From contig MFTH01000015.1 of the NCBI GenBank assembly GCA_001786765.1, forward strand, positions 1,548 to 65,547: a stretch of 64,000 nucleotides of DNA, in the 5' to 3' direction. The DNA comes from Candidatus Nomurabacteria bacterium RIFCSPHIGHO2_01_FULL_37_25 (GTDB taxonomy: Bacteria; Patescibacteriota; Minisyncoccia; Phycocordibacterales; UBA9973). Position numbers and translations under genes: made by a program. Positions 1 through 64,000 of this stretch are shown here, piece after piece (within the stretch, counting starts at the first letter, position 1; every line of letters starts with the position of its first letter). The notes below the pieces were generated by a model. It ran no database searches. It had not been told where the DNA came from and saw nothing but the letters and a program-made list of their open reading frames with translations.

Positions 1-16
1 CCAACTTGTTGATCTT

Positions 17-235
17 TTGATAGGTGCTGTGACTTATGATATTAAATTTTCTAAAAATCTCGTTGATGGGTCAAAATATAAGCTTGAAGTTGTTGATTAT
101 TTAAAGAGGAAACTGGGAGCAGATTCTTTTCTCAAAGGGTTTAAGAATCATAATTTTAATATCTTTGTAGACAAAACAGACCATTTAGATATAAGTCAAA
201 ATAATGAAGCAAATGAAAAGGGGCTATCGTCCTAA
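17..235 (+). CDS. hypothetical protein, possibly the 3' part of a gene that starts upstream of the window
   Basis: ORF runs from near the window edge; no recognisable motif; a hairpin terminator follows it. Confidence 0.3.
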   Translation: MIGAVTYDIKFSKNLVDGSKYKLEVVDYLKRKLGADSFLKGFKNHNFNIFVDKTDHLDISQNNEANEKGLSS

Positions 236-256
236 CGGTCGACGCCCCTTTTCTAT
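216..256 (+). terminator. rho-independent terminator-like hairpin (AAAAGGGGC..GCCCCTTTT) followed by a T-tract
   Basis: Inverted repeat 216-224/244-252 overlaps the stop codon of the upstream ORF, then TTTTCT. Confidence 0.5.
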
Positions 257-468
257 ACTGTATATTTAGTATATCAAGCGGTCGGTGTAAGTCAATAGTT
301 ATCCACAGTTTAATTTTATGGCACTACACAAAAATTTCCCAAAAGACCCATTTGTGATAAAAATGGCAACAGGCGCGGGCAAGACCACAGCGAAAATAGC
401 TTGAATCGGTAGTCTCTCCCCAGCCGAGAAATTATTGGAATATAAAAGTAAAAAATAACGAAACGAAT

Positions 469-1758
469 ATGGCCAGAATTTGGAATCATTCGACAAAACT
501 CATGACAGGTAAACACAAACAATCATCCTTCGACTACGCTCAGGACAGGAATACCCCTCTTAAACCCCATACCAGTTCGCTACGGGGCAAGCGAAAAGTC
601 TTCGTAGCAATATCAGGAGGGGTAGATAGCGCAGTTTCTGCGGCTTTACTTTTGAAAAAAGGTTACGAAGTCGTCGGGGTTTTTATTAAGACTTGGCACC
701 CGGATTTTTTAGAGTGTAACGAAGAAGAAGAGCGACGCGACGCTATGCGTATAGCGGCTCATTTAGACATTCCATTTTTGACTTTTGATTTCGAAGATGT
801 CTATAAAAAAGAAGTGGCGGATTATATGATTTCTGAATATAAAAAGGGGCGAACGCCAAATCCGGATGTAATGTGCAATAAAGAAGTAAAATTTGGCGCA
901 TTTCTTAAAAAAGCTATTTCAATGGGGGCAGATTTTGTGGCGACTGGGCATTATGCTCGTAATGAAAATTCAAAGAATTTTCCCGCCTTCGCCCTCGGAG
1001 ACATAGGACAGGGGACCCACGGCTCCCAAAATTCTTTGAATTTTCATTTACTAAAAGGTATTGATTTTTCTAAAGATCAAAGTTATTTTTTATGGACATT
1101 AAAACAAGAACAATTAAAAAAAATCTTATTCCCAATTGGGCATTTAAAAAAAATAGAAGTTCGTAAATTAGCTAAAAAATTTAATTTACCAGTAGCAGTA
1201 AAAAAGGATAGTCAAGGGATATGTTTTTTAGGCGATATAAATTTAAAAGAATTCTTAAAACATTATATTAAAGAAAAAAGAGGAAAAGTGCTTAACGAAA
1301 AGAGAGAAGTAATAGGATATCATAATGGGGTAGTTTTTCACACACTTGGAGAACGACATGGTTTTAGCATTACCAAAAAAAATCCAAATGATGGGCCGTA
1401 TTATATAATCGGTAAAAATATTAAAAAAAATATTCTGATAGTTTCGCAAAACAAAAATTTAATAAATTCCCCCGCCTTCGCCCTCGGAGACATAGGACAG
1501 GGGACCCACGGCTCCTCAAATTTATTAAATTTTGTTTTCCTGATAAAAAATGTAAATTGGATTCACGAAACACCAAAATTAAATAAAACTTACACAGCTC
1601 AAATTCGTTATCATGGAGAATTACTTTCTTGTAAGGTAAAAATTACTGGCAAAACAAAAGCAGAGATTGTTTTTCAAAAGCCAATATTAGTCGCTTCCGG
1701 TCAATCTTGCGTCATCTATGATGGGGATATTTGTTTAGGTGGAGGAGTGGCGCATTAA
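469..1758 (+). CDS. mnmA: tRNA-specific 2-thiouridylase MnmA
   Basis: PP-loop motif VFVAISGGVDSAV, C-terminal MnmA-like region; 429 aa is longer than typical because of two inserted repeats. Confidence 0.85.
   Translation: MARIWNHSTKLMTGKHKQSSFDYAQDRNTPLKPHTSSLRGKRKVFVAISGGVDSAVSAALLLKKGYEVVGVFIKTWHPDFLECNEEEERRDAMRIAAHLDIPFLTFDFEDVYKKEVADYMISEYKKGRTPNPDVMCNKEVKFGAFLKKAISMGADFVATGHYARNENSKNFPAFALGDIGQGTHGSQNSLNFHLLKGIDFSKDQSYFLWTLKQEQLKKILFPIGHLKKIEVRKLAKKFNLPVAVKKDSQGICFLGDINLKEFLKHYIKEKRGKVLNEKREVIGYHNGVVFHTLGERHGFSITKKNPNDGPYYIIGKNIKKNILIVSQNKNLINSPAFALGDIGQGTHGSSNLLNFVFLIKNVNWIHETPKLNKTYTAQIRYHGELLSCKVKITGKTKAEIVFQKPILVASGQSCVIYDGDICLGGGVAH
982..1026 (+). repeat. GC-rich 45-nt repeat copy 1, in frame inside mnmA
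   Basis: cccgccttcgccctcggagacataggacaggggacccacggctcc is identical to the copy at 1472-1516; encodes PAFALGDIGQGTHGS. Confidence 0.8.
1472..1516 (+). repeat. GC-rich 45-nt repeat copy 2, in frame inside mnmA
   Basis: Identical 45-mer, with flanking AT-rich similarity to copy 1 (aatt..caaatt..aatttt). Confidence 0.8.
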
Positions 1759-1800
1759 TCTTTCTTTTTTATTTTTTTTATTATACAATCTTAGGATGCA

Positions 1801-1921
1801 ATCCCGTTAGAAGCTGCAGTAGCAATTTTATTCATAAATCATGTTTATAAAAAATATAAAATTTACTAATATAATCAGGCATAGTTGCAATTTACTGACT
1901 GCGACTTGCTTCTAACGGGAT
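1801..1921 (+). repeat. Family A palindromic element (ATCCCGTTAGAAGC...GCTTCTAACGGGAT), copy A1
   Basis: 14-bp terminal inverted repeats plus internal extended stem; flanked by direct repeat ggatgcaatcc (1794-1804 and 1918-1928); right end overlaps the alaS ATG. Confidence 0.8.
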
Positions 1922-3701
1922 GCAATCCAATGAAATAAGATCAAGATTTTTAAAATTTTTTGAAAATCGTGGACATAAAATAATTCCTTCGGCTTCGCTT
2001 GTTCCTCACAATGACCCTTCTGCGCTTTTTAATACGGCTGGAATGCAACCTCTAGTGCCTTATTTAATGGGACAAAAACATCCGACAGGAAAGCGTATTG
2101 CAGACGTGCAGAAATGCGTGCGCACAGGAGATCTGGATGATATTGGCGACAACAGGCATCTTTCTTTTTTTGAAATGATGGGCAACTGGTCTCTTGGAGA
2201 TTATTTTAAGGAAGATGCTATCAAGTGGAGTTACGAATTTTTGACTTCAAAAAAAGAAGGTCTTGGGCTTGATCCAAACCGGCTTTATTTTACAGTTTTT
2301 GAAGGAAATGAAAATGCGCCATATGATGAAGAATCAAAAAAAATTTGGATGAATTTGGGAATTCCAGAACATCGTATTTATGCGCTTCCAGCAGATGACA
2401 ATTGGTGGAGTCCGGGAGACAATGGTCCATCAGGCCCGTGTAGTGAAATGTTTTATGATATGGTAGGTGATGTGGGTGACATAAATCATAAAGAATTTTT
2501 GCTCGCAATTAAAGAAGAGCATGTAGTCGAAATCTGGAATGATGTGTTCATGGAATACGAAAAGAAAAATGGAAAAGTTGTTGGTAAATTAAAACAAAAA
2601 AATGTTGATACTGGCGCTGGACTTGAGAGAATTACAGCGGTGATGCAAGGCAAAAAAACTGCTTATGATACGGATTTATTTAAACCTGTAATGGAAATCA
2701 TAAAAGCCAAATCAAAAAATTACAATGCTAAATCGGCTCGTATAATCGCAGACCATTTGCGCGCTAGTATTTTTATAATTTCCGAAGGCGTATTGCCTTC
2801 TAATAATGGTAGAGAATACATATTGCGTCGTCTATTGCGCAGGGCTGTTAGGCATGCGGATAATATTGGTTTTCCAGAGAATAAACTTGCTCTTAGTTTG
2901 GCAGTGATATTCATAAAACAGTACGCTGAAATTTATCCAGAATTAAAAGAAAAAAAAGATTTAATCACAGGGCAGATTCTAAAGGAAGAAAACAGATTCA
3001 GGGAAACATTGTCTAAAGGTTTAAAAGAATTTGGAAAAGGCACAGATCCGTTTATTTTATTTACGACTTATGGTTTTCCAATAGAACTCACTCTTGAACT
3101 TGCAAAAGAAAAAGGAGTAAAAATTAATATTGAAGATTTTAATAGAAAGATGATAGAACATCAGAAACTTTCTCAAACTGCATCAGCAGGGATGTTTAAG
3201 GGGGGATTAGCGAATCATAATGAAAAGACAATCAAGCTTCACACCGCGCACCATTTGCTTTTGGCCGGACTTCAAAGTGTTGTAGATAAAAATGTAAAAC
3301 AGCGAGGCAGTAATATCACTGAAGAAAGGTTGCGAATAGATTTCACTTGTGACCATAAATTGACCGAGGAAGAAAAGAAAAAGGTGGAAGATTGGGTAAA
3401 TGATAAAATTAAACGGGGGTTAAATGTCGTGCGTAAAGAGATGCCACTTAAAGATGCAGAAAAAATTGGAGCAGAAATGGAATTTGGCGCTAAATACACA
3501 GATATAGTGTCTGTGTATTTTATAGAAGATAAAGCTGGCAATATTGTGTCAAAAGAATTTTGCGGTGGTCCGCATGTCAAGAATACGACAGAATTGTATT
3601 CTTCATTACGAGAAAAATCTGGGGATAATAGCCCATTTAAAATTCAAAAAGAAGAAGCAGTAGCGCAAGGAATTCGACGCATCAAAGCTGTACTTTTGTG
3701 A
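1920..3701 (+). CDS. alaS: alanyl-tRNA synthetase, short form lacking the C-terminal C-Ala domain
   Basis: N-terminal class II core (FNTAGMQP), editing-domain HxxxH (HTAHHLL) and GGPHV; only 593 aa. Confidence 0.85.
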   Translation: MQSNEIRSRFLKFFENRGHKIIPSASLVPHNDPSALFNTAGMQPLVPYLMGQKHPTGKRIADVQKCVRTGDLDDIGDNRHLSFFEMMGNWSLGDYFKEDAIKWSYEFLTSKKEGLGLDPNRLYFTVFEGNENAPYDEESKKIWMNLGIPEHRIYALPADDNWWSPGDNGPSGPCSEMFYDMVGDVGDINHKEFLLAIKEEHVVEIWNDVFMEYEKKNGKVVGKLKQKNVDTGAGLERITAVMQGKKTAYDTDLFKPVMEIIKAKSKNYNAKSARIIADHLRASIFIISEGVLPSNNGREYILRRLLRRAVRHADNIGFPENKLALSLAVIFIKQYAEIYPELKEKKDLITGQILKEENRFRETLSKGLKEFGKGTDPFILFTTYGFPIELTLELAKEKGVKINIEDFNRKMIEHQKLSQTASAGMFKGGLANHNEKTIKLHTAHHLLLAGLQSVVDKNVKQRGSNITEERLRIDFTCDHKLTEEEKKKVEDWVNDKIKRGLNVVRKEMPLKDAEKIGAEMEFGAKYTDIVSVYFIEDKAGNIVSKEFCGGPHVKNTTELYSSLREKSGDNSPFKIQKEEAVAQGIRRIKAVLL

Positions 3702-3713
3702 TACAATTAAGCG

Positions 3714-4913
3714 ATGGGAATTTTTTCGAGAAATAAAGAAAAAAGCAAATTAGTTCTGGTTTTTGATATTGGTTCTTCTTCTGTCGGGGGAACACTTTTT
3801 TATATGGAGAAGTCCAGAATTCCTAAAATAATTATGTCCCTCCGTGAGCCCATAATTTTACAAAAAACTCTTAATATTGATAAGTTTTTATCTTCAACCG
3901 CAAAATCTCTCGATATTGTCGTTAATAAAATTTATAAAGCAGGTATCGGGAAACCCGAAGCGATTTTTTGTGTTCTTTCGTCGCCTTGGCATGTTTCTCA
4001 AATTAGAGTTATCAGACTTGAAAAAAATACACCTTTCATTTTTACTACCAAGCTAGCTGATGATTTAATTCAAAAAGAAATAGCTCTTTTCAAAGAAGAG
4101 TATTTAGCAAAATATTTACACACAGAAAGCCCGGTGAGATTAATTGAATTCAAAAATATCAAAACAATGCTAAATGGCTATGAAACACTAAGTCCCCTAG
4201 AACAAAAAACTAAAGAATTTGAAATGACTATTTTTATTTCAGTTAGCTCAGAGTATATTTTAAAAAAAATAGAAGAAACAATCAGAAAATATTTTCATTT
4301 TAAAAATGTAAAATTCTCTTCTTTTACACTGTCTTCTTTTGCGGTAGCGCGTGATATAGATATTAACCAAAAGAATTTTCTTTTAATTGATATTGGCGGG
4401 GAAGTAACAGATATTTCTATGATAAAAAAGAATGCATTACATGAATCAATTTCTTTTCCATTAGGTCGTAATTTTATAGTACGAAAAGTTGCGTCCGCCT
4501 TAAGTTGTTCGCTTAGTGAAGCGCAATCATACATTTCTCTTTTACAAGACGGACATGCGACTGATTTTATGACAAAAAAACTTAAACCAGTTATAAATAA
4601 ATTCCAATTAGAATGGTTGTATGAGTTCCAGAAATCTTTAGCCAATCTTTCTAGTGATATTTTTATTCCCGCGACTATTTATCTGACTACAGATAAAGAC
4701 TTACTAGATTTTTTTCGTCAAACAATTGAAGCTGAACAGTTTAATCAATATACCTTAACCGAATCAAAATTTAAAGTTATTTTTTTGAGCGCGGAAGTTT
4801 TTCGTAATATGGTGGTATTTGGAAATGGTGTAATTCGTGACCCTAGCCTGATTATTGATTCTATTTATATAAATCGGTTTTTAACTGACTCCGTTTTATC
4901 GGAGCGAGTATAA
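3714..4913 (+). CDS. actin-like ATPase, PilM/FtsA-like (putative)
   Basis: N-terminal LVFDIGSSSVGG phosphate-1-like motif; length about 400 aa; weak call. Confidence 0.35.
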   Translation: MGIFSRNKEKSKLVLVFDIGSSSVGGTLFYMEKSRIPKIIMSLREPIILQKTLNIDKFLSSTAKSLDIVVNKIYKAGIGKPEAIFCVLSSPWHVSQIRVIRLEKNTPFIFTTKLADDLIQKEIALFKEEYLAKYLHTESPVRLIEFKNIKTMLNGYETLSPLEQKTKEFEMTIFISVSSEYILKKIEETIRKYFHFKNVKFSSFTLSSFAVARDIDINQKNFLLIDIGGEVTDISMIKKNALHESISFPLGRNFIVRKVASALSCSLSEAQSYISLLQDGHATDFMTKKLKPVINKFQLEWLYEFQKSLANLSSDIFIPATIYLTTDKDLLDFFRQTIEAEQFNQYTLTESKFKVIFLSAEVFRNMVVFGNGVIRDPSLIIDSIYINRFLTDSVLSERV

Positions 4914-4917
4914 TTTT

Positions 4918-6249
4918 ATGTCAAAATATTTACTGCAAGATATGATAAAAGCAAAAAATGCAAATCAGCAGACGCAAATACCTCAAAAAAAGGCTCGTTT
5001 TGACACTGTATTGTCAATAAAAAATTCTGCAAGAAACAATACAGATAATGTTTCGAGGGGGCAAGTAAATGGAACGCGGTACACACTTTGGTCTGTGGCA
5101 ATTATATCAATAATATTTTTTCTTTTTTCTCTTTCGTATTTATTTTTGAGCGCAGTGGTTACAGTAAATCCTAAAATACAAGAGATAACTTTGAACGAAA
5201 GTTTATCTGCTACCAAAGACTCCAATAAGGATGGTTTATTTTTCAATTTACTAGTAGACAATGTTTCTGGAGAAGAGAAGAGAGATATTCAAGCGAATGA
5301 GCAAAAAGATGTTTCAAATAAAGCCGTAGGCACTGCTGTCATTTTTAATTTTTTTAGTTCTTCTCCTCAAAGACTTTCCATAGACACAAGGCTTGAAGGT
5401 TCAAATGGTAAAATTTATAAAACACAGAAACAGTTAATCGTGCCGGGAATGAAAAATGACACTCCCGGGTCTATAGAAGTGGACATTTATGGAGCTGAAG
5501 CGGGCGAAGAATATAATAGTGGTCCGCTTGATTTTTCCATTTTTGGTTTTAAAGGAAGCCCTAAGTATTCTAAGTTTAAAGTGAGGACAAAGACTGGAAC
5601 AAAAATAACTGGTGGATTTATTGGAAAAGTTAATGTTATATCTGATACTGATAAGGCAGCTATTTTGACCGAATTAAATTCATCTCTTAAAACAAAGCTT
5701 TTAGCTAAAGCTACCAATCAGATTCCACCCGGTTTTATTCTTTTTAAAGATGCTATTTTTTTGAATACTGAAGAACCCATTATTTCTCTTACCCCGGATC
5801 AAAATAATAATTTTACAATAACACTCAAAGGCACTCTTTTCGGTTTTTTGTTGAATGAACAAAAATTGACACAAAAAATCGCGCAAGACAATATTGATAA
5901 ATATGATGGCAGTGACGTGTATATATCAAATATTAGAAATTTAACTTTTTCTATTTCTACCGTGCATGCGCAAGAATGGCAGACGAACCTTTCTGATAAA
6001 AAAAATATTCCTGTTGAAAATTTACAAAAGATAGATTTTAATTTATCTGGTGTTGCAAAAATCGTTTGGAAATTAGATGAGAATCAGCTGATAAATGATT
6101 TCTTGGGAAAATCAAAAAAAGATTTCAACCAAATACTATCAGAATATGACAACATTGATTCTGCTAATTTAAAAATCAGTCCTTTTTGGAAAACTTCTTT
6201 GCCTGATAAAATAAAAAATATAAAAATAATTATAAACTATCCTAAGTAA
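4918..6249 (+). CDS. membrane-anchored hypothetical protein (one N-terminal TM helix)
   Basis: Hydrophobic segment YTLWSVAIISIIFFLFSLSYLFL after a polar N-terminus; no recognisable catalytic motif. Confidence 0.4.
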   Translation: MSKYLLQDMIKAKNANQQTQIPQKKARFDTVLSIKNSARNNTDNVSRGQVNGTRYTLWSVAIISIIFFLFSLSYLFLSAVVTVNPKIQEITLNESLSATKDSNKDGLFFNLLVDNVSGEEKRDIQANEQKDVSNKAVGTAVIFNFFSSSPQRLSIDTRLEGSNGKIYKTQKQLIVPGMKNDTPGSIEVDIYGAEAGEEYNSGPLDFSIFGFKGSPKYSKFKVRTKTGTKITGGFIGKVNVISDTDKAAILTELNSSLKTKLLAKATNQIPPGFILFKDAIFLNTEEPIISLTPDQNNNFTITLKGTLFGFLLNEQKLTQKIAQDNIDKYDGSDVYISNIRNLTFSISTVHAQEWQTNLSDKKNIPVENLQKIDFNLSGVAKIVWKLDENQLINDFLGKSKKDFNQILSEYDNIDSANLKISPFWKTSLPDKIKNIKIIINYPK

Positions 6250-6251
6250 TC

Positions 6252-6388
6252 ATGAATTACGAAACTCGTCGAAGGCATGTCTTTTTTAGGGGGTTTCGAG
6301 GCTGTCGAGCCGAGAACTTCAGGATTTTTCAAGCTTCGAAAAATCCGTACCCTAGAAAAAGACATGCCTAGAAAGAGTTTCGTAATTC
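6252..6388 (+). repeat. Family B MITE-like element, copy B1 (full length)
   Basis: Terminal inverted repeats gaattacgaaactc/gagtttcgtaattc; internal core ggggtttcgaggctgtcgagccga shared with four other loci. Confidence 0.75.
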
Positions 6389-6487
6389 AAAGTAAGTAAA
6401 ATATATCTCTTCTTGCGTTTGTGCTTTGTTTATATTGTGATATGATATAAATATGAAAAAGAGGAAAATAAAAGGTAAAATATTTTC

Positions 6488-6754
6488 ATGAGCGACCACA
6501 AGAATGAAAAATTGTTAATTGTTAAGGGAGCTATAACCGAAGCTTTACCCTCTACTTTATTTAAAGTGAAAATACTTACTAATAATGCTCCGCATAACAA
6601 TGCAAACTCCGAAGATAAAGAAAAAGAGCAGGAAATTTTAGCTTACCTTTCAGGGAAAATGCGTATGCATAGAATTAAAGTTTTAATTGGGGATTTAGTC
6701 GAAATTGTGCTTGATCCTTATGGAGGAAAGGGGAGGATAGTTAAAAGGTTGTAA
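6488..6754 (+). CDS. infA: translation initiation factor IF-1 with an internal ~18-aa insertion
   Basis: S1-like IF-1 signature ...LSGKMRMHRIKVLIGDLVEIVLDPYGGKGRIV; sits upstream of rpmJ-rpsM as in alpha operons. Confidence 0.8.
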   Translation: MSDHKNEKLLIVKGAITEALPSTLFKVKILTNNAPHNNANSEDKEKEQEILAYLSGKMRMHRIKVLIGDLVEIVLDPYGGKGRIVKRL

Positions 6755-6844
6755 TTTTTTTAAGAATAGTGTATTATGATGGAACGGTTTTAAAAAGAGT
6801 AATAGTATCCAAAAAATAAGGGTTTTTTCCTTGTTTTTTATTTT

Positions 6845-6955
6845 ATGAAAATTAAATCAGCGATAAAAAAAATTTGCGATAATTGTAAAGTTATCAGACG
6901 TCAAAGGCACTTAAGAGTGACTTGTTCTAATCCTAAGCATAAGCAAAAACAATAA
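6845..6955 (+). CDS. rpmJ: 50S ribosomal protein L36
   Basis: Not in the ORF track (37 aa); translation [36 protein letters not shown] matches the L36 zinc-ribbon pattern. Confidence 0.85.
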
Positions 6956-6966
6956 TTTTATTTATT

Positions 6967-7347
6967 ATGAGAATACTTGGAATCACAATACCAAATGAAA
7001 AGAGGCTTGAAATCGGTCTGACTTGTCTTTATGGTATTGGTATTTCAAAAGCTCGTAAAATTTTAGATCAGTCTGGTATTGATCGTGGTCGTCGCGCAAA
7101 AGATTTAACTTTAGATGAAGAGAATAAAATTCGTATTGTAATTGAAGGAATTCTAATTGAAGGAAATTTAAAGAGAGAAATCGGAGCAAATATAAAGAGA
7201 ATAAAAGATATTAAAAGCTACCGAGGTATTCGTCATATAAAAAGATTGCCGGTTCGGGGACAAAGAACGAAAACAAATTCTAGAACTGTTCGGGGCAATG
7301 TCCGAAGGACAATGGCGTCAGGTAAAAGAAAAGAAAGCAAGACGTAA
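6967..7347 (+). CDS. rpsM: 30S ribosomal protein S13
   Basis: MRILGITIPNEKRLEIGLTCLYGIG, typical S13 N-terminus, and operon position. Confidence 0.9.
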   Translation: MRILGITIPNEKRLEIGLTCLYGIGISKARKILDQSGIDRGRRAKDLTLDEENKIRIVIEGILIEGNLKREIGANIKRIKDIKSYRGIRHIKRLPVRGQRTKTNSRTVRGNVRRTMASGKRKESKT

Positions 7348-7407
7348 AATATAAAAATCTTAGAGTATCAAGCAAATAGAAAAAGTTAAAGTCTAAAGCT
7401 TAAACAA

Positions 7408-7839
7408 ATGTCAAAAACTAAAACAACAGAAGAAATAAAAGTAGAAACTGAAACAGAAGCCAAAAAGGCTTCACCAAAAACACCTAAAAAGAAAGTAATT
7501 TCTGGCACTCTATCTATTGATGCTACTTTTAATAACACTAAAGTTCTTTTAGCGGATAAGACGGGTAATACATTGTTTTGGTCGAGCGCGGGAAGTTTAG
7601 GTTTTAGGGGAGCAAAAAAAGGAACTCCTTTCGCAGCTTCTAAAGTAGGTGATATTATTGGAGGTAAAGCCGCAATGCTTGGAATCAAAGATGTGAATGT
7701 AGTGGTTATGGGAGTTGGGTCTGGTCGTGAGCCTGCAATTAGAGCGTTTATGGCTCATGGAATGGAAATTACTTCTGTTGCTGACGCGACACCAGTTCCT
7801 CATAATGGACCGAAGGCTAAAAAACCTAGAAGGGTATAG
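7408..7839 (+). CDS. rpsK: 30S ribosomal protein S11
   Basis: Conserved S11 core (GTLSIDATFNNT..., GFRGAKKGTPFAA). Confidence 0.9.
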   Translation: MSKTKTTEEIKVETETEAKKASPKTPKKKVISGTLSIDATFNNTKVLLADKTGNTLFWSSAGSLGFRGAKKGTPFAASKVGDIIGGKAAMLGIKDVNVVVMGVGSGREPAIRAFMAHGMEITSVADATPVPHNGPKAKKPRRV

Positions 7840-7874
7840 AAGAATTATAAAATTATTAGAGTATAATTTTAAAA

Positions 7875-8480
7875 ATGTTAAGTAAACCAAAATTCAAAAT
7901 TTGCAGAAGGTTAGGCCCCGGTGTTTATGACAAGTGTCAAACTGCTAAATTTTCGGCTACCACTGGCAAGATGGCTTTGGCCGGCGCGCGTCGTCCTAAA
8001 GCCCCGACTGAATACGGCACACAGCTTATTGAAAAACAAAAAATAAGATTTTCATACGGAATTACTGAACGTCAACTCTCTAATTATGTTAAAAAGGCTT
8101 CTAGCGCCAAAGGCGCTGGCACCGCAGAAAAACTCTATGAAAGATTAGAATTTCGTCTTGATAATGCAATTTACAGAATGGGTCTCGGAGCAAGTCGTCG
8201 CGCTACCAGACAAATGGTTTCCCATGGGCATTTCATTGTTAATGATAAAAGGGTTACTATTCCGTCATATGAATTAAAATTTGGAGACATTATAAAAATT
8301 CGCGAAGGTTCTAAAGGAAAGAAAATTTTTAATAAAATAGCCGAAAATTTAAAAGATTACAATTCTCCAGCTTGGGTAAGTTTTGATATTAATAGCATGG
8401 AGGGGAAAATTTTAGATAAACCGAAAAATATGGAAGGTTTTATTGATCTTAATGCTGTGCTTGAATTTTATAGTCGTTAA
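7875..8480 (+). CDS. rpsD: 30S ribosomal protein S4
   Basis: S4 N-terminus (KFKICRRLG) and S4 domain; operon position. Confidence 0.9.
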   Translation: MLSKPKFKICRRLGPGVYDKCQTAKFSATTGKMALAGARRPKAPTEYGTQLIEKQKIRFSYGITERQLSNYVKKASSAKGAGTAEKLYERLEFRLDNAIYRMGLGASRRATRQMVSHGHFIVNDKRVTIPSYELKFGDIIKIREGSKGKKIFNKIAENLKDYNSPAWVSFDINSMEGKILDKPKNMEGFIDLNAVLEFYSR

Positions 8481-8538
8481 ATTATTCCACTAGAGGTGGA
8501 CAAGTATTATTAAAATTAAAAGTAACTTTATATAAATT

Positions 8539-9522
8539 ATGCCTGAATATAAAATTGTTATGCCTTCCAAACCTCGTATTTTAGTAGAGGAGGGAAATAA
8601 GGGAGTTTTTGAAATAGACGGTCTATATCCGGGGTATGGTCATACTCTAGGAAATAGTTTGAGGAGAATTATTCTTTCTTCACTACCGGGCGCTAGCCTC
8701 ACCTCTATCAAGATTGAAGGTGTAAATCACGAATTTCAAACGCTTGATGGAATCAAAGAAGATGTAATTGTGATGATTCTAAATTTAAAAAATATTCGTT
8801 TTAAGATGATATCTGATGAACCACAAGTAGTAACACTTTCTATTAAAGGTCCAAAAGAAGTTACAGCAGGACACATAACAACTGGTGGACAAGTAGAAAT
8901 TTTAAATCCCGAACTTCATATAGTGGAAGTTACTGGCAAAGTCAACTTAAATATTGAGATGAGAATTGAAAAAGGATTAGGATTTATTTCCAAAGAAATT
9001 TTTCAGAAAGAAAAAGTGGATGTCGGCACGATTGCTGTTGATGCTATTTTTACTCCCATTCGCCGAGTTTCTTATGAAGTTGAAAATATGCGTGTTGGTG
9101 ATAAAACTAACCACAATCGCTTAAGAATCTTGATTGAAACAGATGGAACACTAACACCACAGGAAGCGCTTTCGCAATCTATAGAAATTATGATAAACCA
9201 GTTAAAGGCTATTATTGATTTTAAAGAACCGGAAAAAATCAAAATTGGAAAAGATGAATTAAAAGAAGATGAAATGACTGGGGATATGGACAATGATATG
9301 AAAAAAGGGGCAGATTTTACTGATATTCTGAAAACTAGAACTGACAGTTTGGGTTTTTCTACTAGAACATTGAATGCTTTAACTGGCGCAAATATTCGCA
9401 CATTAGGAGGATTAGCCAGAAAGAAAAAAGAAGACTTGCTTGAAATTGAAGGTATTGGTGAAAAAGGAATTCATGAAATTAAAAAAGCGCTCAGTAAATT
9501 TGGGCTTAATTTAAAAGAATAG
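8539..9522 (+). CDS. rpoA: DNA-directed RNA polymerase alpha subunit
   Basis: N-terminal GHTLGNSLRRILLSSLPGA; C-terminal helix-hairpin-helix CTD. Confidence 0.9.
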   Translation: MPEYKIVMPSKPRILVEEGNKGVFEIDGLYPGYGHTLGNSLRRIILSSLPGASLTSIKIEGVNHEFQTLDGIKEDVIVMILNLKNIRFKMISDEPQVVTLSIKGPKEVTAGHITTGGQVEILNPELHIVEVTGKVNLNIEMRIEKGLGFISKEIFQKEKVDVGTIAVDAIFTPIRRVSYEVENMRVGDKTNHNRLRILIETDGTLTPQEALSQSIEIMINQLKAIIDFKEPEKIKIGKDELKEDEMTGDMDNDMKKGADFTDILKTRTDSLGFSTRTLNALTGANIRTLGGLARKKKEDLLEIEGIGEKGIHEIKKALSKFGLNLKE

Positions 9523-9531
9523 AAGAATAGT

Positions 9532-9885
9532 ATGAGACATAGCAATAACAAAAGAAAATTTGGTAGAGTTAAAAAAGTCAGGAATGCCTTGATTAATTCC
9601 TTGGCGCTTAATCTAATAGCGCGCGGAAAAATAAAGACGACTCTAGCTAAAGCTAAAGAAATGAGACCTTTTGTTGAAAAACTTGTGACTAGCGCCAAGC
9701 GTGGCGATATAGCTACTCGTCGACTTGTAATTTCATCACTTTCAAATCGAAGAAGCGAAGTCAAAAAACTTTTTGAAGTTATCGCGCCAAAGTACATAGA
9801 TAGAAAAGGAGGATACACAAGAATTTTAAAGTTGGGTCCGAGAATTTCAGACGGAGCTCAAATGGCAATTATAGAATTTATATGA
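9532..9885 (+). CDS. rplQ: 50S ribosomal protein L17
   Basis: MRHSNNKRKFGR... typical L17; follows rpoA. Confidence 0.9.
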   Translation: MRHSNNKRKFGRVKKVRNALINSLALNLIARGKIKTTLAKAKEMRPFVEKLVTSAKRGDIATRRLVISSLSNRRSEVKKLFEVIAPKYIDRKGGYTRILKLGPRISDGAQMAIIEFI

Positions 9886-9886
9886 T

Positions 9887-9998
9887 CCCGAACGAAATCG
9901 CGGACGCATAAAATAAGTAAAATTATGAAACTGATTAAATATTTTATAAATAATAATAAAAAGGACAACGAAGCGTAAGCGTACGCGTCCTATTTCGT
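9887..9998. repeat. imperfect inverted repeat in the rplQ-rplM spacer (tcccgaacgaaat...atttcgtacggga)
   Basis: Arms near 9887-9908 and 9977-9998 are near-complementary. Confidence 0.4.
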
Positions 9999-10003
9999 AC
10001 GGG

Positions 10004-10372
10004 ATGAAAAACACAAAAGAAATAATTAATATAAAAATAATAGACGCGCAAGGAAGAACTTTAGGCAGAGTGGCTTCAGAAATTGCGATGTCTTTAATGG
10101 GCAAGACCAAAGCTTCTTTTGAGCGTAATAAATATTCTGGCATACCCGTAAAAGTTATCAACGCGACGAAACTTCGTATTACTGCAAAAAAGTTAGAATC
10201 CATTTATCACACTAGATATTCAGGGATTCCGGGAGGATTGCGTATTACAAAAGGCACGGAAACCGTCCTCACAAAAGGATTCAAAGAATTAATCAGACTC
10301 GCAACATATCAAATGCTTCCGGCAAATAAATTGCGAAGAAAAATGATGAAAAATTTAACAATAACAGATTAA
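10004..10372 (+). CDS. rplM: 50S ribosomal protein L13
   Basis: L13 N-terminal pattern IDAQGRTLGRVASEIA. Confidence 0.9.
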   Translation: MKNTKEIINIKIIDAQGRTLGRVASEIAMSLMGKTKASFERNKYSGIPVKVINATKLRITAKKLESIYHTRYSGIPGGLRITKGTETVLTKGFKELIRLATYQMLPANKLRRKMMKNLTITD

Positions 10373-10376
10373 GTAT

Positions 10377-10850
10377 ATGCCAGAAGAATTAATTGAAAAA
10401 TCAAAACCTGCCCGCAATGCTTCGCATAGCGATACAGGCGGGGATAAATATATTGAAGCCGTAGGAAGACGAAAAACTTCGACTGCCAGAGTGCGTATTA
10501 CAAAATCCGCAAAAGCCAGTTTTTTAGTAAATGGTATTGATAGTAAAGAATATTTCAAAACAGAAGGAGAACGTCGTTTAATTTTAGATCCAATAATAAA
10601 GGGATTGAAGGGGGAACAAGGAAAGGCGAGTTTAAAATGGAATGTGGAAGTGCATGTTTCGGGTGGGGGAGTTCATTCTCAATCTGAAGCAATACGACAC
10701 GGACTTGCTCGCGCTCTTTCCGTATTTGACCCAGAGACTCGCGGAAATTTAAAAGATTTAGGATACTTAAAACGCGATCCGAGAGCCAAAGAACGTAGAA
10801 AATTCGGTCTTAAAAAAGCTCGCAAAGCTCCTCAGTGGAGCAAACGCTAA
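10377..10850 (+). CDS. rpsI: 30S ribosomal protein S9 with an N-terminal extension that carries a GC-rich repeat
   Basis: S9 core starts at ...GRRKTSTARVRI and ends with the basic C-terminus ...KKARKAPQWSKR; the first ~25 aa are extra. Confidence 0.85.
   Translation: MPEELIEKSKPARNASHSDTGGDKYIEAVGRRKTSTARVRITKSAKASFLVNGIDSKEYFKTEGERRLILDPIIKGLKGEQGKASLKWNVEVHVSGGGVHSQSEAIRHGLARALSVFDPETRGNLKDLGYLKRDPRAKERRKFGLKKARKAPQWSKR
10404..10443 (+). repeat. Family C GC-rich palindromic insert (aaacctgcccgcaatgcttcgcatagcgatacaggcgggg), in frame in rpsI
   Basis: Near-identical sequence at 40835-40874 inside scpB; encodes KPARNASHSDTGG versus KPAHNASHSDAGG. Confidence 0.8.
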
Positions 10851-11018
10851 CTGCTTAGCGTTTGCTGAGGTTCGCAATGAAAGCGAAATTGCCGATGTGA
10901 GCGTAGCGAACAGGCAATAACGGGACAACCGTTGATTTATTGCTATGTGTTAAGTGTCAAAATAATTAATAAAATATTAGCCCTTTCCGGAGGGGATTTT
11001 TTGTGCTAAAATAGACGC

Positions 11019-11597
11019 ATGAACGATGAAGAAGAAAAACCAAAGGAAACCGATTCTGAAGTTCTTGAATTTGAATTCAACGAAGATGGAGAGGAGGATT
11101 TGAAGAAAACTCTAAAGAAATTGAGAGAGGATTTGAAAGTGGCCAAAAAAGAGAAAGAAGAATATCTGACTGGCTGGCAAAAAGAACGGGCGGAATTTGT
11201 TAACTACAAAAAAGGGGAAGATGATAGAAAAGCCATGTTTTCAGAATCAATGCGTGAACGAATATTGACTAGATTTCTTACGGTAGTGGATAGTTTTAAT
11301 ATGGCCTTCGCCAATCGTGAGACTTGGGACAAAGTAGATGAAAACTGGAGAAAAGGCGTAGAATATATTTATGGACAGATGAATACAATTTTTGAAGAAT
11401 ACGGAGTGAAACCAATAGGCGAACTAGGAGAAGTTTTTAATCCAAATATTCATCAACCGATAGAAATGACACCAACAGAAAAAAAAGAGCAAGACTATAC
11501 GGTCTCCAATGTTATTCAAAAAGGATATAAATTAGGTGAGCGTGTTATGCGCCCTGCTCAAGTAAATGTTTATGAGTATAAAAAAGCAGAGAATTAA
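11019..11597 (+). CDS. grpE: nucleotide exchange factor GrpE
   Basis: Coiled-coil N-terminus, AEFVNYKKG (GrpE ADFENYRKR-like), upstream of dnaK. Confidence 0.8.
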   Translation: MNDEEEKPKETDSEVLEFEFNEDGEEDLKKTLKKLREDLKVAKKEKEEYLTGWQKERAEFVNYKKGEDDRKAMFSESMRERILTRFLTVVDSFNMAFANRETWDKVDENWRKGVEYIYGQMNTIFEEYGVKPIGELGEVFNPNIHQPIEMTPTEKKEQDYTVSNVIQKGYKLGERVMRPAQVNVYEYKKAEN

Positions 11598-11603
11598 AAG
11601 TTG

Positions 11604-12158
11604 TCACTTTCCAAAAGTCTCAAATAAAGATTTTTTTGTTTCTTCATCTACAAATTGAGTGACAATAATCATCATTTCTGTTGTTAAACCCAAATCTCTT
11701 TTTATATTTGTAAATAAATGTTCAAACGGAAAAGGGGAAATCCAAGCAGAATTTTTCAAACAAACAAAGCCAGCTTTTTTAAGAAGATAGCGTAGAGACT
11801 CACGTTCACTTTTTCTCGGCTCTGGCAGATCGAGTAAAATAATTCTCCAAAATCCATCCCATGAAGTATTTACTAGAGTCGTGTCGCTACCCAATTTCAA
11901 GCTATGCATTTTTCTCTTACCATCTTTTGTCAAACGCACAAATTCATTATGCGGAGATGGTATTTGTTCAATCAAACCAGCACCCTTAAGTCCCTTTAAA
12001 GAGCGCGTAATAGCATAATTATCACGAGACAATGCTTTAGACGTTACCTTAGCATCTAAAGCATTGTCTCGAATTTCAGATAGAGATATAGCATTTTTTT
12101 GCCCCAATATTCGTAATATTTTATTAGAATACTGAGTTTTTTGGTTTTTACTTGACAT
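11604..12158 (-). CDS. hypothetical protein, possible winged-helix regulator
   Basis: Sits between grpE and dnaK on the opposite strand; no confident motif. Confidence 0.35.
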   Translation of the reverse strand: MSSKNQKTQYSNKILRILGQKNAISLSEIRDNALDAKVTSKALSRDNYAITRSLKGLKGAGLIEQIPSPHNEFVRLTKDGKRKMHSLKLGSDTTLVNTSWDGFWRIILLDLPEPRKSERESLRYLLKKAGFVCLKNSAWISPFPFEHLFTNIKRDLGLTTEMMIIVTQFVDEETKKSLFETFGK

Positions 12159-12302
12159 ACCTATATATTATAATATATACTGCTTTTTAGCAAATATTTC
12201 GTGATTACTAAATACTTGCTAAAAATAAATTATTACTATATAATGGCTTTAATTAATTATTAACCCCAATTATCGGATTGGGATTTAAAATATAAAAATA
12301 TT

Positions 12303-14204
12303 ATGAGTAAAATAATAGGTATAGATTTGGGTACAACAAATTCAGCTGTGGCGGTGATTGAAGGAGGAGTGCCAAAAATTATTGAAAATATCGAAGGCAA
12401 TCGCACTACGCCTTCTGTAGTGGCGACTGCAAAAAATGGTGATCGTGTTGTTGGACTTTTGGCGCGAAGACAAGCTATTACAAATCCAGAAAATACAATT
12501 GCGGAAATCAAGCGTTTTATGGGGCATCGTTTTGATGATGGGGAGGTGCAGAAAGATCGTACTTCAACGTCATTTAAAATTGAAGCTAGCGATGGAGGAG
12601 GAGTGAAAATCAAAATGACAGATAAATTTTACCGACCGGAAGAAATTTCTGCGATGATTTTACAAAAAATAAAAACAGACGTTGAGGCAAAGCTGGGTGA
12701 AAAAATCACTGAAGCTGTCATCACCGTGCCTGCGTATTTTAACGATGCGCAAAGAAAGGCAACCAAAGACGCTGGAGCTATCGCGGGACTAGATGTTAAA
12801 AGAATAATCAATGAACCTACCGCGGCCGCGCTTGCTTATGGTTTTGATAAAAAGAAAAATGAAAAAATAGTGGTCTATGATTTCGGTGGAGGAACTTTTG
12901 ATGTGTCTGTCTTAGAGATAGGCGGGGATGTGATAGAAGTAAAGTCTATTGATGGAGACAGTCATATGGGTGGAGGTGATATTGATAGAAAAATAGTTAG
13001 ATGGATTTCTGACGAATATAAAAAGGAATCTGGCATTGATGTAACTAGAGACCCACTGGCGCATCAAAGATTACGAGAAGCGGCTGAAAAAGCAAAGCAT
13101 GAACTTTCTACGACGATCGAAGCGGAAATAAATATTCCTTTTATAACTTCGGACGCTACCGGACCAAAGCATTTACTTATGAAAATGTCTCGCGCTACTC
13201 TAGAGTCGCTTACGAAAGATTTGATTGATCGTTCTATTGAAATAACTAAAAGAGCGCTAGATGCTTCACCCTTCAAGATAAATGAAATAAATGAAATCAT
13301 TATGGTGGGTGGGCAGACTCGAATGCCTAAGATTGTGGAAGCTGTTAAAAATCTTTTTGGCAAAGAACCAAATATGTCTATCAACCCTGATGAAGTGGTA
13401 GCGCTCGGCGCCGCAGTTCAGGCAGGTGTGCTCGCTGGAGATGTGCGTGATGTGCTTTTGCTCGATGTCATACCACTTTCTTTGGGCATTGAGACACTTG
13501 GAGGGGTGGCTACAAAATTAATTGAAAGAAATACGACTATTCCATCAAATAAATCTCAAGTATTTTCCACAGCGGCTGATAATCAAACTTCTGTGGAAAT
13601 TCATATTGTCCAAGGGGAGCGTCCTATGGCATCCGACAACAGATCCTTAGGCCGATTTATCTTAGACGGAGTTCCGCCAGCTCCTAGAGGCATGCCTCAG
13701 ATTGAAGTGTCTTTTGATGTTGATGCAAATGGAATTTTGAATGTTACAGCTAAAGACAAGGCTTCTGGTAAAACTCAATCAATTAAAATAGAAGCGAGTT
13801 CTGGATTAAAAGACGAAGAAATTAAAAAAATGCAAAAAGATGCAGAACTTAACGCTACCGAAGATAAAAAAAAGAAAGAAGTTGTTGATATAAAAAATAC
13901 CGCGGAGATGATTATTTATACCGCTGAAAAAGCATTGAAGGATAATGAAACAAAAATTCCTGCTGAATTAAAAGACAGCGTCAATGCTAAAATTACTGCG
14001 CTAAAAACTGTAAAAGATGGAACTGATGGAGAAGCAATTAAAAAAGCTACAGAAGAACTATCTGCCGAAATGTCAAAAATAGGAGAAGCGATGGCAAAAG
14101 CCGGAACTCCTCCTCCATCTGGAGCTCCAGAAGAGCAAAATCCTGAAGTAAAAGACGCGGAATTTAAAGAGAAGAAAGAAGGAGAAGAAGAAACGCCAAA
14201 ATAA
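12303..14204 (+). CDS. dnaK: molecular chaperone DnaK (Hsp70)
   Basis: [29 protein letters not shown] Hsp70 signatures; 633 aa. Confidence 0.95.
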
Positions 14205-14223
14205 TAATTGTCTACATATAAAC

Positions 14224-14284
14224 TAGAAAGCACCAGAGAGCAGTGCTTTCTAGTGCTTGGTCATAATCCGGAGACCCGGATTAT
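14224..14284 (+). terminator. two consecutive perfect hairpins after dnaK (ctagaaagcac..gtgctttctag; ataatccgg..ccggattat)
   Basis: 11-bp and 9-bp perfect stems; no strong T-tract; may terminate dnaK and/or mark the island boundary. Confidence 0.45.
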
Positions 14285-14424
14285 GCCAATAATTAAAATT
14301 GACACTGTGATTATCGCTAACCAATATAATGCTGGCATAATCACCTCCAGTTGGAGTATAGCACAATATGGTTAACTGTACATGCTCTTGACACAGGTGA
14401 TACACTTTTGATACACTATCTTAT

Positions 14425-14646
14425 ATGACCACAATTAAAAAAAGAATAAATATTTCGTTATCACCAAGCTTAAATATAATGCTCTCTCGCATTGCAAAAC
14501 GTGATAATATTCCTCAAGCCACAAAAGCTATCCATCTTCTTGAGATGGCTCTTGAAATAGAAGAGGATTTTGTTTTTGATAAAATTGCGCGTGAGCGTGA
14601 TACAAAAAACGCTCGTTTTTTAGATCACAAACAAGTCTGGGCGTAA
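14425..14646 (+). CDS. putative antitoxin (ribbon-helix-helix-like) of a type II TA pair
   Basis: 73-aa ORF ending 4 nt before a RelE/ParE-like ORF; the N-terminal KRINISLSPSL is consistent with an RHH beta-strand. Confidence 0.5.
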   Translation: MTTIKKRINISLSPSLNIMLSRIAKRDNIPQATKAIHLLEMALEIEEDFVFDKIARERDTKNARFLDHKQVWA

Positions 14647-14649
14647 AAT

Positions 14650-14928
14650 ATGAGTTATAAAATATTATACGTAGATAAGGTTGTAAAAGATGATATTCCT
14701 AAAATATCAGGTTTATATAAGAGTCGTATTAAGCAAGCTATTGAAACAAGATTGGTTACTACGCCGGATTTATATGGAAAACCGCTACGAAAATCACTAA
14801 AGGGTTATTTGAAACTAAGGGTTGGTGATTACAGAATAATTTTTAGAATAGAAAATTTAAGGGTAAAAATTTTTGCAATTGCGCACCGCAAAATAGTTTA
14901 TGGAATTATTAGCGGAAGAATTTACTAG
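14650..14928 (+). CDS. RelE/ParE-family toxin
   Basis: 92 aa, ...GYLKLRVGDYRIIFRIENLRVKIFAIAHRK matches the RelE/ParE fold consensus; tightly coupled to the upstream small ORF. Confidence 0.7.
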   Translation: MSYKILYVDKVVKDDIPKISGLYKSRIKQAIETRLVTTPDLYGKPLRKSLKGYLKLRVGDYRIIFRIENLRVKIFAIAHRKIVYGIISGRIY

Positions 14929-14960
14929 ATTTTAATACTAAAATCACGTATAATTTAAGG

Positions 14961-16970
14961 ATGGATCTACCTGAAATACCCATAAATAAAGAGATTACAT
15001 ATCTTGGGCTCACCACTTATCGGGATAAGAATCAGCTTTTTGGTATCAAGCGTAAAGACAGACGTCAGCATGTTTATATTCTCGGAAAGTCTGGTACCGG
15101 TAAATCAGCATTGATGTTTAATATGATCATCCAGAACATCCAAAATGGCGACGGAGTTTGTATGGTTGATCCCCATGGAGAAAATGTCGAAGCAGTTCTC
15201 TCTGCTATTCCGCCACATCGAATGAAAGACGTAATTTATTTTAACCCAGCCGACGCAGATCATCATATTGGATTTAATGTCTTAGAACTTATTGACCCGC
15301 AATACAAACATTTAGTGGCTTCGGGACTAATGGGTATTTTCACTAAAATTTGGGCGAATGCGTGGAGCGCCCGAATGGAATATATTTTAAATAATTGTAT
15401 TTTGGCATTACTTGATACTCCGGGAACGACGCTCCTCGGAATCCCTCGTATGTTAGTGGACAAGGATTATCGTCAAAAAATAATTTCAAATTTAAAAGAT
15501 CCGGTGATTAAAGCTTTTTGGGTGCACGAGTATGAAGCTTGGCAGGATAAATTTAGAAATGAAGCTATTGCGCCGATCCAAAATAAAGTCGGACAATTCC
15601 TTTCCACTTCTATTATTCGAAATGTCGTTGGTCAATCCAAAAGTACTATAAATATTTTTGATATGATGAATGACGGAAAGATTTTTCTGGTGAATGTTTC
15701 AAAAGGACGCATTGGTGAAGACAATTCATCTTTGCTTGGTGGAATGATTATTACCAAAATCCAGCTTGCCGCTATGGAGCGTGTGCGTATCCCGGAAGAA
15801 TCTCGCAAAGATTTTTATCTTTATGTGGATGAATTTCAAAATTTTGTGACTGACGCTTTTGCCGGTATTTTATCTGAAGCTAGAAAATATAGATTAAATT
15901 TAACCGTTGCTCATCAATACACCGCTCAACTTATTTCAGACAAAAGTTCAGCGGTGCGGGACGCTGTTTTTGGCAACGTCGGCACAATGATAGTTTTTAG
16001 AGTTGGATCTGATGATGCAGAATTTTTAGAAAAAGAATTTGATCCAGAATTTACTCCGCAAGATATAGTGAATTTACCTAACTACAAGGTTTATTTAAAA
16101 TTAATGATAGATGGTGTGACCTCTCGTCCTTTTTCGGCGAAAACCTTACCGCCTTTGATAAAGTCAGGCGATCAAAAAATCGAAGCAGAAGTAATCAGGA
16201 CATCTCGCGAACTCTATTGCCGTCCCAAAGAAGTAGTGGAAAAAGAAATAAATGACTGGAGCGGAATGTCGCTAGGCAATGATAATGAGCATGGAAATGG
16301 AAATATGGAAAAATTTCCAGTGATATGTTCATTTTGCAAGAAAGAAACTACAGTGCCTTTCAAGCCGGAAAAAGGAAGGCCAGTTTATTGTAAAGACTGC
16401 ATAGCTAGAATAAAGTCCGGTGAGATAAAAGTAGAGAAAAGTTCGGAGAATCAAATTAAATATGATGAAACAAAATTTTTTAAACCGCTGGCTGATCTAG
16501 GCATAGAGTTTCAGCCAAAAAGTGAGCCTCTGCAGGCAAAAAAAATCCAAGAAGAAAGATATCCAGAGAGAGTTGATAAACATCAGATAGAGAAACCTCC
16601 TTCCGCCCTGCCTGTCCAAAAGGCGACTTTGGGCAAATCTGGAATATTGGGAACTATTAAAAAAGTTTTTAGTAAAAACAATACGACCTCAACAAAACCC
16701 GTCAAAGAAAATATTGCGTTAAGGGAAGTTTTAAATAAAATAAATGAACCGGTTTCACTCGACACACTAAAAAATAAAACTAAAAAAACTGCGCCCACAA
16801 AAGACCGCTCTGCTAGTCCTGAAGATATGAATAAATTAAAAGATTTGATTTTAGAAAAGACTGAAAAAACTAAAGAAACAGAAGTCAAAAAAGAAGAAAC
16901 AACTCCACCCGCTACTTCTAAAACTAAAGAAGTGCCAGAAGATGTTCTAAGAAAAATTTTAGAATCATAA
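14961..16970 (+). CDS. soluble T4CP/TrwB-like P-loop ATPase (type IV secretion DNA-binding-domain family) with C-terminal zinc ribbon and Lys-rich tail
   Basis: Walker A GKSGTGKS, downstream DPHGE (DPKGE-like of VirD4/TrwB), Walker B LYVDEFQNF; no TM helices; CSFCKK..(19)..CKDC ribbon; paralog of 19431-20981. Confidence 0.6.
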   Translation: MDLPEIPINKEITYLGLTTYRDKNQLFGIKRKDRRQHVYILGKSGTGKSALMFNMIIQNIQNGDGVCMVDPHGENVEAVLSAIPPHRMKDVIYFNPADADHHIGFNVLELIDPQYKHLVASGLMGIFTKIWANAWSARMEYILNNCILALLDTPGTTLLGIPRMLVDKDYRQKIISNLKDPVIKAFWVHEYEAWQDKFRNEAIAPIQNKVGQFLSTSIIRNVVGQSKSTINIFDMMNDGKIFLVNVSKGRIGEDNSSLLGGMIITKIQLAAMERVRIPEESRKDFYLYVDEFQNFVTDAFAGILSEARKYRLNLTVAHQYTAQLISDKSSAVRDAVFGNVGTMIVFRVGSDDAEFLEKEFDPEFTPQDIVNLPNYKVYLKLMIDGVTSRPFSAKTLPPLIKSGDQKIEAEVIRTSRELYCRPKEVVEKEINDWSGMSLGNDNEHGNGNMEKFPVICSFCKKETTVPFKPEKGRPVYCKDCIARIKSGEIKVEKSSENQIKYDETKFFKPLADLGIEFQPKSEPLQAKKIQEERYPERVDKHQIEKPPSALPVQKATLGKSGILGTIKKVFSKNNTTSTKPVKENIALREVLNKINEPVSLDTLKNKTKKTAPTKDRSASPEDMNKLKDLILEKTEKTKETEVKKEETTPPATSKTKEVPEDVLRKILES

Positions 16971-16971
16971 A

Positions 16972-17316
16972 ATGCGAATAAAAATAATAGATAAAAAAAT
17001 ATCAAAAGACGAACTTCAAGAAATTGCAAAGGAATTTTATGTTGTGATGATAAAAGGTGTTGTGGATGTCGAGCGTGACATTTTAGCCGTGGGTGGAGAA
17101 TACCACATGGATGCAAATAATGTTCTTATTGAAAATAATTCCAAACAGCAAAATATTTGGGGTTTTAACTGGTATTTAGATAAGTCCACAGAGGAATCTA
17201 TTGAATATGTTTCACTTATAAATATTCGTCCAGCGCAAGGCAATAGAGTAATGGAGGTACAAGATTCGTCTTTGCGTGATAAAATGAAATCCATAATATT
17301 AAAATATTTATCATGA
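16972..17316 (+). CDS. hypothetical protein
   Basis: 114 aa; start is 1 nt after the ATPase stop; overlaps the next ORF by 4 nt (ATGA). Confidence 0.4.
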   Translation: MRIKIIDKKISKDELQEIAKEFYVVMIKGVVDVERDILAVGGEYHMDANNVLIENNSKQQNIWGFNWYLDKSTEESIEYVSLINIRPAQGNRVMEVQDSSLRDKMKSIILKYLS

Positions 17317-17603
17317 ACACAACTAGAACACCTTTATTTTATATGGCTAATTTAGGAAGTGAAATGTCACGCGCCGTTTTGGCGTATCAAAAAGCAGATT
17401 TTACAAGTATGAACGATTCAATAATTCGCGCGAAAAATATAATTGAAAAAATCAAAGAATTTCCAGAAATGAAAGGAAGGACAAATGAACTAGAAATTTT
17501 AGAATCTATAGTGGAAAATATGAGACAAAAAAAATTCGAGATGGATAAAAATCAACTTCTAGATTATTTTTCTCCATTTGCCACTAGACTTATGTCTATC
17601 TAA
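17313..17603 (+). CDS. hypothetical protein
   Basis: 96 aa; translationally coupled to the upstream ORF. Confidence 0.4.
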   Translation: MNTTRTPLFYMANLGSEMSRAVLAYQKADFTSMNDSIIRAKNIIEKIKEFPEMKGRTNELEILESIVENMRQKKFEMDKNQLLDYFSPFATRLMSI

Positions 17604-17624
17604 ATATTTAATATTCATTAAATT

Positions 17625-19406
17625 ATGGTGTATGAAAATAAAAAGAAAATATGTCAAAACTGTAAACAAGAATTCACCATAGAACCAGAGGATTTTAATT
17701 TCTATGAAAAAATAAAAGTGCCAGAGCCAACTTTTTGCCCGGAATGTAGAATGATTCGTCGGATGACTTGGCGCAATGAACGTTCGCTTTTCAAACGACC
17801 TTGCGATAAAACTGGAAAACAAATCATTAGCATGTTTCACCCCGAAGCTAAGGTTGTAGTCTATGATCATGACATTTGGTGGTCTGACCAATGGGAGCCG
17901 ACTGATTACGGTAAAGATTACAACTTTAACCGTCCATTTTTTGAGCAATTTAAAGAACTGCTTTCTCAAGTTCCATTAGCCAATCTAGGAAATTCAAACA
18001 GTGTTGGCAGTCCTTATGGCAATCATAACGCAGATTGCAAAGACTGTTACTTATTATATGCCTCATTCGGAAGCGAGCGAACGCATTATTCTTATGGAGC
18101 AGTTCATTTGAAGGATTGCATGGATATGTATACTTGCCTTGATTCTGAATTGTGTTACGAAGACATTGTGAGCGCTGATTTATATAAAACTCATTTTTCT
18201 TATGATGCGGATGAATCCCTCAATTGCTTCTTTCTGAAATATTCCAAAAATATGCAAGACAGCATCGGCTGTATAAATTTAAGAAATAAAAAACGGTGTA
18301 TTTTAAATGTAGAATATTCGAAAGAAGAATATGAAAAAAGAAAAAAAGAATTAGATTTTGGTAGTTACCGTACACTATCTCAATTTGAAAATACTTTTCA
18401 TCAATTCGTCTTAAATTTTCCTTATAGATACGCGCACACAATGAAATCTCTAAATGTTACAGGGGATAATATTATAAATTCTAAAAATGCAAAAAACTGT
18501 TTTGATCTTTATGGAGGAGCTGAAGATGTGAAGTATGTAACTCATTTCGTAGAGGGAAAAGATAGCTATGATTTATACGGAGGGGGAGCAGGAGCATCTC
18601 TTATGTATGAAGGAGTTGACGTTGGAATACAAGCGTCTAAAGAATTATTTGCTGTATTTACTCATGGTTGCCTTGAAACTTATTATACTTACATGTGTTA
18701 CAGTTCTAAAAATCTTTTTGGATGCATCGGTATGCGTGGCAAGCAATACTGTATTTTAAATAAACAATATACTAAAGAAGAATATTTTAAACTTGTGCCG
18801 AAAATTATTGAACAAATGAATACCGTGCCGTATTTTGATAAAAAAGGAATAACTTATAAATATGGGGAATTTTTCCCCAGTGAATTATCTCCTTTTACTT
18901 ATAATGAAACTATTGCCCAAGAGTATTTTCCAAAAGAAAAAGAAGAAATTATTAGAAACGGATACAGCTACAGAGCATCGCTAGAAAAAGATTACCAAAC
19001 GACCATCGAAAGTGATGACTTGCCGGATCATATAAAAGATGTTTCAGAAGCAATCACAGAGGAGGTAATCGCTTGTCCTAATAACGGTAGTGTTCTGACT
19101 CAATGCGCTAAAGCTTATCGCATTATCAAATCGGAATTGGATTTTTTAAAAAACAACAATATAGCTTTGCCTCGATATTGTCCAAATTGTCGTCATTACA
19201 AGAGACTGAAACAAAGAAATCCATTTAAACTCTGGCATGCTAAATGCCAGTGTTTCGGGTCTAATTATAAAAATGAAAAATATAAAAATACGGTAGAGCA
19301 TATTCACGGAGATGAACCCTGTCCAAACGAATTTGAAACAAGTTATGCTCCAGACCGACCAGAAATTATTTATTGTGAGAAATGTTATCAGCAAGAAGTT
19401 TACTAA
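17625..19406 (+). CDS. cysteine-rich protein with N- and C-terminal zinc-ribbon motifs
   Basis: CQNC..(23)..CPECR..RR, CPNCRHYKR..., CEKC; the ribbon pattern (CxxC..F.P....C..C) resembles the C-terminal ribbon of the 14961 ATPase. Confidence 0.5.
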   Translation: MVYENKKKICQNCKQEFTIEPEDFNFYEKIKVPEPTFCPECRMIRRMTWRNERSLFKRPCDKTGKQIISMFHPEAKVVVYDHDIWWSDQWEPTDYGKDYNFNRPFFEQFKELLSQVPLANLGNSNSVGSPYGNHNADCKDCYLLYASFGSERTHYSYGAVHLKDCMDMYTCLDSELCYEDIVSADLYKTHFSYDADESLNCFFLKYSKNMQDSIGCINLRNKKRCILNVEYSKEEYEKRKKELDFGSYRTLSQFENTFHQFVLNFPYRYAHTMKSLNVTGDNIINSKNAKNCFDLYGGAEDVKYVTHFVEGKDSYDLYGGGAGASLMYEGVDVGIQASKELFAVFTHGCLETYYTYMCYSSKNLFGCIGMRGKQYCILNKQYTKEEYFKLVPKIIEQMNTVPYFDKKGITYKYGEFFPSELSPFTYNETIAQEYFPKEKEEIIRNGYSYRASLEKDYQTTIESDDLPDHIKDVSEAITEEVIACPNNGSVLTQCAKAYRIIKSELDFLKNNNIALPRYCPNCRHYKRLKQRNPFKLWHAKCQCFGSNYKNEKYKNTVEHIHGDEPCPNEFETSYAPDRPEIIYCEKCYQQEVY

Positions 19407-19430
19407 ATTTTATGTTAAAATAATTTCTAT

Positions 19431-20981
19431 ATGCCAAAGCCAAATCGAGTTCAAATAATAAAATACGGACCTCCGCCACCAGAATTACCTGTTTTTGGCA
19501 AGGTAAAACCGGAAGATGTTTCTTTTATTGGGCGGACAAATTATGTGGCTTCACTGGAAGAAAAGAAGTTTATTTTTGGCATTAAGCGAATAGACAGAAG
19601 ACGCCACCTTTATATCATAGGGAAGTCAGGTGTGGGTAAAACCAAGCTTCTCGAGCTCATGCTTCGACAGGATATTACGTACAAGCATGGGCTTTGCCTG
19701 ATTGACCCACACGGAGATGTGATAGAAGCAATGCTTGACTACATACCAAAAGAACGCATTGAGGACGTCTGCATAATAGACCCCACTGACCTTGATTTTC
19801 CAGCTTCTTTTAATCCGCTCGCGAATGTTGATCCATTATTCAAATTTCAACTAACTCAAGGATTAATCGAAGTTTTTCAAAAACAATTTGGAGCAAACTG
19901 GACACCAAGACTGGAGCACGTTTTCCGTTTTACTTGTCTCGCGCTTTTAGATTATCCGCATGCCACTATGCGCGGAATGATATCTATGCTAACAGATAGA
20001 AATTATCGGCAGAAGGTGGTGGAATATATTACGGACGACATGGTAAAAAGATTCTTCGCTATAGAATTCGCCGATTGGTCTGAAAAATTTGACACCGACG
20101 CCATCATTCCTTTAGTAAATAAACTCGGGCAGTTTCTTTCTGACCCGCTACTACGCAATATTTTTGGACAAAAGCAAAACAAGATAGATATCAGTAAATT
20201 GATGAATGATGAGAAAATTATTTTGATTAATCTTTCAAAAGGTCGCCTCGGTGAAGAAAACTCTTCTTTCCTCGGTTCTATATTTTTAACCAAGATCAAA
20301 CAAGCTGGTATGGAACGCGCCGCTATCCCTGAAAAAGAACGCAAGGACTTTTATATATATGTAGATGAGTTTCAAAATGTGGTAACGCAAACATTTGAAA
20401 ATATTCTCTCTGAAGCGCGCAAATACGGACTCAACCTTACTATGGCGCATCAGTATGTAGGTCAGATTATTACTAAGGTTCATCAAGCTGTGCTCGGCAA
20501 TTGTGGAAGCATCATAACCTTCCGCGTTGGCGGGGAAGACGCAGTTAAGATGAAACCCGAATTCTCTCCACTATTTGATGTGAAGGATATGATTAATCTT
20601 GCCGTGGCGGAATTCTACATAAAAATGACAATAGACGGTGAATCCTATGATCCATTTTCAGCCGAGACTCTACGGGTATTACCTCCAACTCATCCATCAT
20701 ATAAACAAGAAATAATTGACTCATCTCGTAGAAAATATTCTATTCCAAAAGGGGATGCGGCTAAACTCATTGCTGAAGAAGAAGCTACGATAATCAGAAG
20801 CGCAGAAGAAAAAGCGATTATTGAGAGTAAGGCTAAAAGGCTTGCCCGTAGCGCTACGTCCGAAGAAAAAGAGGGGAATGGGGTGGAAGCCCCAACGCTT
20901 GAAGAGGTCGGGGTCCCGACCGAAAGCGTCGGGGAAAAACCTAACCCAAAAACTTCGCAAGAAGCGGAGCCTATGATATAA
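19431..20981 (+). CDS. soluble T4CP/TrwB-like P-loop ATPase, paralog 2
   Basis: GKSGVGKT, DPHGD, IYVDEFQNV; shares long blocks with 14961-16970 (e.g. GQFLS.P.LRNI.GQ, SKGR.GE.NSS.LG); the C-terminus carries a GC-rich repeat. Confidence 0.6.
   Translation: MPKPNRVQIIKYGPPPPELPVFGKVKPEDVSFIGRTNYVASLEEKKFIFGIKRIDRRRHLYIIGKSGVGKTKLLELMLRQDITYKHGLCLIDPHGDVIEAMLDYIPKERIEDVCIIDPTDLDFPASFNPLANVDPLFKFQLTQGLIEVFQKQFGANWTPRLEHVFRFTCLALLDYPHATMRGMISMLTDRNYRQKVVEYITDDMVKRFFAIEFADWSEKFDTDAIIPLVNKLGQFLSDPLLRNIFGQKQNKIDISKLMNDEKIILINLSKGRLGEENSSFLGSIFLTKIKQAGMERAAIPEKERKDFYIYVDEFQNVVTQTFENILSEARKYGLNLTMAHQYVGQIITKVHQAVLGNCGSIITFRVGGEDAVKMKPEFSPLFDVKDMINLAVAEFYIKMTIDGESYDPFSAETLRVLPPTHPSYKQEIIDSSRRKYSIPKGDAAKLIAEEEATIIRSAEEKAIIESKAKRLARSATSEEKEGNGVEAPTLEEVGVPTESVGEKPNPKTSQEAEPMI
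20904..20935 (+). repeat. Family C3 GC-rich hairpin (gaggtcggggtcccgaccgaaagcgtcgggga), in frame at the C-terminus of ATPase paralog 2
   Basis: Encodes VGVPTESVGEK; same element in recR (25871-25917) encodes VGVPTASVGNK. Confidence 0.75.
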
Positions 20982-21020
20982 AAATTTTGATTTTTTAGTA
21001 TAATTTGATAATATAAAATT

Positions 21021-22121
21021 ATGAATAAAGATTATTACAATACCTTGGGTGTTAATAAGACTGCCTCAAAAGACGAAATAAAAAAGGCTTTTTATAAATT
21101 GGCGCATAAATATCATCCTGATAAAAAAGAAGGTAATGAGGCGAAATTTAAGCAAGTAAATGAGGCTTATCAGGTTCTTTCAGATGACACTAAGCGCTCC
21201 AAATACGATCAGTACGGGGCGGGTTTTGAAAATATAGGACAGGGATATGGCGGAGGTCAGCAAGGTGGCTTTGGTGGTTTTGATTTTTCTGGTGCTGGAG
21301 GTTTTGGAAATGGCAATGCTGAATTTGATTTTGCCAATCTGAATGATATTTTTAGTGATTTCTTTGGTGGTGGCGCGAGTCAAACGAGGAGGGAAGTAAG
21401 ACGAGGCCGAGATATTTCAACGGAAATCCAAATCTCTTTTTCTGATTCTATTTTTGGCGCTAATAGAAAAATTTTAATTACTAAAACATCAAATTGTCTG
21501 ACATGTCATGGTTCTGGAGCAAAAACAGGTTCGGGGGTGGTAACTTGTAAAACTTGCAATGGCCAAGGTCATGTTCGTGAATCAAAAAGAACAATTTTTG
21601 GAAATATTGCGAGTACAAAAATTTGTGAAATTTGTCTGGGAACAGGGGAAATACCTAAAGAGGTTTGTGAGACATGCAGAGGTAAAGGTGTCTTGCGTCG
21701 TGAAGAAGAAGTTTCAATTGTTATTCCAGCCGGGATAAGAGATGGAGAGATGATTCGAATGACAGGTTATGGTGAAGCAGTTTCAAAAGGAACAGCTGGT
21801 GACCTTTATATAAAAATAAATGTGGCGCCACACGCCGTATTCAAGCGTGATGGTAGCGATCTAGTGATGAATTTGAATTTAAAACTTTCTGACGCCCTTC
21901 TAGGCGCAGAATATCCAATTCAAACCTTAGATGGTGAAATCAAGGTTACTATTCCAGAAGGTGTATCAATAAACGAAATTCTTCGCGTCAGAGGCAAAGG
22001 TGTGCCAACAGCCAAAAATAGACGCGGGGATCTTCTCATTAAACTCAACATAAAACTTCCTTCAAAAATTTCTCGCAAATCTCGCGAACTAATAGAAGAA
22101 CTAAAAAAAGAGGGCGTGTAA
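21021..22121 (+). CDS. dnaJ: chaperone DnaJ
   Basis: J-domain with HPD (YHPDKK), G/F-rich region, four CxxCxGxG zinc-finger repeats. Confidence 0.9.
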
Positions 22122-22124
22122 AAG

Positions 22125-22706
22125 ATGCTTCCTGAAAAAATTATCTATATTAGTTTAGTCATAACCTTAGTAGCATATTTTTTCTATTTCAAAGATATAC
22201 TTTTGGGAAATACTAAACCAAATTTAGTTTCGTGGTTTTTGTGGATGTTGGGGCCATTTCTTGGTGTATTTTTTCAAATTAAAGCTGGAGCGGGGCTTTC
22301 TGTAATTCCCGTATTTATTGCTGGTTTTGGACCTTTGCTTGTTGTTATTTTTACTGTTTTTAGAAAAAACGCATATTGGAAATTAAATATTTTAGATTTA
22401 TTTTGTGGAATATTTTCTATACTCGCATTAGTATTGTATGTTGTGACACATAATTTAGCATTATCAATTATTTTTGCAATTTTGAGCGACTTTTGGGCTT
22501 TCATACCAACTTATATAAAAGGATGGAAATTCCCGGAAACTGAAACAGCGAGTGTTTACTTGTCAGGTATATTTAATAATATTTTGGGTTTGCTTATTAT
22601 AAAAAATTGGTCTTTTACCATATATTCATTTGGGGTGTACCTAATAATTGCTAATATTATTATGGTTTATTTTTTATACAGAAAAAAGATTTTTAAACAA
22701 CTATGA
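22125..22706 (+). CDS. polytopic membrane protein, hypothetical
   Basis: Several hydrophobic helices; no motif recognised. Confidence 0.4.
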   Translation: MLPEKIIYISLVITLVAYFFYFKDILLGNTKPNLVSWFLWMLGPFLGVFFQIKAGAGLSVIPVFIAGFGPLLVVIFTVFRKNAYWKLNILDLFCGIFSILALVLYVVTHNLALSIIFAILSDFWAFIPTYIKGWKFPETETASVYLSGIFNNILGLLIIKNWSFTIYSFGVYLIIANIIMVYFLYRKKIFKQL

Positions 22707-23602
22707 CAGAAAATTATTTAGAAAAAAGAAAAATGAAAGTAAAAGTTTTTAGATTAAATTCTTTTACTAACACTCCAGAAGGTGGCAATCCTGCAGGAGT
22801 TGTTCTGGATGCGAAAGGTCTCTCAGAAGAACAAATGCTCTCTACAGCCCAAGCTGTTGGTTTTTCAGAAACTGCTTTTGTAACAGAATCAAACAAAGCA
22901 GATTTTAAAGTTAGATTTTTTACTCCAACAGATGAAGTAGATATTTGCGGTCATGCTACCATAGCAACTTTTTCCTTTATGCACACAAATCATCAAATTA
23001 AAAATGGAAATTACACACAGGAAACCAAGGCCGGGATTTTAGGGATTGAGATACAAAATGATGGAACAGTATTCATGAGTCAAAATGCACCAGAATATTT
23101 TGAAGAATTAGATAAAACTGAAATTGCTGATAGTTTAAACATCCCTCCAGAATATCTGGATAATGAATTACCCATTCAGATTGTTTCAACCGGAGCGAGA
23201 GATATTTTTATTCCAATTAAATCGCTTCATTATTTATCGGAAATAAAGCCAGACATGGAAAAAATTGCAAATATTTGTAAAAAACATACAGCAATTAGCT
23301 ATCATATTTTTACCCTTGACTTATTACAGAAAAGTACTGCACACTGTAGAAATTTTGCTCCATTATATGGTATCCCAGAAGACTCCGCTACGGGAATTTC
23401 TACCGGAGCCTTAGCTTGTTATTTATTTAAGCATGGAAAGATTGAAAATAGTCAGCTATCTAAACTAGTTTTTGAACAAGGTGAATCTATGGGTAAACCG
23501 TCTGAAATATTAGTAAAATTAGTTGTTTCAGATGAAGAAATCAAGGAAGTGAAAGTAGGAGGCAAAGCAATTATTTCAAAAGAATTAGAAATTGAGGTTT
23601 GA
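22703..23602 (+). CDS. PhzF-family isomerase-like protein
   Basis: N-terminal VFRLNSFTNTPEGGNPAGVV and overall length match the PhzF/DAP-epimerase-like fold. Confidence 0.7.
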   Translation: MTENYLEKRKMKVKVFRLNSFTNTPEGGNPAGVVLDAKGLSEEQMLSTAQAVGFSETAFVTESNKADFKVRFFTPTDEVDICGHATIATFSFMHTNHQIKNGNYTQETKAGILGIEIQNDGTVFMSQNAPEYFEELDKTEIADSLNIPPEYLDNELPIQIVSTGARDIFIPIKSLHYLSEIKPDMEKIANICKKHTAISYHIFTLDLLQKSTAHCRNFAPLYGIPEDSATGISTGALACYLFKHGKIENSQLSKLVFEQGESMGKPSEILVKLVVSDEEIKEVKVGGKAIISKELEIEV

Positions 23603-23663
23603 AAAACATGTATTAAAACAAAAGTCTTGTTGTTAATTTTTGCATATGCGCGATTTAAAAACA

Positions 23664-25040
23664 CTAAATTTTAGAAACTTTCTGCCCTTCTGGCGTATCT
23701 GTTACTTCGTATCCTAGGGAATTTATTTTTTTTCTAAGTTCATCGGATTTTGTGAAATCTTTATTTTGACGAGCTTGTTCTCGTTCTTCTATTAGTTCTT
23801 GTATCTCTTTTGGGATTTTTTCTGTTCTTATTTTTTCTATATCTTTCTTTGTTTGTTCAAATCCAAGTCCTAGCACTTTATCAAAGTCTAAAACTGTAGC
23901 TTTTTTGTCATCATTAGAAATATTTTCATCTTTGAGAATATCCCACAAAACGGTTAAAGCCTTTGGAGTATCTAGATCATCTTCTATACATTCTTTGAAT
24001 TTTTTCTGATATTCTTTATTAATTTTCCCAATATCCTTCCCGAGTCCTATGTATAGATTATAAAGGCGTTTTAAGGCTGTTTCTGCGCCCTCTAAGGCTT
24101 CCCAGACGAAATTCACCCTAGTGCGGTAGTTTGCCATCAAAAGCCAAAATCTGTAAGCTATGGGATTTATATCTCTATTTATAATATCTTTTAGAACATA
24201 GAAATTATTCTTGGATTTGGCCATTTTTTTCTTATCTACCAATAACCACTCATTATGCATCCAATACTTTACAAAATGCTTCCCGGTTACGCCTTCGGAT
24301 TGGGCAATTTCATTTTCATGATGAGGAAATATATTATCCACTCCGCCTGTGTGTAGGTCTATTTGTTCTCCAAGATTTGCCATAGACATTGCTGAACATT
24401 CGATGTGCCAACCCGGACGGCCTTTACCTAAAGTTGTTTTCCAAAAAACATCGCCATCTGTTTTATCCCAAGATTTCCAAAGAGCAAAGTCTTGCGCATT
24501 ATCCTTACCATATTCATCAGACTTGATTCTACCTGACGCATTCTCTTTCTGATTTTCCAGTATCAAACCAGATAGCTTGCCATAGTTCTTGAACTTTCTG
24601 ATGTTAAAGTACACAGACGCTTCTTCACTTTTGTAAGCCAAACCTTTTTTAAGCAGTTTTTTTATGATATCAACCATCTCGTGGATATAATCGGTGGCTT
24701 TAGTAAATTTAGTCGGATTTAATATATTGAGAGCTTTTATATCTTTGAAAAATTTTTCTGCATAGAATTGAGTAAATTCCTGTAGCGACTTTCCTTCGTT
24801 TTGCGAATTGCGAATAGTTTTATCATCAACATCAGTCAAATTCATTATATGTTTAACTTTATATCCTTCATACAATAAAACTCTTTTTAAGGTGTCAGCG
24901 AAAATATATGACCTATAATTCCCAATATGAGCATAATCATAGACTGTCGGTCCGCAGGTATACATCCTGACTTCTTTTTTATTGATAGGGGAGAAGTTTT
25001 CTTTTTTATGTGTTAAGGTGTTAAAGAATCTTAAAGCCAT
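23664..25040 (-). CDS. cysS: cysteinyl-tRNA synthetase
   Basis: MYTCGPTVYDYAHIGN (HIGH region) and KMAKSKNN (KMSKS). Confidence 0.9.
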   Translation of the reverse strand: MALRFFNTLTHKKENFSPINKKEVRMYTCGPTVYDYAHIGNYRSYIFADTLKRVLLYEGYKVKHIMNLTDVDDKTIRNSQNEGKSLQEFTQFYAEKFFKDIKALNILNPTKFTKATDYIHEMVDIIKKLLKKGLAYKSEEASVYFNIRKFKNYGKLSGLILENQKENASGRIKSDEYGKDNAQDFALWKSWDKTDGDVFWKTTLGKGRPGWHIECSAMSMANLGEQIDLHTGGVDNIFPHHENEIAQSEGVTGKHFVKYWMHNEWLLVDKKKMAKSKNNFYVLKDIINRDINPIAYRFWLLMANYRTRVNFVWEALEGAETALKRLYNLYIGLGKDIGKINKEYQKKFKECIEDDLDTPKALTVLWDILKDENISNDDKKATVLDFDKVLGLGFEQTKKDIEKIRTEKIPKEIQELIEEREQARQNKDFTKSDELRKKINSLGYEVTDTPEGQKVSKI

Positions 25041-25097
25041 TCTTATATATTAAGACATATTTGCTTTTTTTACAAATTTTGTATAATATAAATCAAT

Positions 25098-25424
25098 ATG
25101 AATACAGAGGAATTTGCAATCATACAAACAGGCGGAAAACAATATAAAGTCTCCAAAGGGAGCCTTGTTTTGATTGAAAAAATTAAAGGAAAATACACTA
25201 AAGGAGATAAGATTTCTTTTGATAAGGTTTTACTTGTTGATGATGGTAAAAATACAACTATAGGCACTCCTTATATAACAGGCGCTAAAGTAGATGCGGA
25301 AATTATAGAAATTAGCCGGACTAGAAAAATTCTCGTTGTAAAATACAAACAAAAATCTCGCTACTTACGTCGCAACGGTCACCGTCAGCCGTTTTTTAAA
25401 GTAAAGATACTTTCAATAAAATAA
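25098..25424 (+). CDS. rplU: 50S ribosomal protein L21
   Basis: FAIIQTGGKQYKV typical L21. Confidence 0.85.
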   Translation: MNTEEFAIIQTGGKQYKVSKGSLVLIEKIKGKYTKGDKISFDKVLLVDDGKNTTIGTPYITGAKVDAEIIEISRTRKILVVKYKQKSRYLRRNGHRQPFFKVKILSIK

Positions 25425-25452
25425 AAAATGTCGATATAAAAATCGACATTTT

Positions 25453-26100
25453 TTATTGTCTATTCTTCAGAGCATTTTTGAGAGTGTCATTGTCGGAGTA
25501 TTCGAGTTCGGTGCCAGTGGAAAGCCCTTTACCGAGAGAGGAAATTTTGATGCCAGATTTTTCTGCCGTATCTTTAAGTTGTTCTCGAATATAAGAATCA
25601 GTATGGTCGCCTTGAGGGCTTAAGGAAAAAGCTAAAATTATTTCTCTCAGTTTATTTGGGTTTTCATCTTTTGATATTTTTTGCTTCAATTCTTCAATCC
25701 TCACTCTATTTTTAGTATTTTTCTCAACAATAGGCACGAGTCCGCCTAAAATAAAATATTTACCATTATAAATTCTACTTTTTTTTACACTCTCTAAATC
25801 AGAGTCTTTTTCAACAATCATCAGAATGGAAGAGTCCATATTTTTATCAGAGCAGATTTCACATATCTTATTCCCGACGCTTGCGGTCGGGACTCCGACC
25901 CTATTAGGGCGTCGGAGAAAAAATCTAAAACATTCTTTACATTGCGATATATCTTTTTTTAAATCTAAAATTAAGCTAGATAAATTTTCTGTATAACCAT
26001 TAGTTCGAGACATTAAAAAATAAACAAAACGTCTTGCTTGCCTCTCTCCAATTCCCGGAAATTCTTTAAAAATTTCAGCTAATTTGTCTATAATATCCAT
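25453..26100 (-). CDS. recR: recombination protein RecR, with a repeat inserted between the two CxxC halves of its zinc finger
   Basis: HhH N-terminus, CKECF...(21 aa)...CEICSD, Toprim region; the start codon abuts element A2. Confidence 0.85.
   Translation of the reverse strand: MDIIDKLAEIFKEFPGIGERQARRFVYFLMSRTNGYTENLSSLILDLKKDISQCKECFRFFLRRPNRVGVPTASVGNKICEICSDKNMDSSILMIVEKDSDLESVKKSRIYNGKYFILGGLVPIVEKNTKNRVRIEELKQKISKDENPNKLREIILAFSLSPQGDHTDSYIREQLKDTAEKSGIKISSLGKGLSTGTELEYSDNDTLKNALKNRQ
25871..25917 (-). repeat. Family C3 GC-rich palindrome (tcccgacgcttgcggtcgggactccgaccctattagggcgtcggag), in frame in recR
   Basis: Self-complementary ends tcccgacgc/gcgtcggag; encodes RRPNRVGVPTASVGNK inside the RecR zinc finger. 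Confidence 0.75.
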
Positions 26101-26222
26101 CCCGTTAGAAGCAGATCGCGATCAATTCACGTATCTGATATTTTATATTATTAACTTTTCCAATATTACTTAATTTCATATTTTGTTTATATTTAAATTG
26201 CGATCGCGGCTTCTAACGGGAT
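26099..26222 (+). repeat. Family A palindromic element, copy A2
   Basis: atcccgttagaagc...gcttctaacgggat; the extended stem gcagatcgcgatca/ttgcgatcgcggc covaries with other copies; the left end overlaps the recR start codon (CAT on the plus strand). Confidence 0.8.
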
Positions 26223-26226
26223 CTAT

Positions 26227-27669
26227 TTAAAATTCATCTAAATCTCCTTTTACTTTTGATGGAGCGAATTCACTAATGTTGCTTTTTTCTAGAGTTTGGA
26301 AAGTCGTAGTTTTTTCATCGAAATAAAGCTCGACTTTTCCAGTAGGGCCATTCCTGTGTTTTTCAATTAGAATTTCAGCGATGTTTGTTTTTTCTGATTC
26401 TTCTTTTCCTTTATCATCCCTATGAATAAACATTACGACATCAGCGTCTTGTTCTATAGACCCTGAATCACGAAGGTCGGAGAGTCTTGGTTTACCACCT
26501 CTTGATTCTACCGCGCGAGAAAGTTGAGAAAGCGCGAGAACTGGCACATTTAGCTCTTTTGCTAAACTTTTCAATGATCTTGAAATTTCTGTCACTTGAT
26601 TGACCATTGAATCGTAGTTTTTTGAAGTTGTCATAAGTTGCAAATAATCAACCACAATAAGGTCAAGTCCTTTTTCCATTTTTAATCTGCGAGAGAGAGC
26701 TTTCATTCTAACAATAGAGTTTCCGGGTTGGTCGTCAATATAGATTTTAGCTTTGGCGAGTTTATCTAATGAATCTCGAAGTTGAGAAAATTCTCTATCA
26801 GAAGACAAACGTCCCGTACGCAAGTTCCAAGCATTTACTCGGCTTTCAGCGGAGAGCATTCTGTCCACTAACTGTTGAGAAGACATCTCTAAAGAAAATA
26901 TTACTACGGATTTTTCATGAGTAGTTGATGCCATGCGAGCAATATCCAGAGCCAAAGTAGTTTTACCCATGCTCGGTCTTGCCGCAATAATAATCAAATC
27001 TGCTTTTTGTAAGCCCGAAAGTATAGTGTCCAAATCTCTAAAACCAGTCGGAAGTCCGCGTAGCATTCCTTTGTGTTCATGCAGTTTTTCAAGACGCTCC
27101 CAAGCTTCCGGTAACGCATCTTTTAAGTTCACAAATTTTTGATTCTTTGGAGATGAAACTACGTTGAAAATTTTCTTTTCTGCCATATCCAGAATGTCAT
27201 TCATATGGTCATCACCCTCTTCAAAAGCAAGCTCTGACACATAGTCTGCCGCTTCTATCAAACTTCTAAGAACATATTTTTTTTGCACGATATCGGCGTA
27301 GTGTTTGACATTAATACTTGAAGGAACAACATTCACTATTTCTGCTAGATAAACATTACCCCCAATATTATCAAGCAACTTCTGCTCATTTAGTTTGGTG
27401 GACAAAGAAAGCATATCTATCGGTTCATTTTTAAGAGAGAGATCTAGCATGGCTTTAAAAATCATTTTATGTTTTTCAACATAAAATGAATCTGGAGACA
27501 AAATATCTTCTACTTCATGCATCGCATCTTTGCGGAGCATTATTGATCCTAAAACCGCTTGTTCTGACTCTATGCTCTGCGGCGGAATGCGTAGATTAGT
27601 TTTATTATTTTTTATTGTATTTTGTTTTCTAGTTACCATATTTTTATTATTGCATTTTAGCATAAACAA
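26227..27669 (-). CDS. dnaB: replicative DNA helicase DnaB
   Basis: Walker A ARPSMGKTTLAL, RecA-like fold motifs, DnaB N-terminal domain. Confidence 0.9.
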   Translation of the reverse strand: MFMLKCNNKNMVTRKQNTIKNNKTNLRIPPQSIESEQAVLGSIMLRKDAMHEVEDILSPDSFYVEKHKMIFKAMLDLSLKNEPIDMLSLSTKLNEQKLLDNIGGNVYLAEIVNVVPSSINVKHYADIVQKKYVLRSLIEAADYVSELAFEEGDDHMNDILDMAEKKIFNVVSSPKNQKFVNLKDALPEAWERLEKLHEHKGMLRGLPTGFRDLDTILSGLQKADLIIIAARPSMGKTTLALDIARMASTTHEKSVVIFSLEMSSQQLVDRMLSAESRVNAWNLRTGRLSSDREFSQLRDSLDKLAKAKIYIDDQPGNSIVRMKALSRRLKMEKGLDLIVVDYLQLMTTSKNYDSMVNQVTEISRSLKSLAKELNVPVLALSQLSRAVESRGGKPRLSDLRDSGSIEQDADVVMFIHRDDKGKEESEKTNIAEILIEKHRNGPTGKVELYFDEKTTTFQTLEKSNISEFAPSKVKGDLDEF

Positions 27670-27716
27670 AAAAATGTCAAAGTTAAAAAGTGCGTAAAAC
27701 TGTTATTAATGTGTGC

Positions 27717-27835
27717 AAAAACTAAAACATAACTTTTGAAGGGGTTTCGAGACTGACGAGCACTGAACTTCAAGATTTTTCAAGACTAATTTTTATTTGA
27801 AAAATCCGTACCGAAAAAAGTTCATGTTTTAGTTT
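27717..27835 (+). repeat. Family B MITE-like element, copy B2 (divergent ends)
   Basis: Core ggggtttcgagactgacgagc...aaaaatccgtacc shared with B1; own inverted ends ctaaaacataactttt/aaaagttcatgttttag. Confidence 0.65.
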
Positions 27836-27861
27836 TTATATTTTTATGTTAAAATCTAACT

Positions 27862-28815
27862 ATGTCTAAAAAAATATCATTATCAGGTATACAACCTTCA
27901 GGGAAACCACATATTGGTAATTATTTTGCCATGATGAAGCAACTAGTAGACCAACAGGAAGAATATGATGTCTATGCTCTTATTGTTGACTATCATGCAA
28001 TGAAATCAGTAAAAAATCCAAAAGTAATGAAAGAAAATATAATAAATGTTGTACTTGATTATTTAGCAATAGGCCTCGACCCAGAAAAAGTAACTTTCTT
28101 TAAACAAAGCGATGTCTCCGAACACACGGAGCTTTGTTGGATTTTTGACACTATTACCACAATGCCATACTTGATGCGCGCGCACGCTTTCAAAGATGCG
28201 CAAGCAAAGAACAAAGAAATTGATGTTGGAACTTTTAATTATCCAGTATTAATGGCGGCTGATATTTTACTCTATAACCCAGATATAATCCCAGTGGGCG
28301 CAGATCAGAAACAACATGTAGAAATAGCGCGAGACATAGCAGAAAAATTCAATAATAACTTTGGTCAAACTTTTAAACTACCTGAAGCGGTGATAATGAA
28401 AGATGTGGCAGTTGTGCCGGGAACCGACGGACGAAAAATGAGCAAAAGTTACAATAACACAATTCCTCTTTTTTCTGAATATGAAGAAATTAAAAAAATA
28501 GTAATGAGTATTGTTACAGATTCAAAAGAGGGAATTCCCAAAAATGTCTATGCAATACACAATCTACTTCGTCCAGCAACAGAGCTTCTGCCTTTATATG
28601 AAAGTAAGGCTGGAAAATATAAGGAATTGAAAGAATTATTGATAGAAGATTTAGAAAAATTTATTGCGCCGCTAAGAGAAAAGCGGAAAGAATTTGCAAA
28701 GGATATTCCAAAAGCTCTGGCAATACTAAAAACAGGCGGCAAAAAAGCTAAAAAAATTGCATCTCTCAAAATGAATGAAGTGCGAGAAAAAATTGGAGTA
28801 AATGTTTATGAGTAA
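27862..28815 (+). CDS. trpS: tryptophanyl-tRNA synthetase
   Basis: HIGN (PSGKPHIGNY) and KMSKS motifs; about 317 aa. Confidence 0.9.
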   Translation: MSKKISLSGIQPSGKPHIGNYFAMMKQLVDQQEEYDVYALIVDYHAMKSVKNPKVMKENIINVVLDYLAIGLDPEKVTFFKQSDVSEHTELCWIFDTITTMPYLMRAHAFKDAQAKNKEIDVGTFNYPVLMAADILLYNPDIIPVGADQKQHVEIARDIAEKFNNNFGQTFKLPEAVIMKDVAVVPGTDGRKMSKSYNNTIPLFSEYEEIKKIVMSIVTDSKEGIPKNVYAIHNLLRPATELLPLYESKAGKYKELKELLIEDLEKFIAPLREKRKEFAKDIPKALAILKTGGKKAKKIASLKMNEVREKIGVNVYE

Positions 28816-28831
28816 TTTCAATAATACAAAT

Positions 28832-28853
28832 ATCAGCGTACTAGTATGCTGAT
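28832..28853 (+). promoter_or_regulatory. 22-bp perfect palindrome ATCAGCGTACTAGTATGCTGAT, candidate TrpR-family operator and/or trpS terminator stem
   Basis: Contains the ACTAGT core of the classical trp operator half-sites; lies 15 nt upstream of the TrpR-like ORF. Confidence 0.45.
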
Positions 28854-28867
28854 ATTTAAAAAATAAA

Positions 28868-29152
28868 ATGAAAAATAATTCTGATCAATACAAAAAGGAA
28901 TTAATTGAAGTAATTTATAAAATTGCCAAAAACAAACAACTTTTGGCGGATTTTATTAGAGATATATTAACGCCTAGAGAATTTGAAAATATTGGAGTAC
29001 GTTGGCAGATAGTGAAGCGTTTGGCAAAAGGGGAGCATCAGACAGCTATTGCGGAAGACCTACATCTTGGAGTAGCGACAGTCACGCGTGGCTCCCGCGA
29101 GATGCGTAAAAAAGAAGGAGGGTTTAGACGCACTCTCAAGATTATCAAATAA
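28868..29152 (+). CDS. TrpR-family (YerC/YecD-like) transcriptional regulator
   Basis: 94 aa; ...LTPREFENIGVRWQIVKRLAKGEHQTAIAEDLHLGVATVTRGSRE fits the TrpR/YerC HTH pattern. Confidence 0.65.
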   Translation: MKNNSDQYKKELIEVIYKIAKNKQLLADFIRDILTPREFENIGVRWQIVKRLAKGEHQTAIAEDLHLGVATVTRGSREMRKKEGGFRRTLKIIK

Positions 29153-29167
29153 AAGTTATCCACATGT

Positions 29168-29198
29168 GAGCAAGTTTTATCCTTGCTTTTATTTTTTA
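29168..29198 (+). terminator. rho-independent terminator (gagcaag..cttgc + TTTTATTTTTT)
   Basis: Stem 29170-29174/29182-29186 followed by a T-run; 16 nt after the TrpR-like stop. Confidence 0.6.
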
Positions 29199-29206
29199 TA
29201 TATACT

Positions 29207-29222
29207 AGCATACTAGTATGCT
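29207..29222 (+). promoter_or_regulatory. second ACTAGT-centred palindrome AGCATACTAGTATGCT
   Basis: Perfect 16-bp palindrome sharing the core CATACTAGTATG with the one at 28832-28853. Confidence 0.4.
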
Positions 29223-29385
29223 GATAATAAGAAAGTTAAAGATTAATAAAGTATATAAAGTATGCGAAGTATGTAAAATCAGAAAATCTTGGTGGGGCGC
29301 AGAGCTTGATGCTTTTGCGCTGTTCTGTTGATTTCTTCAGTCCCTAGAACCTAACCTAGGCACTAACCTATAAGGAATCCATTAA

Positions 29386-37308: not shown

Positions 37309-39885
37309 TTATTTATCCAAAAACTTCTCAATAATTTTTTCATCTCTTTTTAGCCAAGCGATATTGCCTTCTAGTCGCTCTAGGACTTGCTCTATAGCGC
37401 GTTTAGCGCCCGGAGCATCATGAGTGGTAAAGAATTTTTTGAAAGACCTCAAGTGTTTTACTTCTGCAGTTCCCCCTATCGCTTTGACTAATCGCGACAA
37501 TGTATGTCCACCGTCGCCATAGCGTAAGACAAGTGTCTTCCAGTTTTTTCGAATAAAATCAAACCAAATATCACGACCCACCACATTTCCTCCTACAGAG
37601 AAAATGATGCTGATGCTGTCTTGAGCGCGGACGTGTTTTGATAATGAAAATTCACAAGCGAGTTTTAATAACTTAGGATCTTGGAAATCTCCCAAGGCGT
37701 TGCCAATTCTATTTTTCTCCTCATGCAAAGTTTCTCGCTTGTATTTTTTTATAAAAGTTTGATATTCTTTTCTGCCGCCATTTGTGGCTACAACTGCATA
37801 TATGCTTGCGCGAATATCAGGATTAATATAGCCTCCAGATTGCATTTTTGCAAATTTTTTTCTCGCTTCAGAAATTATTTTTTTATCACCAGAACGTCCA
37901 GCGCGAGAAATCGCAAGTGAACGAAGTAAAGTATCAGTATGAGTTTCATTTTTCTTTTTTTCCCAACCGAGCTTCGTAGCGAGAGGGGAGAATAATTTGA
38001 GTATTAGCCCACCCAATTTAATTTTCATTTTCGTTTTAGCGAGAAGGGCTTCGAGTCTTCCGAGACCCATCGCAAGCTCAAGCCAAACACTATAATTATC
38101 TTCATTTTCATAGCTAGATAAAAATTCCAATGCATAACTCGTAGAAATAGCGCCTGCTTCTGCTAGAGCGAAAAGGTCTCTGATGATACCAAGTCTATCG
38201 CGAGGAGATAAGAGTTTGTTTTTTACAGGTATTTTTAGTTTTTCTAAAAGTTCTCTGGAATACGCTGTTCGATAAAAACCAGCCTCACCAAAGTTTAGTT
38301 TCAGAAAATTCTTTCTTAGTGCAAATTTTCTCTCAACGCGAATATTTTTCTGCTGAAAAATTGCTATACTCGGCTCGACAGCCTGCGCAATGTTTCGCGA
38401 AAATTGCACTTGCGACGAATTTTTGATAGGCACTTGCCATAAAGTTTTATCTTTTATTTTAGATTTAGAAATAGGGCTTGCAAAAAATCTTTCTTGAGAC
38501 AAATTTATTTTTTTATTTACAATATCTGCTCTTATCACCGGATAGCCAGATTTTGAAGTCCAGTTATGCATTATTTTTGTAACGGGCTTTTTGGAAACTT
38601 TTTCAAATGCTTGCCAAAGATGGAGAGTTTCTGTATTTTTATAACTATGCTTTTTTAAATAATACCGCAGTCCGTCTCTAAAATCTTTTTCTCCTAAATA
38701 ATCAGCAAGCATGCGAATGATTGACGCTCCTTTGGCATACGATACTTCATCAAATATTTCACCAATTTCATCAGGATGATATACTTCGATTTCAATAGGA
38801 TGAGTATTAAGAAGAGCGTCTAGCCGTAATGCCGCGCCTAATTCGTTAGTAGAAAATTGAGTCCAAATGTCCCATTTGGGAAAAAGTTTATCAACAGCTA
38901 AATATTCTATATAGGAAGCAAAACCTTCATTTAACCATAAATGCGTCCACCACTGCATCGTCACTAAATTGCCAAACCATTGATGCGCTATCTCGTGCGC
39001 AATAACAAGCGCGACCCATTGTTTATTTGATAGAGATGAATGATCTTCGTCAACCAAAAGCGCGCTTTCTCGGTAGGTGATTGCGCCCCAATTTTCCATC
39101 GCCCCAGATGTAAAGTCTGGTATAGCTATCATGTCTAGTGCAGGTAGGGGGTAAGCAATGTTAAAATATTCATTATAAAATTCTAAGGTTTTCACTGCGC
39201 ACTCTAATGCAAATTTAGCTTGATGTTTTTTTCCAAAAGTAGTAAAAACACGCACCTTTATATTATTTTTTGTTTTAGATTCAAGATATTCAAAATCACC
39301 TACAATAAACGCTACTAAATATGTAGACATCTTTGGCGTGGGAGAAAATCTCACAATTTGGTATCCTCCTTCATGCTCCGATACTGAAACTGGTAAAGTG
39401 TTTGAAATAGCGCTTTTGCCTTTTTGGATAATAAGTGAAATATGGAAAATGGCTTTTTGCGCTGGTTCATCAAAACAAGGGAAAGCCCTTCTTGCATCTG
39501 TGGGCTCAAACTGCGTTGTTGCTATATGATGTTCTTTATCTAAAATAAAATATTTACTTTTGTAAAACCCTCGCATTTTATCATTGAGTATTCCTCTAAA
39601 TACGATAGTGAGTTTTGTTTTGCCAATAGGAATAAATTTAGAAAAAATAAAAGTTGCTGTTTCGTTTTTTTTATTATAAGACACTTCAGCGAACAGCTCA
39701 CCTATGCGAACTGTTGCTATTTCAAGCTCTTTTGAATGAAGAGTTAATGTTTTAGTTTTTTTAAAAACAGAAAATGTTATAGTTTCCACGCCTTCAAAAG
39801 TAAAATTATCCAAATCTGGCTTTAGCTCTATATTGTATTCTATCGGAATAATGTTTTTTGAAAGTCGGACTCCTTTTAATTTCAT
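37309..39885 (-). CDS. pepN: aminopeptidase N (M1 family zinc metallopeptidase)
   Basis: GAMENWG exopeptidase motif and HEIAHQWFGN...(18)...E zinc-binding motif. Confidence 0.9.
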   Translation of the reverse strand: MKLKGVRLSKNIIPIEYNIELKPDLDNFTFEGVETITFSVFKKTKTLTLHSKELEIATVRIGELFAEVSYNKKNETATFIFSKFIPIGKTKLTIVFRGILNDKMRGFYKSKYFILDKEHHIATTQFEPTDARRAFPCFDEPAQKAIFHISLIIQKGKSAISNTLPVSVSEHEGGYQIVRFSPTPKMSTYLVAFIVGDFEYLESKTKNNIKVRVFTTFGKKHQAKFALECAVKTLEFYNEYFNIAYPLPALDMIAIPDFTSGAMENWGAITYRESALLVDEDHSSLSNKQWVALVIAHEIAHQWFGNLVTMQWWTHLWLNEGFASYIEYLAVDKLFPKWDIWTQFSTNELGAALRLDALLNTHPIEIEVYHPDEIGEIFDEVSYAKGASIIRMLADYLGEKDFRDGLRYYLKKHSYKNTETLHLWQAFEKVSKKPVTKIMHNWTSKSGYPVIRADIVNKKINLSQERFFASPISKSKIKDKTLWQVPIKNSSQVQFSRNIAQAVEPSIAIFQQKNIRVERKFALRKNFLKLNFGEAGFYRTAYSRELLEKLKIPVKNKLLSPRDRLGIIRDLFALAEAGAISTSYALEFLSSYENEDNYSVWLELAMGLGRLEALLAKTKMKIKLGGLILKLFSPLATKLGWEKKKNETHTDTLLRSLAISRAGRSGDKKIISEARKKFAKMQSGGYINPDIRASIYAVVATNGGRKEYQTFIKKYKRETLHEEKNRIGNALGDFQDPKLLKLACEFSLSKHVRAQDSISIIFSVGGNVVGRDIWFDFIRKNWKTLVLRYGDGGHTLSRLVKAIGGTAEVKHLRSFKKFFTTHDAPGAKRAIEQVLERLEGNIAWLKRDEKIIEKFLDK

Positions 39886-39931
39886 ATGTTTCAGTATATC
39901 TTTTTTTACAAAAAATGCTACTATTATAAGG

Positions 39932-40672
39932 ATGGAAAAAGAAATTTATCAAATAAAGACAACTGGCTTTGAAGGTCCATTCGGTCTACTTTTAGAGTTA
40001 ATAGAGAAGCGAAAGCTTTTTATCAACGATGTATCACTTGCGAGTGTTACAGAAGATTACTTGAATTATATGCAAAAATTGGGCGGACTTAATAGCGCAG
40101 AAATCTCCTCTTTTGTTCTAGTGGCGTCAACATTGATTCTAATCAAATCAAAATCTCTTTTGCCAAATTTAAATCTAACAACAGAAGAAGAAGGAGATAT
40201 CAAAAATCTAGAAGAAAGATTGCGTTTGTATGAGCTATTTATAAAATTAAGCAGAAACATAAAAAATAATTTTGCTAAAAAAATAATTTTCGCGCCGCTT
40301 GAAAGAAAAAATGATGTTTTGGTATTTTTGCCAGATGACCAAATTACCAAAGAAAGTATGATGATTTTTGCTCGTAATGTCTTAGGAACAATACCTAAAA
40401 AAGTATTCTTGCCGAAAGTAGAAGTGCGAAAAGTCATCAGTATTGAAGAGATGATTGAAAAATTAACGCAAAGAATAAAAAATTCGCTAAAAATGAATTT
40501 CAAAGACCTAAATGGGGAAATAGCCACCCGTGAAGAAAAAATAGTTATGATTGTGGGATTTCTTGCTATGCTAGAGCTTGTTCGGCAAGGAATTATTCAT
40601 GCAGCGCAAGATAGCGGTTTTTCCGACATTATTCTAGAGAAAACGGAAACTAAAGAAAATAATAATTTATGA
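39932..40672 (+). CDS. scpA: segregation and condensation protein A
   Basis: FEGPFGLLLELIEKRKLFINDVSL (ScpA N-terminus); start moved from the track's 39833 to the Met at 39932, because the longer ORF overlaps pepN. Confidence 0.8.
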   Translation: MEKEIYQIKTTGFEGPFGLLLELIEKRKLFINDVSLASVTEDYLNYMQKLGGLNSAEISSFVLVASTLILIKSKSLLPNLNLTTEEEGDIKNLEERLRLYELFIKLSRNIKNNFAKKIIFAPLERKNDVLVFLPDDQITKESMMIFARNVLGTIPKKVFLPKVEVRKVISIEEMIEKLTQRIKNSLKMNFKDLNGEIATREEKIVMIVGFLAMLELVRQGIIHAAQDSGFSDIILEKTETKENNNL

Positions 40673-41259
40673 TCACCTTAGAATCAAAAATTGAAGCAAT
40701 ACTTTTTTGGAAAGGGGAGCCAATTTCACGAAAGAAACTCGTAGAGATTTTAAAAGTTACTCCAAATGAAATAAACGAGGCAATAGAGAAATTAAAAATA
40801 AACTTGCAAAGTAGGGGAATAGTCTTATTAGAAAAACCCGCCCACAATGCTTCGCATAGCGATGCAGGCGGGGAAAACGAAATCACGCTCGGCACGGCGC
40901 CTGAGCTCTCTAAACTTATTGAGGATTTACAGAAAGAAGAATTAAATAAAGAACTTTCTAAAGCCAGCCTAGAAACACTCTCAATAATTCTTTATAAAAA
41001 TGGAGCAAATAGAGCTGAAATTGACTATATCAGAGGAGTCAACTCTAGTTTTACTTTGCGCGCTTTATCTATCAGGGGTCTCGTAGAGAAAAATCTAGAT
41101 TCTAAAGATAGTAGAAGGTATATTTATAAACCGAGTTTTGAATTAATGTCTTATATGGGCATAAAATCTATGGAAGAATTACCTGACTATGGTGAAGTTA
41201 ACAGCTCAATAAATACTGCAGTAAAAAATTTAGAAGAGGAGGATAATGGGAAGGAATAA
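40669..41259 (+). CDS. scpB: segregation and condensation protein B, carrying a GC-rich insert
   Basis: Tandem winged-helix pattern; ATGA overlap with scpA. Confidence 0.75.
   Translation: MITLESKIEAILFWKGEPISRKKLVEILKVTPNEINEAIEKLKINLQSRGIVLLEKPAHNASHSDAGGENEITLGTAPELSKLIEDLQKEELNKELSKASLETLSIILYKNGANRAEIDYIRGVNSSFTLRALSIRGLVEKNLDSKDSRRYIYKPSFELMSYMGIKSMEELPDYGEVNSSINTAVKNLEEEDNGKE
40835..40909 (+). repeat. Family C GC-rich palindromic insert, in frame in scpB (aaacccgcccacaatgcttcgcatagcgatgcaggcgggg + gc-rich tail)
   Basis: 37/40 identical to the rpsI copy; followed by a second GC-rich stretch cgctcggcacggcgcctgagctc. Confidence 0.8.
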
Positions 41260-41404
41260 TAATAAGAAGAATAATACGGAAGAAAAAATAGAATAAAAAA
41301 AATGTTTAACCAAATACTTACAACTCTGCTATCGCAGAAATATAAGTAAAAATGAAATAAGTTATGAATAATAATAAACAAGATAATTATCAGCAAGAAG
41401 TGTA

Positions 41405-42215
<811 letters not shown>

Positions 42216-42217
<2 letters not shown>

Positions 42218-42335
42218 CCCGTTAGAGACAGGTCGCAGTCTTCGCTTTCTGTGAATTATTTTTAATATAGTTGATTGTCATAGTAATATTGATTTATTTA
42301 TTATATCCCATTGCGACCGCGGTCTCTAACGGGAT
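42216..42335 (+). repeat. Family A palindromic element, copy A3
   Basis: atcccgttagagac...gtctctaacgggat (a/g covariation keeps pairing); the left end overlaps the start codon of 41405-42217. Confidence 0.8.
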
Positions 42336-42356
42336 TCACTTAAAAACAATAACACA

Positions 42357-43454
42357 TTGCTGTATTTTAATCAAAAAAATGTTATATTTACTCATATGTA
42401 TTTCAATTTGATTAAAATATTTTTGCCAACGACAGTGGCTTTTTTCTTAGGTCTTTCCTTCACGCCGATAGCCACCCATTTTTTTTACAAATACAAAATG
42501 TGGAAAAAATATTCCAGAAGCGCAATAACAACCACTTCTTCCGACTTTTCAAAAATCCATAATGAAAAAGCTGAATTAAAAACTCCTCGGATAGGCGGAA
42601 TAATAATCTGGATTTCTGTTCTTGCAACTGTTATTATTTTTTATTTTATATCAATTTTATTCCCATCAACGGGAAGTTCGGAAATAAATTTTCTAAGTAG
42701 AAACCAGACTTTTATACCACTCTTTACCCTTATCGCAGGGTCTTTGATTGGATTATTGGACGATCTAATTCAAATCTACGGAACAGGAAAATTTGCTCGC
42801 GATGATAAATCTTGGCGTAAATGGAAAGCTTTTTTAGTAGGGTTTCTTTCTCTTCTTATTGGTATTTGGTTTTTTTATAAATTAGGAATGACTTCTATTC
42901 ATATTCCATTTATGGGAGAAATGTATTTGGGTATTTTAATTATTCCATTTTTTATAATAGTCGCCTTGGCGACTTTTTCTGGGGGAGTGATAGATGGAAT
43001 AGACGGACTCTCTGGAGGAGTTTTAGCTTCAATTTTCGCGGCTTACTCCACGATAGCGTATGCCAACAGTCAAATAGACCTTGCCGCATTTTCTGCTGTT
43101 ATAACTGGAGCAATACTGGCATTTCTTTGGTTTAATATTCCACCAGCCAGATTCTATATGGGTGAAACAGGTATTATGGGACTTACGATAACTTTAGCGA
43201 CACTAGCCTTTTTAACTAACACAGTTTTGATTCTTCCGATTGTTGCATTACCCCTTGTTGTTACATCTCTTTCTGTTATTTTACAACTAGCTTCAAAAAA
43301 ATTGCGAGGGGGTAAAAAAATATTCAAACTAACGCCGATTCATCACCATTTTGAAGCGATTGGATGGTCATCGTATAAAGTAACCATGCGTTTCTGGATT
43401 CTTTCAGTCGTATTTGCCATAATTGGTATAATTTTAGCAATTATCAGCAGGTAA
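42357..43454 (+). CDS. mraY: phospho-N-acetylmuramoyl-pentapeptide transferase
   Basis: Polytopic; IHHHFE motif and the D-rich cytoplasmic loops. Confidence 0.9.
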   Translation: MLYFNQKNVIFTHMYFNLIKIFLPTTVAFFLGLSFTPIATHFFYKYKMWKKYSRSAITTTSSDFSKIHNEKAELKTPRIGGIIIWISVLATVIIFYFISILFPSTGSSEINFLSRNQTFIPLFTLIAGSLIGLLDDLIQIYGTGKFARDDKSWRKWKAFLVGFLSLLIGIWFFYKLGMTSIHIPFMGEMYLGILIIPFFIIVALATFSGGVIDGIDGLSGGVLASIFAAYSTIAYANSQIDLAAFSAVITGAILAFLWFNIPPARFYMGETGIMGLTITLATLAFLTNTVLILPIVALPLVVTSLSVILQLASKKLRGGKKIFKLTPIHHHFEAIGWSSYKVTMRFWILSVVFAIIGIILAIISR

Positions 43455-43478
43455 ATATATGCTAAAAAATAAATAATA

Positions 43479-44585
43479 ATGAAAGAGAAAAAGATAGATA
43501 GATTTTTTTTAATAATCCTCGGCCTCTTGCTCGTTATTGGAATTTCTATGTTTGTTTCCGCGTCATTGGGAGTCTTAATAAGAAATGAAAAACTTTTTTA
43601 TTCAGTGCTTTTTAGCCAGTTAGTTCTCGGTCTTGGTTTGGGGCTTCTTGGCATGTATTTTTGTTTAAAAATAAATTATAAATTTTGGCGCAGATATTCT
43701 TTTCTGATTTTTTTAGGTTCGATATTATTAACAGCATCCGTCTTTATTCCTTATTTAGGATGGACTCATGGGGGAGCGCAGAGATGGATAAAATTGGGGA
43801 ATTTTTCTTTTCAGCCCGTTGAGATTTTAAAATTTGGATTTATAATTTATTTTGCGGCTTGGTTATCTTGGGTTAAAAATAAAGTGCAAGATTTTAGGTT
43901 TGGAATTTTACCATTTGGTATAATGCTTGCGATTATCGCTACAATTTTACTCAAACAACCTGATATTAAAAGTTTCATTTTAATTACAGTAACTGGAACC
44001 TCAATGCTTTTTATTTCTGGAGTCCCTGTAAAATATATTTTAGGAGTGGGAATGGGGGCTTTACTTGTTTTAGGATCTCTTGTATTTTTTACACCGTATC
44101 TTCAAGAACGAGTAAAAACTTTTATTAATCCGGAAGCTGACCCCCGAGGGTCCTCTTATCAAATTCAACAATCCCTTATTGCCTTAGGGTCAGGCGGAAT
44201 AATTGGAAGAGGTTTTGGTCAAAGTATTCAAAAATTCGGTTATCTTCCAGAACCACAAGGAGATTCTATTTTCGCTGTTATAGGTGAGGAATTTGGTTTT
44301 ATTGGAACAAGTGTTACAATATTTCTTTTTTTGCTTTTTGCTTTGCGAGGATTTCGTATTGCCAATAATTCTCCAAATCTTTTTAGTAGACTTTTGGTCT
44401 CTGGAATTGTTATACTGATAACAGCGCAGTCATTTATGCACATTGCCTCCATTACTGGAGTATTTCCATTGACGGGGGTACCGCTTCCTTTTATGAGTCA
44501 TGGAGGCACTTCGCTTATGATATATCTTATAGCAACAGGTATTATTCTTAATGTATCAAAATTTCAAAAGCATGAATCCCGTTAG
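43479..44585 (+). CDS. ftsW: SEDS-family peptidoglycan polymerase (FtsW/RodA)
   Basis: 10 TM; conserved ...PEPQGDSIFAVIGEEFGF...; the stop codon TAG lies inside element A4. Confidence 0.8.
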   Translation: MKEKKIDRFFLIILGLLLVIGISMFVSASLGVLIRNEKLFYSVLFSQLVLGLGLGLLGMYFCLKINYKFWRRYSFLIFLGSILLTASVFIPYLGWTHGGAQRWIKLGNFSFQPVEILKFGFIIYFAAWLSWVKNKVQDFRFGILPFGIMLAIIATILLKQPDIKSFILITVTGTSMLFISGVPVKYILGVGMGALLVLGSLVFFTPYLQERVKTFINPEADPRGSSYQIQQSLIALGSGGIIGRGFGQSIQKFGYLPEPQGDSIFAVIGEEFGFIGTSVTIFLFLLFALRGFRIANNSPNLFSRLLVSGIVILITAQSFMHIASITGVFPLTGVPLPFMSHGGTSLMIYLIATGIILNVSKFQKHESR

Positions 44586-44696
44586 AAGTCGTGATCAGGA
44601 TTGAAATATAAACAAAATATGAAATCAAATATTGAAAAAATTAATAACATAAAATATCAGATACGCGAGTTGATCGCGACCTGCTTCTAACGGGAT
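44576..44696 (+). repeat. Family A palindromic element, copy A4
   Basis: atcccgttagaagtcgtgatcagg...gatcgcgacctgcttctaacgggat; the left end supplies the ftsW stop, the right end overlaps the murG ATG. Confidence 0.8.
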
Positions 44697-45837
44697 GAAA
44701 ATAGTTTTTACAGGTGGCGGAACAGGCGGACATTTTTATCCCATTATTGCCATCGCTCAAAAAGTAAATCAAATAATAGATCGTGAACATATACTAGAAG
44801 GAAAGCTCTTTTATATTTCTGATAGCCCTTATGATAGGGAAATGCTTTTTGAAAATGGACTTTTGTATGAAGAAATTAATACTGGTAAGATGCGCACTCA
44901 TTTTTCCTTTAAAAGTTTTTTCCTGAATTTTTTTGATATTTTTAAAGTTTTTTTTGGTGTTATAAACGCATTTTACAAAGTTTTTTCTATTTATCCAGAT
45001 GTTGTTTTTGGTAAAGGCGGATATGCTTCATTCCCAACAATTTTTGCCGCTATAGTTTTACGTATTCCGGTTGTGATTCATGAATCAGATTCTGCGCCCG
45101 GACGGGTAAATAAGTGGGCTGGGTATTTTGCTAAAAAAATAGCTGTTTCTTTTATAGAAACAGCTGATTATTTTCCCAAAAAAAATGTAGCTTGGACGGG
45201 TCAACCCATAAGAATTGAAATAGAACATCCCGCAAATCAAAAGGAAGCGCTTGATTATTTCAAACTGGAGAAAGATGTGCCGGTCATACTTATTTTAGGA
45301 GGCTCTCAAGGCGCAGAACTTATTAATAATACTATCTTAGACGCATTGCCAAAACTTGTTAAAGATTATCAAATTATCCACCAAACTGGTGTTAAAAATT
45401 TTAAAATGGTCACAAATATGGCAAAAATTGCATTAACCGACAATCAACATGAATTGAGATATCTATCTATGGCTTTTTTAAATCCTTTAGCTATGAAAAT
45501 GGCTGCGGGTGTGGCAACTATAGTTATTTCTAGAGCTGGCTCAATGTTATTTGAAATAGCGTCTTGGGGTGTGCCATCTATTTTAATACCTATAACAAAT
45601 ACAAATATGGATCATCAAAAAAAGAATGCTTTTAATTATGCTCGAGCGGGAGCTTGTAGTGTTATTGAAGAGATGAATATGACTGCTAATATTTTAACTT
45701 CAGAAATTAAAAGAATAACAGAGAATAAAGTAATATATGAAACTATGGCTCAAAATGCTAAATCTTTTGCTAAAGGAGATGCTGCGATGAAAATTGCGCG
45801 CGTGTTAGTGAACATAGCTTTAAGTCACGAGAAATAA
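44695..45837 (+). CDS. murG: UDP-GlcNAc:lipid I GlcNAc transferase MurG
   Basis: FTGGGTGGH N-terminus, GT-B C-terminal domain. Confidence 0.85.
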   Translation: MKIVFTGGGTGGHFYPIIAIAQKVNQIIDREHILEGKLFYISDSPYDREMLFENGLLYEEINTGKMRTHFSFKSFFLNFFDIFKVFFGVINAFYKVFSIYPDVVFGKGGYASFPTIFAAIVLRIPVVIHESDSAPGRVNKWAGYFAKKIAVSFIETADYFPKKNVAWTGQPIRIEIEHPANQKEALDYFKLEKDVPVILILGGSQGAELINNTILDALPKLVKDYQIIHQTGVKNFKMVTNMAKIALTDNQHELRYLSMAFLNPLAMKMAAGVATIVISRAGSMLFEIASWGVPSILIPITNTNMDHQKKNAFNYARAGACSVIEEMNMTANILTSEIKRITENKVIYETMAQNAKSFAKGDAAMKIARVLVNIALSHEK

Positions 45838-45853
45838 ATGCTAAAATGGTTTT

Positions 45854-47311
45854 ATGTCTAATAAAGTTATTACACGATATGCGCCTAGTCCTACAGGACT
45901 ACCTCATTTAGGCACCACAATGTATGCTTTGCTTAACTATATTTATGCTCGCCAAAATAATGGTGAAGTGATTATGCGTTCTGAAGATACTGATCCTATT
46001 CGTTCAAAACCTGAATTTGAAGAAGCTATAAAAGAAGGACTCGCTTGGGTGGGAATCAAATTTGATAAGTTTGTTCGTCAATCTGAACGTAAAGATATTT
46101 ATAAAAAATACATTGCAAAAATGGTTGAAGAAAAAACAGCCTATATATCTAGAGAAAAAAATGAAGAAGGAATAGAAAGAGACCTTGTAAGATTTAAAAA
46201 TCCAAATAAAATTATAACTTTCCATGATATGGCTCGAGGTGATATATCAGTAGATACCACAGACCTTGAGGATTTTATAATTGCTCGCGATATAAATTCT
46301 CCTCTTTACCATCTGACAGTTGTGGTGGATGATTTTGAGATGGGAATAACTCACATTATTCGCGGTGAAGACGGTTTAGCAAACACACCTCGTCAGATTT
46401 TGATTCAAGAAGCTATCGGCGCGCCCAGACCAATATATGCTCATTATCCTTTTGTTCTTATGTCTAATAAAAAAAAGATGGGCAAGAGAAATGGCGCTGT
46501 GAGTCTGCAAGATTACAGAGCGCAAGGGTATTTACCTGAAGCTATAATAAATTTCACTATGTTGCTTGCTTGGCATCCTAAAGATGATAGAGAACTTTTC
46601 TTGCTGGAAGACTTAATAAAAGAATTTCAACTGGAGAGAATTGGCAAAAGTGGAGCTATCTTAGGTGATGATAAATTAAATTGGTTTAATAAAGAATATA
46701 TAAAAAAATTAAGTGAATCTGAATTTCTTAAAAAAGCAAAGTCGTACATTAATCCAGATACAAAAATTATAAAAAAATTAAGTGAATCTGAATTTGATAA
46801 ACTGATTCTTCAATTTAGAGAGAGAATTAATAAATTTAATGATTTAAATAATCTTATTTTAGGCAGTGCCAACACTACTGATAGTTCTTTTTTTTCAACA
46901 ACAACTGAACACTTAAAAACTACCCCAGATAGCTCAATTATCCAAGAAAAAACCATAATCGTTTCCGGGCCAAATGATTATTTACTCAAAGATAAAGACC
47001 CAATCATTAATGATATAAAAATATTAATTCCAAAAGACGTGAGAAAAGAAGATGTTGTAATATATTTAAAGAATATTAAAGATTTAATAGAAAAAAATGA
47101 TTGGGGGAAAATTATAGAAAAAAATGATGAAAATAATTTATGGATGTATGCTAGTAAAGAGGGAAGGGGAAAAGTGCTTTGGCCACTTAGAGTCGCTTTA
47201 TCTGGTGAACTAAAATCTTCTGATCCTTTTGAAATTATGAAACTAATAGATAAAGATTCTTCTTTGCGAAGAATAGAAAAAGGAATAGAAAAACTAATTC
47301 ATTTACATTAA
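45854..47311 (+). CDS. gltX: glutamyl-tRNA synthetase
   Basis: RYAPSPTGLPHLG (HIGH), KMGKRNG (KMSKS-like); contains an internal 60-nt tandem duplication (IKKLSESEF x2). Confidence 0.85.
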   Translation: MSNKVITRYAPSPTGLPHLGTTMYALLNYIYARQNNGEVIMRSEDTDPIRSKPEFEEAIKEGLAWVGIKFDKFVRQSERKDIYKKYIAKMVEEKTAYISREKNEEGIERDLVRFKNPNKIITFHDMARGDISVDTTDLEDFIIARDINSPLYHLTVVVDDFEMGITHIIRGEDGLANTPRQILIQEAIGAPRPIYAHYPFVLMSNKKKMGKRNGAVSLQDYRAQGYLPEAIINFTMLLAWHPKDDRELFLLEDLIKEFQLERIGKSGAILGDDKLNWFNKEYIKKLSESEFLKKAKSYINPDTKIIKKLSESEFDKLILQFRERINKFNDLNNLILGSANTTDSSFFSTTTEHLKTTPDSSIIQEKTIIVSGPNDYLLKDKDPIINDIKILIPKDVRKEDVVIYLKNIKDLIEKNDWGKIIEKNDENNLWMYASKEGRGKVLWPLRVALSGELKSSDPFEIMKLIDKDSSLRRIEKGIEKLIHLH

Positions 47312-47338
47312 AACTTTAATTTGTTATAGTTATAAATC

Positions 47339-47710
47339 ATGTTAAAAGTTAATTTTTTACATATTTGTGAAAATGCAATAGTAGAACAGGGGAGTGGCAA
47401 TCTTTCTATTATTGGTATTTTTGAGAATATCAATGCGCAAAGTTTTCCGGCAATGCACCCCACCATGAGTGTCGTTGTTGGGTTTGAAAATAATAATCCT
47501 GGTATTTATGATACTGAACTTATATTTTTAGATGAAAAAGAGGAAATATTAAAAATCCAAGCGAAAATTACTATTGGTTCTAATCTAAAAGGTAACTGGA
47601 TATATAAGATAGTCGGCTATCAAATTCCGCGTGAAATGACTCAAAAAATAAAATTAAATTACGAAGGGAAAACTATTTGCTCCGGATACCTAACGATAAA
47701 TAACAAATAA
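47339..47710 (+). CDS. hypothetical protein
   Basis: 123 aa, no recognisable motif. Confidence 0.35.
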   Translation: MLKVNFLHICENAIVEQGSGNLSIIGIFENINAQSFPAMHPTMSVVVGFENNNPGIYDTELIFLDEKEEILKIQAKITIGSNLKGNWIYKIVGYQIPREMTQKIKLNYEGKTICSGYLTINNK

Positions 47711-47753
47711 ATCTATTACAGTATTTCAAGTAACTTTGTTATAATAATTAGTA

Positions 47754-48470
47754 ATGAAAACAAATTTACCTAACAAGGGTAAGAATTTAATAATAGAAGT
47801 TGCTGGTCAAAAATACGCTAGAATACCAATCAAGACGAACCTTGTAAATTTTGGCGATGATCTAATGTCAATTATAGAAAAATATATCTCACTAGAATTT
47901 GGAGAATTCCAAAATAAAGATTATTTAGTTATTTCAGAAAAAATAATTTCTGTCTGCCAAAATAATTTTCGTCACATTAGCACTGTGAAAGTCGGCTGGT
48001 TAGCTAAGCTCATTGTGAAAGGAGTAAAAAAGTATCCAAATGATATAGGTTTTTCTCGAGCAGAAAAAATGCAAGTGGCAATAGACATTTCAGGTAGACC
48101 CAGAATGATTTTAGCGATGATTTTAGGAATACTTGGAAAAATTGTTGGAATAAGGGGAATTTTTTGGATTGTGGCAGGGAAGCGAGTATCAGAAATTGAC
48201 GGCTTTAATCCGGACGCAATGGATATGTATAAAGAGCATGCTATTTTACCACCGGAAAATCCTGTGAAAACTTGCCAAGAAATTGAAAACAAATTTGATT
48301 TTCCGACAGTAATTATAGATGGAAATAATATAAATACAAAAATTCTTGGTAAAAGCAAAAAAGTCTTATTAAATGAAAAAGAGCTCAGGCTTATATTACT
48401 CGACAACCCAATGGGTCAAAATGACGAAATGACGCCCTTTATTGTCATCCGAAAAATGCAAAAAGAATAG
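47754..48470 (+). CDS. CofE-like (F420-0:gamma-glutamyl ligase family) protein
   Basis: ARIPIKTNLVNFGDDL...GDYLVISEKIIS pattern typical of the family; moderate. Confidence 0.45.
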   Translation: MKTNLPNKGKNLIIEVAGQKYARIPIKTNLVNFGDDLMSIIEKYISLEFGEFQNKDYLVISEKIISVCQNNFRHISTVKVGWLAKLIVKGVKKYPNDIGFSRAEKMQVAIDISGRPRMILAMILGILGKIVGIRGIFWIVAGKRVSEIDGFNPDAMDMYKEHAILPPENPVKTCQEIENKFDFPTVIIDGNNINTKILGKSKKVLLNEKELRLILLDNPMGQNDEMTPFIVIRKMQKE

Positions 48471-48492
48471 ATTATGATATAATTTAAGTATT

Positions 48493-48696
48493 ATGAAAAA
48501 TAATATAACAAATAATAAAGAAAAAGGTTTTATAGAATTGATAATAATCATTATCATCGCTCTTCTTTTGATGAAATATTTTGGTCTTACTATAACTGGG
48601 ATTCTAAATTATTTTCATCTAACTTGGCCTGAAATTCTAAATTGGCTCAAACAAGCTCTAAATTGGTTCAAGGATTTAGTTTATAGTGTATTATAA
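48493..48696 (+). CDS. small membrane protein, hypothetical
   Basis: 67 aa with one TM helix. Confidence 0.3.
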   Translation: MKNNITNNKEKGFIELIIIIIIALLLMKYFGLTITGILNYFHLTWPEILNWLKQALNWFKDLVYSVL

Positions 48697-48762
48697 GAGC
48701 TCCTTGTATATTCTAAGTTGTTATTAATTGCACTAAAGATATATTGTGCGACATGATATGTT

Positions 48763-49170
48763 TTATTTGCACGAACTCGAAAACTCATATCCTGCCTTCT
48801 CTGCCTCTTCCCTTGTAAAAAAATAAACTCTATTTTCTTGTTTGATTGTTTTGCCAGCAGAACAACTAAAAGAATAATATTTACTTCCCCGATTGGAAGC
48901 GAAAAAATTTTTTCCAGAATTTGAATTCTGAACTTGAACAGTTTTTGTACTTATGTCAAAGATGCCCTTTGATATGCTATCAGTCGCAGATATTACATTG
49001 GTTTCTTGATTCGGATATTCTATCTTAATGCCTGAACTTATATTGTTTTTTGATAATCTACCTAACTCAAACGACCCCAAACCTAATAAAATAACAATCA
49101 GAACTATTAAAATGTCTTTCCCTTTCTCATTTTCTAAGCTATATGTTATTATTTGCTTGATTTTTTCCAT
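48763..49170 (-). CDS. membrane-anchored hypothetical protein
   Basis: N-terminal TM, C-terminal ...YFFTREEAEKAGYEFSSSCK. Confidence 0.4.
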   Translation of the reverse strand: MEKIKQIITYSLENEKGKDILIVLIVILLGLGSFELGRLSKNNISSGIKIEYPNQETNVISATDSISKGIFDISTKTVQVQNSNSGKNFFASNRGSKYYSFSCSAGKTIKQENRVYFFTREEAEKAGYEFSSSCK

Positions 49171-49196
49171 GAAATTGTTTATACTGTATCACACAT

Positions 49197-49469
49197 ATGG
49201 CACATAGAAAAGCTGGCGGAACCGCCAAAAATTTAAGAGATTCTAACCCACAATATCTCGGTATTAAGCTTTCTGATGGGCAAAGGGCTCAATCTGGCTC
49301 TATTATCGTCAGACAACGCGGTACAGCCATTATGGCAGGCAATAATGTCTCTGTAGGCAAAGACCACACACTTTTTGCCCTAAAACCCGGTATAGTAAAA
49401 TTTGGCTCTAAACGCAAAATTTCTTTTAATGGCACAACAGTAGAAAAAAAAGTAGTGAATGTAAATTAA
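49197..49469 (+). CDS. rpmA: 50S ribosomal protein L27
   Basis: [12 protein letters not shown]...IIVRQRGT...[12 protein letters not shown]. Confidence 0.9.
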
Positions 49470-49490
49470 TTTAAGATCTTGAGTTTCTTA

Positions 49491-49934
49491 TTATATCTTC
49501 TCTATAATAAGTTGGAAAGACGATTTTTTGTTTTTTATCTCAATTGGAATTTTAAACTCCCCTACTTCTTTGATTGGTTTTTCTAAAATAATGAATTCTT
49601 CGTTAATTTCTATATGATGTCGTTTAGACATTTCATCTAGAATTTCTTTTTTATGAATTGCGGAAAAAAGATGACCTTGATCATTCGTTTTACATTTTAT
49701 TATAACAGCCTTATCTTTTATTTCCTCTAAATTTTTCATTAAAAGATCCTCTTGCACTTCCCTTTCAATAATAATTTCTTTTTTCTTCATTTCAAGTTCT
49801 GCCACGGCTTTTGGTGTAGCAACAACAGCTAATTTCCTAGAAAATAAAAAATTCATGGCGTAGCCGTCATTTACTTCCTTGATGTCATATTTTCTTCCCA
49901 CCCTCGGCACATCTTTTAAGAATATTACTCGCAT
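49491..49934 (-). CDS. rplI: 50S ribosomal protein L9
   Basis: MRVIFLKDVPRVGRKYDIKEV.DGYA.NFL. Confidence 0.85.
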   Translation of the reverse strand: MRVIFLKDVPRVGRKYDIKEVNDGYAMNFLFSRKLAVVATPKAVAELEMKKKEIIIEREVQEDLLMKNLEEIKDKAVIIKCKTNDQGHLFSAIHKKEILDEMSKRHHIEINEEFIILEKPIKEVGEFKIPIEIKNKKSSFQLIIEKI

Positions 49935-49948
49935 AATTAGGTTCTTTT

Positions 49949-51169
49949 CTAGGGGCTAGGTTCTAATAATAGTTGTGTCGCTTTATCTAATTGTGGATCC
50001 TTTTTATCTTCTAAATCTTTTTTAATAAACTCCACTTCATAATCCGGCGTGAGTCCTTTTCCTTCAATCAAATTTCCATTAGGTGTGAGCCATTTAGCCA
50101 CCGTAATTTTAAGAAGAGTGTCTGGGGTAATTTTTATTGCTTCCTGCACTGAGCCTTTTCCAAAGCTTTGCTTCCCTACCAACTTTGCAATTTTATAATC
50201 TTGCAGAGCCCCAGCCAAGATTTCAGATGCCGAAGCAGATCCACCATCTATCAAGACAACAAACTTTAATTTGTCATTAAATACATCATAACCTCGACTT
50301 CTAAATACTTCTGGTTTTGTGTTGTTGCCATAATCTTCAGTTACAATAATTTTCCCTCCGGGCAAGAACCAGCTTGCCATATCCACCGCCGCATCTAAAT
50401 ATCCACCAGGGTTTCCTCGTAGATCCAGTAACAATTTATCAGTCCCCGATTCGGCAAATTCTTTGATTGCATTACGGAAAAGACTGGCTGAGTTAGCAGA
50501 AAAACTATAAAGTTTTATTACAAAAATACCGTTTGATTGGAGTTCTGTATCAAGGGTTGGAACATCAATGACATCTCTTACAATTTTTATTTCTATCGGA
50601 TCTTTATTCCCCTCACGAAAGATTGTGAGTACAACTTCTGTGCCCTTCTCCCCTCTTATTAATTTAATTGCTTTTTCAATACTTAAACCAGAAGTGACTG
50701 TTTTGTCAATCTTCAAAATTTTATCACCAGGCTTAATGTTTGCCCTATAAGCGGGAGTGTCTTTGAGTGGAGCGATAACTGTGAGAACTTTGTCTTTTAT
50801 GCCAACCTCCATGCCAACTCCAGTAAAGTTGCCAGCTATTTCATCTTCAAAAGCTTGCGCGTCATCCGGGTTAAAAAACACACTGTATGGGTCGTCTAAA
50901 GAGCTCATCAAACCCGAGATAGCGCCATAAATTTTATCTTGGTCAGATGTTTCATCAGCTCTGGGATATTTTTCGTTAATAGTGTTCCAGACCTTCCAAA
51001 AAGAAGCAAAATCTGCATTTGTTGCGATTTGCGTTTCTTTATTAGAAAGACCTATAACTTTATCTATTTCTGGACGATTGTGAACACCAACATAAACACC
51101 AAAAATAAAAAATAAAACAACAAGAAAAACAACAGTAGGAATATATCTTGTTTTTGAGAATTGCTCCAT
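49949..51169 (-). CDS. ctpA: carboxy-terminal processing protease (S41)
   Basis: N-terminal TM, PDZ, GNPGGYL and LIDGGSASASEI S41 motifs. Confidence 0.85.
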   Translation of the reverse strand: MEQFSKTRYIPTVVFLVVLFFIFGVYVGVHNRPEIDKVIGLSNKETQIATNADFASFWKVWNTINEKYPRADETSDQDKIYGAISGLMSSLDDPYSVFFNPDDAQAFEDEIAGNFTGVGMEVGIKDKVLTVIAPLKDTPAYRANIKPGDKILKIDKTVTSGLSIEKAIKLIRGEKGTEVVLTIFREGNKDPIEIKIVRDVIDVPTLDTELQSNGIFVIKLYSFSANSASLFRNAIKEFAESGTDKLLLDLRGNPGGYLDAAVDMASWFLPGGKIIVTEDYGNNTKPEVFRSRGYDVFNDKLKFVVLIDGGSASASEILAGALQDYKIAKLVGKQSFGKGSVQEAIKITPDTLLKITVAKWLTPNGNLIEGKGLTPDYEVEFIKKDLEDKKDPQLDKATQLLLEPSP

Positions 51170-51184
51170 AATCTAAATCAGATA

Positions 51185-51421
51185 TTATATTTCTTTTTTT
51201 ATTTCTTCTCTGTTAAAAAAGTTATTTTCTGAAAAGTTGTCAAAAGTTTTTTCTTCATTATTTTCTTTTACTTTTGATTCTTTATATAGTGTATAACTTA
51301 TGTAAATAAGCCCCAACCCGGAAAGAGTCGTTAAAACATCCTTCCAAGAATATGGAAAGCCTAGATATGGCAATACTGCCACCCAGATGCCTAAAATTAA
51401 AAGTGTGTAGACTTTACGCAT
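51185..51421 (-). CDS. small two-TM membrane protein
   Basis: 78 aa, co-directional with the fibre cluster. Confidence 0.35.
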   Translation of the reverse strand: MRKVYTLLILGIWVAVLPYLGFPYSWKDVLTTLSGLGLIYISYTLYKESKVKENNEEKTFDNFSENNFFNREEIKKEI

Positions 51422-51461
51422 AGAAACATTATACTTTATGATTAAGATATATGCAACGAGA

Positions 51462-52841
51462 TTATTCTTTGAATTTCTTTAGGCAGTATATTAAAAGAGA
51501 AATTACAAAAGCAATTAATAAAACAGGTAGAATGCAATATTCTTGAATCAAGCTAGCTAAAATCATCACCAAAAAAGAAGAACCTACAAAAAAAAGGTAG
51601 AATCTATTCCAAATTTCCTTTTCTGGCATTCTAGATTCTTCATACTTTTTTCTAATCCATAAATGCCAAATCATATATAATGCTAAAAGTATGAGAATGC
51701 CAATTAAAGTACAAATCGATACTAGATTATCAAAACCAGAAAGCAATACATTAGCGACTAAATTATTATCTAAATCTAGATTATCATCTTCTATTTGAGA
51801 CGCATCCCCTTCAGAATTTGTGTCAGAAAATTCTGAGCTCGTCGGACTTGAAAACCCTTCAGAATCTGAACGGTCCGTTGATGAATCATCTGTGTTTACG
51901 GAGGAGTTTCCTCCGTCTATGTTTGGATTATTTGGATTATTCGTAGCGAGTAAAGGTACTGCGAAATATTTTTCAAAACTTATAGTCGGTGGTGAAGCGC
52001 GAGAAACAACACGATAAACATAAGTTTGTCCTGGAGTAAGTCCTGTTATTAATACAGAGTGATGCAAAACTTTGGTTGGGTCTTCAATAGTGCCAGATGG
52101 GTATCCAAAATATAATGCATTCATATCCAGAGTATATAAAGGAGGAGTTGGTCCATAAACGACCTGACTAGTTGACAGAACATTCGTGTCCCAAGTTATT
52201 GTCGCTGTAGCTGTCGCTGGGAATCCGCCTACTTCCGTAATATCTACTGTTTTTTCATTAAATATAGTAAGAACTATTGGCCCTCCCCCACTTCCGCCTC
52301 CATTCGAAGGACCTCCGCCTGTCGAGGGGCCTCCGTCTGTATCATTTTCATCTCCCACAACAGTATCGCCACAATGTTTTGTCCCGCCTGAAAATCCAAC
52401 GCAGACATCAAAACCAAGAGTTTTCCCTTGATAAGAATTATCACTTGAATCAACAAAAGAAATAGTATAAGTAAAAACCTTGGATTCTCCGTTAGTAATT
52501 GCGCCTAAAGAAACTTCACCGGCAGTTGAGAGAAAATTAGCAAGAGTATCATCAAATAAAATTCCGCTAGTTCCTGCTATTTCAAGATGCAAAAGACTGC
52601 CAAAATTATCATTGTCTGTTACATTAATTGCTTCAGTTAAAATAGTCTGTGACGCTCCAGAATTATTGGTGACTGTTATCTCTCCATTTGTTTCATCGCT
52701 AGGTAGAAAGTTGGGTTTGTTAAATAATGGATCCGGGACAAATGTTACCTGAAGCGGCGCGGCGAAAACATTCGAAGTAAAACCAAAGAGCGTTATTATT
52801 GTGAGTACAGAGAATATAAATTTTTGAATTAATGTTTTCAT
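51462..52841 (-). CDS. secreted surface protein with Gly/Pro/Ser linker, acidic S/D-rich region and C-terminal TM anchor
   Basis: Classical signal peptide (..SNVFAAP), DGGPSTGGGPSNGGGSGGGP linker, C-terminal hydrophobic helices. Confidence 0.45.
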   Translation of the reverse strand: MKTLIQKFIFSVLTIITLFGFTSNVFAAPLQVTFVPDPLFNKPNFLPSDETNGEITVTNNSGASQTILTEAINVTDNDNFGSLLHLEIAGTSGILFDDTLANFLSTAGEVSLGAITNGESKVFTYTISFVDSSDNSYQGKTLGFDVCVGFSGGTKHCGDTVVGDENDTDGGPSTGGGPSNGGGSGGGPIVLTIFNEKTVDITEVGGFPATATATITWDTNVLSTSQVVYGPTPPLYTLDMNALYFGYPSGTIEDPTKVLHHSVLITGLTPGQTYVYRVVSRASPPTISFEKYFAVPLLATNNPNNPNIDGGNSSVNTDDSSTDRSDSEGFSSPTSSEFSDTNSEGDASQIEDDNLDLDNNLVANVLLSGFDNLVSICTLIGILILLALYMIWHLWIRKKYEESRMPEKEIWNRFYLFFVGSSFLVMILASLIQEYCILPVLLIAFVISLLIYCLKKFKE

Positions 52842-52845
52842 ATTT

Positions 52846-55335
52846 TTATGGTTGTGGTTCTGTGGCTATTACTTCCGGCGCTGACTCTATAATTTGTTCT
52901 ACTTCACCCGCGGTAGCTTCCGGTAAAGGTTGGGATTCTATAATAGCTCCTTCTGGTTCACTTGCGATAACAGGTTCACTTTCTGTTACTAAAACGGGAA
53001 CCTCTTCAGTTTCGGGCTCTGGTGTTGGAGGTGGTGTGACAGATTCTACTATAGTATCTACTACTTCTAATATTTTTGTTACTGCTTCTGGTACTACTGC
53101 CGGAGGAACATCTTCTATAATTTCTCTCATGGTTTCTTCTGTATTTACTTCGGGATTTATATTTCCTGCTGTCGTCATCTCTACCACTGTTTCTTCTTCT
53201 AGAAGGGTCTCTCCTTTTTCTGCAAGTAAAGCAATGATTAGTTGTATTGTGCCCTCGTCAAGTCCCGCATTTATCAAATCTTGCATACTTACACGATTTG
53301 ACTCCCCGGGTGTTGGTTCTGGGTCAACCCAAATACCGCCGTTTGGAATACGCTGATGTGATTTGCCAACTGCAGTACTTGGATATGCATGTCCATCCAT
53401 AAATATATTTGTAGAATTATATAGACGCACAGTATCACCTGTATTATTTAGACGAGCTGTCAAATTTCCAAACTCAAGAACAAGCAATCCGCCAGACGGA
53501 ATGATTGTACTTGCTCCAGCATACGGCTGTACTTGATTGGCAGTCGCTCCTGAAGCGACCACAGAGTAAAATGTTTCCGTCGCTCCTGCTATTTCTGAAA
53601 TTTTCCAATCTAAAACATCAATAGAAGAAGCGGTGGTGTTGTAAAGTTCTATCCACTCACGATCGCTCGGCGCAACACCACCGGCAGGACTAGGGTAGAT
53701 TTCATTCAGCGCTATATCAGAGACATTAGAAGGAACCGAATAAATTCCAAAGAATGGACCAACGAGAGTTATATTATTAGCGCCTCCAAGTCGTATTTGC
53801 TCAGCGCTGTAAAGCGCGCCCCAAACATCAGTGTTATTGCCTGTGGTAATGCCAAACTCATTGGGTAAGTTACTTTTAGTTGAATAAATTGTGCCGTACC
53901 AATCGTTGCTACCACCTAAACTTACCACGCCACCACTTTCTAAATATATTTTATCTGCAGTTCCACCCGTAAGATTAAAGTCAAGATTGCTACCGGTAGT
54001 TACATCGCCTACTACAAATATGAGTATCTCCCCGCCGGACACATCAGCATTTATAATATTATTCCCAGCTAGACTGAAGGAACGAAAGACGTAAGTTCCC
54101 GCAGTCAAGTTAAGTGTCTTACTGTTAGTACTTGTTAAGTCACGATAAATGCCCGGAGCTAAAGTGAGCGGAGAATTATCGGTATTTATATTTATGTCTT
54201 TACCCGCATCGGCATTTGCGCTAAAAATATTTGGTGTTGGTAGAGAAATATCAGTAAAAGTATCTGGAGTCGCTGGAAGTGGTGTCCCATCATTATTGAG
54301 TGTTCCGACGGTAGCATCACCGACAAGCGTCGGCAATACAGTATTCGGCAATGTAAGAGTTCCTAAAATATCAGCGCTGTTGCCCAAAGTAGCGCTCTGC
54401 GCATCCACATCCAAAGACGCCTGTGTGTTAGCGCCTGTAGAAAATAATCCGCCAGACACAACATCTCCATTAAGATTAGTACTGCTACCGACAGTTACGC
54501 TTGCGCCATGAACACTGCCATTTATAATGTTAGATCCACCTAGTGTCACTGAACCGTTTACGATAATTCCTTTTGCGCCTATTGTAACGTTGTCGTGGGT
54601 AGTTACCTTACTCCCTGCCCGAATGCCGAGCTGTACATTCAAGCTACCAATTTCAACGCTTCTATTACTGCCTATCATTCCACCTACAATGTATGAGCTA
54701 TTGCCTGTTTCAGTTTCATTAGTATCACTTACATCACTTGCGCCAAATACAGCAAAATCCTCAATAGGTCCATAATCCAATCCCCAAGTTTCAGCTGTGA
54801 CTGTATTAGTAATAGTTTCTGTATCGTTAAAGCCTATGGGCGATGGCCCAGTTAAATCCGTCTGCCAACCGAAATATTCAAAATTAAATTCACAAGTCAT
54901 TCCTTCTAATTCAGGCGCGTCTGATGTGAGTGTGGCGGTAAAATCCCAATTTTCTGGCGCGTTAAAATTAAACGGGCCAATTTCAAAAGTGGAGAGCGAC
55001 TCGGTAACTGGCAATCCCCCATCTAAAGAAGCTGATAAATCCAAAGCGTCACACAGACCACCTATCACGCCAGTTGTTTTTATTGTGTATTGAAATCCTA
55101 AACTTCCATCATTTGAAATTGAAATGCTTCGCAGGGCATTAATTTCTGGATTCACCTCCGGCGCAAAGTCAGCGTCAGAGTTGAGTGAAAAATCTAAAGA
55201 GGAAGTAGAGAAAAAATTACCACCGGAAGTTTCTTTATCATCATAATATGCATTTGTTTTTTCTACTCCAGAAAAGCCTAAGGTTAGAAGCAAAATTAAA
55301 GTCAAAGCTATTATTTTATTAGACTTCTTTTTCAT
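52846..55335 (-). CDS. large secreted protein: SipW-cognate-type signal peptide, beta-helix repeats, lamin-tail domain (LTD), acidic Pro/Glu-rich tail
   Basis: N-terminus ...NAYYDDKETSGGNFFSTSSLDF; repeated G-x-hydrophobic beta-helix-like segments (NVTIGAKGIIVNGSVTLGGSNIINGSVHG...); LTD signature LNEIYPSP...EWIELYN...LLVLEF...LNNTGDTVRLYN. Confidence 0.55.
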   Translation of the reverse strand: MKKKSNKIIALTLILLLTLGFSGVEKTNAYYDDKETSGGNFFSTSSLDFSLNSDADFAPEVNPEINALRSISISNDGSLGFQYTIKTTGVIGGLCDALDLSASLDGGLPVTESLSTFEIGPFNFNAPENWDFTATLTSDAPELEGMTCEFNFEYFGWQTDLTGPSPIGFNDTETITNTVTAETWGLDYGPIEDFAVFGASDVSDTNETETGNSSYIVGGMIGSNRSVEIGSLNVQLGIRAGSKVTTHDNVTIGAKGIIVNGSVTLGGSNIINGSVHGASVTVGSSTNLNGDVVSGGLFSTGANTQASLDVDAQSATLGNSADILGTLTLPNTVLPTLVGDATVGTLNNDGTPLPATPDTFTDISLPTPNIFSANADAGKDININTDNSPLTLAPGIYRDLTSTNSKTLNLTAGTYVFRSFSLAGNNIINADVSGGEILIFVVGDVTTGSNLDFNLTGGTADKIYLESGGVVSLGGSNDWYGTIYSTKSNLPNEFGITTGNNTDVWGALYSAEQIRLGGANNITLVGPFFGIYSVPSNVSDIALNEIYPSPAGGVAPSDREWIELYNTTASSIDVLDWKISEIAGATETFYSVVASGATANQVQPYAGASTIIPSGGLLVLEFGNLTARLNNTGDTVRLYNSTNIFMDGHAYPSTAVGKSHQRIPNGGIWVDPEPTPGESNRVSMQDLINAGLDEGTIQLIIALLAEKGETLLEEETVVEMTTAGNINPEVNTEETMREIIEDVPPAVVPEAVTKILEVVDTIVESVTPPPTPEPETEEVPVLVTESEPVIASEPEGAIIESQPLPEATAGEVEQIIESAPEVIATEPQP

Positions 55336-55891
55336 TTTGTATATTTTCTACAACTTCTTCTTTTTGTTTACCCTGAGCTTGTCGAAGGGCTCGCATTTTT
55401 TTAACTTCACTAAATATTTTCATCCCTTCGTCATAAATAACAATAATTGCTGGAAGGATAATAAGAACCGCAAATCCAAGAGGTTTGCGAGCCAAGTCTA
55501 TGATGTAACCCAAAAACGGAATATTAAATAAAACTTTTCCGTGAATATCATTCTGGCGTATTTCATTTGTGTCAGAGTCTTCATTGGCATCCCCTTTGGT
55601 GGTGAACATTATCACCCCACTTTGCGCGCGACTAGAGACTATGCGGTGGGTAGTCGGAATATCTTTTTTTGTGTCTTTGCCAAAAGTCACAACATCTCCC
55701 ACTGTATAATTTAGGCTTGGCTTTATGACAACAATGCTTCCTGTCTTAATGCTCGGTTCCATTGAACCAGATTGCACAATTTTTATTTGATAATTGCCTT
55801 TAATCGGGAAAAGAGCAATCAGTAAAAAAGCGATGACAATAATGATTGTTATGTAAAATGTTGTATAAAGAATTTTAAAGGCTTTATCCAT
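55319..55891 (-). CDS. sipW: signal peptidase I, SipW/Sec11 (ER-type) family
   Basis: N-terminal TM, SGSMEP catalytic-Ser motif, THRIV His motif, C-terminal TM. Confidence 0.75.
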   Translation of the reverse strand: MDKAFKILYTTFYITIIIVIAFLLIALFPIKGNYQIKIVQSGSMEPSIKTGSIVVIKPSLNYTVGDVVTFGKDTKKDIPTTHRIVSSRAQSGVIMFTTKGDANEDSDTNEIRQNDIHGKVLFNIPFLGYIIDLARKPLGFAVLIILPAIIVIYDEGMKIFSEVKKMRALRQAQGKQKEEVVENIQNEKEV

Positions 55892-55985
55892 TTTTTACAG
55901 GCTTTTTAAAAGCCTTATCCTCCCTCACATACTCGATTGCATATGAGGGATTATAAAACTTCAAAATTAATTGAAAATTTTAGTA

Positions 55986-56732
55986 TTATAGATTCACATC
56001 CGCGCACTTGAAGTTTGGATTGTTGCGATACTGTTCACCATAGATAACAAGATCAGCCGAAAGTGAATCGGTTTGAGCCTTGTCGTTCATAGATCCGCCG
56101 TTACATGTTACTTCTCCGCCAAAACCTGCGCCGGGAGCAACTACATGATTTCCTCCACATAGACTCATAGCGAGAAGTTCTGTCTGAATAGGATCAGTAG
56201 GACCATTCCCTGTTGTTGAGTCTCGAAGCGGTAAATCAGTAAAGACATCAAAGAAAGAATCAATGAGAATCGGTTCGTTGGTCTGATGCACTAGGTCCGG
56301 AACAATTTCTTTCCAAACGAGCACATGCACATTTTGACTCAATTCCCCGACAGATGCTGTTGTGTCTCCAGCGTCATCTTCGGCTTCGTTTATGCCATTC
56401 TCTTGATCGTTAAGATTTTTTTTACCGATACAGAGCCAAGCTGGATTACTAGAAACGTGGGCGCTGATACTTCGGTTGTAAATATCAGCCGGCTTTAAAT
56501 CTTCTAAAGTAAAGAATTTCTCATTCGTCAAGTTCATCGCAGGCCAACTCGCATCTTGCACGAGCGCGCCATTGTAAGTCGCTCCGAAAGAGTCAACAGT
56601 AAGATCAACTGAACCAGCGGTAAAGATATTGCCTGTTGAAGTTTCGGTATCATTAAAGAAAGCAACAGTGCCTCCTGCGACAGCTCCGGCAACGACAATA
56701 ATCACAGCCATGCTTAATAATATCTTTTTCAT
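55986..56732 (-). CDS. TasA/camelysin-like protein with SipW-cognate class signal peptide
   Basis: MKKILLSMAVIIVVAGAVAGGTVAFFNDTETSTGNIFTAGSVDL matches the AFFSDTE-type SipW-cognate N-terminus; 248 aa. Confidence 0.7.
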   Translation of the reverse strand: MKKILLSMAVIIVVAGAVAGGTVAFFNDTETSTGNIFTAGSVDLTVDSFGATYNGALVQDASWPAMNLTNEKFFTLEDLKPADIYNRSISAHVSSNPAWLCIGKKNLNDQENGINEAEDDAGDTTASVGELSQNVHVLVWKEIVPDLVHQTNEPILIDSFFDVFTDLPLRDSTTGNGPTDPIQTELLAMSLCGGNHVVAPGAGFGGEVTCNGGSMNDKAQTDSLSADLVIYGEQYRNNPNFKCADVNL

Positions 56733-56758
56733 AGTTTTTTTAGTTAACTAATAAAAGA

Positions 56759-57679
56759 TTAAAGATCAAATGGGCTAGGGTTATTTCTGTGTTGTTCAAC
56801 TTCAAACGCAATATCACCACTTAGGCTGTCAGTTTGGACTTCATTACCAGTACTCCAAGGAAGATTCCAATTTAGACCAAAGTAATAAGTCGTGCTTCCA
56901 ACCATTCTTCCATCTAAAGCTAGACCGTGACAAAGAAGATAATTATTATGACCATCTACACTTCCTCCTAAATCACCACAAGAATCTTCACCGTCTCCGG
57001 TATTATATGCATTTGTTAAGACTGAAGAAAATTCTTTTTCATCAGTTAAACTCCATGGTTGTCCTTCGTATGACTGCCAAACATTATCTCCTTCTGTTGT
57101 ATCAGGACAACTTACTACTGGAACTCCATCAGGACCTACACACTGAAATCCAGGAGTAGAACCTTGGTCAAGCCACATAGAGAATCCAGGAAGCATTGCG
57201 CTTAATAATTCTCCATCAGAATCACAACCAGGATTATTTTCTGCACTTCCTTCCGGCTCCGTACAGGTGTTATCTAAACTACCACCCAATGTCATTAAAA
57301 CTCTCCCCCACGCATCGTTGTCATAAACATGAAGAGAAATTGTGTCCTCTCCTTTGTCTCCTGGTTTAAGATCATCAAAGCTAAAGAATTTATGTACCCC
57401 ATTTTCAAGATCAGTTTCTGACCAATTGCCCATTACTACTGGACCAGTTTCGTCAGGATCTGTACAACCAACATCTACGTATCCATCTCCATTTGGTCCT
57501 GATTGTCCACCAACATATTGGTAATAATGACACTGACTGTCAACTTTCAAATCAATTGCGCCAGCGGTAAAGGTGTTACCTGTTGATGTCTCTGTATCAG
57601 AGAAAAATGCGCCTGTTGCGCCAGCAACTACAACTCCGACCACTGCTATCATACTCAAACTAAGTAATATTTTTTTCAT
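56759..57679 (-). CDS. TasA/camelysin-like protein, paralog 2
   Basis: MKKILLSLSMIAVVGVVVAGATGAFFSDTETSTGNTFTAGAIDL; 306 aa; 63% identical N-terminus to paralog 1. Confidence 0.7.
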   Translation of the reverse strand: MKKILLSLSMIAVVGVVVAGATGAFFSDTETSTGNTFTAGAIDLKVDSQCHYYQYVGGQSGPNGDGYVDVGCTDPDETGPVVMGNWSETDLENGVHKFFSFDDLKPGDKGEDTISLHVYDNDAWGRVLMTLGGSLDNTCTEPEGSAENNPGCDSDGELLSAMLPGFSMWLDQGSTPGFQCVGPDGVPVVSCPDTTEGDNVWQSYEGQPWSLTDEKEFSSVLTNAYNTGDGEDSCGDLGGSVDGHNNYLLCHGLALDGRMVGSTTYYFGLNWNLPWSTGNEVQTDSLSGDIAFEVEQHRNNPSPFDL

Positions 57680-57840
57680 AATTTTATTTTTTTTAATTTA
57701 TAATTTTTAATTTATAATTTTTTCTCGACCTTACGAATTCTTGGTTTTCTGCGAAAACCATAATTTATTTATACACAAGTAGATTATACTCACCTTTTTA
57801 TCCTGTCAAGCTAGGGTGTGAATTGGAAAGTGGATAAAAA

Positions 57841-57915
57841 AATTACGAATTATCCTGAATTACGAAACTTGTCGAAGGCGTGTCTTTTTTAGGGGGTTTC
57901 GAGGCTGTCGAGCCG
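57841..57915 (+). repeat. Family B element, copy B3 (left half only, truncated at the PBP2 stop)
   Basis: gaattacgaaacttgtcgaaggcgtgtcttttttagggggtttcgaggctgtcgagccga is near-identical to the left half of B1. Confidence 0.7.
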
Positions 57916-57916
57916 A

Positions 57917-59626
57917 TTATTTGAAATATTCAGGAGTATTAATAGACATCCAATCCAGCAATTGACGCATTATAGATGAAGCGCTAGCCCCACCTGAGGG
58001 TCCGGATTCCATTAATATTGTAAAAGCGTATTTTGGATTTTCATACGGAAAAAAACCTATCACCCAGGAGTTCACTCTCTTTCTGGCGACTCCAAGTTCA
58101 GCTGTGCCTGTTTTAGCAGCAACCTTTACATAAGGCACATTAAGAGCTACCGCAGTGCCATAAGTGACTGCTTGTCGCATACCATCATGCACTATGTCAA
58201 AATATTCTTTTTTTATATTTTCAATTTGATTTTTCTCTTCCATTTTTTTATCACCTAAAATAAAATGCGGGGTAACGAGCGCGCCATAATTAGCGATTGC
58301 TGATACTGCTCTCACTATACCTATTGGAGTAACTTGAAACCCATACTGCCCAATAGAGGTATGATATGTATTCCCAATACGCCAAGGATCACCTGGAAAA
58401 TTTTTTATTTTCCATTCTGGACTTGGAATAACACCCTGCTTTTCACTCGATAAGTCAACTCCCGTCGCCTCTCCGATACCAAAAAGTTTGGCATATTTTT
58501 CAATATTCATAATCCCAAGACCTTTTTGGTCTCCAAAACCCCCTCCAATGCTATAAAAATACACGTCAGAAGAAACAGCTATGGCTTCCGTCATATTTGT
58601 CCAGCCATTTACTCTCCAATCTTTAAAAATAGTTTTCTGATCTGGAAAATAAGGATTCGGAATTGAAATAGAACCAGTTGAAAGAATTTCCTTGTATTGG
58701 TCAATCACACCTTCTGTCAAAGCGCCTAAGCTTAAAAATGGTTTTATAATCGAACCTGGAGTATAAAGCCCCGATATATTTCTATCTAAAAAAAACTTTC
58801 TTTTATCTGTTATATAATTATTAATTATATCTGCATCTTTACCTAAAGATAAAATCTCAGAATCATATTCCGGGAAACTGGTAGAAACTATAATCTCTCC
58901 ATTTTGAATATCCATTAATACCGCTCCCCCGCCTAAAAATCCACTGCGTTGTGATAAATCTTTAATCAAAGTAAATAACTCCATTTGAATTCGTGAATCA
59001 ATGGTTGTTGTTAAATCATTGCCAACCTTTGGAGTATTGATAATATTTTCAGAATGCACAATCCCTCTTGCGTCTGTTTCTATTATTTTTGAACCATTCT
59101 CACCGCTAATCTTTTCATTGTATTGTTTTTCTAATCCAGCTTTACCTATAAATTCGTTTTGCCAATAATTCCCTGAGCTATCTTTGGCTGGATAACTAAT
59201 ATAACCAAGAACATGAGAAAATCCGGGTGATAAATAAGAGCGTGTATATAAGCTAGATGGGTCATCATTTTTTTTATTCCAAACTAATTTTTCTTTATTT
59301 CTATCATAAATCATCCCTCTTTCGGCAAAAATATTTATTTTTTTAAGAATATTATTTTCACTTCTTTTTCTATAAGAATCTCCATTTTGTACTTGAAGAT
59401 TTATCAAACGAATACTAAATATAGATATTATCAATATAAAAAAAATACCGAGATAATTTATTGTTTTCTTAGAGATTGCTTTTTCTATTCTGCCTTCAAA
59501 CTGTTGCGTGTTAAAATTTTCTAAATTTTTTGAATCAAGAAAAATTTCATCCGGTTCCATAAAAGTATTTTTAATTTTATTTACCCCTCTATAATGGCGG
59601 TTTTTTGTAAATTTTTGAAAAATCAT
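57917..59626 (-). CDS. mrdA: penicillin-binding protein 2 (peptidoglycan D,D-transpeptidase)
   Basis: SIIKP (SxxK), SSD (SxN), KTGTAE (KTG) motifs; N-terminal TM plus dimerisation domain. Confidence 0.85.
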   Translation of the reverse strand: MIFQKFTKNRHYRGVNKIKNTFMEPDEIFLDSKNLENFNTQQFEGRIEKAISKKTINYLGIFFILIISIFSIRLINLQVQNGDSYRKRSENNILKKINIFAERGMIYDRNKEKLVWNKKNDDPSSLYTRSYLSPGFSHVLGYISYPAKDSSGNYWQNEFIGKAGLEKQYNEKISGENGSKIIETDARGIVHSENIINTPKVGNDLTTTIDSRIQMELFTLIKDLSQRSGFLGGGAVLMDIQNGEIIVSTSFPEYDSEILSLGKDADIINNYITDKRKFFLDRNISGLYTPGSIIKPFLSLGALTEGVIDQYKEILSTGSISIPNPYFPDQKTIFKDWRVNGWTNMTEAIAVSSDVYFYSIGGGFGDQKGLGIMNIEKYAKLFGIGEATGVDLSSEKQGVIPSPEWKIKNFPGDPWRIGNTYHTSIGQYGFQVTPIGIVRAVSAIANYGALVTPHFILGDKKMEEKNQIENIKKEYFDIVHDGMRQAVTYGTAVALNVPYVKVAAKTGTAELGVARKRVNSWVIGFFPYENPKYAFTILMESGPSGGASASSIMRQLLDWMSINTPEYFK

Positions 59627-59631
59627 TTTCT

Positions 59632-59907
59632 TTATTTTGAGTGAAATCTTAATTTCTTTTTTAATAATTCTAAAATTATAAAACAGATAAGCATCAGACT
59701 TAGAGAAACAAAAACTATATTAAAAAGATATGATTCAGGCGCTCCATAAAGCAAATCTGACAGGAAAAATAAGAAAACAGCTTCTAGAAAAAATGAAAAA
59801 TATGCCATACTCGCAAATGCCAAAACGAGAGACAGCCAAAGAGGCATAAAAAGTATTGAGAAAAACAGAAAAATAGAAGCCAAAACTCTAAGTGTTACTT
59901 TTGACAT
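59632..59907 (-). CDS. small polytopic membrane protein, possibly MreD-like
   Basis: 91 aa hydrophobic; position immediately upstream of PBP2. Confidence 0.3.
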   Translation of the reverse strand: MSKVTLRVLASIFLFFSILFMPLWLSLVLAFASMAYFSFFLEAVFLFFLSDLLYGAPESYLFNIVFVSLSLMLICFIILELLKKKLRFHSK

Positions 59908-59916
59908 GCTTTTATA

Positions 59917-61332
59917 TTACCTTGAAGCAAGCTTGGAAGCTAGACCAGTATAGTTCTCTGGAGTTATTTTCAACAATTCTTTTTTTATTTTATCACTGAC
60001 GGACAAATCATTTATAAATTTATGAATCTCCACAAGTGTCACCCTTTTACCCCGAGTTAATTCCTTTAATTTCTCATACGGCATAGCTACTTTCTCGCGT
60101 CGGAGAATAGTCTGGATAGCTTCAGTGATAACTTCTGGATGATTATCTAAATCTTGTTTTACGATATTTTCATCCACAGTAATTCCAGCTAATCCTTTTA
60201 ATAAATTTTTATAGGCCACCAAACAATGTCCAAAAGCGGACCCAAAGTTTCTCTCCACCGTAGAATCAGAAAGATCGCGCTGAAGTCTAGAGATTGGTAA
60301 TTTGCGAGCAAAAAACTCAAAAAGCGCGTTGGCTAAGCCTAGATTGCCTTCGCTATTCTCAAACTTAATCGGATTTATTTTATGAGGCATAGTTGAAGAA
60401 CCGACGGCATCCTTTATAAATTTTTGCGTAATCCATCCATCGCTAATATACCGCCAGATATCTTGATTGAAATCAATCAAGATAGTGTTAATTCTGCGTA
60501 AATTATCAAAGATTTCCACTTCACTATCATGAGGGTCGATTTGCGTTGCCGTAAGATTTAATTCAAGTTCTATATTCCTGTTTGTGTTTAATTTTTTAAT
60601 AAAATTTTTAGCAAAAAAAATCCAATCAATTTTTGGAAAAGCAACTATGTGAGCATTGAAGTTCCCTGAAGCGCCACTAAATTTAACAGAAATTTTCTGA
60701 CTCTTTAATTTAATAAGTTGTTTTTTTAGTCTTTCGCTAAAGACTTTGAATTCCTTGCCAAAAGTGGTCGGAGACGCAGGCTGACCGTGCGTGCGCGCGA
60801 GCATTGGCAACCCACTGTATTTTTTTGCAAAGTTATCTATTTTTTTTATGATATGTTCAATTTCGGGTACAATTATTTTTGTTAAAACATCACTTAGCAT
60901 CATACCCCTTGCCAGAGTGTTTGTGTCATAAGAAGTTAAAGCAAAATGTATCCATTCTGAAATATCTACTAAGCTCGTCTTAGACAACTTATATTTTATA
61001 TAATATTCTATTGCTTTTACATCGTGGTCGGTGGCCTTGAAATTTTTGTATCCTTTAATTTCTATATCAGAAATAATTTGCGCGTCTTTTTCTGATAAGT
61101 TGTACAAAGATCTAATTAAACTTTTTTCTTTGTCAGAAAATTTCTTAAGCAGTTTTATATCTGAAAGAGCTATAAGATATTCGCTTTCTACGATGATGCG
61201 ATACTTCATCAACGCCATTTCGCTAAAGTACATACTCAGAACTTCAGTATATTTCTTATAACGTCCGTCTATTGGTGAAATTGAGTTTAATGAATTTGCC
61301 ATGATTTTCTCTATTTTTGAATTACTATTCAT
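59917..61332 (-). CDS. purB: adenylosuccinate lyase
   Basis: Fumarate-lyase family signature GSSTMPHKINP; long-form PurB. Confidence 0.85.
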   Translation of the reverse strand: MNSNSKIEKIMANSLNSISPIDGRYKKYTEVLSMYFSEMALMKYRIIVESEYLIALSDIKLLKKFSDKEKSLIRSLYNLSEKDAQIISDIEIKGYKNFKATDHDVKAIEYYIKYKLSKTSLVDISEWIHFALTSYDTNTLARGMMLSDVLTKIIVPEIEHIIKKIDNFAKKYSGLPMLARTHGQPASPTTFGKEFKVFSERLKKQLIKLKSQKISVKFSGASGNFNAHIVAFPKIDWIFFAKNFIKKLNTNRNIELELNLTATQIDPHDSEVEIFDNLRRINTILIDFNQDIWRYISDGWITQKFIKDAVGSSTMPHKINPIKFENSEGNLGLANALFEFFARKLPISRLQRDLSDSTVERNFGSAFGHCLVAYKNLLKGLAGITVDENIVKQDLDNHPEVITEAIQTILRREKVAMPYEKLKELTRGKRVTLVEIHKFINDLSVSDKIKKELLKITPENYTGLASKLASR

Positions 61333-62263
61333 TTAAATTATATTTTTTTAAATTATTTTCAATTCTTTTTTCAATATCTCCTATTTCTATTTTAAAAGGC
61401 TCTCCAGTAATTTGCTCGCAAATTCTGACATATCTGCTAGAAAGTTCCATTACCATATTAAATGGAGCTTCTGGGAGTTTTTCATTTTTATATGGATCGC
61501 AATTGTCCCTAAACCATAAACGCAGAAATTCTTTATCAAAATTTTCTGGTTCTAGTCCCTCGTCTATTCGCTTTTGATATGAGCTAGCTTGCCAATAACG
61601 GGAAGAGTCCGGAGTGTGAATCTCATCTATGAGCATAATTTCTCTTTCTGGTGTAAGTCCAAATTCATATTTAGTATCCACTAAAATTAATCCCCTTTTC
61701 AAAGCGACCTCTTGCCCTCTCTCAAAAAGTTTCAAAGCAATCTGGCAAACTTTTTGCCAAATTGCTGGTTCCATAAACTTTTCTTCTATCACCATTTTAC
61801 TAGTTAGATTTCTGTCATGCATTTCATGTTTTGTAGTTGGAGTGATGACAGGTTTATCTAATTTTTGATTTTTTTTCATTCCCTCGGGTAAAACAAAATC
61901 TCCAAAATCTCTCTGACCTTTTTGATAATTCACCCAAAGAGAAGTGGAAGTCACTCCAGTAATATACCCCCGCACCACCATCTCCACGGGAAGCACCGCG
62001 CATTTTTTACCCACCACCACATTCGGATCTGGAAAATCTATCACATGATTCGACACAATGTCGCGCGTTTGTTCAAACCAGAATTTACTAGTCTGTGTTA
62101 GAACTTGTCCCTTGTATGGTATCAACGCGAGATTGCGATCAAAAGCCGAATATCTATCAGTTGAAACCATAATTATCTTGTCTTTCTGTATATAGACATC
62201 CCTCACCTTGCCAGTATATTTTTCCCCGAGATTTTTAAAATTTGTTTTTTCTAGAATATTCAT
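61325..62263 (-). CDS. purC: SAICAR synthetase
   Basis: YTGKVRDVY...MVSTDRYSAFD N-terminal signature. Confidence 0.85.
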   Translation of the reverse strand: MNILEKTNFKNLGEKYTGKVRDVYIQKDKIIMVSTDRYSAFDRNLALIPYKGQVLTQTSKFWFEQTRDIVSNHVIDFPDPNVVVGKKCAVLPVEMVVRGYITGVTSTSLWVNYQKGQRDFGDFVLPEGMKKNQKLDKPVITPTTKHEMHDRNLTSKMVIEEKFMEPAIWQKVCQIALKLFERGQEVALKRGLILVDTKYEFGLTPEREIMLIDEIHTPDSSRYWQASSYQKRIDEGLEPENFDKEFLRLWFRDNCDPYKNEKLPEAPFNMVMELSSRYVRICEQITGEPFKIEIGDIEKRIENNLKKYNLNE

Positions 62264-62284
62264 CTTATAAAAAATTAAAAATAA

Positions 62285-63406
62285 TTATTTTCCCGGCGGT
62301 GTAAGAATTATTTTTTCCGGTTCAAATATAACTTGCCGTTTACCTGCCTCTACAATACCGATATCCGCAAGAGTATACCCGCTATTTTTGCCTATTTTCA
62401 GTATTTTAGCAACTTCTTCTCTTGGCGCAAAAATATAATACCCTACTCCCCAATTAAAAGTTTTTAAACAATCTTCTATAGGAATGCCAATTTTTTTATG
62501 AAAATATTCCATAAGCGGCGGAACCGAAAGCCATGAATGAATTCTGTATGTGAATGGTCTTTTGTCAAAAGCTATTTTCCCCACACCATCGCCTGTGCCA
62601 GGCAGTAATGCATGAATCTTTATTTTGTTTTTTAATAATGACTCAACGAGCTTTACATATGAACGAGTAGGGATGAGGGCTTCTGCGCCAATAGTATTTC
62701 CATTTGCTAATTTTGTTAGAAATTGTTTTGGAAGTTCAAGAGATTTTTTAATAACTAAACTTATACCGTTTGCATGAAGCCCAGATGATGCTACGCCAAT
62801 AATATGGTCACCAACGGCTAAATCTTGTCCGGTAATTAAATTTTCTTTTGGCGCAACAAGACCGGTAACTGAACCACTCAAGCTGGCTATTTCCTTGACA
62901 GGACTTTTGGGATTAATTAAATATGTAACACTCGCGGACTCTCCAGCTGGCAATGCCATGCCTACTTCTTTACAGATTTTCAAAAATCCATTTGCAAAAT
63001 CTTTTGACCTTTTTTTATCTCCATACCAATCGCTTCGACTTGCTTCCAGTTGGTCAGTAAAAACTACCGGCATAGCGCCTTGAGCAATGACGTCGTTCAC
63101 CACAATGAGCGCAGTATCAATAGCGATAGAATCATAATAAGATTTACCGGTTTTCTGATACATCCATTCCGCAATCCAATTTTTATTACCGAGGTCTTCC
63201 TGAGTTTGGCACCAGATATGACTTTTTCCTCCGCGGTATTCAAATACTGCGCCATGCGCGTGTGTTGCGTCTTTATTAATGAACACGCCTCTTTTATTTG
63301 GAAACTTTAAAGTTTTTTTTCCCGCTGTGATCATTGCCATTTTGAATGGCTCCATAACAGTATAATCTACCCCCGCCTTTGCATACTCGCTTTTTTTATT
63401 GCTCAT
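62285..63406 (-). CDS. purM: AIR synthetase-family protein (PurM-like)
   Basis: AGVDY, DTALIVVNDVIAQGAMPV, SSGLHANGISLV resemble PurM motifs. Confidence 0.6.
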   Translation of the reverse strand: MSNKKSEYAKAGVDYTVMEPFKMAMITAGKKTLKFPNKRGVFINKDATHAHGAVFEYRGGKSHIWCQTQEDLGNKNWIAEWMYQKTGKSYYDSIAIDTALIVVNDVIAQGAMPVVFTDQLEASRSDWYGDKKRSKDFANGFLKICKEVGMALPAGESASVTYLINPKSPVKEIASLSGSVTGLVAPKENLITGQDLAVGDHIIGVASSGLHANGISLVIKKSLELPKQFLTKLANGNTIGAEALIPTRSYVKLVESLLKNKIKIHALLPGTGDGVGKIAFDKRPFTYRIHSWLSVPPLMEYFHKKIGIPIEDCLKTFNWGVGYYIFAPREEVAKILKIGKNSGYTLADIGIVEAGKRQVIFEPEKIILTPPGK

Positions 63407-63927
63407 TATTTATTTTCCAAGTATTTTTTAAATCCAATTTTTAGAAGTTTTTCTCCTTTAATTTTATTATCTTCTTCTAGCTTTTTTTTATAAATAATCA
63501 TTTTATTTTCTAAACTTTTGTCACTTATCGCAAGTATTTGCAGAGCTAAGATTCCAGCATTTTTCGCCGCATTTATTCCGACGGTTGCGACCGGCACTCC
63601 GGGAGGCATTCCCACAGTTGAGAGCAAGGAATCAAGTCCGTCTAAAGTTTTTGCTTTTGTTGGTACCCCAATAATAGGGAGAGTCGTGAGAGATGCTGCC
63701 ACCCCTGCCAAATGCGCCGCTCCGCCGGCGCCCGCTATAATAATTTTAATTCCTCTGTTTTTAGCATTAGTTACATATTTGCGCGCCAATTCTGAACTTC
63801 GATGCGCAGAAGCGACTGTCATTTCGTAAAATACGCCAAATTCCTCAAGTATTTTTGCCGCTTCAGACATTACTTCTAAATCTGAATCTGAACCCATAAT
63901 TATTCCAACTTTAATGTCTTTTTTCAT
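63406..63927 (-). CDS. purE: N5-CAIR mutase PurE
   Basis: [11 protein letters not shown]...AGGAAHLAG signature. Confidence 0.9.
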
Positions 63928-63977
63928 TATTTTATCTTAGCATTATTTTGATATAAAACAATAACAAACTTTCAATC

Positions 63978-64000
63978 ACGAAACTCTAAAAATATAACTT
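63978..64000 (+). repeat. probable start of another Family B element (atcacgaaactct...) running off the window
   Basis: Matches the acgaaactc terminus shared by B1/B3/B4. Confidence 0.3.

What the first reader, a model, noticed from the sequence alone, without database searches (positions are those of the whole stretch)
51185..57679. Candidate SipW-dependent extracellular fibre/adhesin cluster: two TasA-like genes, sipW, an 829-aa beta-helix/LTD protein and an anchored surface protein
Seven co-directional minus-strand genes lie between ctpA and PBP2. The two paralogs at 56759-57679 and 55986-56732 have N-termini of the SipW-cognate class signal peptide type (the ...GAFFSDTETSTGN.FTAG..DL motif seen in Bacillus TasA and camelysin). 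They are followed by a Sec11/SipW-type signal peptidase with SGSMEP and THRIV motifs. The next gene, 829 aa, carries the same kind of signal peptide (NAYYDDKETSGGNFFSTSSLDF), so all three may be SipW substrates. In Bacillus the operon is tapA-sipW-tasA. Here the architecture is tasA-tasA-sipW-giant protein-anchored protein, and no TapA-like gene is evident. That suggests a distinct, possibly undescribed fibre or cell-cell attachment apparatus, which would be plausible for an episymbiotic small-genome bacterium.
Basis: partly seen in the sequence, partly recalled or inferred. Interest (0 to 1): 0.85.

Follow-up and report, generated by a model that had tools for sequence, protein, structure and literature searches.

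The report
SipW-dependent TasA-like fibre operon, Patescibacteria
A groundwater ultra-small bacterium (Patescibacteria) carries a five-gene operon, conserved across many related species, that probably builds a TasA-type surface fibre from two subunits, a dedicated signal peptidase, a large adhesin and a membrane anchor; it is an unstudied variant of a known biofilm-fibre system and a candidate cell-attachment structure.

Summary
There are six minus-strand genes, not seven, between ctpA and PBP2. Both small proteins (306 and 248 aa) pass the TIGR04088 SipW-cognate model. The 190-aa protein is an ER/archaeal-type (Ser-His-Asp) signal peptidase, not LepB. The 829-aa protein carries the same T-x-A|(F/Y)(F/Y)xDxE cleavage and donor-strand motif.

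In 72 of 80 species-representative Patescibacteria loci, one to six tandem TasA-like genes are followed directly by sipW. About 25 loci share the window's full order.

New findings:
- The N-terminal sandwich of the 829-aa protein is homologous to that of the 459-aa membrane protein, which lacks exactly the donor segment and so looks like an acceptor-only anchor.
- The 829-aa protein adds a tapirin/ice-binding-like beta-solenoid and an LTD, which suggests a tip adhesin.
- In 23 related loci SipW is fused to its own substrate.

Verdict: a real, conserved, uncharacterised variant of the TasA-superfamily donor-strand fibre locus. Polymerisation and the subunit roles are inferred, not shown.

The parts
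57783..57809 (-). Promoter-like element TTGACA-15 nt-TATAAT upstream of the first subunit gene. It is followed by a ~100-nt A/T-rich leader.
   Evidence: Read directly; unique exact match. The 15-nt spacer is outside the 16-18 nt range of the scan. Function is inferred only.
56759..57679 (-). TasA-like subunit 1 (306 aa, pI 4.05, 8 Cys). SipW-type signal peptide with predicted cleavage T-G-A24|F25-F-S-D. The candidate donor strand is residues 25-44 (window 57548-57607).
   Evidence: TIGR04088 25.6 bits (cutoff 19) and PF12389 25.5 bits over residues 11-49. Paralogue of the 248-aa protein (45% identity over the first 124 aa; aligned in A1). 306-like orthologues occupy the first position in related loci.
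55986..56732 (-). TasA-like subunit 2 (248 aa, pI 4.2, 4 Cys). Signal helix, then predicted cleavage T-V-A24|F25-F-N-D. The candidate donor strand is residues 25-44 (window 56601-56660), followed by a jelly-roll core at residues 43-234.
55892..55985 (-). Highly structured 94-nt intergenic RNA (three hairpins, no U-tract) between the subunit genes and sipW. It is a candidate mRNA-stabilising or attenuating element that could set the subunit-to-accessory-protein ratio.
   Evidence: MFE -31.2 kcal/mol, z -5.74. The equivalent gap is structured (z < -2) in 27 of 36 related loci with a gap of at least 40 nt (mononucleotide shuffles). Function is inferred.
55319..55891 (-). SipW / Sec11-type (ER/archaeal-type) signal peptidase I, 190 aa. 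It has N- and C-terminal membrane spans, with Ser43 (SGSMEP), His82 (THRIV) and GDANEDSD at 100-107. It overlaps the next gene by 17 nt.
   Evidence: TIGR02228 107 bits (cutoff 51.85); NF046067 SipW 125.8 bits (below the equivalog cutoff of 190). Aligned to human SEC11A 7p2p, E 3.5e-10, with the catalytic motifs matching. Motif positions. 2090 homologues.
52846..55335 (-). 829-aa multidomain SipW substrate and candidate tip adhesin or nucleator. Domains in order:
- signal helix, residues 7-23
- predicted cleavage T-N-A29|Y30-Y-D-D
- donor-like segment 30-44, within the disordered stretch 24-46
- TasA-related beta-sandwich 50-181 (window 54793-55188)
- beta-solenoid 194-523 (window 53767-54756)
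- lamin-tail domain 536-671 (window 53323-53730)
- acidic Pro/Glu/Val-rich disordered tail 716-829
51462..52841 (-). 459-aa membrane-anchored protein and candidate acceptor-only anchor. Domains in order:
- ordinary V-F-A27|A28 signal peptide
- N-terminal sandwich 28-172 (window 52326-52760), homologous to the sandwich of the 829-aa protein but lacking the donor segment
- Gly-rich linker
- FN3-like domain 210-288 (window 51978-52214)
- low-complexity stalk
- three C-terminal hydrophobic spans, 362-455
   Evidence: PF16656, E 1.2e-9. hhalign of the N-family against the A-family gives prob 97.5%, E 8e-12. With the N-termini included, mature A28 aligns to S45 of the 829-aa protein, so the ~15-residue donor segment is absent. 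28 orthologues show the same layout and a C-terminal TM plus basic tail. It follows the 829-type gene in ~25 loci.
51185..51421 (-). 78-aa small two-span membrane protein. It is co-directional but probably not part of the conserved module.
   Evidence: Found only in near-identical contigs L001-L005 and absent from all 80 species-level loci. No family hit.

Best explanation
This is a SipW-dependent locus of the TasA superfamily that probably builds a donor-strand-exchange surface filament. Each step below is marked as shown or inferred.

1. Export and cleavage. Three proteins (306, 248 and 829 aa) are exported by Sec. They are predicted to be cut by the operon's own ER-type signal peptidase after an invariant T-x-A. 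(Motif and enzyme class shown; cleavage inferred.)

2. Polymerisation. Cleavage would expose an N-terminal segment, (F/Y)(F/Y)xDxETSxGNxFxAGxxDL. This segment aligns residue for residue with the TasA donor strand (TasA 28-46). By homology it inserts into the beta-sandwich of the neighbouring subunit, so the two acidic jelly-roll paralogues polymerise into a fibre. (Homology shown; polymerisation inferred.)

3. Adhesin. The 829-aa protein has the same donor segment and a small TasA-related sandwich. It adds a tapirin/ice-binding-like beta-solenoid, a lamin-tail domain and an acidic tail. It most likely joins one end of the fibre as the adhesin and/or nucleator, as a functional counterpart of TapA or TafC. 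(Inferred.)

4. Anchor. The 459-aa protein has a homologous sandwich but no donor segment. It also has an ordinary signal peptide, an FN3-like stalk and C-terminal membrane spans. It most likely accepts a donor strand and ties the structure to the cell, as a counterpart of TafF. (Inferred.)

5. Expression. A structured RNA after the subunit genes, and translational coupling of sipW, the 829-aa gene and the 459-aa gene, would give many subunits and few accessory proteins. (Inferred.)

6. Role. In a cell-attached ultra-small bacterium the likely role is adhesion to surfaces, to sister cells or to a host. (Speculative.)
For: Family and enzyme class:
- TIGR04088, PF12389 and TIGR02228 are all above their cutoffs.
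- The Ser/His/Asp motifs align to SEC11A.

Fold of the 248-aa protein:
- The AF2 jelly-roll has a disordered post-cleavage N-terminus.
- The TasA fibre is the top PDB hit by two methods.

Register with B. subtilis TasA (sequence verified against 8aur):
- T-W-A|A-F-N-D...F39..G-T-L-D-L in TasA corresponds to T-V-A|F-F-N-D...F37..G-S-V-D-L here.
- In TasA, residues 28-38 are the donor strand, with F29 and F39 buried (PMC9674648).
- T22, A24, D28, E30-S32, G34, N35, A39 and G40 are invariant in 71 homologues.
- 167 of 209 paralogues across 80 species carry T-x-A|F-F-x-D-x-E at about residue 25.

Synteny:
- sipW follows the TasA-like array in 72 of 80 loci.
- The order T-T-S-N(L)-A recurs in ~25 loci with unrelated flanking genes.

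Fusion evidence:
- 23 SipW ORFs are fused, through an extra membrane span, to a complete cognate motif plus an N-type domain, an LTD or an acidic tail.

Accessory proteins:
- The N-domain and A-domain are homologous, and the donor segment is deleted in the A-type.
- The adhesin-like solenoid and the LTD are supported.

Literature precedents for subunits + dedicated signal peptidase + tip protein + anchor:
- Haloarchaeal Tafi (PMC12337348).
- C. perfringens sipW-bsaA-bsaB-bsaC (PMC11580942).
- TasA-superfamily loci in general (bioRxiv 10.64898/2026.01.04.697558).
Against: - There is no direct evidence of polymerisation, cleavage site, expression or localisation for this locus.
- A profile of the family finds nothing in PDB by sequence.
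- With the shared N-terminus removed, hhalign against the TasA core gives only 3% probability.
- The NCBIfam TasA and SipW equivalog cutoffs are not reached.
- Multimer modelling could not be run, so donor-strand insertion, fibre polarity, and the tip and anchor roles are untested.
- The consensus promoter scan is not above chance overall.
Confidence: 0.72

Rival explanations
1. The chemistry is the same but the product differs. The TasA-like proteins assemble into a sheet, sheath, tube or S-layer-like coat around the cell rather than into thin adhesive fibres. The 459-aa protein would be the envelope attachment point. The 829-aa protein would be a separately displayed adhesin.
Against: The best structural match is the linear TasA fibre. 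The locus logic of subunits + tip-like adhesin + anchor matches the pilus-like Tafi and Bsa systems. Nothing in the data distinguishes assembly geometry.
Confidence: 0.13
2. The small proteins are secreted monomeric effectors, such as camelysin-type metalloproteases, carbohydrate-binding proteins or antimicrobial proteins. They merely share a SipW-type export signal, and no polymer is formed.
Against: None of the proteins has an HExxH or other zinc-protease motif. The peptidase label for CalY is regarded as a likely misidentification (PMC11580942). The part conserved most strongly is exactly the donor-strand-equivalent segment after the cleavage site, which a simple export signal would not require. 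That segment is disordered in the monomer model.
Confidence: 0.07
3. The adjacency is a genomic coincidence or an annotation artefact. SipW would be the cell's general signal peptidase, and the neighbouring genes would be unrelated surface proteins.
For: Small genomes often have a single signal peptidase. ctpA and PBP2 next door are general envelope genes.
Against: The linkage holds in 72 of 80 species-level loci while the flanking genes change. There are enzyme-substrate gene fusions in 23 loci. The 459-aa protein in the same operon has a different, ordinary A-x-A signal peptide. A cultured relative encodes both lepB and sipW (PMC10936435 Table S4).
Confidence: 0.03

Closest known systems
Bacillus subtilis tapA-sipW-tasA biofilm fibre operon (also B. 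cereus sipW-tasA-calY)
   Same: Both have a dedicated ER-type signal peptidase encoded beside its substrates. The cleavage and donor-strand register is the same (T-x-A| then F-x-D ... F..G.LDL). The subunit is a jelly-roll whose best structural match is the TasA fibre. A second protein carries the same donor-type N-terminus, as TapA does.
   Different: - The mature subunit domain is not recognisable by the Pfam or NCBIfam TasA models.
- There are two or more tandem paralogues per locus.
- The gene order is subunits-sipW-accessories.
- There is no TapA homologue.
- The accessory proteins are a beta-solenoid/LTD protein and a donor-less, C-terminally membrane-anchored protein.
- The host phylum is Patescibacteria.
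Haloarchaeal Tat-fimbriae (Tafi) locus: TafA/TafE pilins, TafD signal peptidase (+TafG), TafC tip, TafF membrane anchor (PMC12337348, PMC11821415)
   Same: The locus logic is the same. It combines major and minor donor-strand pilins, a dedicated signal peptidase, a multidomain tip protein that shares one domain with the pilus system, and an anchor made of a membrane helix plus a jelly-roll-like domain.
   Different: - Tafi is archaeal and largely Tat-exported.
- No DUF5305 partner is present here.
- The anchor topology differs: the membrane spans are C-terminal here.
- No sequence relationship to Tafi was tested, so the resemblance is architectural only.
Clostridium perfringens sipW-bsaA-bsaB-bsaC (PMC11580942)
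   Same: Both encode SipW, two remote TasA-like paralogues and a third large adhesin-type secreted protein. The donor strand lies directly after the SipW site. There is an Asn two residues before the conserved donor Phe (BsaA N35/F37; here N35/F37, with N35 invariant).
   Different: - BsaC is a vWA protein, not a solenoid/LTD protein.
- BsaA is locked by an N35-K74 isopeptide bond catalysed by E56. Whether the invariant N35 and K80 here do the same is untested.
- BsaC secretion depends on type IV pilus proteins.
- No membrane anchor protein is described for the Bsa operon.
Archaeal bundling pili AbpA/AbpB of Pyrobaculum (PMC9245690), plus threads and cannulae of the TasA superfamily
   Different: There is no dedicated signal peptidase in the ABP operon. 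The sequences are much more distant, and the hosts are hyperthermophilic archaea.
Tapirins, the ComZ pilus-tip protein and DUF3494 ice-binding proteins (for the central domain of the 829-aa protein only)
   Different: Here the solenoid is attached to a TasA-type donor strand and sandwich and to an LTD, rather than to a type IV pilin. The ligand is unknown.

Membership tests
SipW-cognate signal peptide class (TIGR04088) | HMM score at or above the curated cutoff of 19 bits. | tested here: met
   25.6 bits (306 aa) and 35.1 bits (248 aa). The 829-aa protein gives no hit at E<=1. Its N-terminus does align to the 248-aa one (E 3e-5), and 6 of 18 orthologues hit PF12389.
TasA / camelysin family (Pfam PF12389; NCBIfam NF046066 TasA) | A Pfam gathering-score match over the domain, and the NCBIfam equivalog cutoff of 450 bits. 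| tested here: inconclusive
   PF12389 is above the gathering score (25.5 and 27.9 against 22.5), but only for profile positions ~6-50 of 196, which cover the signal peptide and donor strand. NF046066 scores 11-14 bits against 450, so the proteins are not TasA equivalogs. With the N-terminus removed, hhalign against the TasA core gives prob 3%.
TasA superfamily (structural definition: jelly-roll core + N-terminal donor strand) | A jelly-roll or beta-sandwich fold most similar to TasA-type subunits. | tested here: met
TasA superfamily (structural definition: jelly-roll core + N-terminal donor strand) | Polymerisation by donor-strand complementation. | not testable with these tools
   Only monomer prediction was available. 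Indirect support comes from the disordered residues 21-39 in the model, the register match to TasA residues 28-46 and the extreme conservation of that segment.
SipW / Sec11 (ER/archaeal-type signal peptidase I, S26B) | The family HMM is matched, and the catalytic residues are Ser-His(-Asp) rather than the Ser-Lys of LepB. | tested here: met
   TIGR02228 scores 107 bits against 51.85; the bacterial LepB model TIGR02227 scores 28.8 against 47. S43, H82 and D101/D107 align with the SEC11A motifs. The Bacillus SipW equivalog NF046067 scores 125.8 bits, below its cutoff of 190, so this is the same type of enzyme but not an equivalog.
SipW / Sec11 (ER/archaeal-type signal peptidase I, S26B) | The enzyme is encoded next to its cognate substrates. 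| tested here: met
   True in the window, in 72 of 80 related loci, and in 23 enzyme-substrate fusions.
TapA (TasA anchoring/assembly protein) | Sequence homology to TapA/YqxM. | tested here: not met
   No NCBIfam or Pfam TapA-type hit for any of the six proteins at E<=1. A functional analogy to TapA (a donor-type N-terminus on an accessory protein) is possible for the 829-aa protein.
BsaA-type 'exchange-and-lock' subunits (intermolecular Asn-Lys isopeptide) | An N-E-K triad positioned across the donor and acceptor interface. | not tested
   N35 (two residues before F37, the same register as BsaA N35/F37) and K80 are invariant in 71 homologues (BsaA data).
Lamin tail domain (PF00932) | A Pfam gathering-score match. 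| tested here: met
Tafi-like locus (pilins + signal peptidase + tip + anchor) | Homology of the components to the Taf proteins. | not tested
   Only the architecture was compared, using the literature.

The most novel reading that the evidence does not exclude
The module may be a cell-attachment organelle of Paceibacteria that does not depend on type IV pili. In this reading it is a heteropolymeric donor-strand fibre made of two or more paralogues. The fibre may be covalently locked by an Asn35-Lys80 isopeptide bond of the BsaA type. It would be tethered by a donor-less membrane acceptor protein and capped by a solenoid/LTD adhesin that binds the host or a surface. In sister lineages SipW would be translated as one polypeptide with its own substrate, giving a self-processing enzyme-substrate assembly platform. 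I found no description of such a fusion for any signal peptidase in the TasA-superfamily papers I read.
Probability: 0.2. Interest if true: 0.8.

Novelty: new variant of a known kind. Interest (0 to 1): 0.6.

Why it matters
How ultra-small, host-dependent Patescibacteria attach to surfaces and partner cells is a central open question. So far type IV pili are the main molecular candidates.

This locus offers a second, widespread candidate. Relatives were found in 363 species-representative genomes, and the subunit family spans 4672 protein clusters.

Its parts list is clear and testable: subunits, a dedicated peptidase, an adhesin and an anchor.

It extends the TasA superfamily of donor-strand fibres into a phylum that RefSeq-based surveys miss. 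It provides natural enzyme-substrate fusions that support the SipW-substrate relationship. It also suggests a simple rule for finding anchors, namely the same domain minus the donor strand.

If confirmed, the adhesin would be a handle for studying host recognition.

Tried and rejected
- **PDB profile search.** A profile of the 248-aa family against PDB sequences found nothing, so the link to TasA rests on the N-terminus plus the fold.
- **Mature domains only.** hhalign of the TasA-like core against the 829-aa or 459-aa N-domains, and against the TasA core, gave probabilities of 3-24%. I therefore do not claim sequence homology of the subunit core to TasA beyond the N-terminus and the 'LKPGD' strand.
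- **Protease idea.** It was rejected because there is no HExxH motif.
- **RNA genes.** Rfam and tRNA scans of the window found nothing at gathering score. One PyrG-leader hit at 35782-35857 scores 34 bits against 65 and is treated as chance.
- **Promoter and terminator scan.** The consensus scan of the operon is not above shuffled expectation, and no intrinsic terminator was found. Only the hand-read TTGACA/TATAAT pair and the structured gap are reported.
- **Expression evidence.** In a cultured relative, Ca. Microsyncoccus archaeolyticus PMX.50 (PMC10936435), sipW (PMX.50_00004) is expressed. Its neighbour PMX.50_00003 is among the top-five expressed secreted proteins, described as having a 'galactose-binding-like fold'. 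It remains an unverified lead.
- **SipW homologue search.** It did not surface the PMX.50 protein.
- **78-aa gene.** It was examined as a possible component and rejected, because it is conserved only in near-identical contigs.
- **ctpA and PBP2 adjacency.** The adjacency is not conserved, so it is not treated as part of the system.
- **Literature.** Searches found no paper on this system in CPR/Patescibacteria beyond one sentence in PMC9245690.

Full report
**1. What is in the sequence**

On the minus strand, between ctpA (49949-51169) and PBP2 (57917-59626), lie six ORFs, not seven:

| Coordinates | Length | Name used here |
|---|---|---|
| 56759-57679 | 306 aa | T1 |
| 55986-56732 | 248 aa | T2 |
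| 55319-55891 | 190 aa | SipW |
| 52846-55335 | 829 aa | p829 |
| 51462-52841 | 459 aa | p459 |
| 51185-51421 | 78 aa | (78-aa ORF) |

The gene spacing is as follows. T1 and T2 are 26 nt apart. T2 and sipW are 94 nt apart. sipW overlaps p829 by 17 nt. p829 and p459 are 4 nt apart.

The window is low-GC (about 0.35; 0.39-0.41 across the cluster) and otherwise holds housekeeping and cell-wall genes.

Identical copies of the T2 protein, with the same neighbouring genes, occur on groundwater metagenome contigs, including Rifle samples. The nearest named relatives are Parcubacteria/Paceibacteria.

**2. Family tests**

- T1 and T2 pass TIGR04088 (SipW-cognate signal) at 25.6 and 35.1 bits against a cutoff of 19.
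- They also pass Pfam PF12389, but only over residues ~6-49.
- They are nowhere near the NCBIfam TasA equivalog cutoff.
- The 190-aa protein scores 107 bits on the archaeal/ER-type signal peptidase model TIGR02228 (cutoff 51.85) and is below cutoff on the LepB-type model.
- It aligns to human SEC11A with SGSMEP (Ser43), THRIV (His82) and GDANEDSD conserved. It is therefore a SipW/Sec11-type enzyme.
- p829 has a lamin-tail domain, and p459 has an FN3-like Pur_ac_phosph_N domain.
- None of the proteins has an HExxH motif, and all the secreted ones are acidic, with pI 4.0-4.3.

**3. The subunits**

I aligned 71 homologues of T2 (A1). The AF2 model built from this alignment has pLDDT 81.7. It shows a signal helix at residues 2-23, a disordered stretch at 21-39 and a beta-rich core at 43-234.

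By sequence, a profile of the family finds nothing in PDB.

Against this sequence, hhalign gives 90% probability (E 1.4e-6) over TasA residues 3-78. That region covers the signal peptide, the donor strand and the 'LKPGD' strand. The rest of the core gives only 3%.

The register between the two proteins is exact:

| Protein | Cleavage site | Downstream conserved residues |
|---|---|---|
| TasA | G-T-W-A\|A-F-N-D | F39 ... G-T-L-D-L |
| T2 | G-T-V-A24\|F25-F-N-D | F37 ... G-S-V-D-L |

In TasA, residues 28-38 immediately after the SipW site are the donor strand, with F29 and F39 buried in the neighbouring subunit (PMC9674648). So the part of these proteins that matches the 'signal peptide' models is largely the donor strand itself.

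That segment is also the most conserved part of the family:

- 10 of the 24 invariant columns fall in residues 22-40.
- 167 of 209 paralogues from 80 species carry T-x-A|F-F-x-D-x-E at about residue 25.

**4. The two large proteins**

*p829.* The p829 family was aligned as A2 (18 sequences). Its N-termini read ...T-x-A|Y-(Y/F)-N-D-T-E-(T/S)-S..N.F.A.S-L-D-F-S-L. Six of the 18 members hit PF12389.

The AF2 model (pLDDT 75.8) shows these regions:

| Residues | Feature |
|---|---|
| 7-23 | signal helix |
| 24-46 | disordered |
| 50-181 | beta-sandwich |
| 194-523 | beta-solenoid (pLDDT above 90) |
| 541-671 | lamin-tail domain |
| 684-706 | short helices |
| 716-829 | disordered Glu/Pro/Val-rich tail |

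The N-terminal part of the p829 family aligns to TasA residues 22-89 at 94% probability (E 8.5e-8).

*p459.* Profile-profile comparison shows that the p829 sandwich (residues 55-185) is homologous to the N-terminal domain of p459 (residues 28-172) at prob 97.5%, E 8e-12.

When the N-termini are included, the first mature residue of p459 (A28, after an ordinary V-F-A signal site) aligns to S45 of p829. The p459-type domain is therefore the p829-type domain minus the ~15-residue donor-like segment.

All 28 p459 orthologues examined share the ordinary signal peptide and the conserved PLF.E.NFLPGD...V.NN motif. Most also have the FN3-like domain, a low-complexity stalk and 1-3 C-terminal membrane spans followed by basic residues.

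**5. Comparative genomics**

The T2 family has 448 word-indexed homologues. In an exhaustive profile search it has 4672 clusters at 50% identity with E<=1e-3, of which 924 have E<=1e-30.

A scan of one genome per GTDB species found relatives in 363 places. The best 80 are all Patescibacteria. They include Parcubacteria lineages, Moranbacteria, Chisholmbacteria, CPR3 and Minisyncoccia; several records are mislabelled by their depositors.

Local phmmer annotation of these loci gave the following:

- There are 1 to 6 tandem TasA-like genes per locus. Two copies occur in 33 loci, three in 32 and four in 9.
- sipW lies immediately downstream in 72 of 80 loci. Six of the eight exceptions end at a contig edge.
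- About 25 loci have the window's full order, T-T-SipW-(p829-type +/- LTD)-(p459-type).
- In those loci sipW, the p829-type gene and the p459-type gene typically overlap by a few bases.
- The flanking genes differ between genomes, so the five genes form a self-contained module.
- The 78-aa ORF and the ctpA/PBP2 neighbours are not conserved.

A second architecture, T-T-T(-T)-SipW, has a long SipW ORF of 320-730 aa in 23 loci. In these, the SipW domain with its two membrane spans is followed by:

- a basic linker;
- a third hydrophobic span;
- a complete cognate motif (G-T-x-S/A-Y-F-x-D-x-E-x-S..N);
- then a p829-type sandwich, an LTD or an acidic tail.

In these proteins the enzyme is fused to its own substrate, which is strong independent evidence for the enzyme-substrate relationship.

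**6. Expression signals (weak evidence)**

A TTGACA-15 nt-TATAAT pair lies at 57783-57809 upstream of T1.

The 94-nt gap between T2 and sipW folds into three hairpins (-31.2 kcal/mol, z -5.7). The equivalent gap is structured in 27 of 36 related loci. The general promoter and terminator scan is not above chance.

There is also a literature lead. In the cultured archaeal parasite Ca. Microsyncoccus archaeolyticus PMX.50, sipW (PMX.50_00004) is expressed while lepB reads zero. The adjacent PMX.50_00003 is among the five most expressed secreted proteins (PMC10936435). I could not confirm that PMX.50_00003 is a TasA-like protein.

**7. Mechanism**

*Shown.* The motif class, the enzyme class, the fold, the domain relationships, the synteny and the fusions.

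*Inferred.*
- SipW cuts T1, T2 and p829 after T-x-A.
- The freed N-terminal segment acts as a donor strand, so T1 and T2 polymerise.
- p829 joins the polymer through its donor strand and displays a solenoid/LTD adhesin.
- p459, which has an acceptor domain but no donor strand, ties the assembly to the membrane.

Fibre polarity cannot be decided here. Nor can it be decided whether p829 nucleates the fibre as TapA does, caps it, or binds p459 directly.

The invariant Asn35 lies two residues before the donor Phe, as in C. perfringens BsaA N35/F37. Lys80 is also invariant. Together these raise the untested possibility of a BsaA-type isopeptide lock.

**8. Comparison with known systems**

The system works like the TasA-superfamily donor-strand filaments. 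Its nearest bacterial models are tapA-sipW-tasA and sipW-bsaA-bsaB-bsaC. In locus logic it is closest to the haloarchaeal Tafi: pilins, a dedicated peptidase, a tip protein, and an anchor combining a membrane span with a jelly-roll domain.

It is not an equivalog of TasA, SipW or TapA by NCBIfam criteria.

Published surveys have touched it only in passing. One sentence lists Patescibacteria among the phyla with PF12389 hits (PMC9245690). NCBI names some relatives 'TasA family protein'. RefSeq-based TasA-superfamily maps do not include these MAG-only lineages. Three further searches found no dedicated study.

**9. Verdict**

The system is best classed as a new variant of a known kind.

Confidence is about 0.7 that this is a SipW-processed, donor-strand-polymerising surface structure. 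Confidence is lower, about 0.4-0.5, for the specific tip and anchor roles. Interest is 0.6.

Noticed in passing
L022, L023, L025, L028, L033-L035, L040, L044, L049, L055, L062, L068, L070, L072, L077, L079, L084, L085, L087-L090 (the SipW ORFs; e.g. L055:12958-15153): In 23 related Patescibacteria loci, SipW is a single ORF of 320-730 aa. The peptidase is followed by a basic linker, a third membrane span, a complete SipW-cognate cleavage/donor motif, and then a p829-type sandwich, an LTD or an acidic tail. The enzyme is therefore fused to its own substrate. In the window the two genes overlap by 17 nt in different frames.
   Followed up: yes
window 55892-55985 (minus strand): The 94-nt spacer between the second subunit gene and sipW folds into three stable hairpins (z -5.7) without a U-tract. 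Comparable structure recurs in 27 of 36 related loci. It may be an mRNA processing or stabilising element.
   Followed up: partly
window 56601-56660 and 56493-56495 (T2 residues N35 and K80); alignment A1: Asn35, two residues before the donor Phe37, and Lys80 in the LKP(G/A)D strand are invariant in 71 homologues. The Asn-x-Phe register is the same as in C. perfringens BsaA, where N35 forms an intermolecular isopeptide bond with K74. TasA has Ala at that position. The p829- and p459-type domains lack the Lys.
   Followed up: partly
PMC10936435 (Ca. Microsyncoccus archaeolyticus PMX.50); L061:8974-10233: In this cultured Paceibacteria relative, sipW (PMX.50_00004) is transcribed while lepB reads 0. 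The adjacent PMX.50_00003 ('galactose-binding-like fold') is among the five most expressed secreted proteins. Its identity as a TasA-like subunit could not be checked. L061 is a different PMX.50 locus, with a lone 419-aa TasA-like gene and no sipW within 8 kb.
   Followed up: partly
proteins P0079-P0120 and many (e.g. P0085, P0086); L009:7660-10248: Many family members are 400-700 aa. They have a ~170-residue insertion, often with a C-x-T-C motif, between the donor strand and the conserved core, or they have C-terminal extensions. The subunits therefore carry variable display domains.
   Followed up: no
window 14961-16970, 17625-19406 and 19431-20981 (+): Two VirD4/TrwB-like coupling-protein ATPases (one with a treble-clef zinc finger) flank a 593-aa ORF with no Pfam match, inside a housekeeping region between dnaK and dnaJ.
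   Followed up: no
window 35143-35751 (-): A 202-aa ORF with no Pfam hit sits in the most GC-rich 2-kb stretch of the window (GC 0.44 against about 0.35). It may be a foreign gene. A sub-threshold PyrG-leader hit lies next to it at 35782-35857 (34 bits against 65).
   Followed up: no
window 59917-63927 (-) and L001:213-5903: There is a run of de novo purine biosynthesis genes. purB, purC, purM and purE are in the window, and purH is just beyond it. This is noteworthy for a Patescibacteria genome, many of which are thought unable to make nucleotides.
   Followed up: no
window 57783-57809 (-): Perfect -35 and -10 hexamers (TTGACA/TATAAT) with a short 15-nt spacer lie upstream of the first subunit gene. 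They were missed by the consensus scan, which only allows 16-18 nt spacers.
   Followed up: partly
window 51185-51421 (-): The 78-aa two-span membrane ORF at the end of the reported interval is conserved only in near-identical contigs. It is absent from all 80 species-level loci, so it is probably not part of the system.
   Followed up: yes
L016, L019/L010, L023, L029, L087 (record titles): Several contigs that carry this typically Patescibacterial operon are labelled 'uncultured Gammaproteobacteria' or 'Desulfobacterales' in their records. These are probably mis-binned or mislabelled MAGs rather than evidence of wider distribution.
   Followed up: no

Follow-up and report, generated by a model that had tools for sequence, protein, structure and literature searches.

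A SipW-linked protein with a TasA-like head, a beta-solenoid and a lamin-tail domain as a candidate tip subunit of a Patescibacteria surface fibre

In TasA fibres, the N-terminal strand of one subunit completes the next, and TapA, whose N-terminus is similar, has been proposed to supply the first of these strands (PMC9674648; PMC10151520). A comparable role has been proposed in Pyrobaculum calidifontis for AbpB, a TasA-like filament initiator that would donate a strand and whose distal beta-domains would be adhesins (PMC9245690). Here we describe, in an uncultivated Patescibacteria bacterium, a conserved four-component gene cassette that encodes TasA-like pilins, SipW, an 829-aa protein and a membrane-anchored TasA-like protein, in which the 829-aa protein is a large accessory subunit. 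The cassette points to a cell-surface fibre of the Patescibacteria (CPR), of which we found no description in the literature searched.

The 829-aa protein is encoded at 52846–55335 on the minus strand of the 64-kb window (the whole stretch of DNA analysed); all features located below lie on this strand. An open reading frame (ORF) was called at the position given in an earlier note on this DNA, in which the strand was unstated. Because homologues in other metagenomes are 48–72% identical over nearly the full length, and one 59.6-kb ENA contig carries an identical copy, we take the ORF to be a gene and not a chance ORF in 35% GC sequence. From N- to C-terminus, the protein comprises a signal peptide, a TasA-like head, a beta-solenoid of ~335 residues, a lamin-tail domain (LTD), a helical hairpin and an E/V/P/T-rich tail.

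The neighbouring genes place this protein among components of a TasA-type system. Two TasA-like pilins with SipW-dependent-type signals, of 306 aa (56759–57679) and 248 aa (55986–56732), both exceed the cut-offs of TIGR04088 (19 bits; scores of 25.6 and 35.1 bits, respectively) and PF12389 (22.5 bits; scores of 25.5 and 27.9 bits) and are members of our 23-pilin profile, A6. They are followed by sipW (55319–55891), which encodes a 190-aa archaeal/ER-type signal peptidase I (TIGR02228, 107 bits versus a cut-off of 51.85; SipW-Bacillus model, 125.8 bits, under the equivalog cut-off of 190) and whose 3′ end overlaps the start of the 829-aa gene by 17 nt. Downstream lies the gene for a 459-aa membrane protein (51462–52841), in which a classical AxA signal peptide is followed by a TasA-like domain that lacks the donor motif, a Gly-rich linker, an FN3-like domain (residues 210–288, Pfam Pur_ac_phosph_N), an S/D/N-rich linker and about three C-terminal transmembrane (TM) helices. 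The 459-aa protein is related by profile alignment to the head of the 829-aa protein (hhalign probability 97, E 8e-11) and to the pilins (probability 97.4, E 1e-11). All 37 members of its family pass directly from the signal peptide to L.V.F..PLF.E.NFLPGD, and a hydrophobic segment at the C-terminus is present in almost every complete member. The earlier note had not recognized the product of this next gene as a membrane-anchored TasA-like domain lacking the donor motif.

This gene order is not peculiar to the window. In a sample of 80 loci retrieved solely through an LTD peptide motif, the LTD gene is directly preceded by sipW in 44, TasA-like genes lie upstream in 33, and a homologue of the 459-aa protein lies downstream in 25; 20 loci have both. 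The gap between sipW and the LTD gene has a median of −4 nt across all 51 adjacent loci. The order of pilin(s), sipW, the gene for the TasA-like head with LTD and the membrane protein recurs among 44 of the 80 LTD loci, almost all from Patescibacteria; in the same scan, the cassette context was absent around LTD genes of archaea, Chloroflexi, Verrucomicrobia and similar groups. Cassettes typically have one LTD-type gene, versus one to three pilin genes, with two LTD-type genes in locus L008.

The N-terminus of the 829-aa protein is shaped like a signal peptide (residues 1–29, MKKKSNKIIALTLILLLTLGFSGVEKTNA; 55249–55335) that ends in T27-N-A29 and is followed by YYDDKETSGGNFFSTSSLDFSL; SipW-type cleavage is predicted after T27-x-A29. 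This region can be aligned, in the same register, with the SipW-type N-termini of both TasA-like neighbours, and T27, A29, D33, E35, T36, S37, G39, N40, F42 and D48 are invariant with both. Residues 30–52 (YYDDKETSGGNFFSTSSLDFSLN; 55180–55248) form a putative donor-strand motif that follows the consensus T-x-A/aromatic...D.E.S..N.F.AG.LD (the slash marks cleavage), matches the pilins by hhalign (probability 93.7–98%) and is unstructured, with a pLDDT below 50, in both AlphaFold2 (AF2) monomer models. Conservation thus runs for more than 20 residues beyond the cleavage site. Homologues with the same N-terminal signal, which the earlier note had proposed looking for, were found: the register T-x-A/[YF][YF]xD is the same in the LTD protein and the pilins of 32 cassette loci, and the protein start MKKKxNKII is kept in homologues P0002, P0013 and P0016. 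When loci were shuffled, the mature part of the motif (+1 to +20) proved more similar to pilins of its own locus (identity 0.488) than to those of shuffled loci (0.461; z 3.1, p 0.002; BLOSUM z 4.0), a small effect that could partly reflect genome-wide composition; the same test gave no same-locus excess at cleavage-site positions −4 to −1.

The signal-peptide model TIGR04088 (cognate_SipW) has no match at E ≤ 0.01 on the full 829-aa protein, which reaches only 13.6 bits against the cut-off of 19, and does so at internal residues 169–184. Among homologues, P0002 (28.3 bits) and P0011 (22.1 bits) pass this cut-off and P0016 (14.9 bits) and P0006 (14.0 bits) miss it. The SipW-type N-terminus claimed in the earlier note is nevertheless well founded, in that the adjacent cognate_SipW proteins have the same motif, the gene and sipW overlap, and this adjacency recurs in dozens of genomes. 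From this we infer that SipW cleaves the 829-aa protein after T27-N-A29. An aromatic P2′ residue reportedly makes TasA a poor substrate for E. coli LepB (PMC10269814); the 829-aa protein likewise has an aromatic residue at this position (Y31).

By profile alignment, residues 30–185 are a minimal TasA-like domain carrying the N-terminal motif of the two upstream TasA-like genes, an affinity that the earlier note had overlooked. Specifically, the head aligns with the 23-pilin profile over 144 columns (A4 versus A6, hhalign probability 97.25, E 2.8e-11), and that profile in turn matches solved structures of B. subtilis TasA, both as monomer (5of1, E 7.2e-5) and as fibre (8aur, E 9.6e-5), along almost the full length. 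The core of the head (residues 53–167; 54835–55179) is a predicted beta-sandwich of minimal TasA/camelysin type, with an AF2 pLDDT of ~85–95 and nearly invariant C95 and C148. PF12389 (Peptidase_M73) does not match the 829-aa protein even at E ≤ 10; homologue P0006 passes it over residues 103–160 (33.3 bits versus a cut-off of 22.5). Foldseek searches with the head model returned weak Ig-like matches (CEP192 PapD-like, FimH lectin, CfaE and CsuA/B, TM ~0.5 or less), and TasA was absent among the top 50.

Beyond the core, residues 168–185 (GFNDTETITNTVTAETWG; 54781–54834) contain a second, weaker donor-like motif. This segment follows a low-pLDDT Gly/Pro linker, is modelled by AF2 as a strand at 170–181 (pLDDT ~88) and lies past the pilin C-termini in the hhalign alignment; the pilins have no counterpart of it. 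Its resemblance to the donor motif is weak, consisting of the sub-cut-off TIGR04088 score and internal matches with a custom HMM (iE 0.02–8.5). In homologues P0009 and P0010, the signal peptide is joined straight to the equivalent motif. We propose that strand 168–185 may complement the head of its own chain by filling the acceptor groove. A donor-only head is thus tentative; were the head also an acceptor, the protein might be incorporated at any point along the shaft. A head closed by a fused copy of the donor strand would mimic the engineered 'donor-strand-complemented' pilins.

The head is followed by a Gly/Thr/Ser/Asn-rich stalk (residues 190–535; 53731–54768; 14% Gly), in which the repeat peptide NVTIGAKGIIVNGSVTLGGSNIINGSVHGASVTVGSS begins at residue 249. 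AF2 models a beta-solenoid over residues ~195–530 with a pLDDT above 90, so the beta-helix reading of the earlier note is upheld, at a length of ~335 and not its ~400 residues. The family profile matches the ice-binding proteins 8x0z (E 7.7e-6) and 4nu2 over residues 379–495, and the top Foldseek PDB matches of the 829-aa model are 5uyt (E 2.4e-5) and 6bg8 (E 1.9e-3), with a probability of at least 0.99 and TM scores that are low because the query is multi-domain. PF11999 (DUF3494) does not match the protein at E ≤ 10, and PF23981 (DUF7305) stays below the reporting level; a 65% identical homologue, P0004, just passes PF23981 (28.6 bits versus 27, residues 406–509). The IBP-1 fold has a long alpha-helix packed along its beta-solenoid; DSSP assigns no helix between residues 194 and 535 of the AF2 model. 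No Pfam beta-helix family matches the protein even at E ≤ 10. A pectate-lyase-like beta-helix, the type named in the earlier note, was likewise without a Pfam match at that threshold or a place among the top 50 Foldseek PDB matches, and the nearest solved structures are DUF3494-type ice-binding proteins.

The C-terminal third begins with the LTD and a WVDPEPTPG motif (residues 536–680; 53296–53730), which together are the most conserved block of alignment A1. The LTD had been recognized from its motifs (NEIYPSP at residue 544, EWIELYN at 560, LNNTGDTV at 629 and LYN at 638), and PF00932 bears it out over residues 536–651 (E 7.6e-12, 46 bits versus a cut-off of 34.3); AF2 predicts an Ig-like beta-sandwich of about nine strands over 541–671 (pLDDT ~80). 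A predicted helical hairpin follows (residues 681–714, NRVSMQDLINAGLDEGTIQLIIALLAEKGETLL; 53194–53295), with AF2 helices at 684–689 and 694–706; it is conserved in nine close homologues and has no significant family or PDB match. The remaining 115 residues (715–829; 52849–53193) are the low-complexity acidic tail already described from the sequence, and their composition agrees (E 22%, V 15%, P 15%, T 11%; net charge −25). The tail is predicted to be disordered (pLDDT below 35) and contains neither a TM segment nor a sorting motif; no TM segment, lipobox or sorting signal was found in the protein as a whole.

By comparing family members, a pattern of fixed and exchangeable modules emerges. The earlier note considered the domain combination unusual, but a SipW-type N-terminus with a small N-terminal domain, an LTD and an acidic tail recurs in 978 cluster representatives at E ≤ 1e-10, and it is the solenoid insertion alone that is rare (2 of the top 145 representatives). 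Among those 145, 103 have the LTD, and 67 of these 103 have the acidic tail. The signal, motif, LTD and tail are kept while the middle module is exchanged: it may be absent, an ice-binding-like solenoid as here, another solenoid or a CBM96 domain. Apart from the window, the ice-binding-like solenoid was found only in loci L001, L002, L087 and L088, and is a lineage-specific insertion. P0009 and P0010 have no head domain and keep only the T-x-A/A[FW] strand; the variants, these two included, are still encoded between sipW and the membrane protein.

We favour, with moderate confidence, a model in which the 829-aa protein is a SipW-cleaved first or tip subunit that bears a donor strand and plugs into the first pilin, and in which the membrane protein caps the base. 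The protein would be exported by Sec and cleaved after T27-N-A29 by the adjacent archaeal-type signal peptidase SipW, freeing the N-terminal strand YYDDKETSGGNFFSTSSLDFSL, which is of the same type as the pilin strand. This strand would enter the beta-sandwich of the first pilin and so start the fibre, as proposed for the TapA N-terminus and TasA. The head (30–185), if closed by its extra C-terminal strand (168–185), would donate but not accept a strand, and the protein could therefore occupy one fibre end only. The opposite end would be taken by the 459-aa protein, which has no donor strand and would be held in the membrane by its C-terminal helices; this would leave the 829-aa protein at the distal tip, where the rigid ice-binding-like stalk, the LTD and the long polyanionic tail would be displayed as an adhesive or recognition end. 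Strand insertion, tip position and adhesion are deduced from these features, and the protein most likely acts as an adhesin at the distal fibre end. The earlier note had offered 'cap, anchor or adhesin of the fibre': an accessory fibre subunit fits, and the TasA-like head, together with the membrane-anchored TasA-like neighbour lacking a donor motif, narrows the choice towards a distal cap or adhesin.

Other placements account for parts of these data. The protein could be a functional analogue of TapA, a cell-proximal nucleator or anchor held on the producer's envelope by its LTD and tail while the fibre grows outward, with the 459-aa protein as an assembly factor or chaperone instead of the base. 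In B. subtilis, the strand donor TapA is located at the cell surface and not distally, and tapA and sipW overlap (PMC10151520; PMC9674648); this location counts against placing the 829-aa protein at a distal tip. For the LTDs of membrane-associated hydrolases, a role in binding to the membrane has been suggested (PMC5118699), which would likewise fit a cell-proximal role and speak against the tip. The donor motif and the sipW overlap fit an anchor and a tip equally. We nonetheless consider a proximal anchor rather unlikely: the protein lacks any TM segment, lipobox or sorting signal and ends in a disordered, strongly anionic tail, and the cassette already has a membrane-integral TasA-like protein without a donor strand, which is fit only for the acceptor end. 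Furthermore, swapping of the kind seen for the middle module (solenoids, CBM96 or nothing) typifies binding modules that are exposed, as opposed to anchors in the envelope. A head that both donates and accepts would instead put the protein at intervals along the shaft, with stalk and LTD as side arms. Homology to the pilins spans the entire head, down to the last FxFxYxGWQ strand, and because monomeric TasA is self-complemented and yet polymerises (PMC9674648), the complete-looking AF2 fold is compatible with strand acceptance. Against such a decorated pilin, which we regard as improbable, stand the extra donor-like strand without a pilin counterpart, the typically single gene per cassette versus one to three for pilins (L008, with two, departs from this), and P0009 and P0010, which are headless and thus unable to accept a strand but keep the donor strand and the position in the cassette.

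Two further readings detach the protein from the fibre. TIGR04088 defines a class of signal peptide and not an assembly element, and LTD proteins are common extracellularly outside the cassette, so an independent secreted or surface adhesin, or a matrix protein, might use only the SipW export route, with the motif serving for peptidase recognition. This is quite improbable, given that conservation of the motif continues for more than 20 residues after the cleavage site and that its mature part, unlike positions −4 to −1, co-varies with the pilins. The TasA-like nature of the head also speaks against it, as does the strict order in which this gene, the pilin genes and the gene for the membrane TasA-like protein are arranged across many Patescibacteria lineages. 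The least probable reading by far is that of an ice-binding (antifreeze) protein or a pectate-lyase-type, polysaccharide-degrading beta-helix enzyme. Although DUF3494 ice-binding proteins give the solenoid its best matches among solved structures, neither PF11999 nor the pectate-lyase families match, DSSP places no long alpha-helix beside the solenoid, no catalytic domain came to light, and sister proteins replace or lose the solenoid while keeping the rest.

A broader and more tentative possibility, which we consider doubtful on present evidence, is that these Patescibacteria have a complete donor-strand-exchange pilus whose polarity would be set by three classes of subunit: a naturally self-complemented, donor-only tip with exchangeable adhesin cargo (an LTD, alone or together with a solenoid or CBM96), shaft pilins of TasA-like type and a membrane-integral, acceptor-only terminator and anchor. 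Such a pilus would give these episymbionts another organelle for attaching to their hosts besides type IV pili.

Comparison with described systems shows what is shared and what is altered. Like TapA (YqxM) of the B. subtilis tapA-sipW-tasA operon, the 829-aa protein would be processed by SipW and accompany a TasA-type fibre as a minor partner, and in both the mature N-terminus resembles the pilin donor strand, a beta-sandwich follows and the gene overlaps sipW (PMC10151520; PMC9674648). In contrast, TapA has a V-set Ig fold and the head of the 829-aa protein is TasA-like; no TapA chain was found among PDB sequences with the full-family profile (E ≤ 1) or the head profile (E ≤ 10). The 829-aa protein is also three times the size of TapA, with an added solenoid, LTD and acidic tail, and the gene order (pilins, sipW, 829-aa gene, membrane protein) differs from that in Bacillus, whose operon as described in PMC10151520 and PMC9674648 is without a membrane-anchored TasA-like protein. 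With TasA/camelysin (PF12389) and the archaeal AbpA pilins, the head has in common the N-terminal strand motif, and its C-terminal ...C.F.F.Y.GWQ strand is equivalent by profile alignment to ...QGNSIKLQFSFEATQW of TasA; however, it has ~155 residues versus ~234 in mature TasA, an extra donor-like strand and ~640 residues of added modules.

The tip proposal follows the same logic as that for AbpB; the archaeal system is without a dedicated SipW, and its domain content is unlike that of the 829-aa protein. Chaperone-usher tip adhesins such as FimH, CfaE and CupB6 similarly dock through a pilin-type beta-sandwich and bind their target with a second domain, and the FimH lectin, CfaE and CupB6 give weak Foldseek matches (TM ~0.5 or less) with unrelated sequences. 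However, FimH accepts a strand and has none to donate, the opposite polarity to that proposed here, and the chaperone and usher of those pili have no equivalent in this cassette. The solenoid resembles those of DUF3494/IBP-1, DUF7305 and 'ice-binding-like adhesive' (pAdhesive_15) proteins by profile and fold, but here it is a spacer between two Ig-like domains and, unlike IBP-1, is without a flanking helix. Many prokaryotic LTD proteins (PF00932) are extracellular, as would be the case here; in the 829-aa protein, the LTD is joined to a TasA-like head, and the gene comes directly after sipW. The system is a variant of the TasA/TapA/SipW system.

The open reading frame at 52846..55335 on the minus strand spans 829 codons and is a genuine gene. 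Its product aligns with thirteen relatives of similar overall organisation, with 47-72% identity in nine close relatives and 31-33% in three that have a different central region; an identical copy is present on a 59.6-kb metagenomic contig, and the sole named relative is annotated as 'MAG: lamin tail domain-containing protein [Patescibacteria group bacterium]'. GC content of the window is 35%. An earlier note had described Gly-rich repeats, a lamin-tail domain (LTD) and an acidic tail in this protein, and each could be located: the Gly-rich peptide it quoted starts at residue 249, its LTD motifs lie at residues 544, 560, 629 and 638, and the last 115 residues are 22% E, 15% V, 15% P and 11% T, with a net charge of -25. 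PF00932 matches residues 536-651 with 46 bits (cut-off 34.3) and is the single Pfam domain in the protein; by this profile match the LTD is bona fide. An AlphaFold2 model based on a 13-sequence family alignment (mean pLDDT 73.5) predicts a beta-sandwich at residues about 45-185 (pLDDT about 85), a long beta-solenoid at 195-530 (above 90), an LTD sandwich at 541-671 (about 80), a helical hairpin at 684-706 (about 60-65) and a disordered tail at 715-829; the stretch right after the signal peptide, up to residue 42, has a pLDDT below 50. The hairpin (residues 681-714), a conserved feature, was suspected of being a ComEA-like helix-hairpin-helix DNA-binding motif because this would have suited the co-occurrence of LTDs with nucleases; the idea was rejected, as its profile matched only designed helical proteins in the PDB and Pfam scans of nine members gave only sub-threshold noise.

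Upstream on the same strand lie genes for two pilin-like proteins of 306 aa (56759-57679) and 248 aa (55986-56732), both of which pass TIGR04088 (cognate_SipW) and PF12389, and for a 190-aa archaeal-type signal peptidase (sipW, 55319-55891; TIGR02228, 107 bits), whose stop overlaps the start of the 829-aa frame by 17 nt. Four nucleotides downstream, also on the minus strand, is the gene for a 459-aa protein (51462-52841) with a classical signal peptide, beta-domains, an FN3-like domain, a low-complexity linker and three C-terminal hydrophobic helices. PF12389 proteins occur in Patescibacteria (Wang et al. 2022, PMC9245690), and a profile of 23 pilins matches B. subtilis TasA almost end to end (5of1 monomer, E 7.2e-5; fibre 8aur, E 9.6e-5). 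At 55977-55950, in the gap from the second pilin gene to sipW, there is a TTTTCA-16-TATAAT site; the promoter and terminator scan, with 36 promoter-like sites against 26.8 +/- 5 expected, is too uninformative to delimit transcription units. A 78-aa two-TM ORF (51185-51421) was considered as a fifth cassette gene and rejected, being kept solely in the syntenic relative L002. With a CtpA-type S41 C-terminal processing protease, it follows the cassette in the window (49949-51421) and in L002 (9453-10920); among the cassettes examined, no other was seen to be followed by this pair.

T-x-A followed by [YF][YF]xDxETSxGNxFxxxSxD is common to all three SipW-type proteins encoded here. Alignment with TasA, whose mature form begins at A28 (PMC10151520), places the predicted cut in the 829-aa protein after A29; the P2' position is the aromatic Y31, and sites of this kind are reported to be poor substrates for E. 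coli LepB (PMC10269814). The protein falls below the TIGR04088 cut-off, which its homologues P0002 and P0011 pass, and fails the curated cut-off of PF12389. Residues 30-185 (the head) align whole to the pilin profile in hhalign (probability 97.25, E 2.8e-11, 144 columns), including the terminal ...C.F.F.Y.GWQ strand, the counterpart of TasA ...LQFSFEATQW, which makes the head a minimal TasA-like domain. At the profile level it is a member of the TasA/camelysin superfamily. This full-length alignment needed larger profiles; against only five neighbouring pilins, the match was limited to the initial 27 residues. Foldseek gave no link between the head and TasA, returning only weak Ig-like matches (e.g., the FimH lectin domain, CfaE and a PapD-like domain). 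C95 and C148 (nt about 54892-55053) are nearly invariant across the head-domain family and are without counterparts in the neighbouring pilins; a disulphide between them probably braces the small sandwich.

After a Gly/Pro linker there is a further strand, GFNDTETITNTVTAETWG (residues 168-185, pLDDT about 88), which lies beyond the C-termini of the pilins and is a weak repeat of the N-terminal motif. Its scores are weak with a motif HMM built from only 3 sequences, and we treat this second motif as statistically weak, a lead only. In two homologues, P0009 and P0010, the head is absent and the signal peptide (T-N-A|AF and T-L-A|AW, respectively) is fused directly to the second motif.

The beta-helix suggested in the earlier note stands, and its pectate-lyase-like character does not. 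Pfam beta-helix families do not match the protein even at E<=10, PDB sequences of DUF3494-type ice-binding proteins match the family profile (8x0z, E 7.7e-6, residues 379-495), and the ice-binding proteins 5uyt and 6bg8 take the top Foldseek ranks; the beta-helix is therefore real and ice-binding-like. The solenoid resembles both DUF3494 and DUF7305 and passes neither model (DUF7305 is just passed by P0004, 65% identical to the 829-aa protein), and no alpha-helix flanks it in the AlphaFold2 model. Ice-binding-protein and pectate-lyase readings were rejected, and it is hardly credible that the protein is an ice-binding protein or an enzyme. Other relatives have a different Gly-rich solenoid inserted (P0011, P0012, P0015 and P0016) or, instead, a CBM96 module (P0013). 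An exhaustive profile search with the head domain gave 978 cluster representatives (E<=1e-10); among the 145 top new ones, 103 have an LTD, directly after the head in about two thirds of these, an acidic tail ends 67 of the 103, and a solenoid of the type described here is found in only 2 of the 145. These counts and the other inserts therefore define a common architecture of head, LTD and acidic tail. On sequence grounds, the beta-helix is a rare, exchangeable spacer.

The N-terminal domain of the 459-aa protein is homologous to the head (probability 97, E 8e-11, 113 columns) and to the pilins (probability 97.4, E 1e-11), including the N.YQG..L.FD strand. In 37/37 members of its family a classical AxA signal peptide leads directly into L.V.F..PLF.E.NFLPGD, the 17-residue donor motif is absent from all 37, and nearly all complete members have at least one hydrophobic segment at the C-terminus. 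Each subunit of a TasA fibre has its sandwich completed by the N-terminal strand of the subunit before it, and TapA, whose N-terminus resembles the TasA donor strand, is the proposed donor of the initial one (PMC9674648; PMC10151520). Archaeal AbpB is proposed to act likewise, its distal domains serving as adhesins (PMC9245690). We see an even chance that the 829-aa protein is the tip, or initiator, subunit of a TasA-type fibre. SipW would cleave it and free its N-terminal donor strand (the donor motif, residues 30-52), which would insert into a pilin sandwich, and its head would be self-complemented by residues 168-185; we infer these three steps, as well as its position in the fibre and its ligand. 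The subunits would then fall into three classes, namely pilins that are both donor and acceptor, one subunit without a donor strand, and one donor-strand subunit whose head is closed or missing, and these classes permit only one chain order: a donor-only tip would assemble first, then the shaft, then an acceptor-only membrane base.

The acceptor-only subunit is an integral membrane protein, an arrangement that would put the 829-aa protein at the far end of the fibre, where it would present its stalk, LTD and polyanionic tail. Exchangeable middle modules are as expected of an exposed binding end and support this distal position. A cell-proximal anchor, a reading that we consider unlikely, would accord with the description of TapA as cell-proximal and with the link between LTDs and membrane association (PMC5118699). 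Monomeric TasA is self-complemented yet polymerises (PMC9674648), so the head might also accept a strand and the protein be a decorated shaft pilin, which we judge improbable. It is about equally improbable that the protein is an independent adhesin, using the shared export route and standing outside the fibre. The donor motif, which is disordered in monomer models and in the same register in 32 loci, is closer in its mature part to own-locus pilins than to shuffled-locus pilins (z 3.1-4.0, p<=0.002), whereas cleavage-site positions -4..-1 have no such excess similarity; this argues for a function after cleavage and not only for peptidase recognition.

Contigs with relatives repeat the order pilin(s), sipW, LTD gene and homologue of the 459-aa protein, and the genes flanking this cassette vary from contig to contig. 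LTD loci were scanned in one genome per species by the LTD peptide [RG]EW[IVM]ELYN alone, with neighbours tabulated using phmmer. Immediately upstream of the LTD gene is sipW in 44 of 80 loci; TasA-like genes lie upstream in 33, the membrane protein downstream in 25, and both in 20; all of these are minimum counts, since contig ends cut loci short and divergent members escape single-sequence searches. Where sipW and the LTD gene are adjacent (51 loci, counting the window and L001-L006), the gap has a median of -4 nt, and the two genes overlap in 35. Positive loci are labelled Doudnabacteria, Paceibacterota, Parcubacteria, Moraniibacteriota, Zambryskibacteria, Taylorbacteria, Berkelbacteria, Wildermuthbacteria and 'Saccharibacteria', with a few MAGs labelled Proteobacteria or Bdellovibrionales; LTD genes of archaea, Chloroflexi and Verrucomicrobia in the scan were without cassette context. 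At nine loci (L017, L020, L024, L031, L034, L039, L041, L068 and L075) the cassette is in MAGs labelled Bdellovibrionales, Gammaproteobacteria, Pseudomonadales or Desulfobacterales; either these TPA bins belong to Patescibacteria and carry wrong labels, or the cassette has crossed from one phylum to another.

Some loci depart from this arrangement. A Paceibacterota locus has two tandem head-plus-LTD genes after sipW (L008:5956-8160 and L008:8187-10736) and, ahead of sipW, four ORFs with the motif; a cassette can thus include two or more candidates for the tip subunit. In an NCBI Patescibacteria MAG, a second LTD protein of 682 aa with no detectable head domain is encoded just upstream of the cassette (L001:3677-5725). 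A single 1054-codon ORF in a MAG labelled Pseudomonadales (L049:3592-6756) contains SipW-like and LTD regions, and could be a real fusion, a frameshift or a start extension by the ORF caller. Where P0016 is encoded, sipW is preceded by two 261-aa genes, of which one (L004:3049-3834, with counterparts in L005 and L006) is not TasA-like; its QEIGHTFGLNH motif resembles the zinc-metalloprotease site HExxHxxGxxH with the first His replaced, and this candidate might be a processing protease of the cassette.

Elsewhere in the window, a minus-strand run of de novo purine biosynthesis genes (59917-63927) lies upstream of PBP2 and comprises a purE-like AIR carboxylase, an AIR-synthase-related gene, SAICAR synthetase and adenylosuccinate lyase. 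Patescibacteria are usually described as being without nucleotide biosynthesis, which makes this partial pathway noteworthy. The plus strand carries, at 47339-48470, a DUF6941 gene and after it a gene resembling F420-0:gamma-glutamyl ligase (PF01996), which is surprising in a metabolically reduced genome. Across its entire 64 kb the window lacks tRNA genes, and no Rfam family reaches the gathering threshold in it.

A considerable part of bacterial diversity belongs to Patescibacteria, whose cultivated members are, as far as we know, all attached to other microbes; experiments on their attachment have so far mainly concerned type IV pili, a type IV secretion system and unnamed adhesins. A 2023 Tn-seq study and a 2024 perspective make no mention of TasA, SipW or lamin-tail proteins, and the literature searched contains no paper linking SipW or TasA to a lamin tail domain and no description of this cassette. 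The single protein can be explained; the polarity-defined cassette that CPR bacteria conserve offers a worthwhile, testable lead. One odd protein becomes part of a defined, widely conserved module with a testable assembly order, and this suggests a possible role for one prokaryotic LTD subfamily as constant cargo on the tip of a TasA-type fibre. If confirmed, this would provide a handle on host recognition in CPR bacteria and a natural case of covalent self-complementation. The 829-aa protein is not a member of the TapA family, to which no homology was detected; we propose that it works as TapA and AbpB do, and confirmation would extend TasA/TapA-type donor-strand assembly past Bacillus biofilms and archaeal bundling pili.
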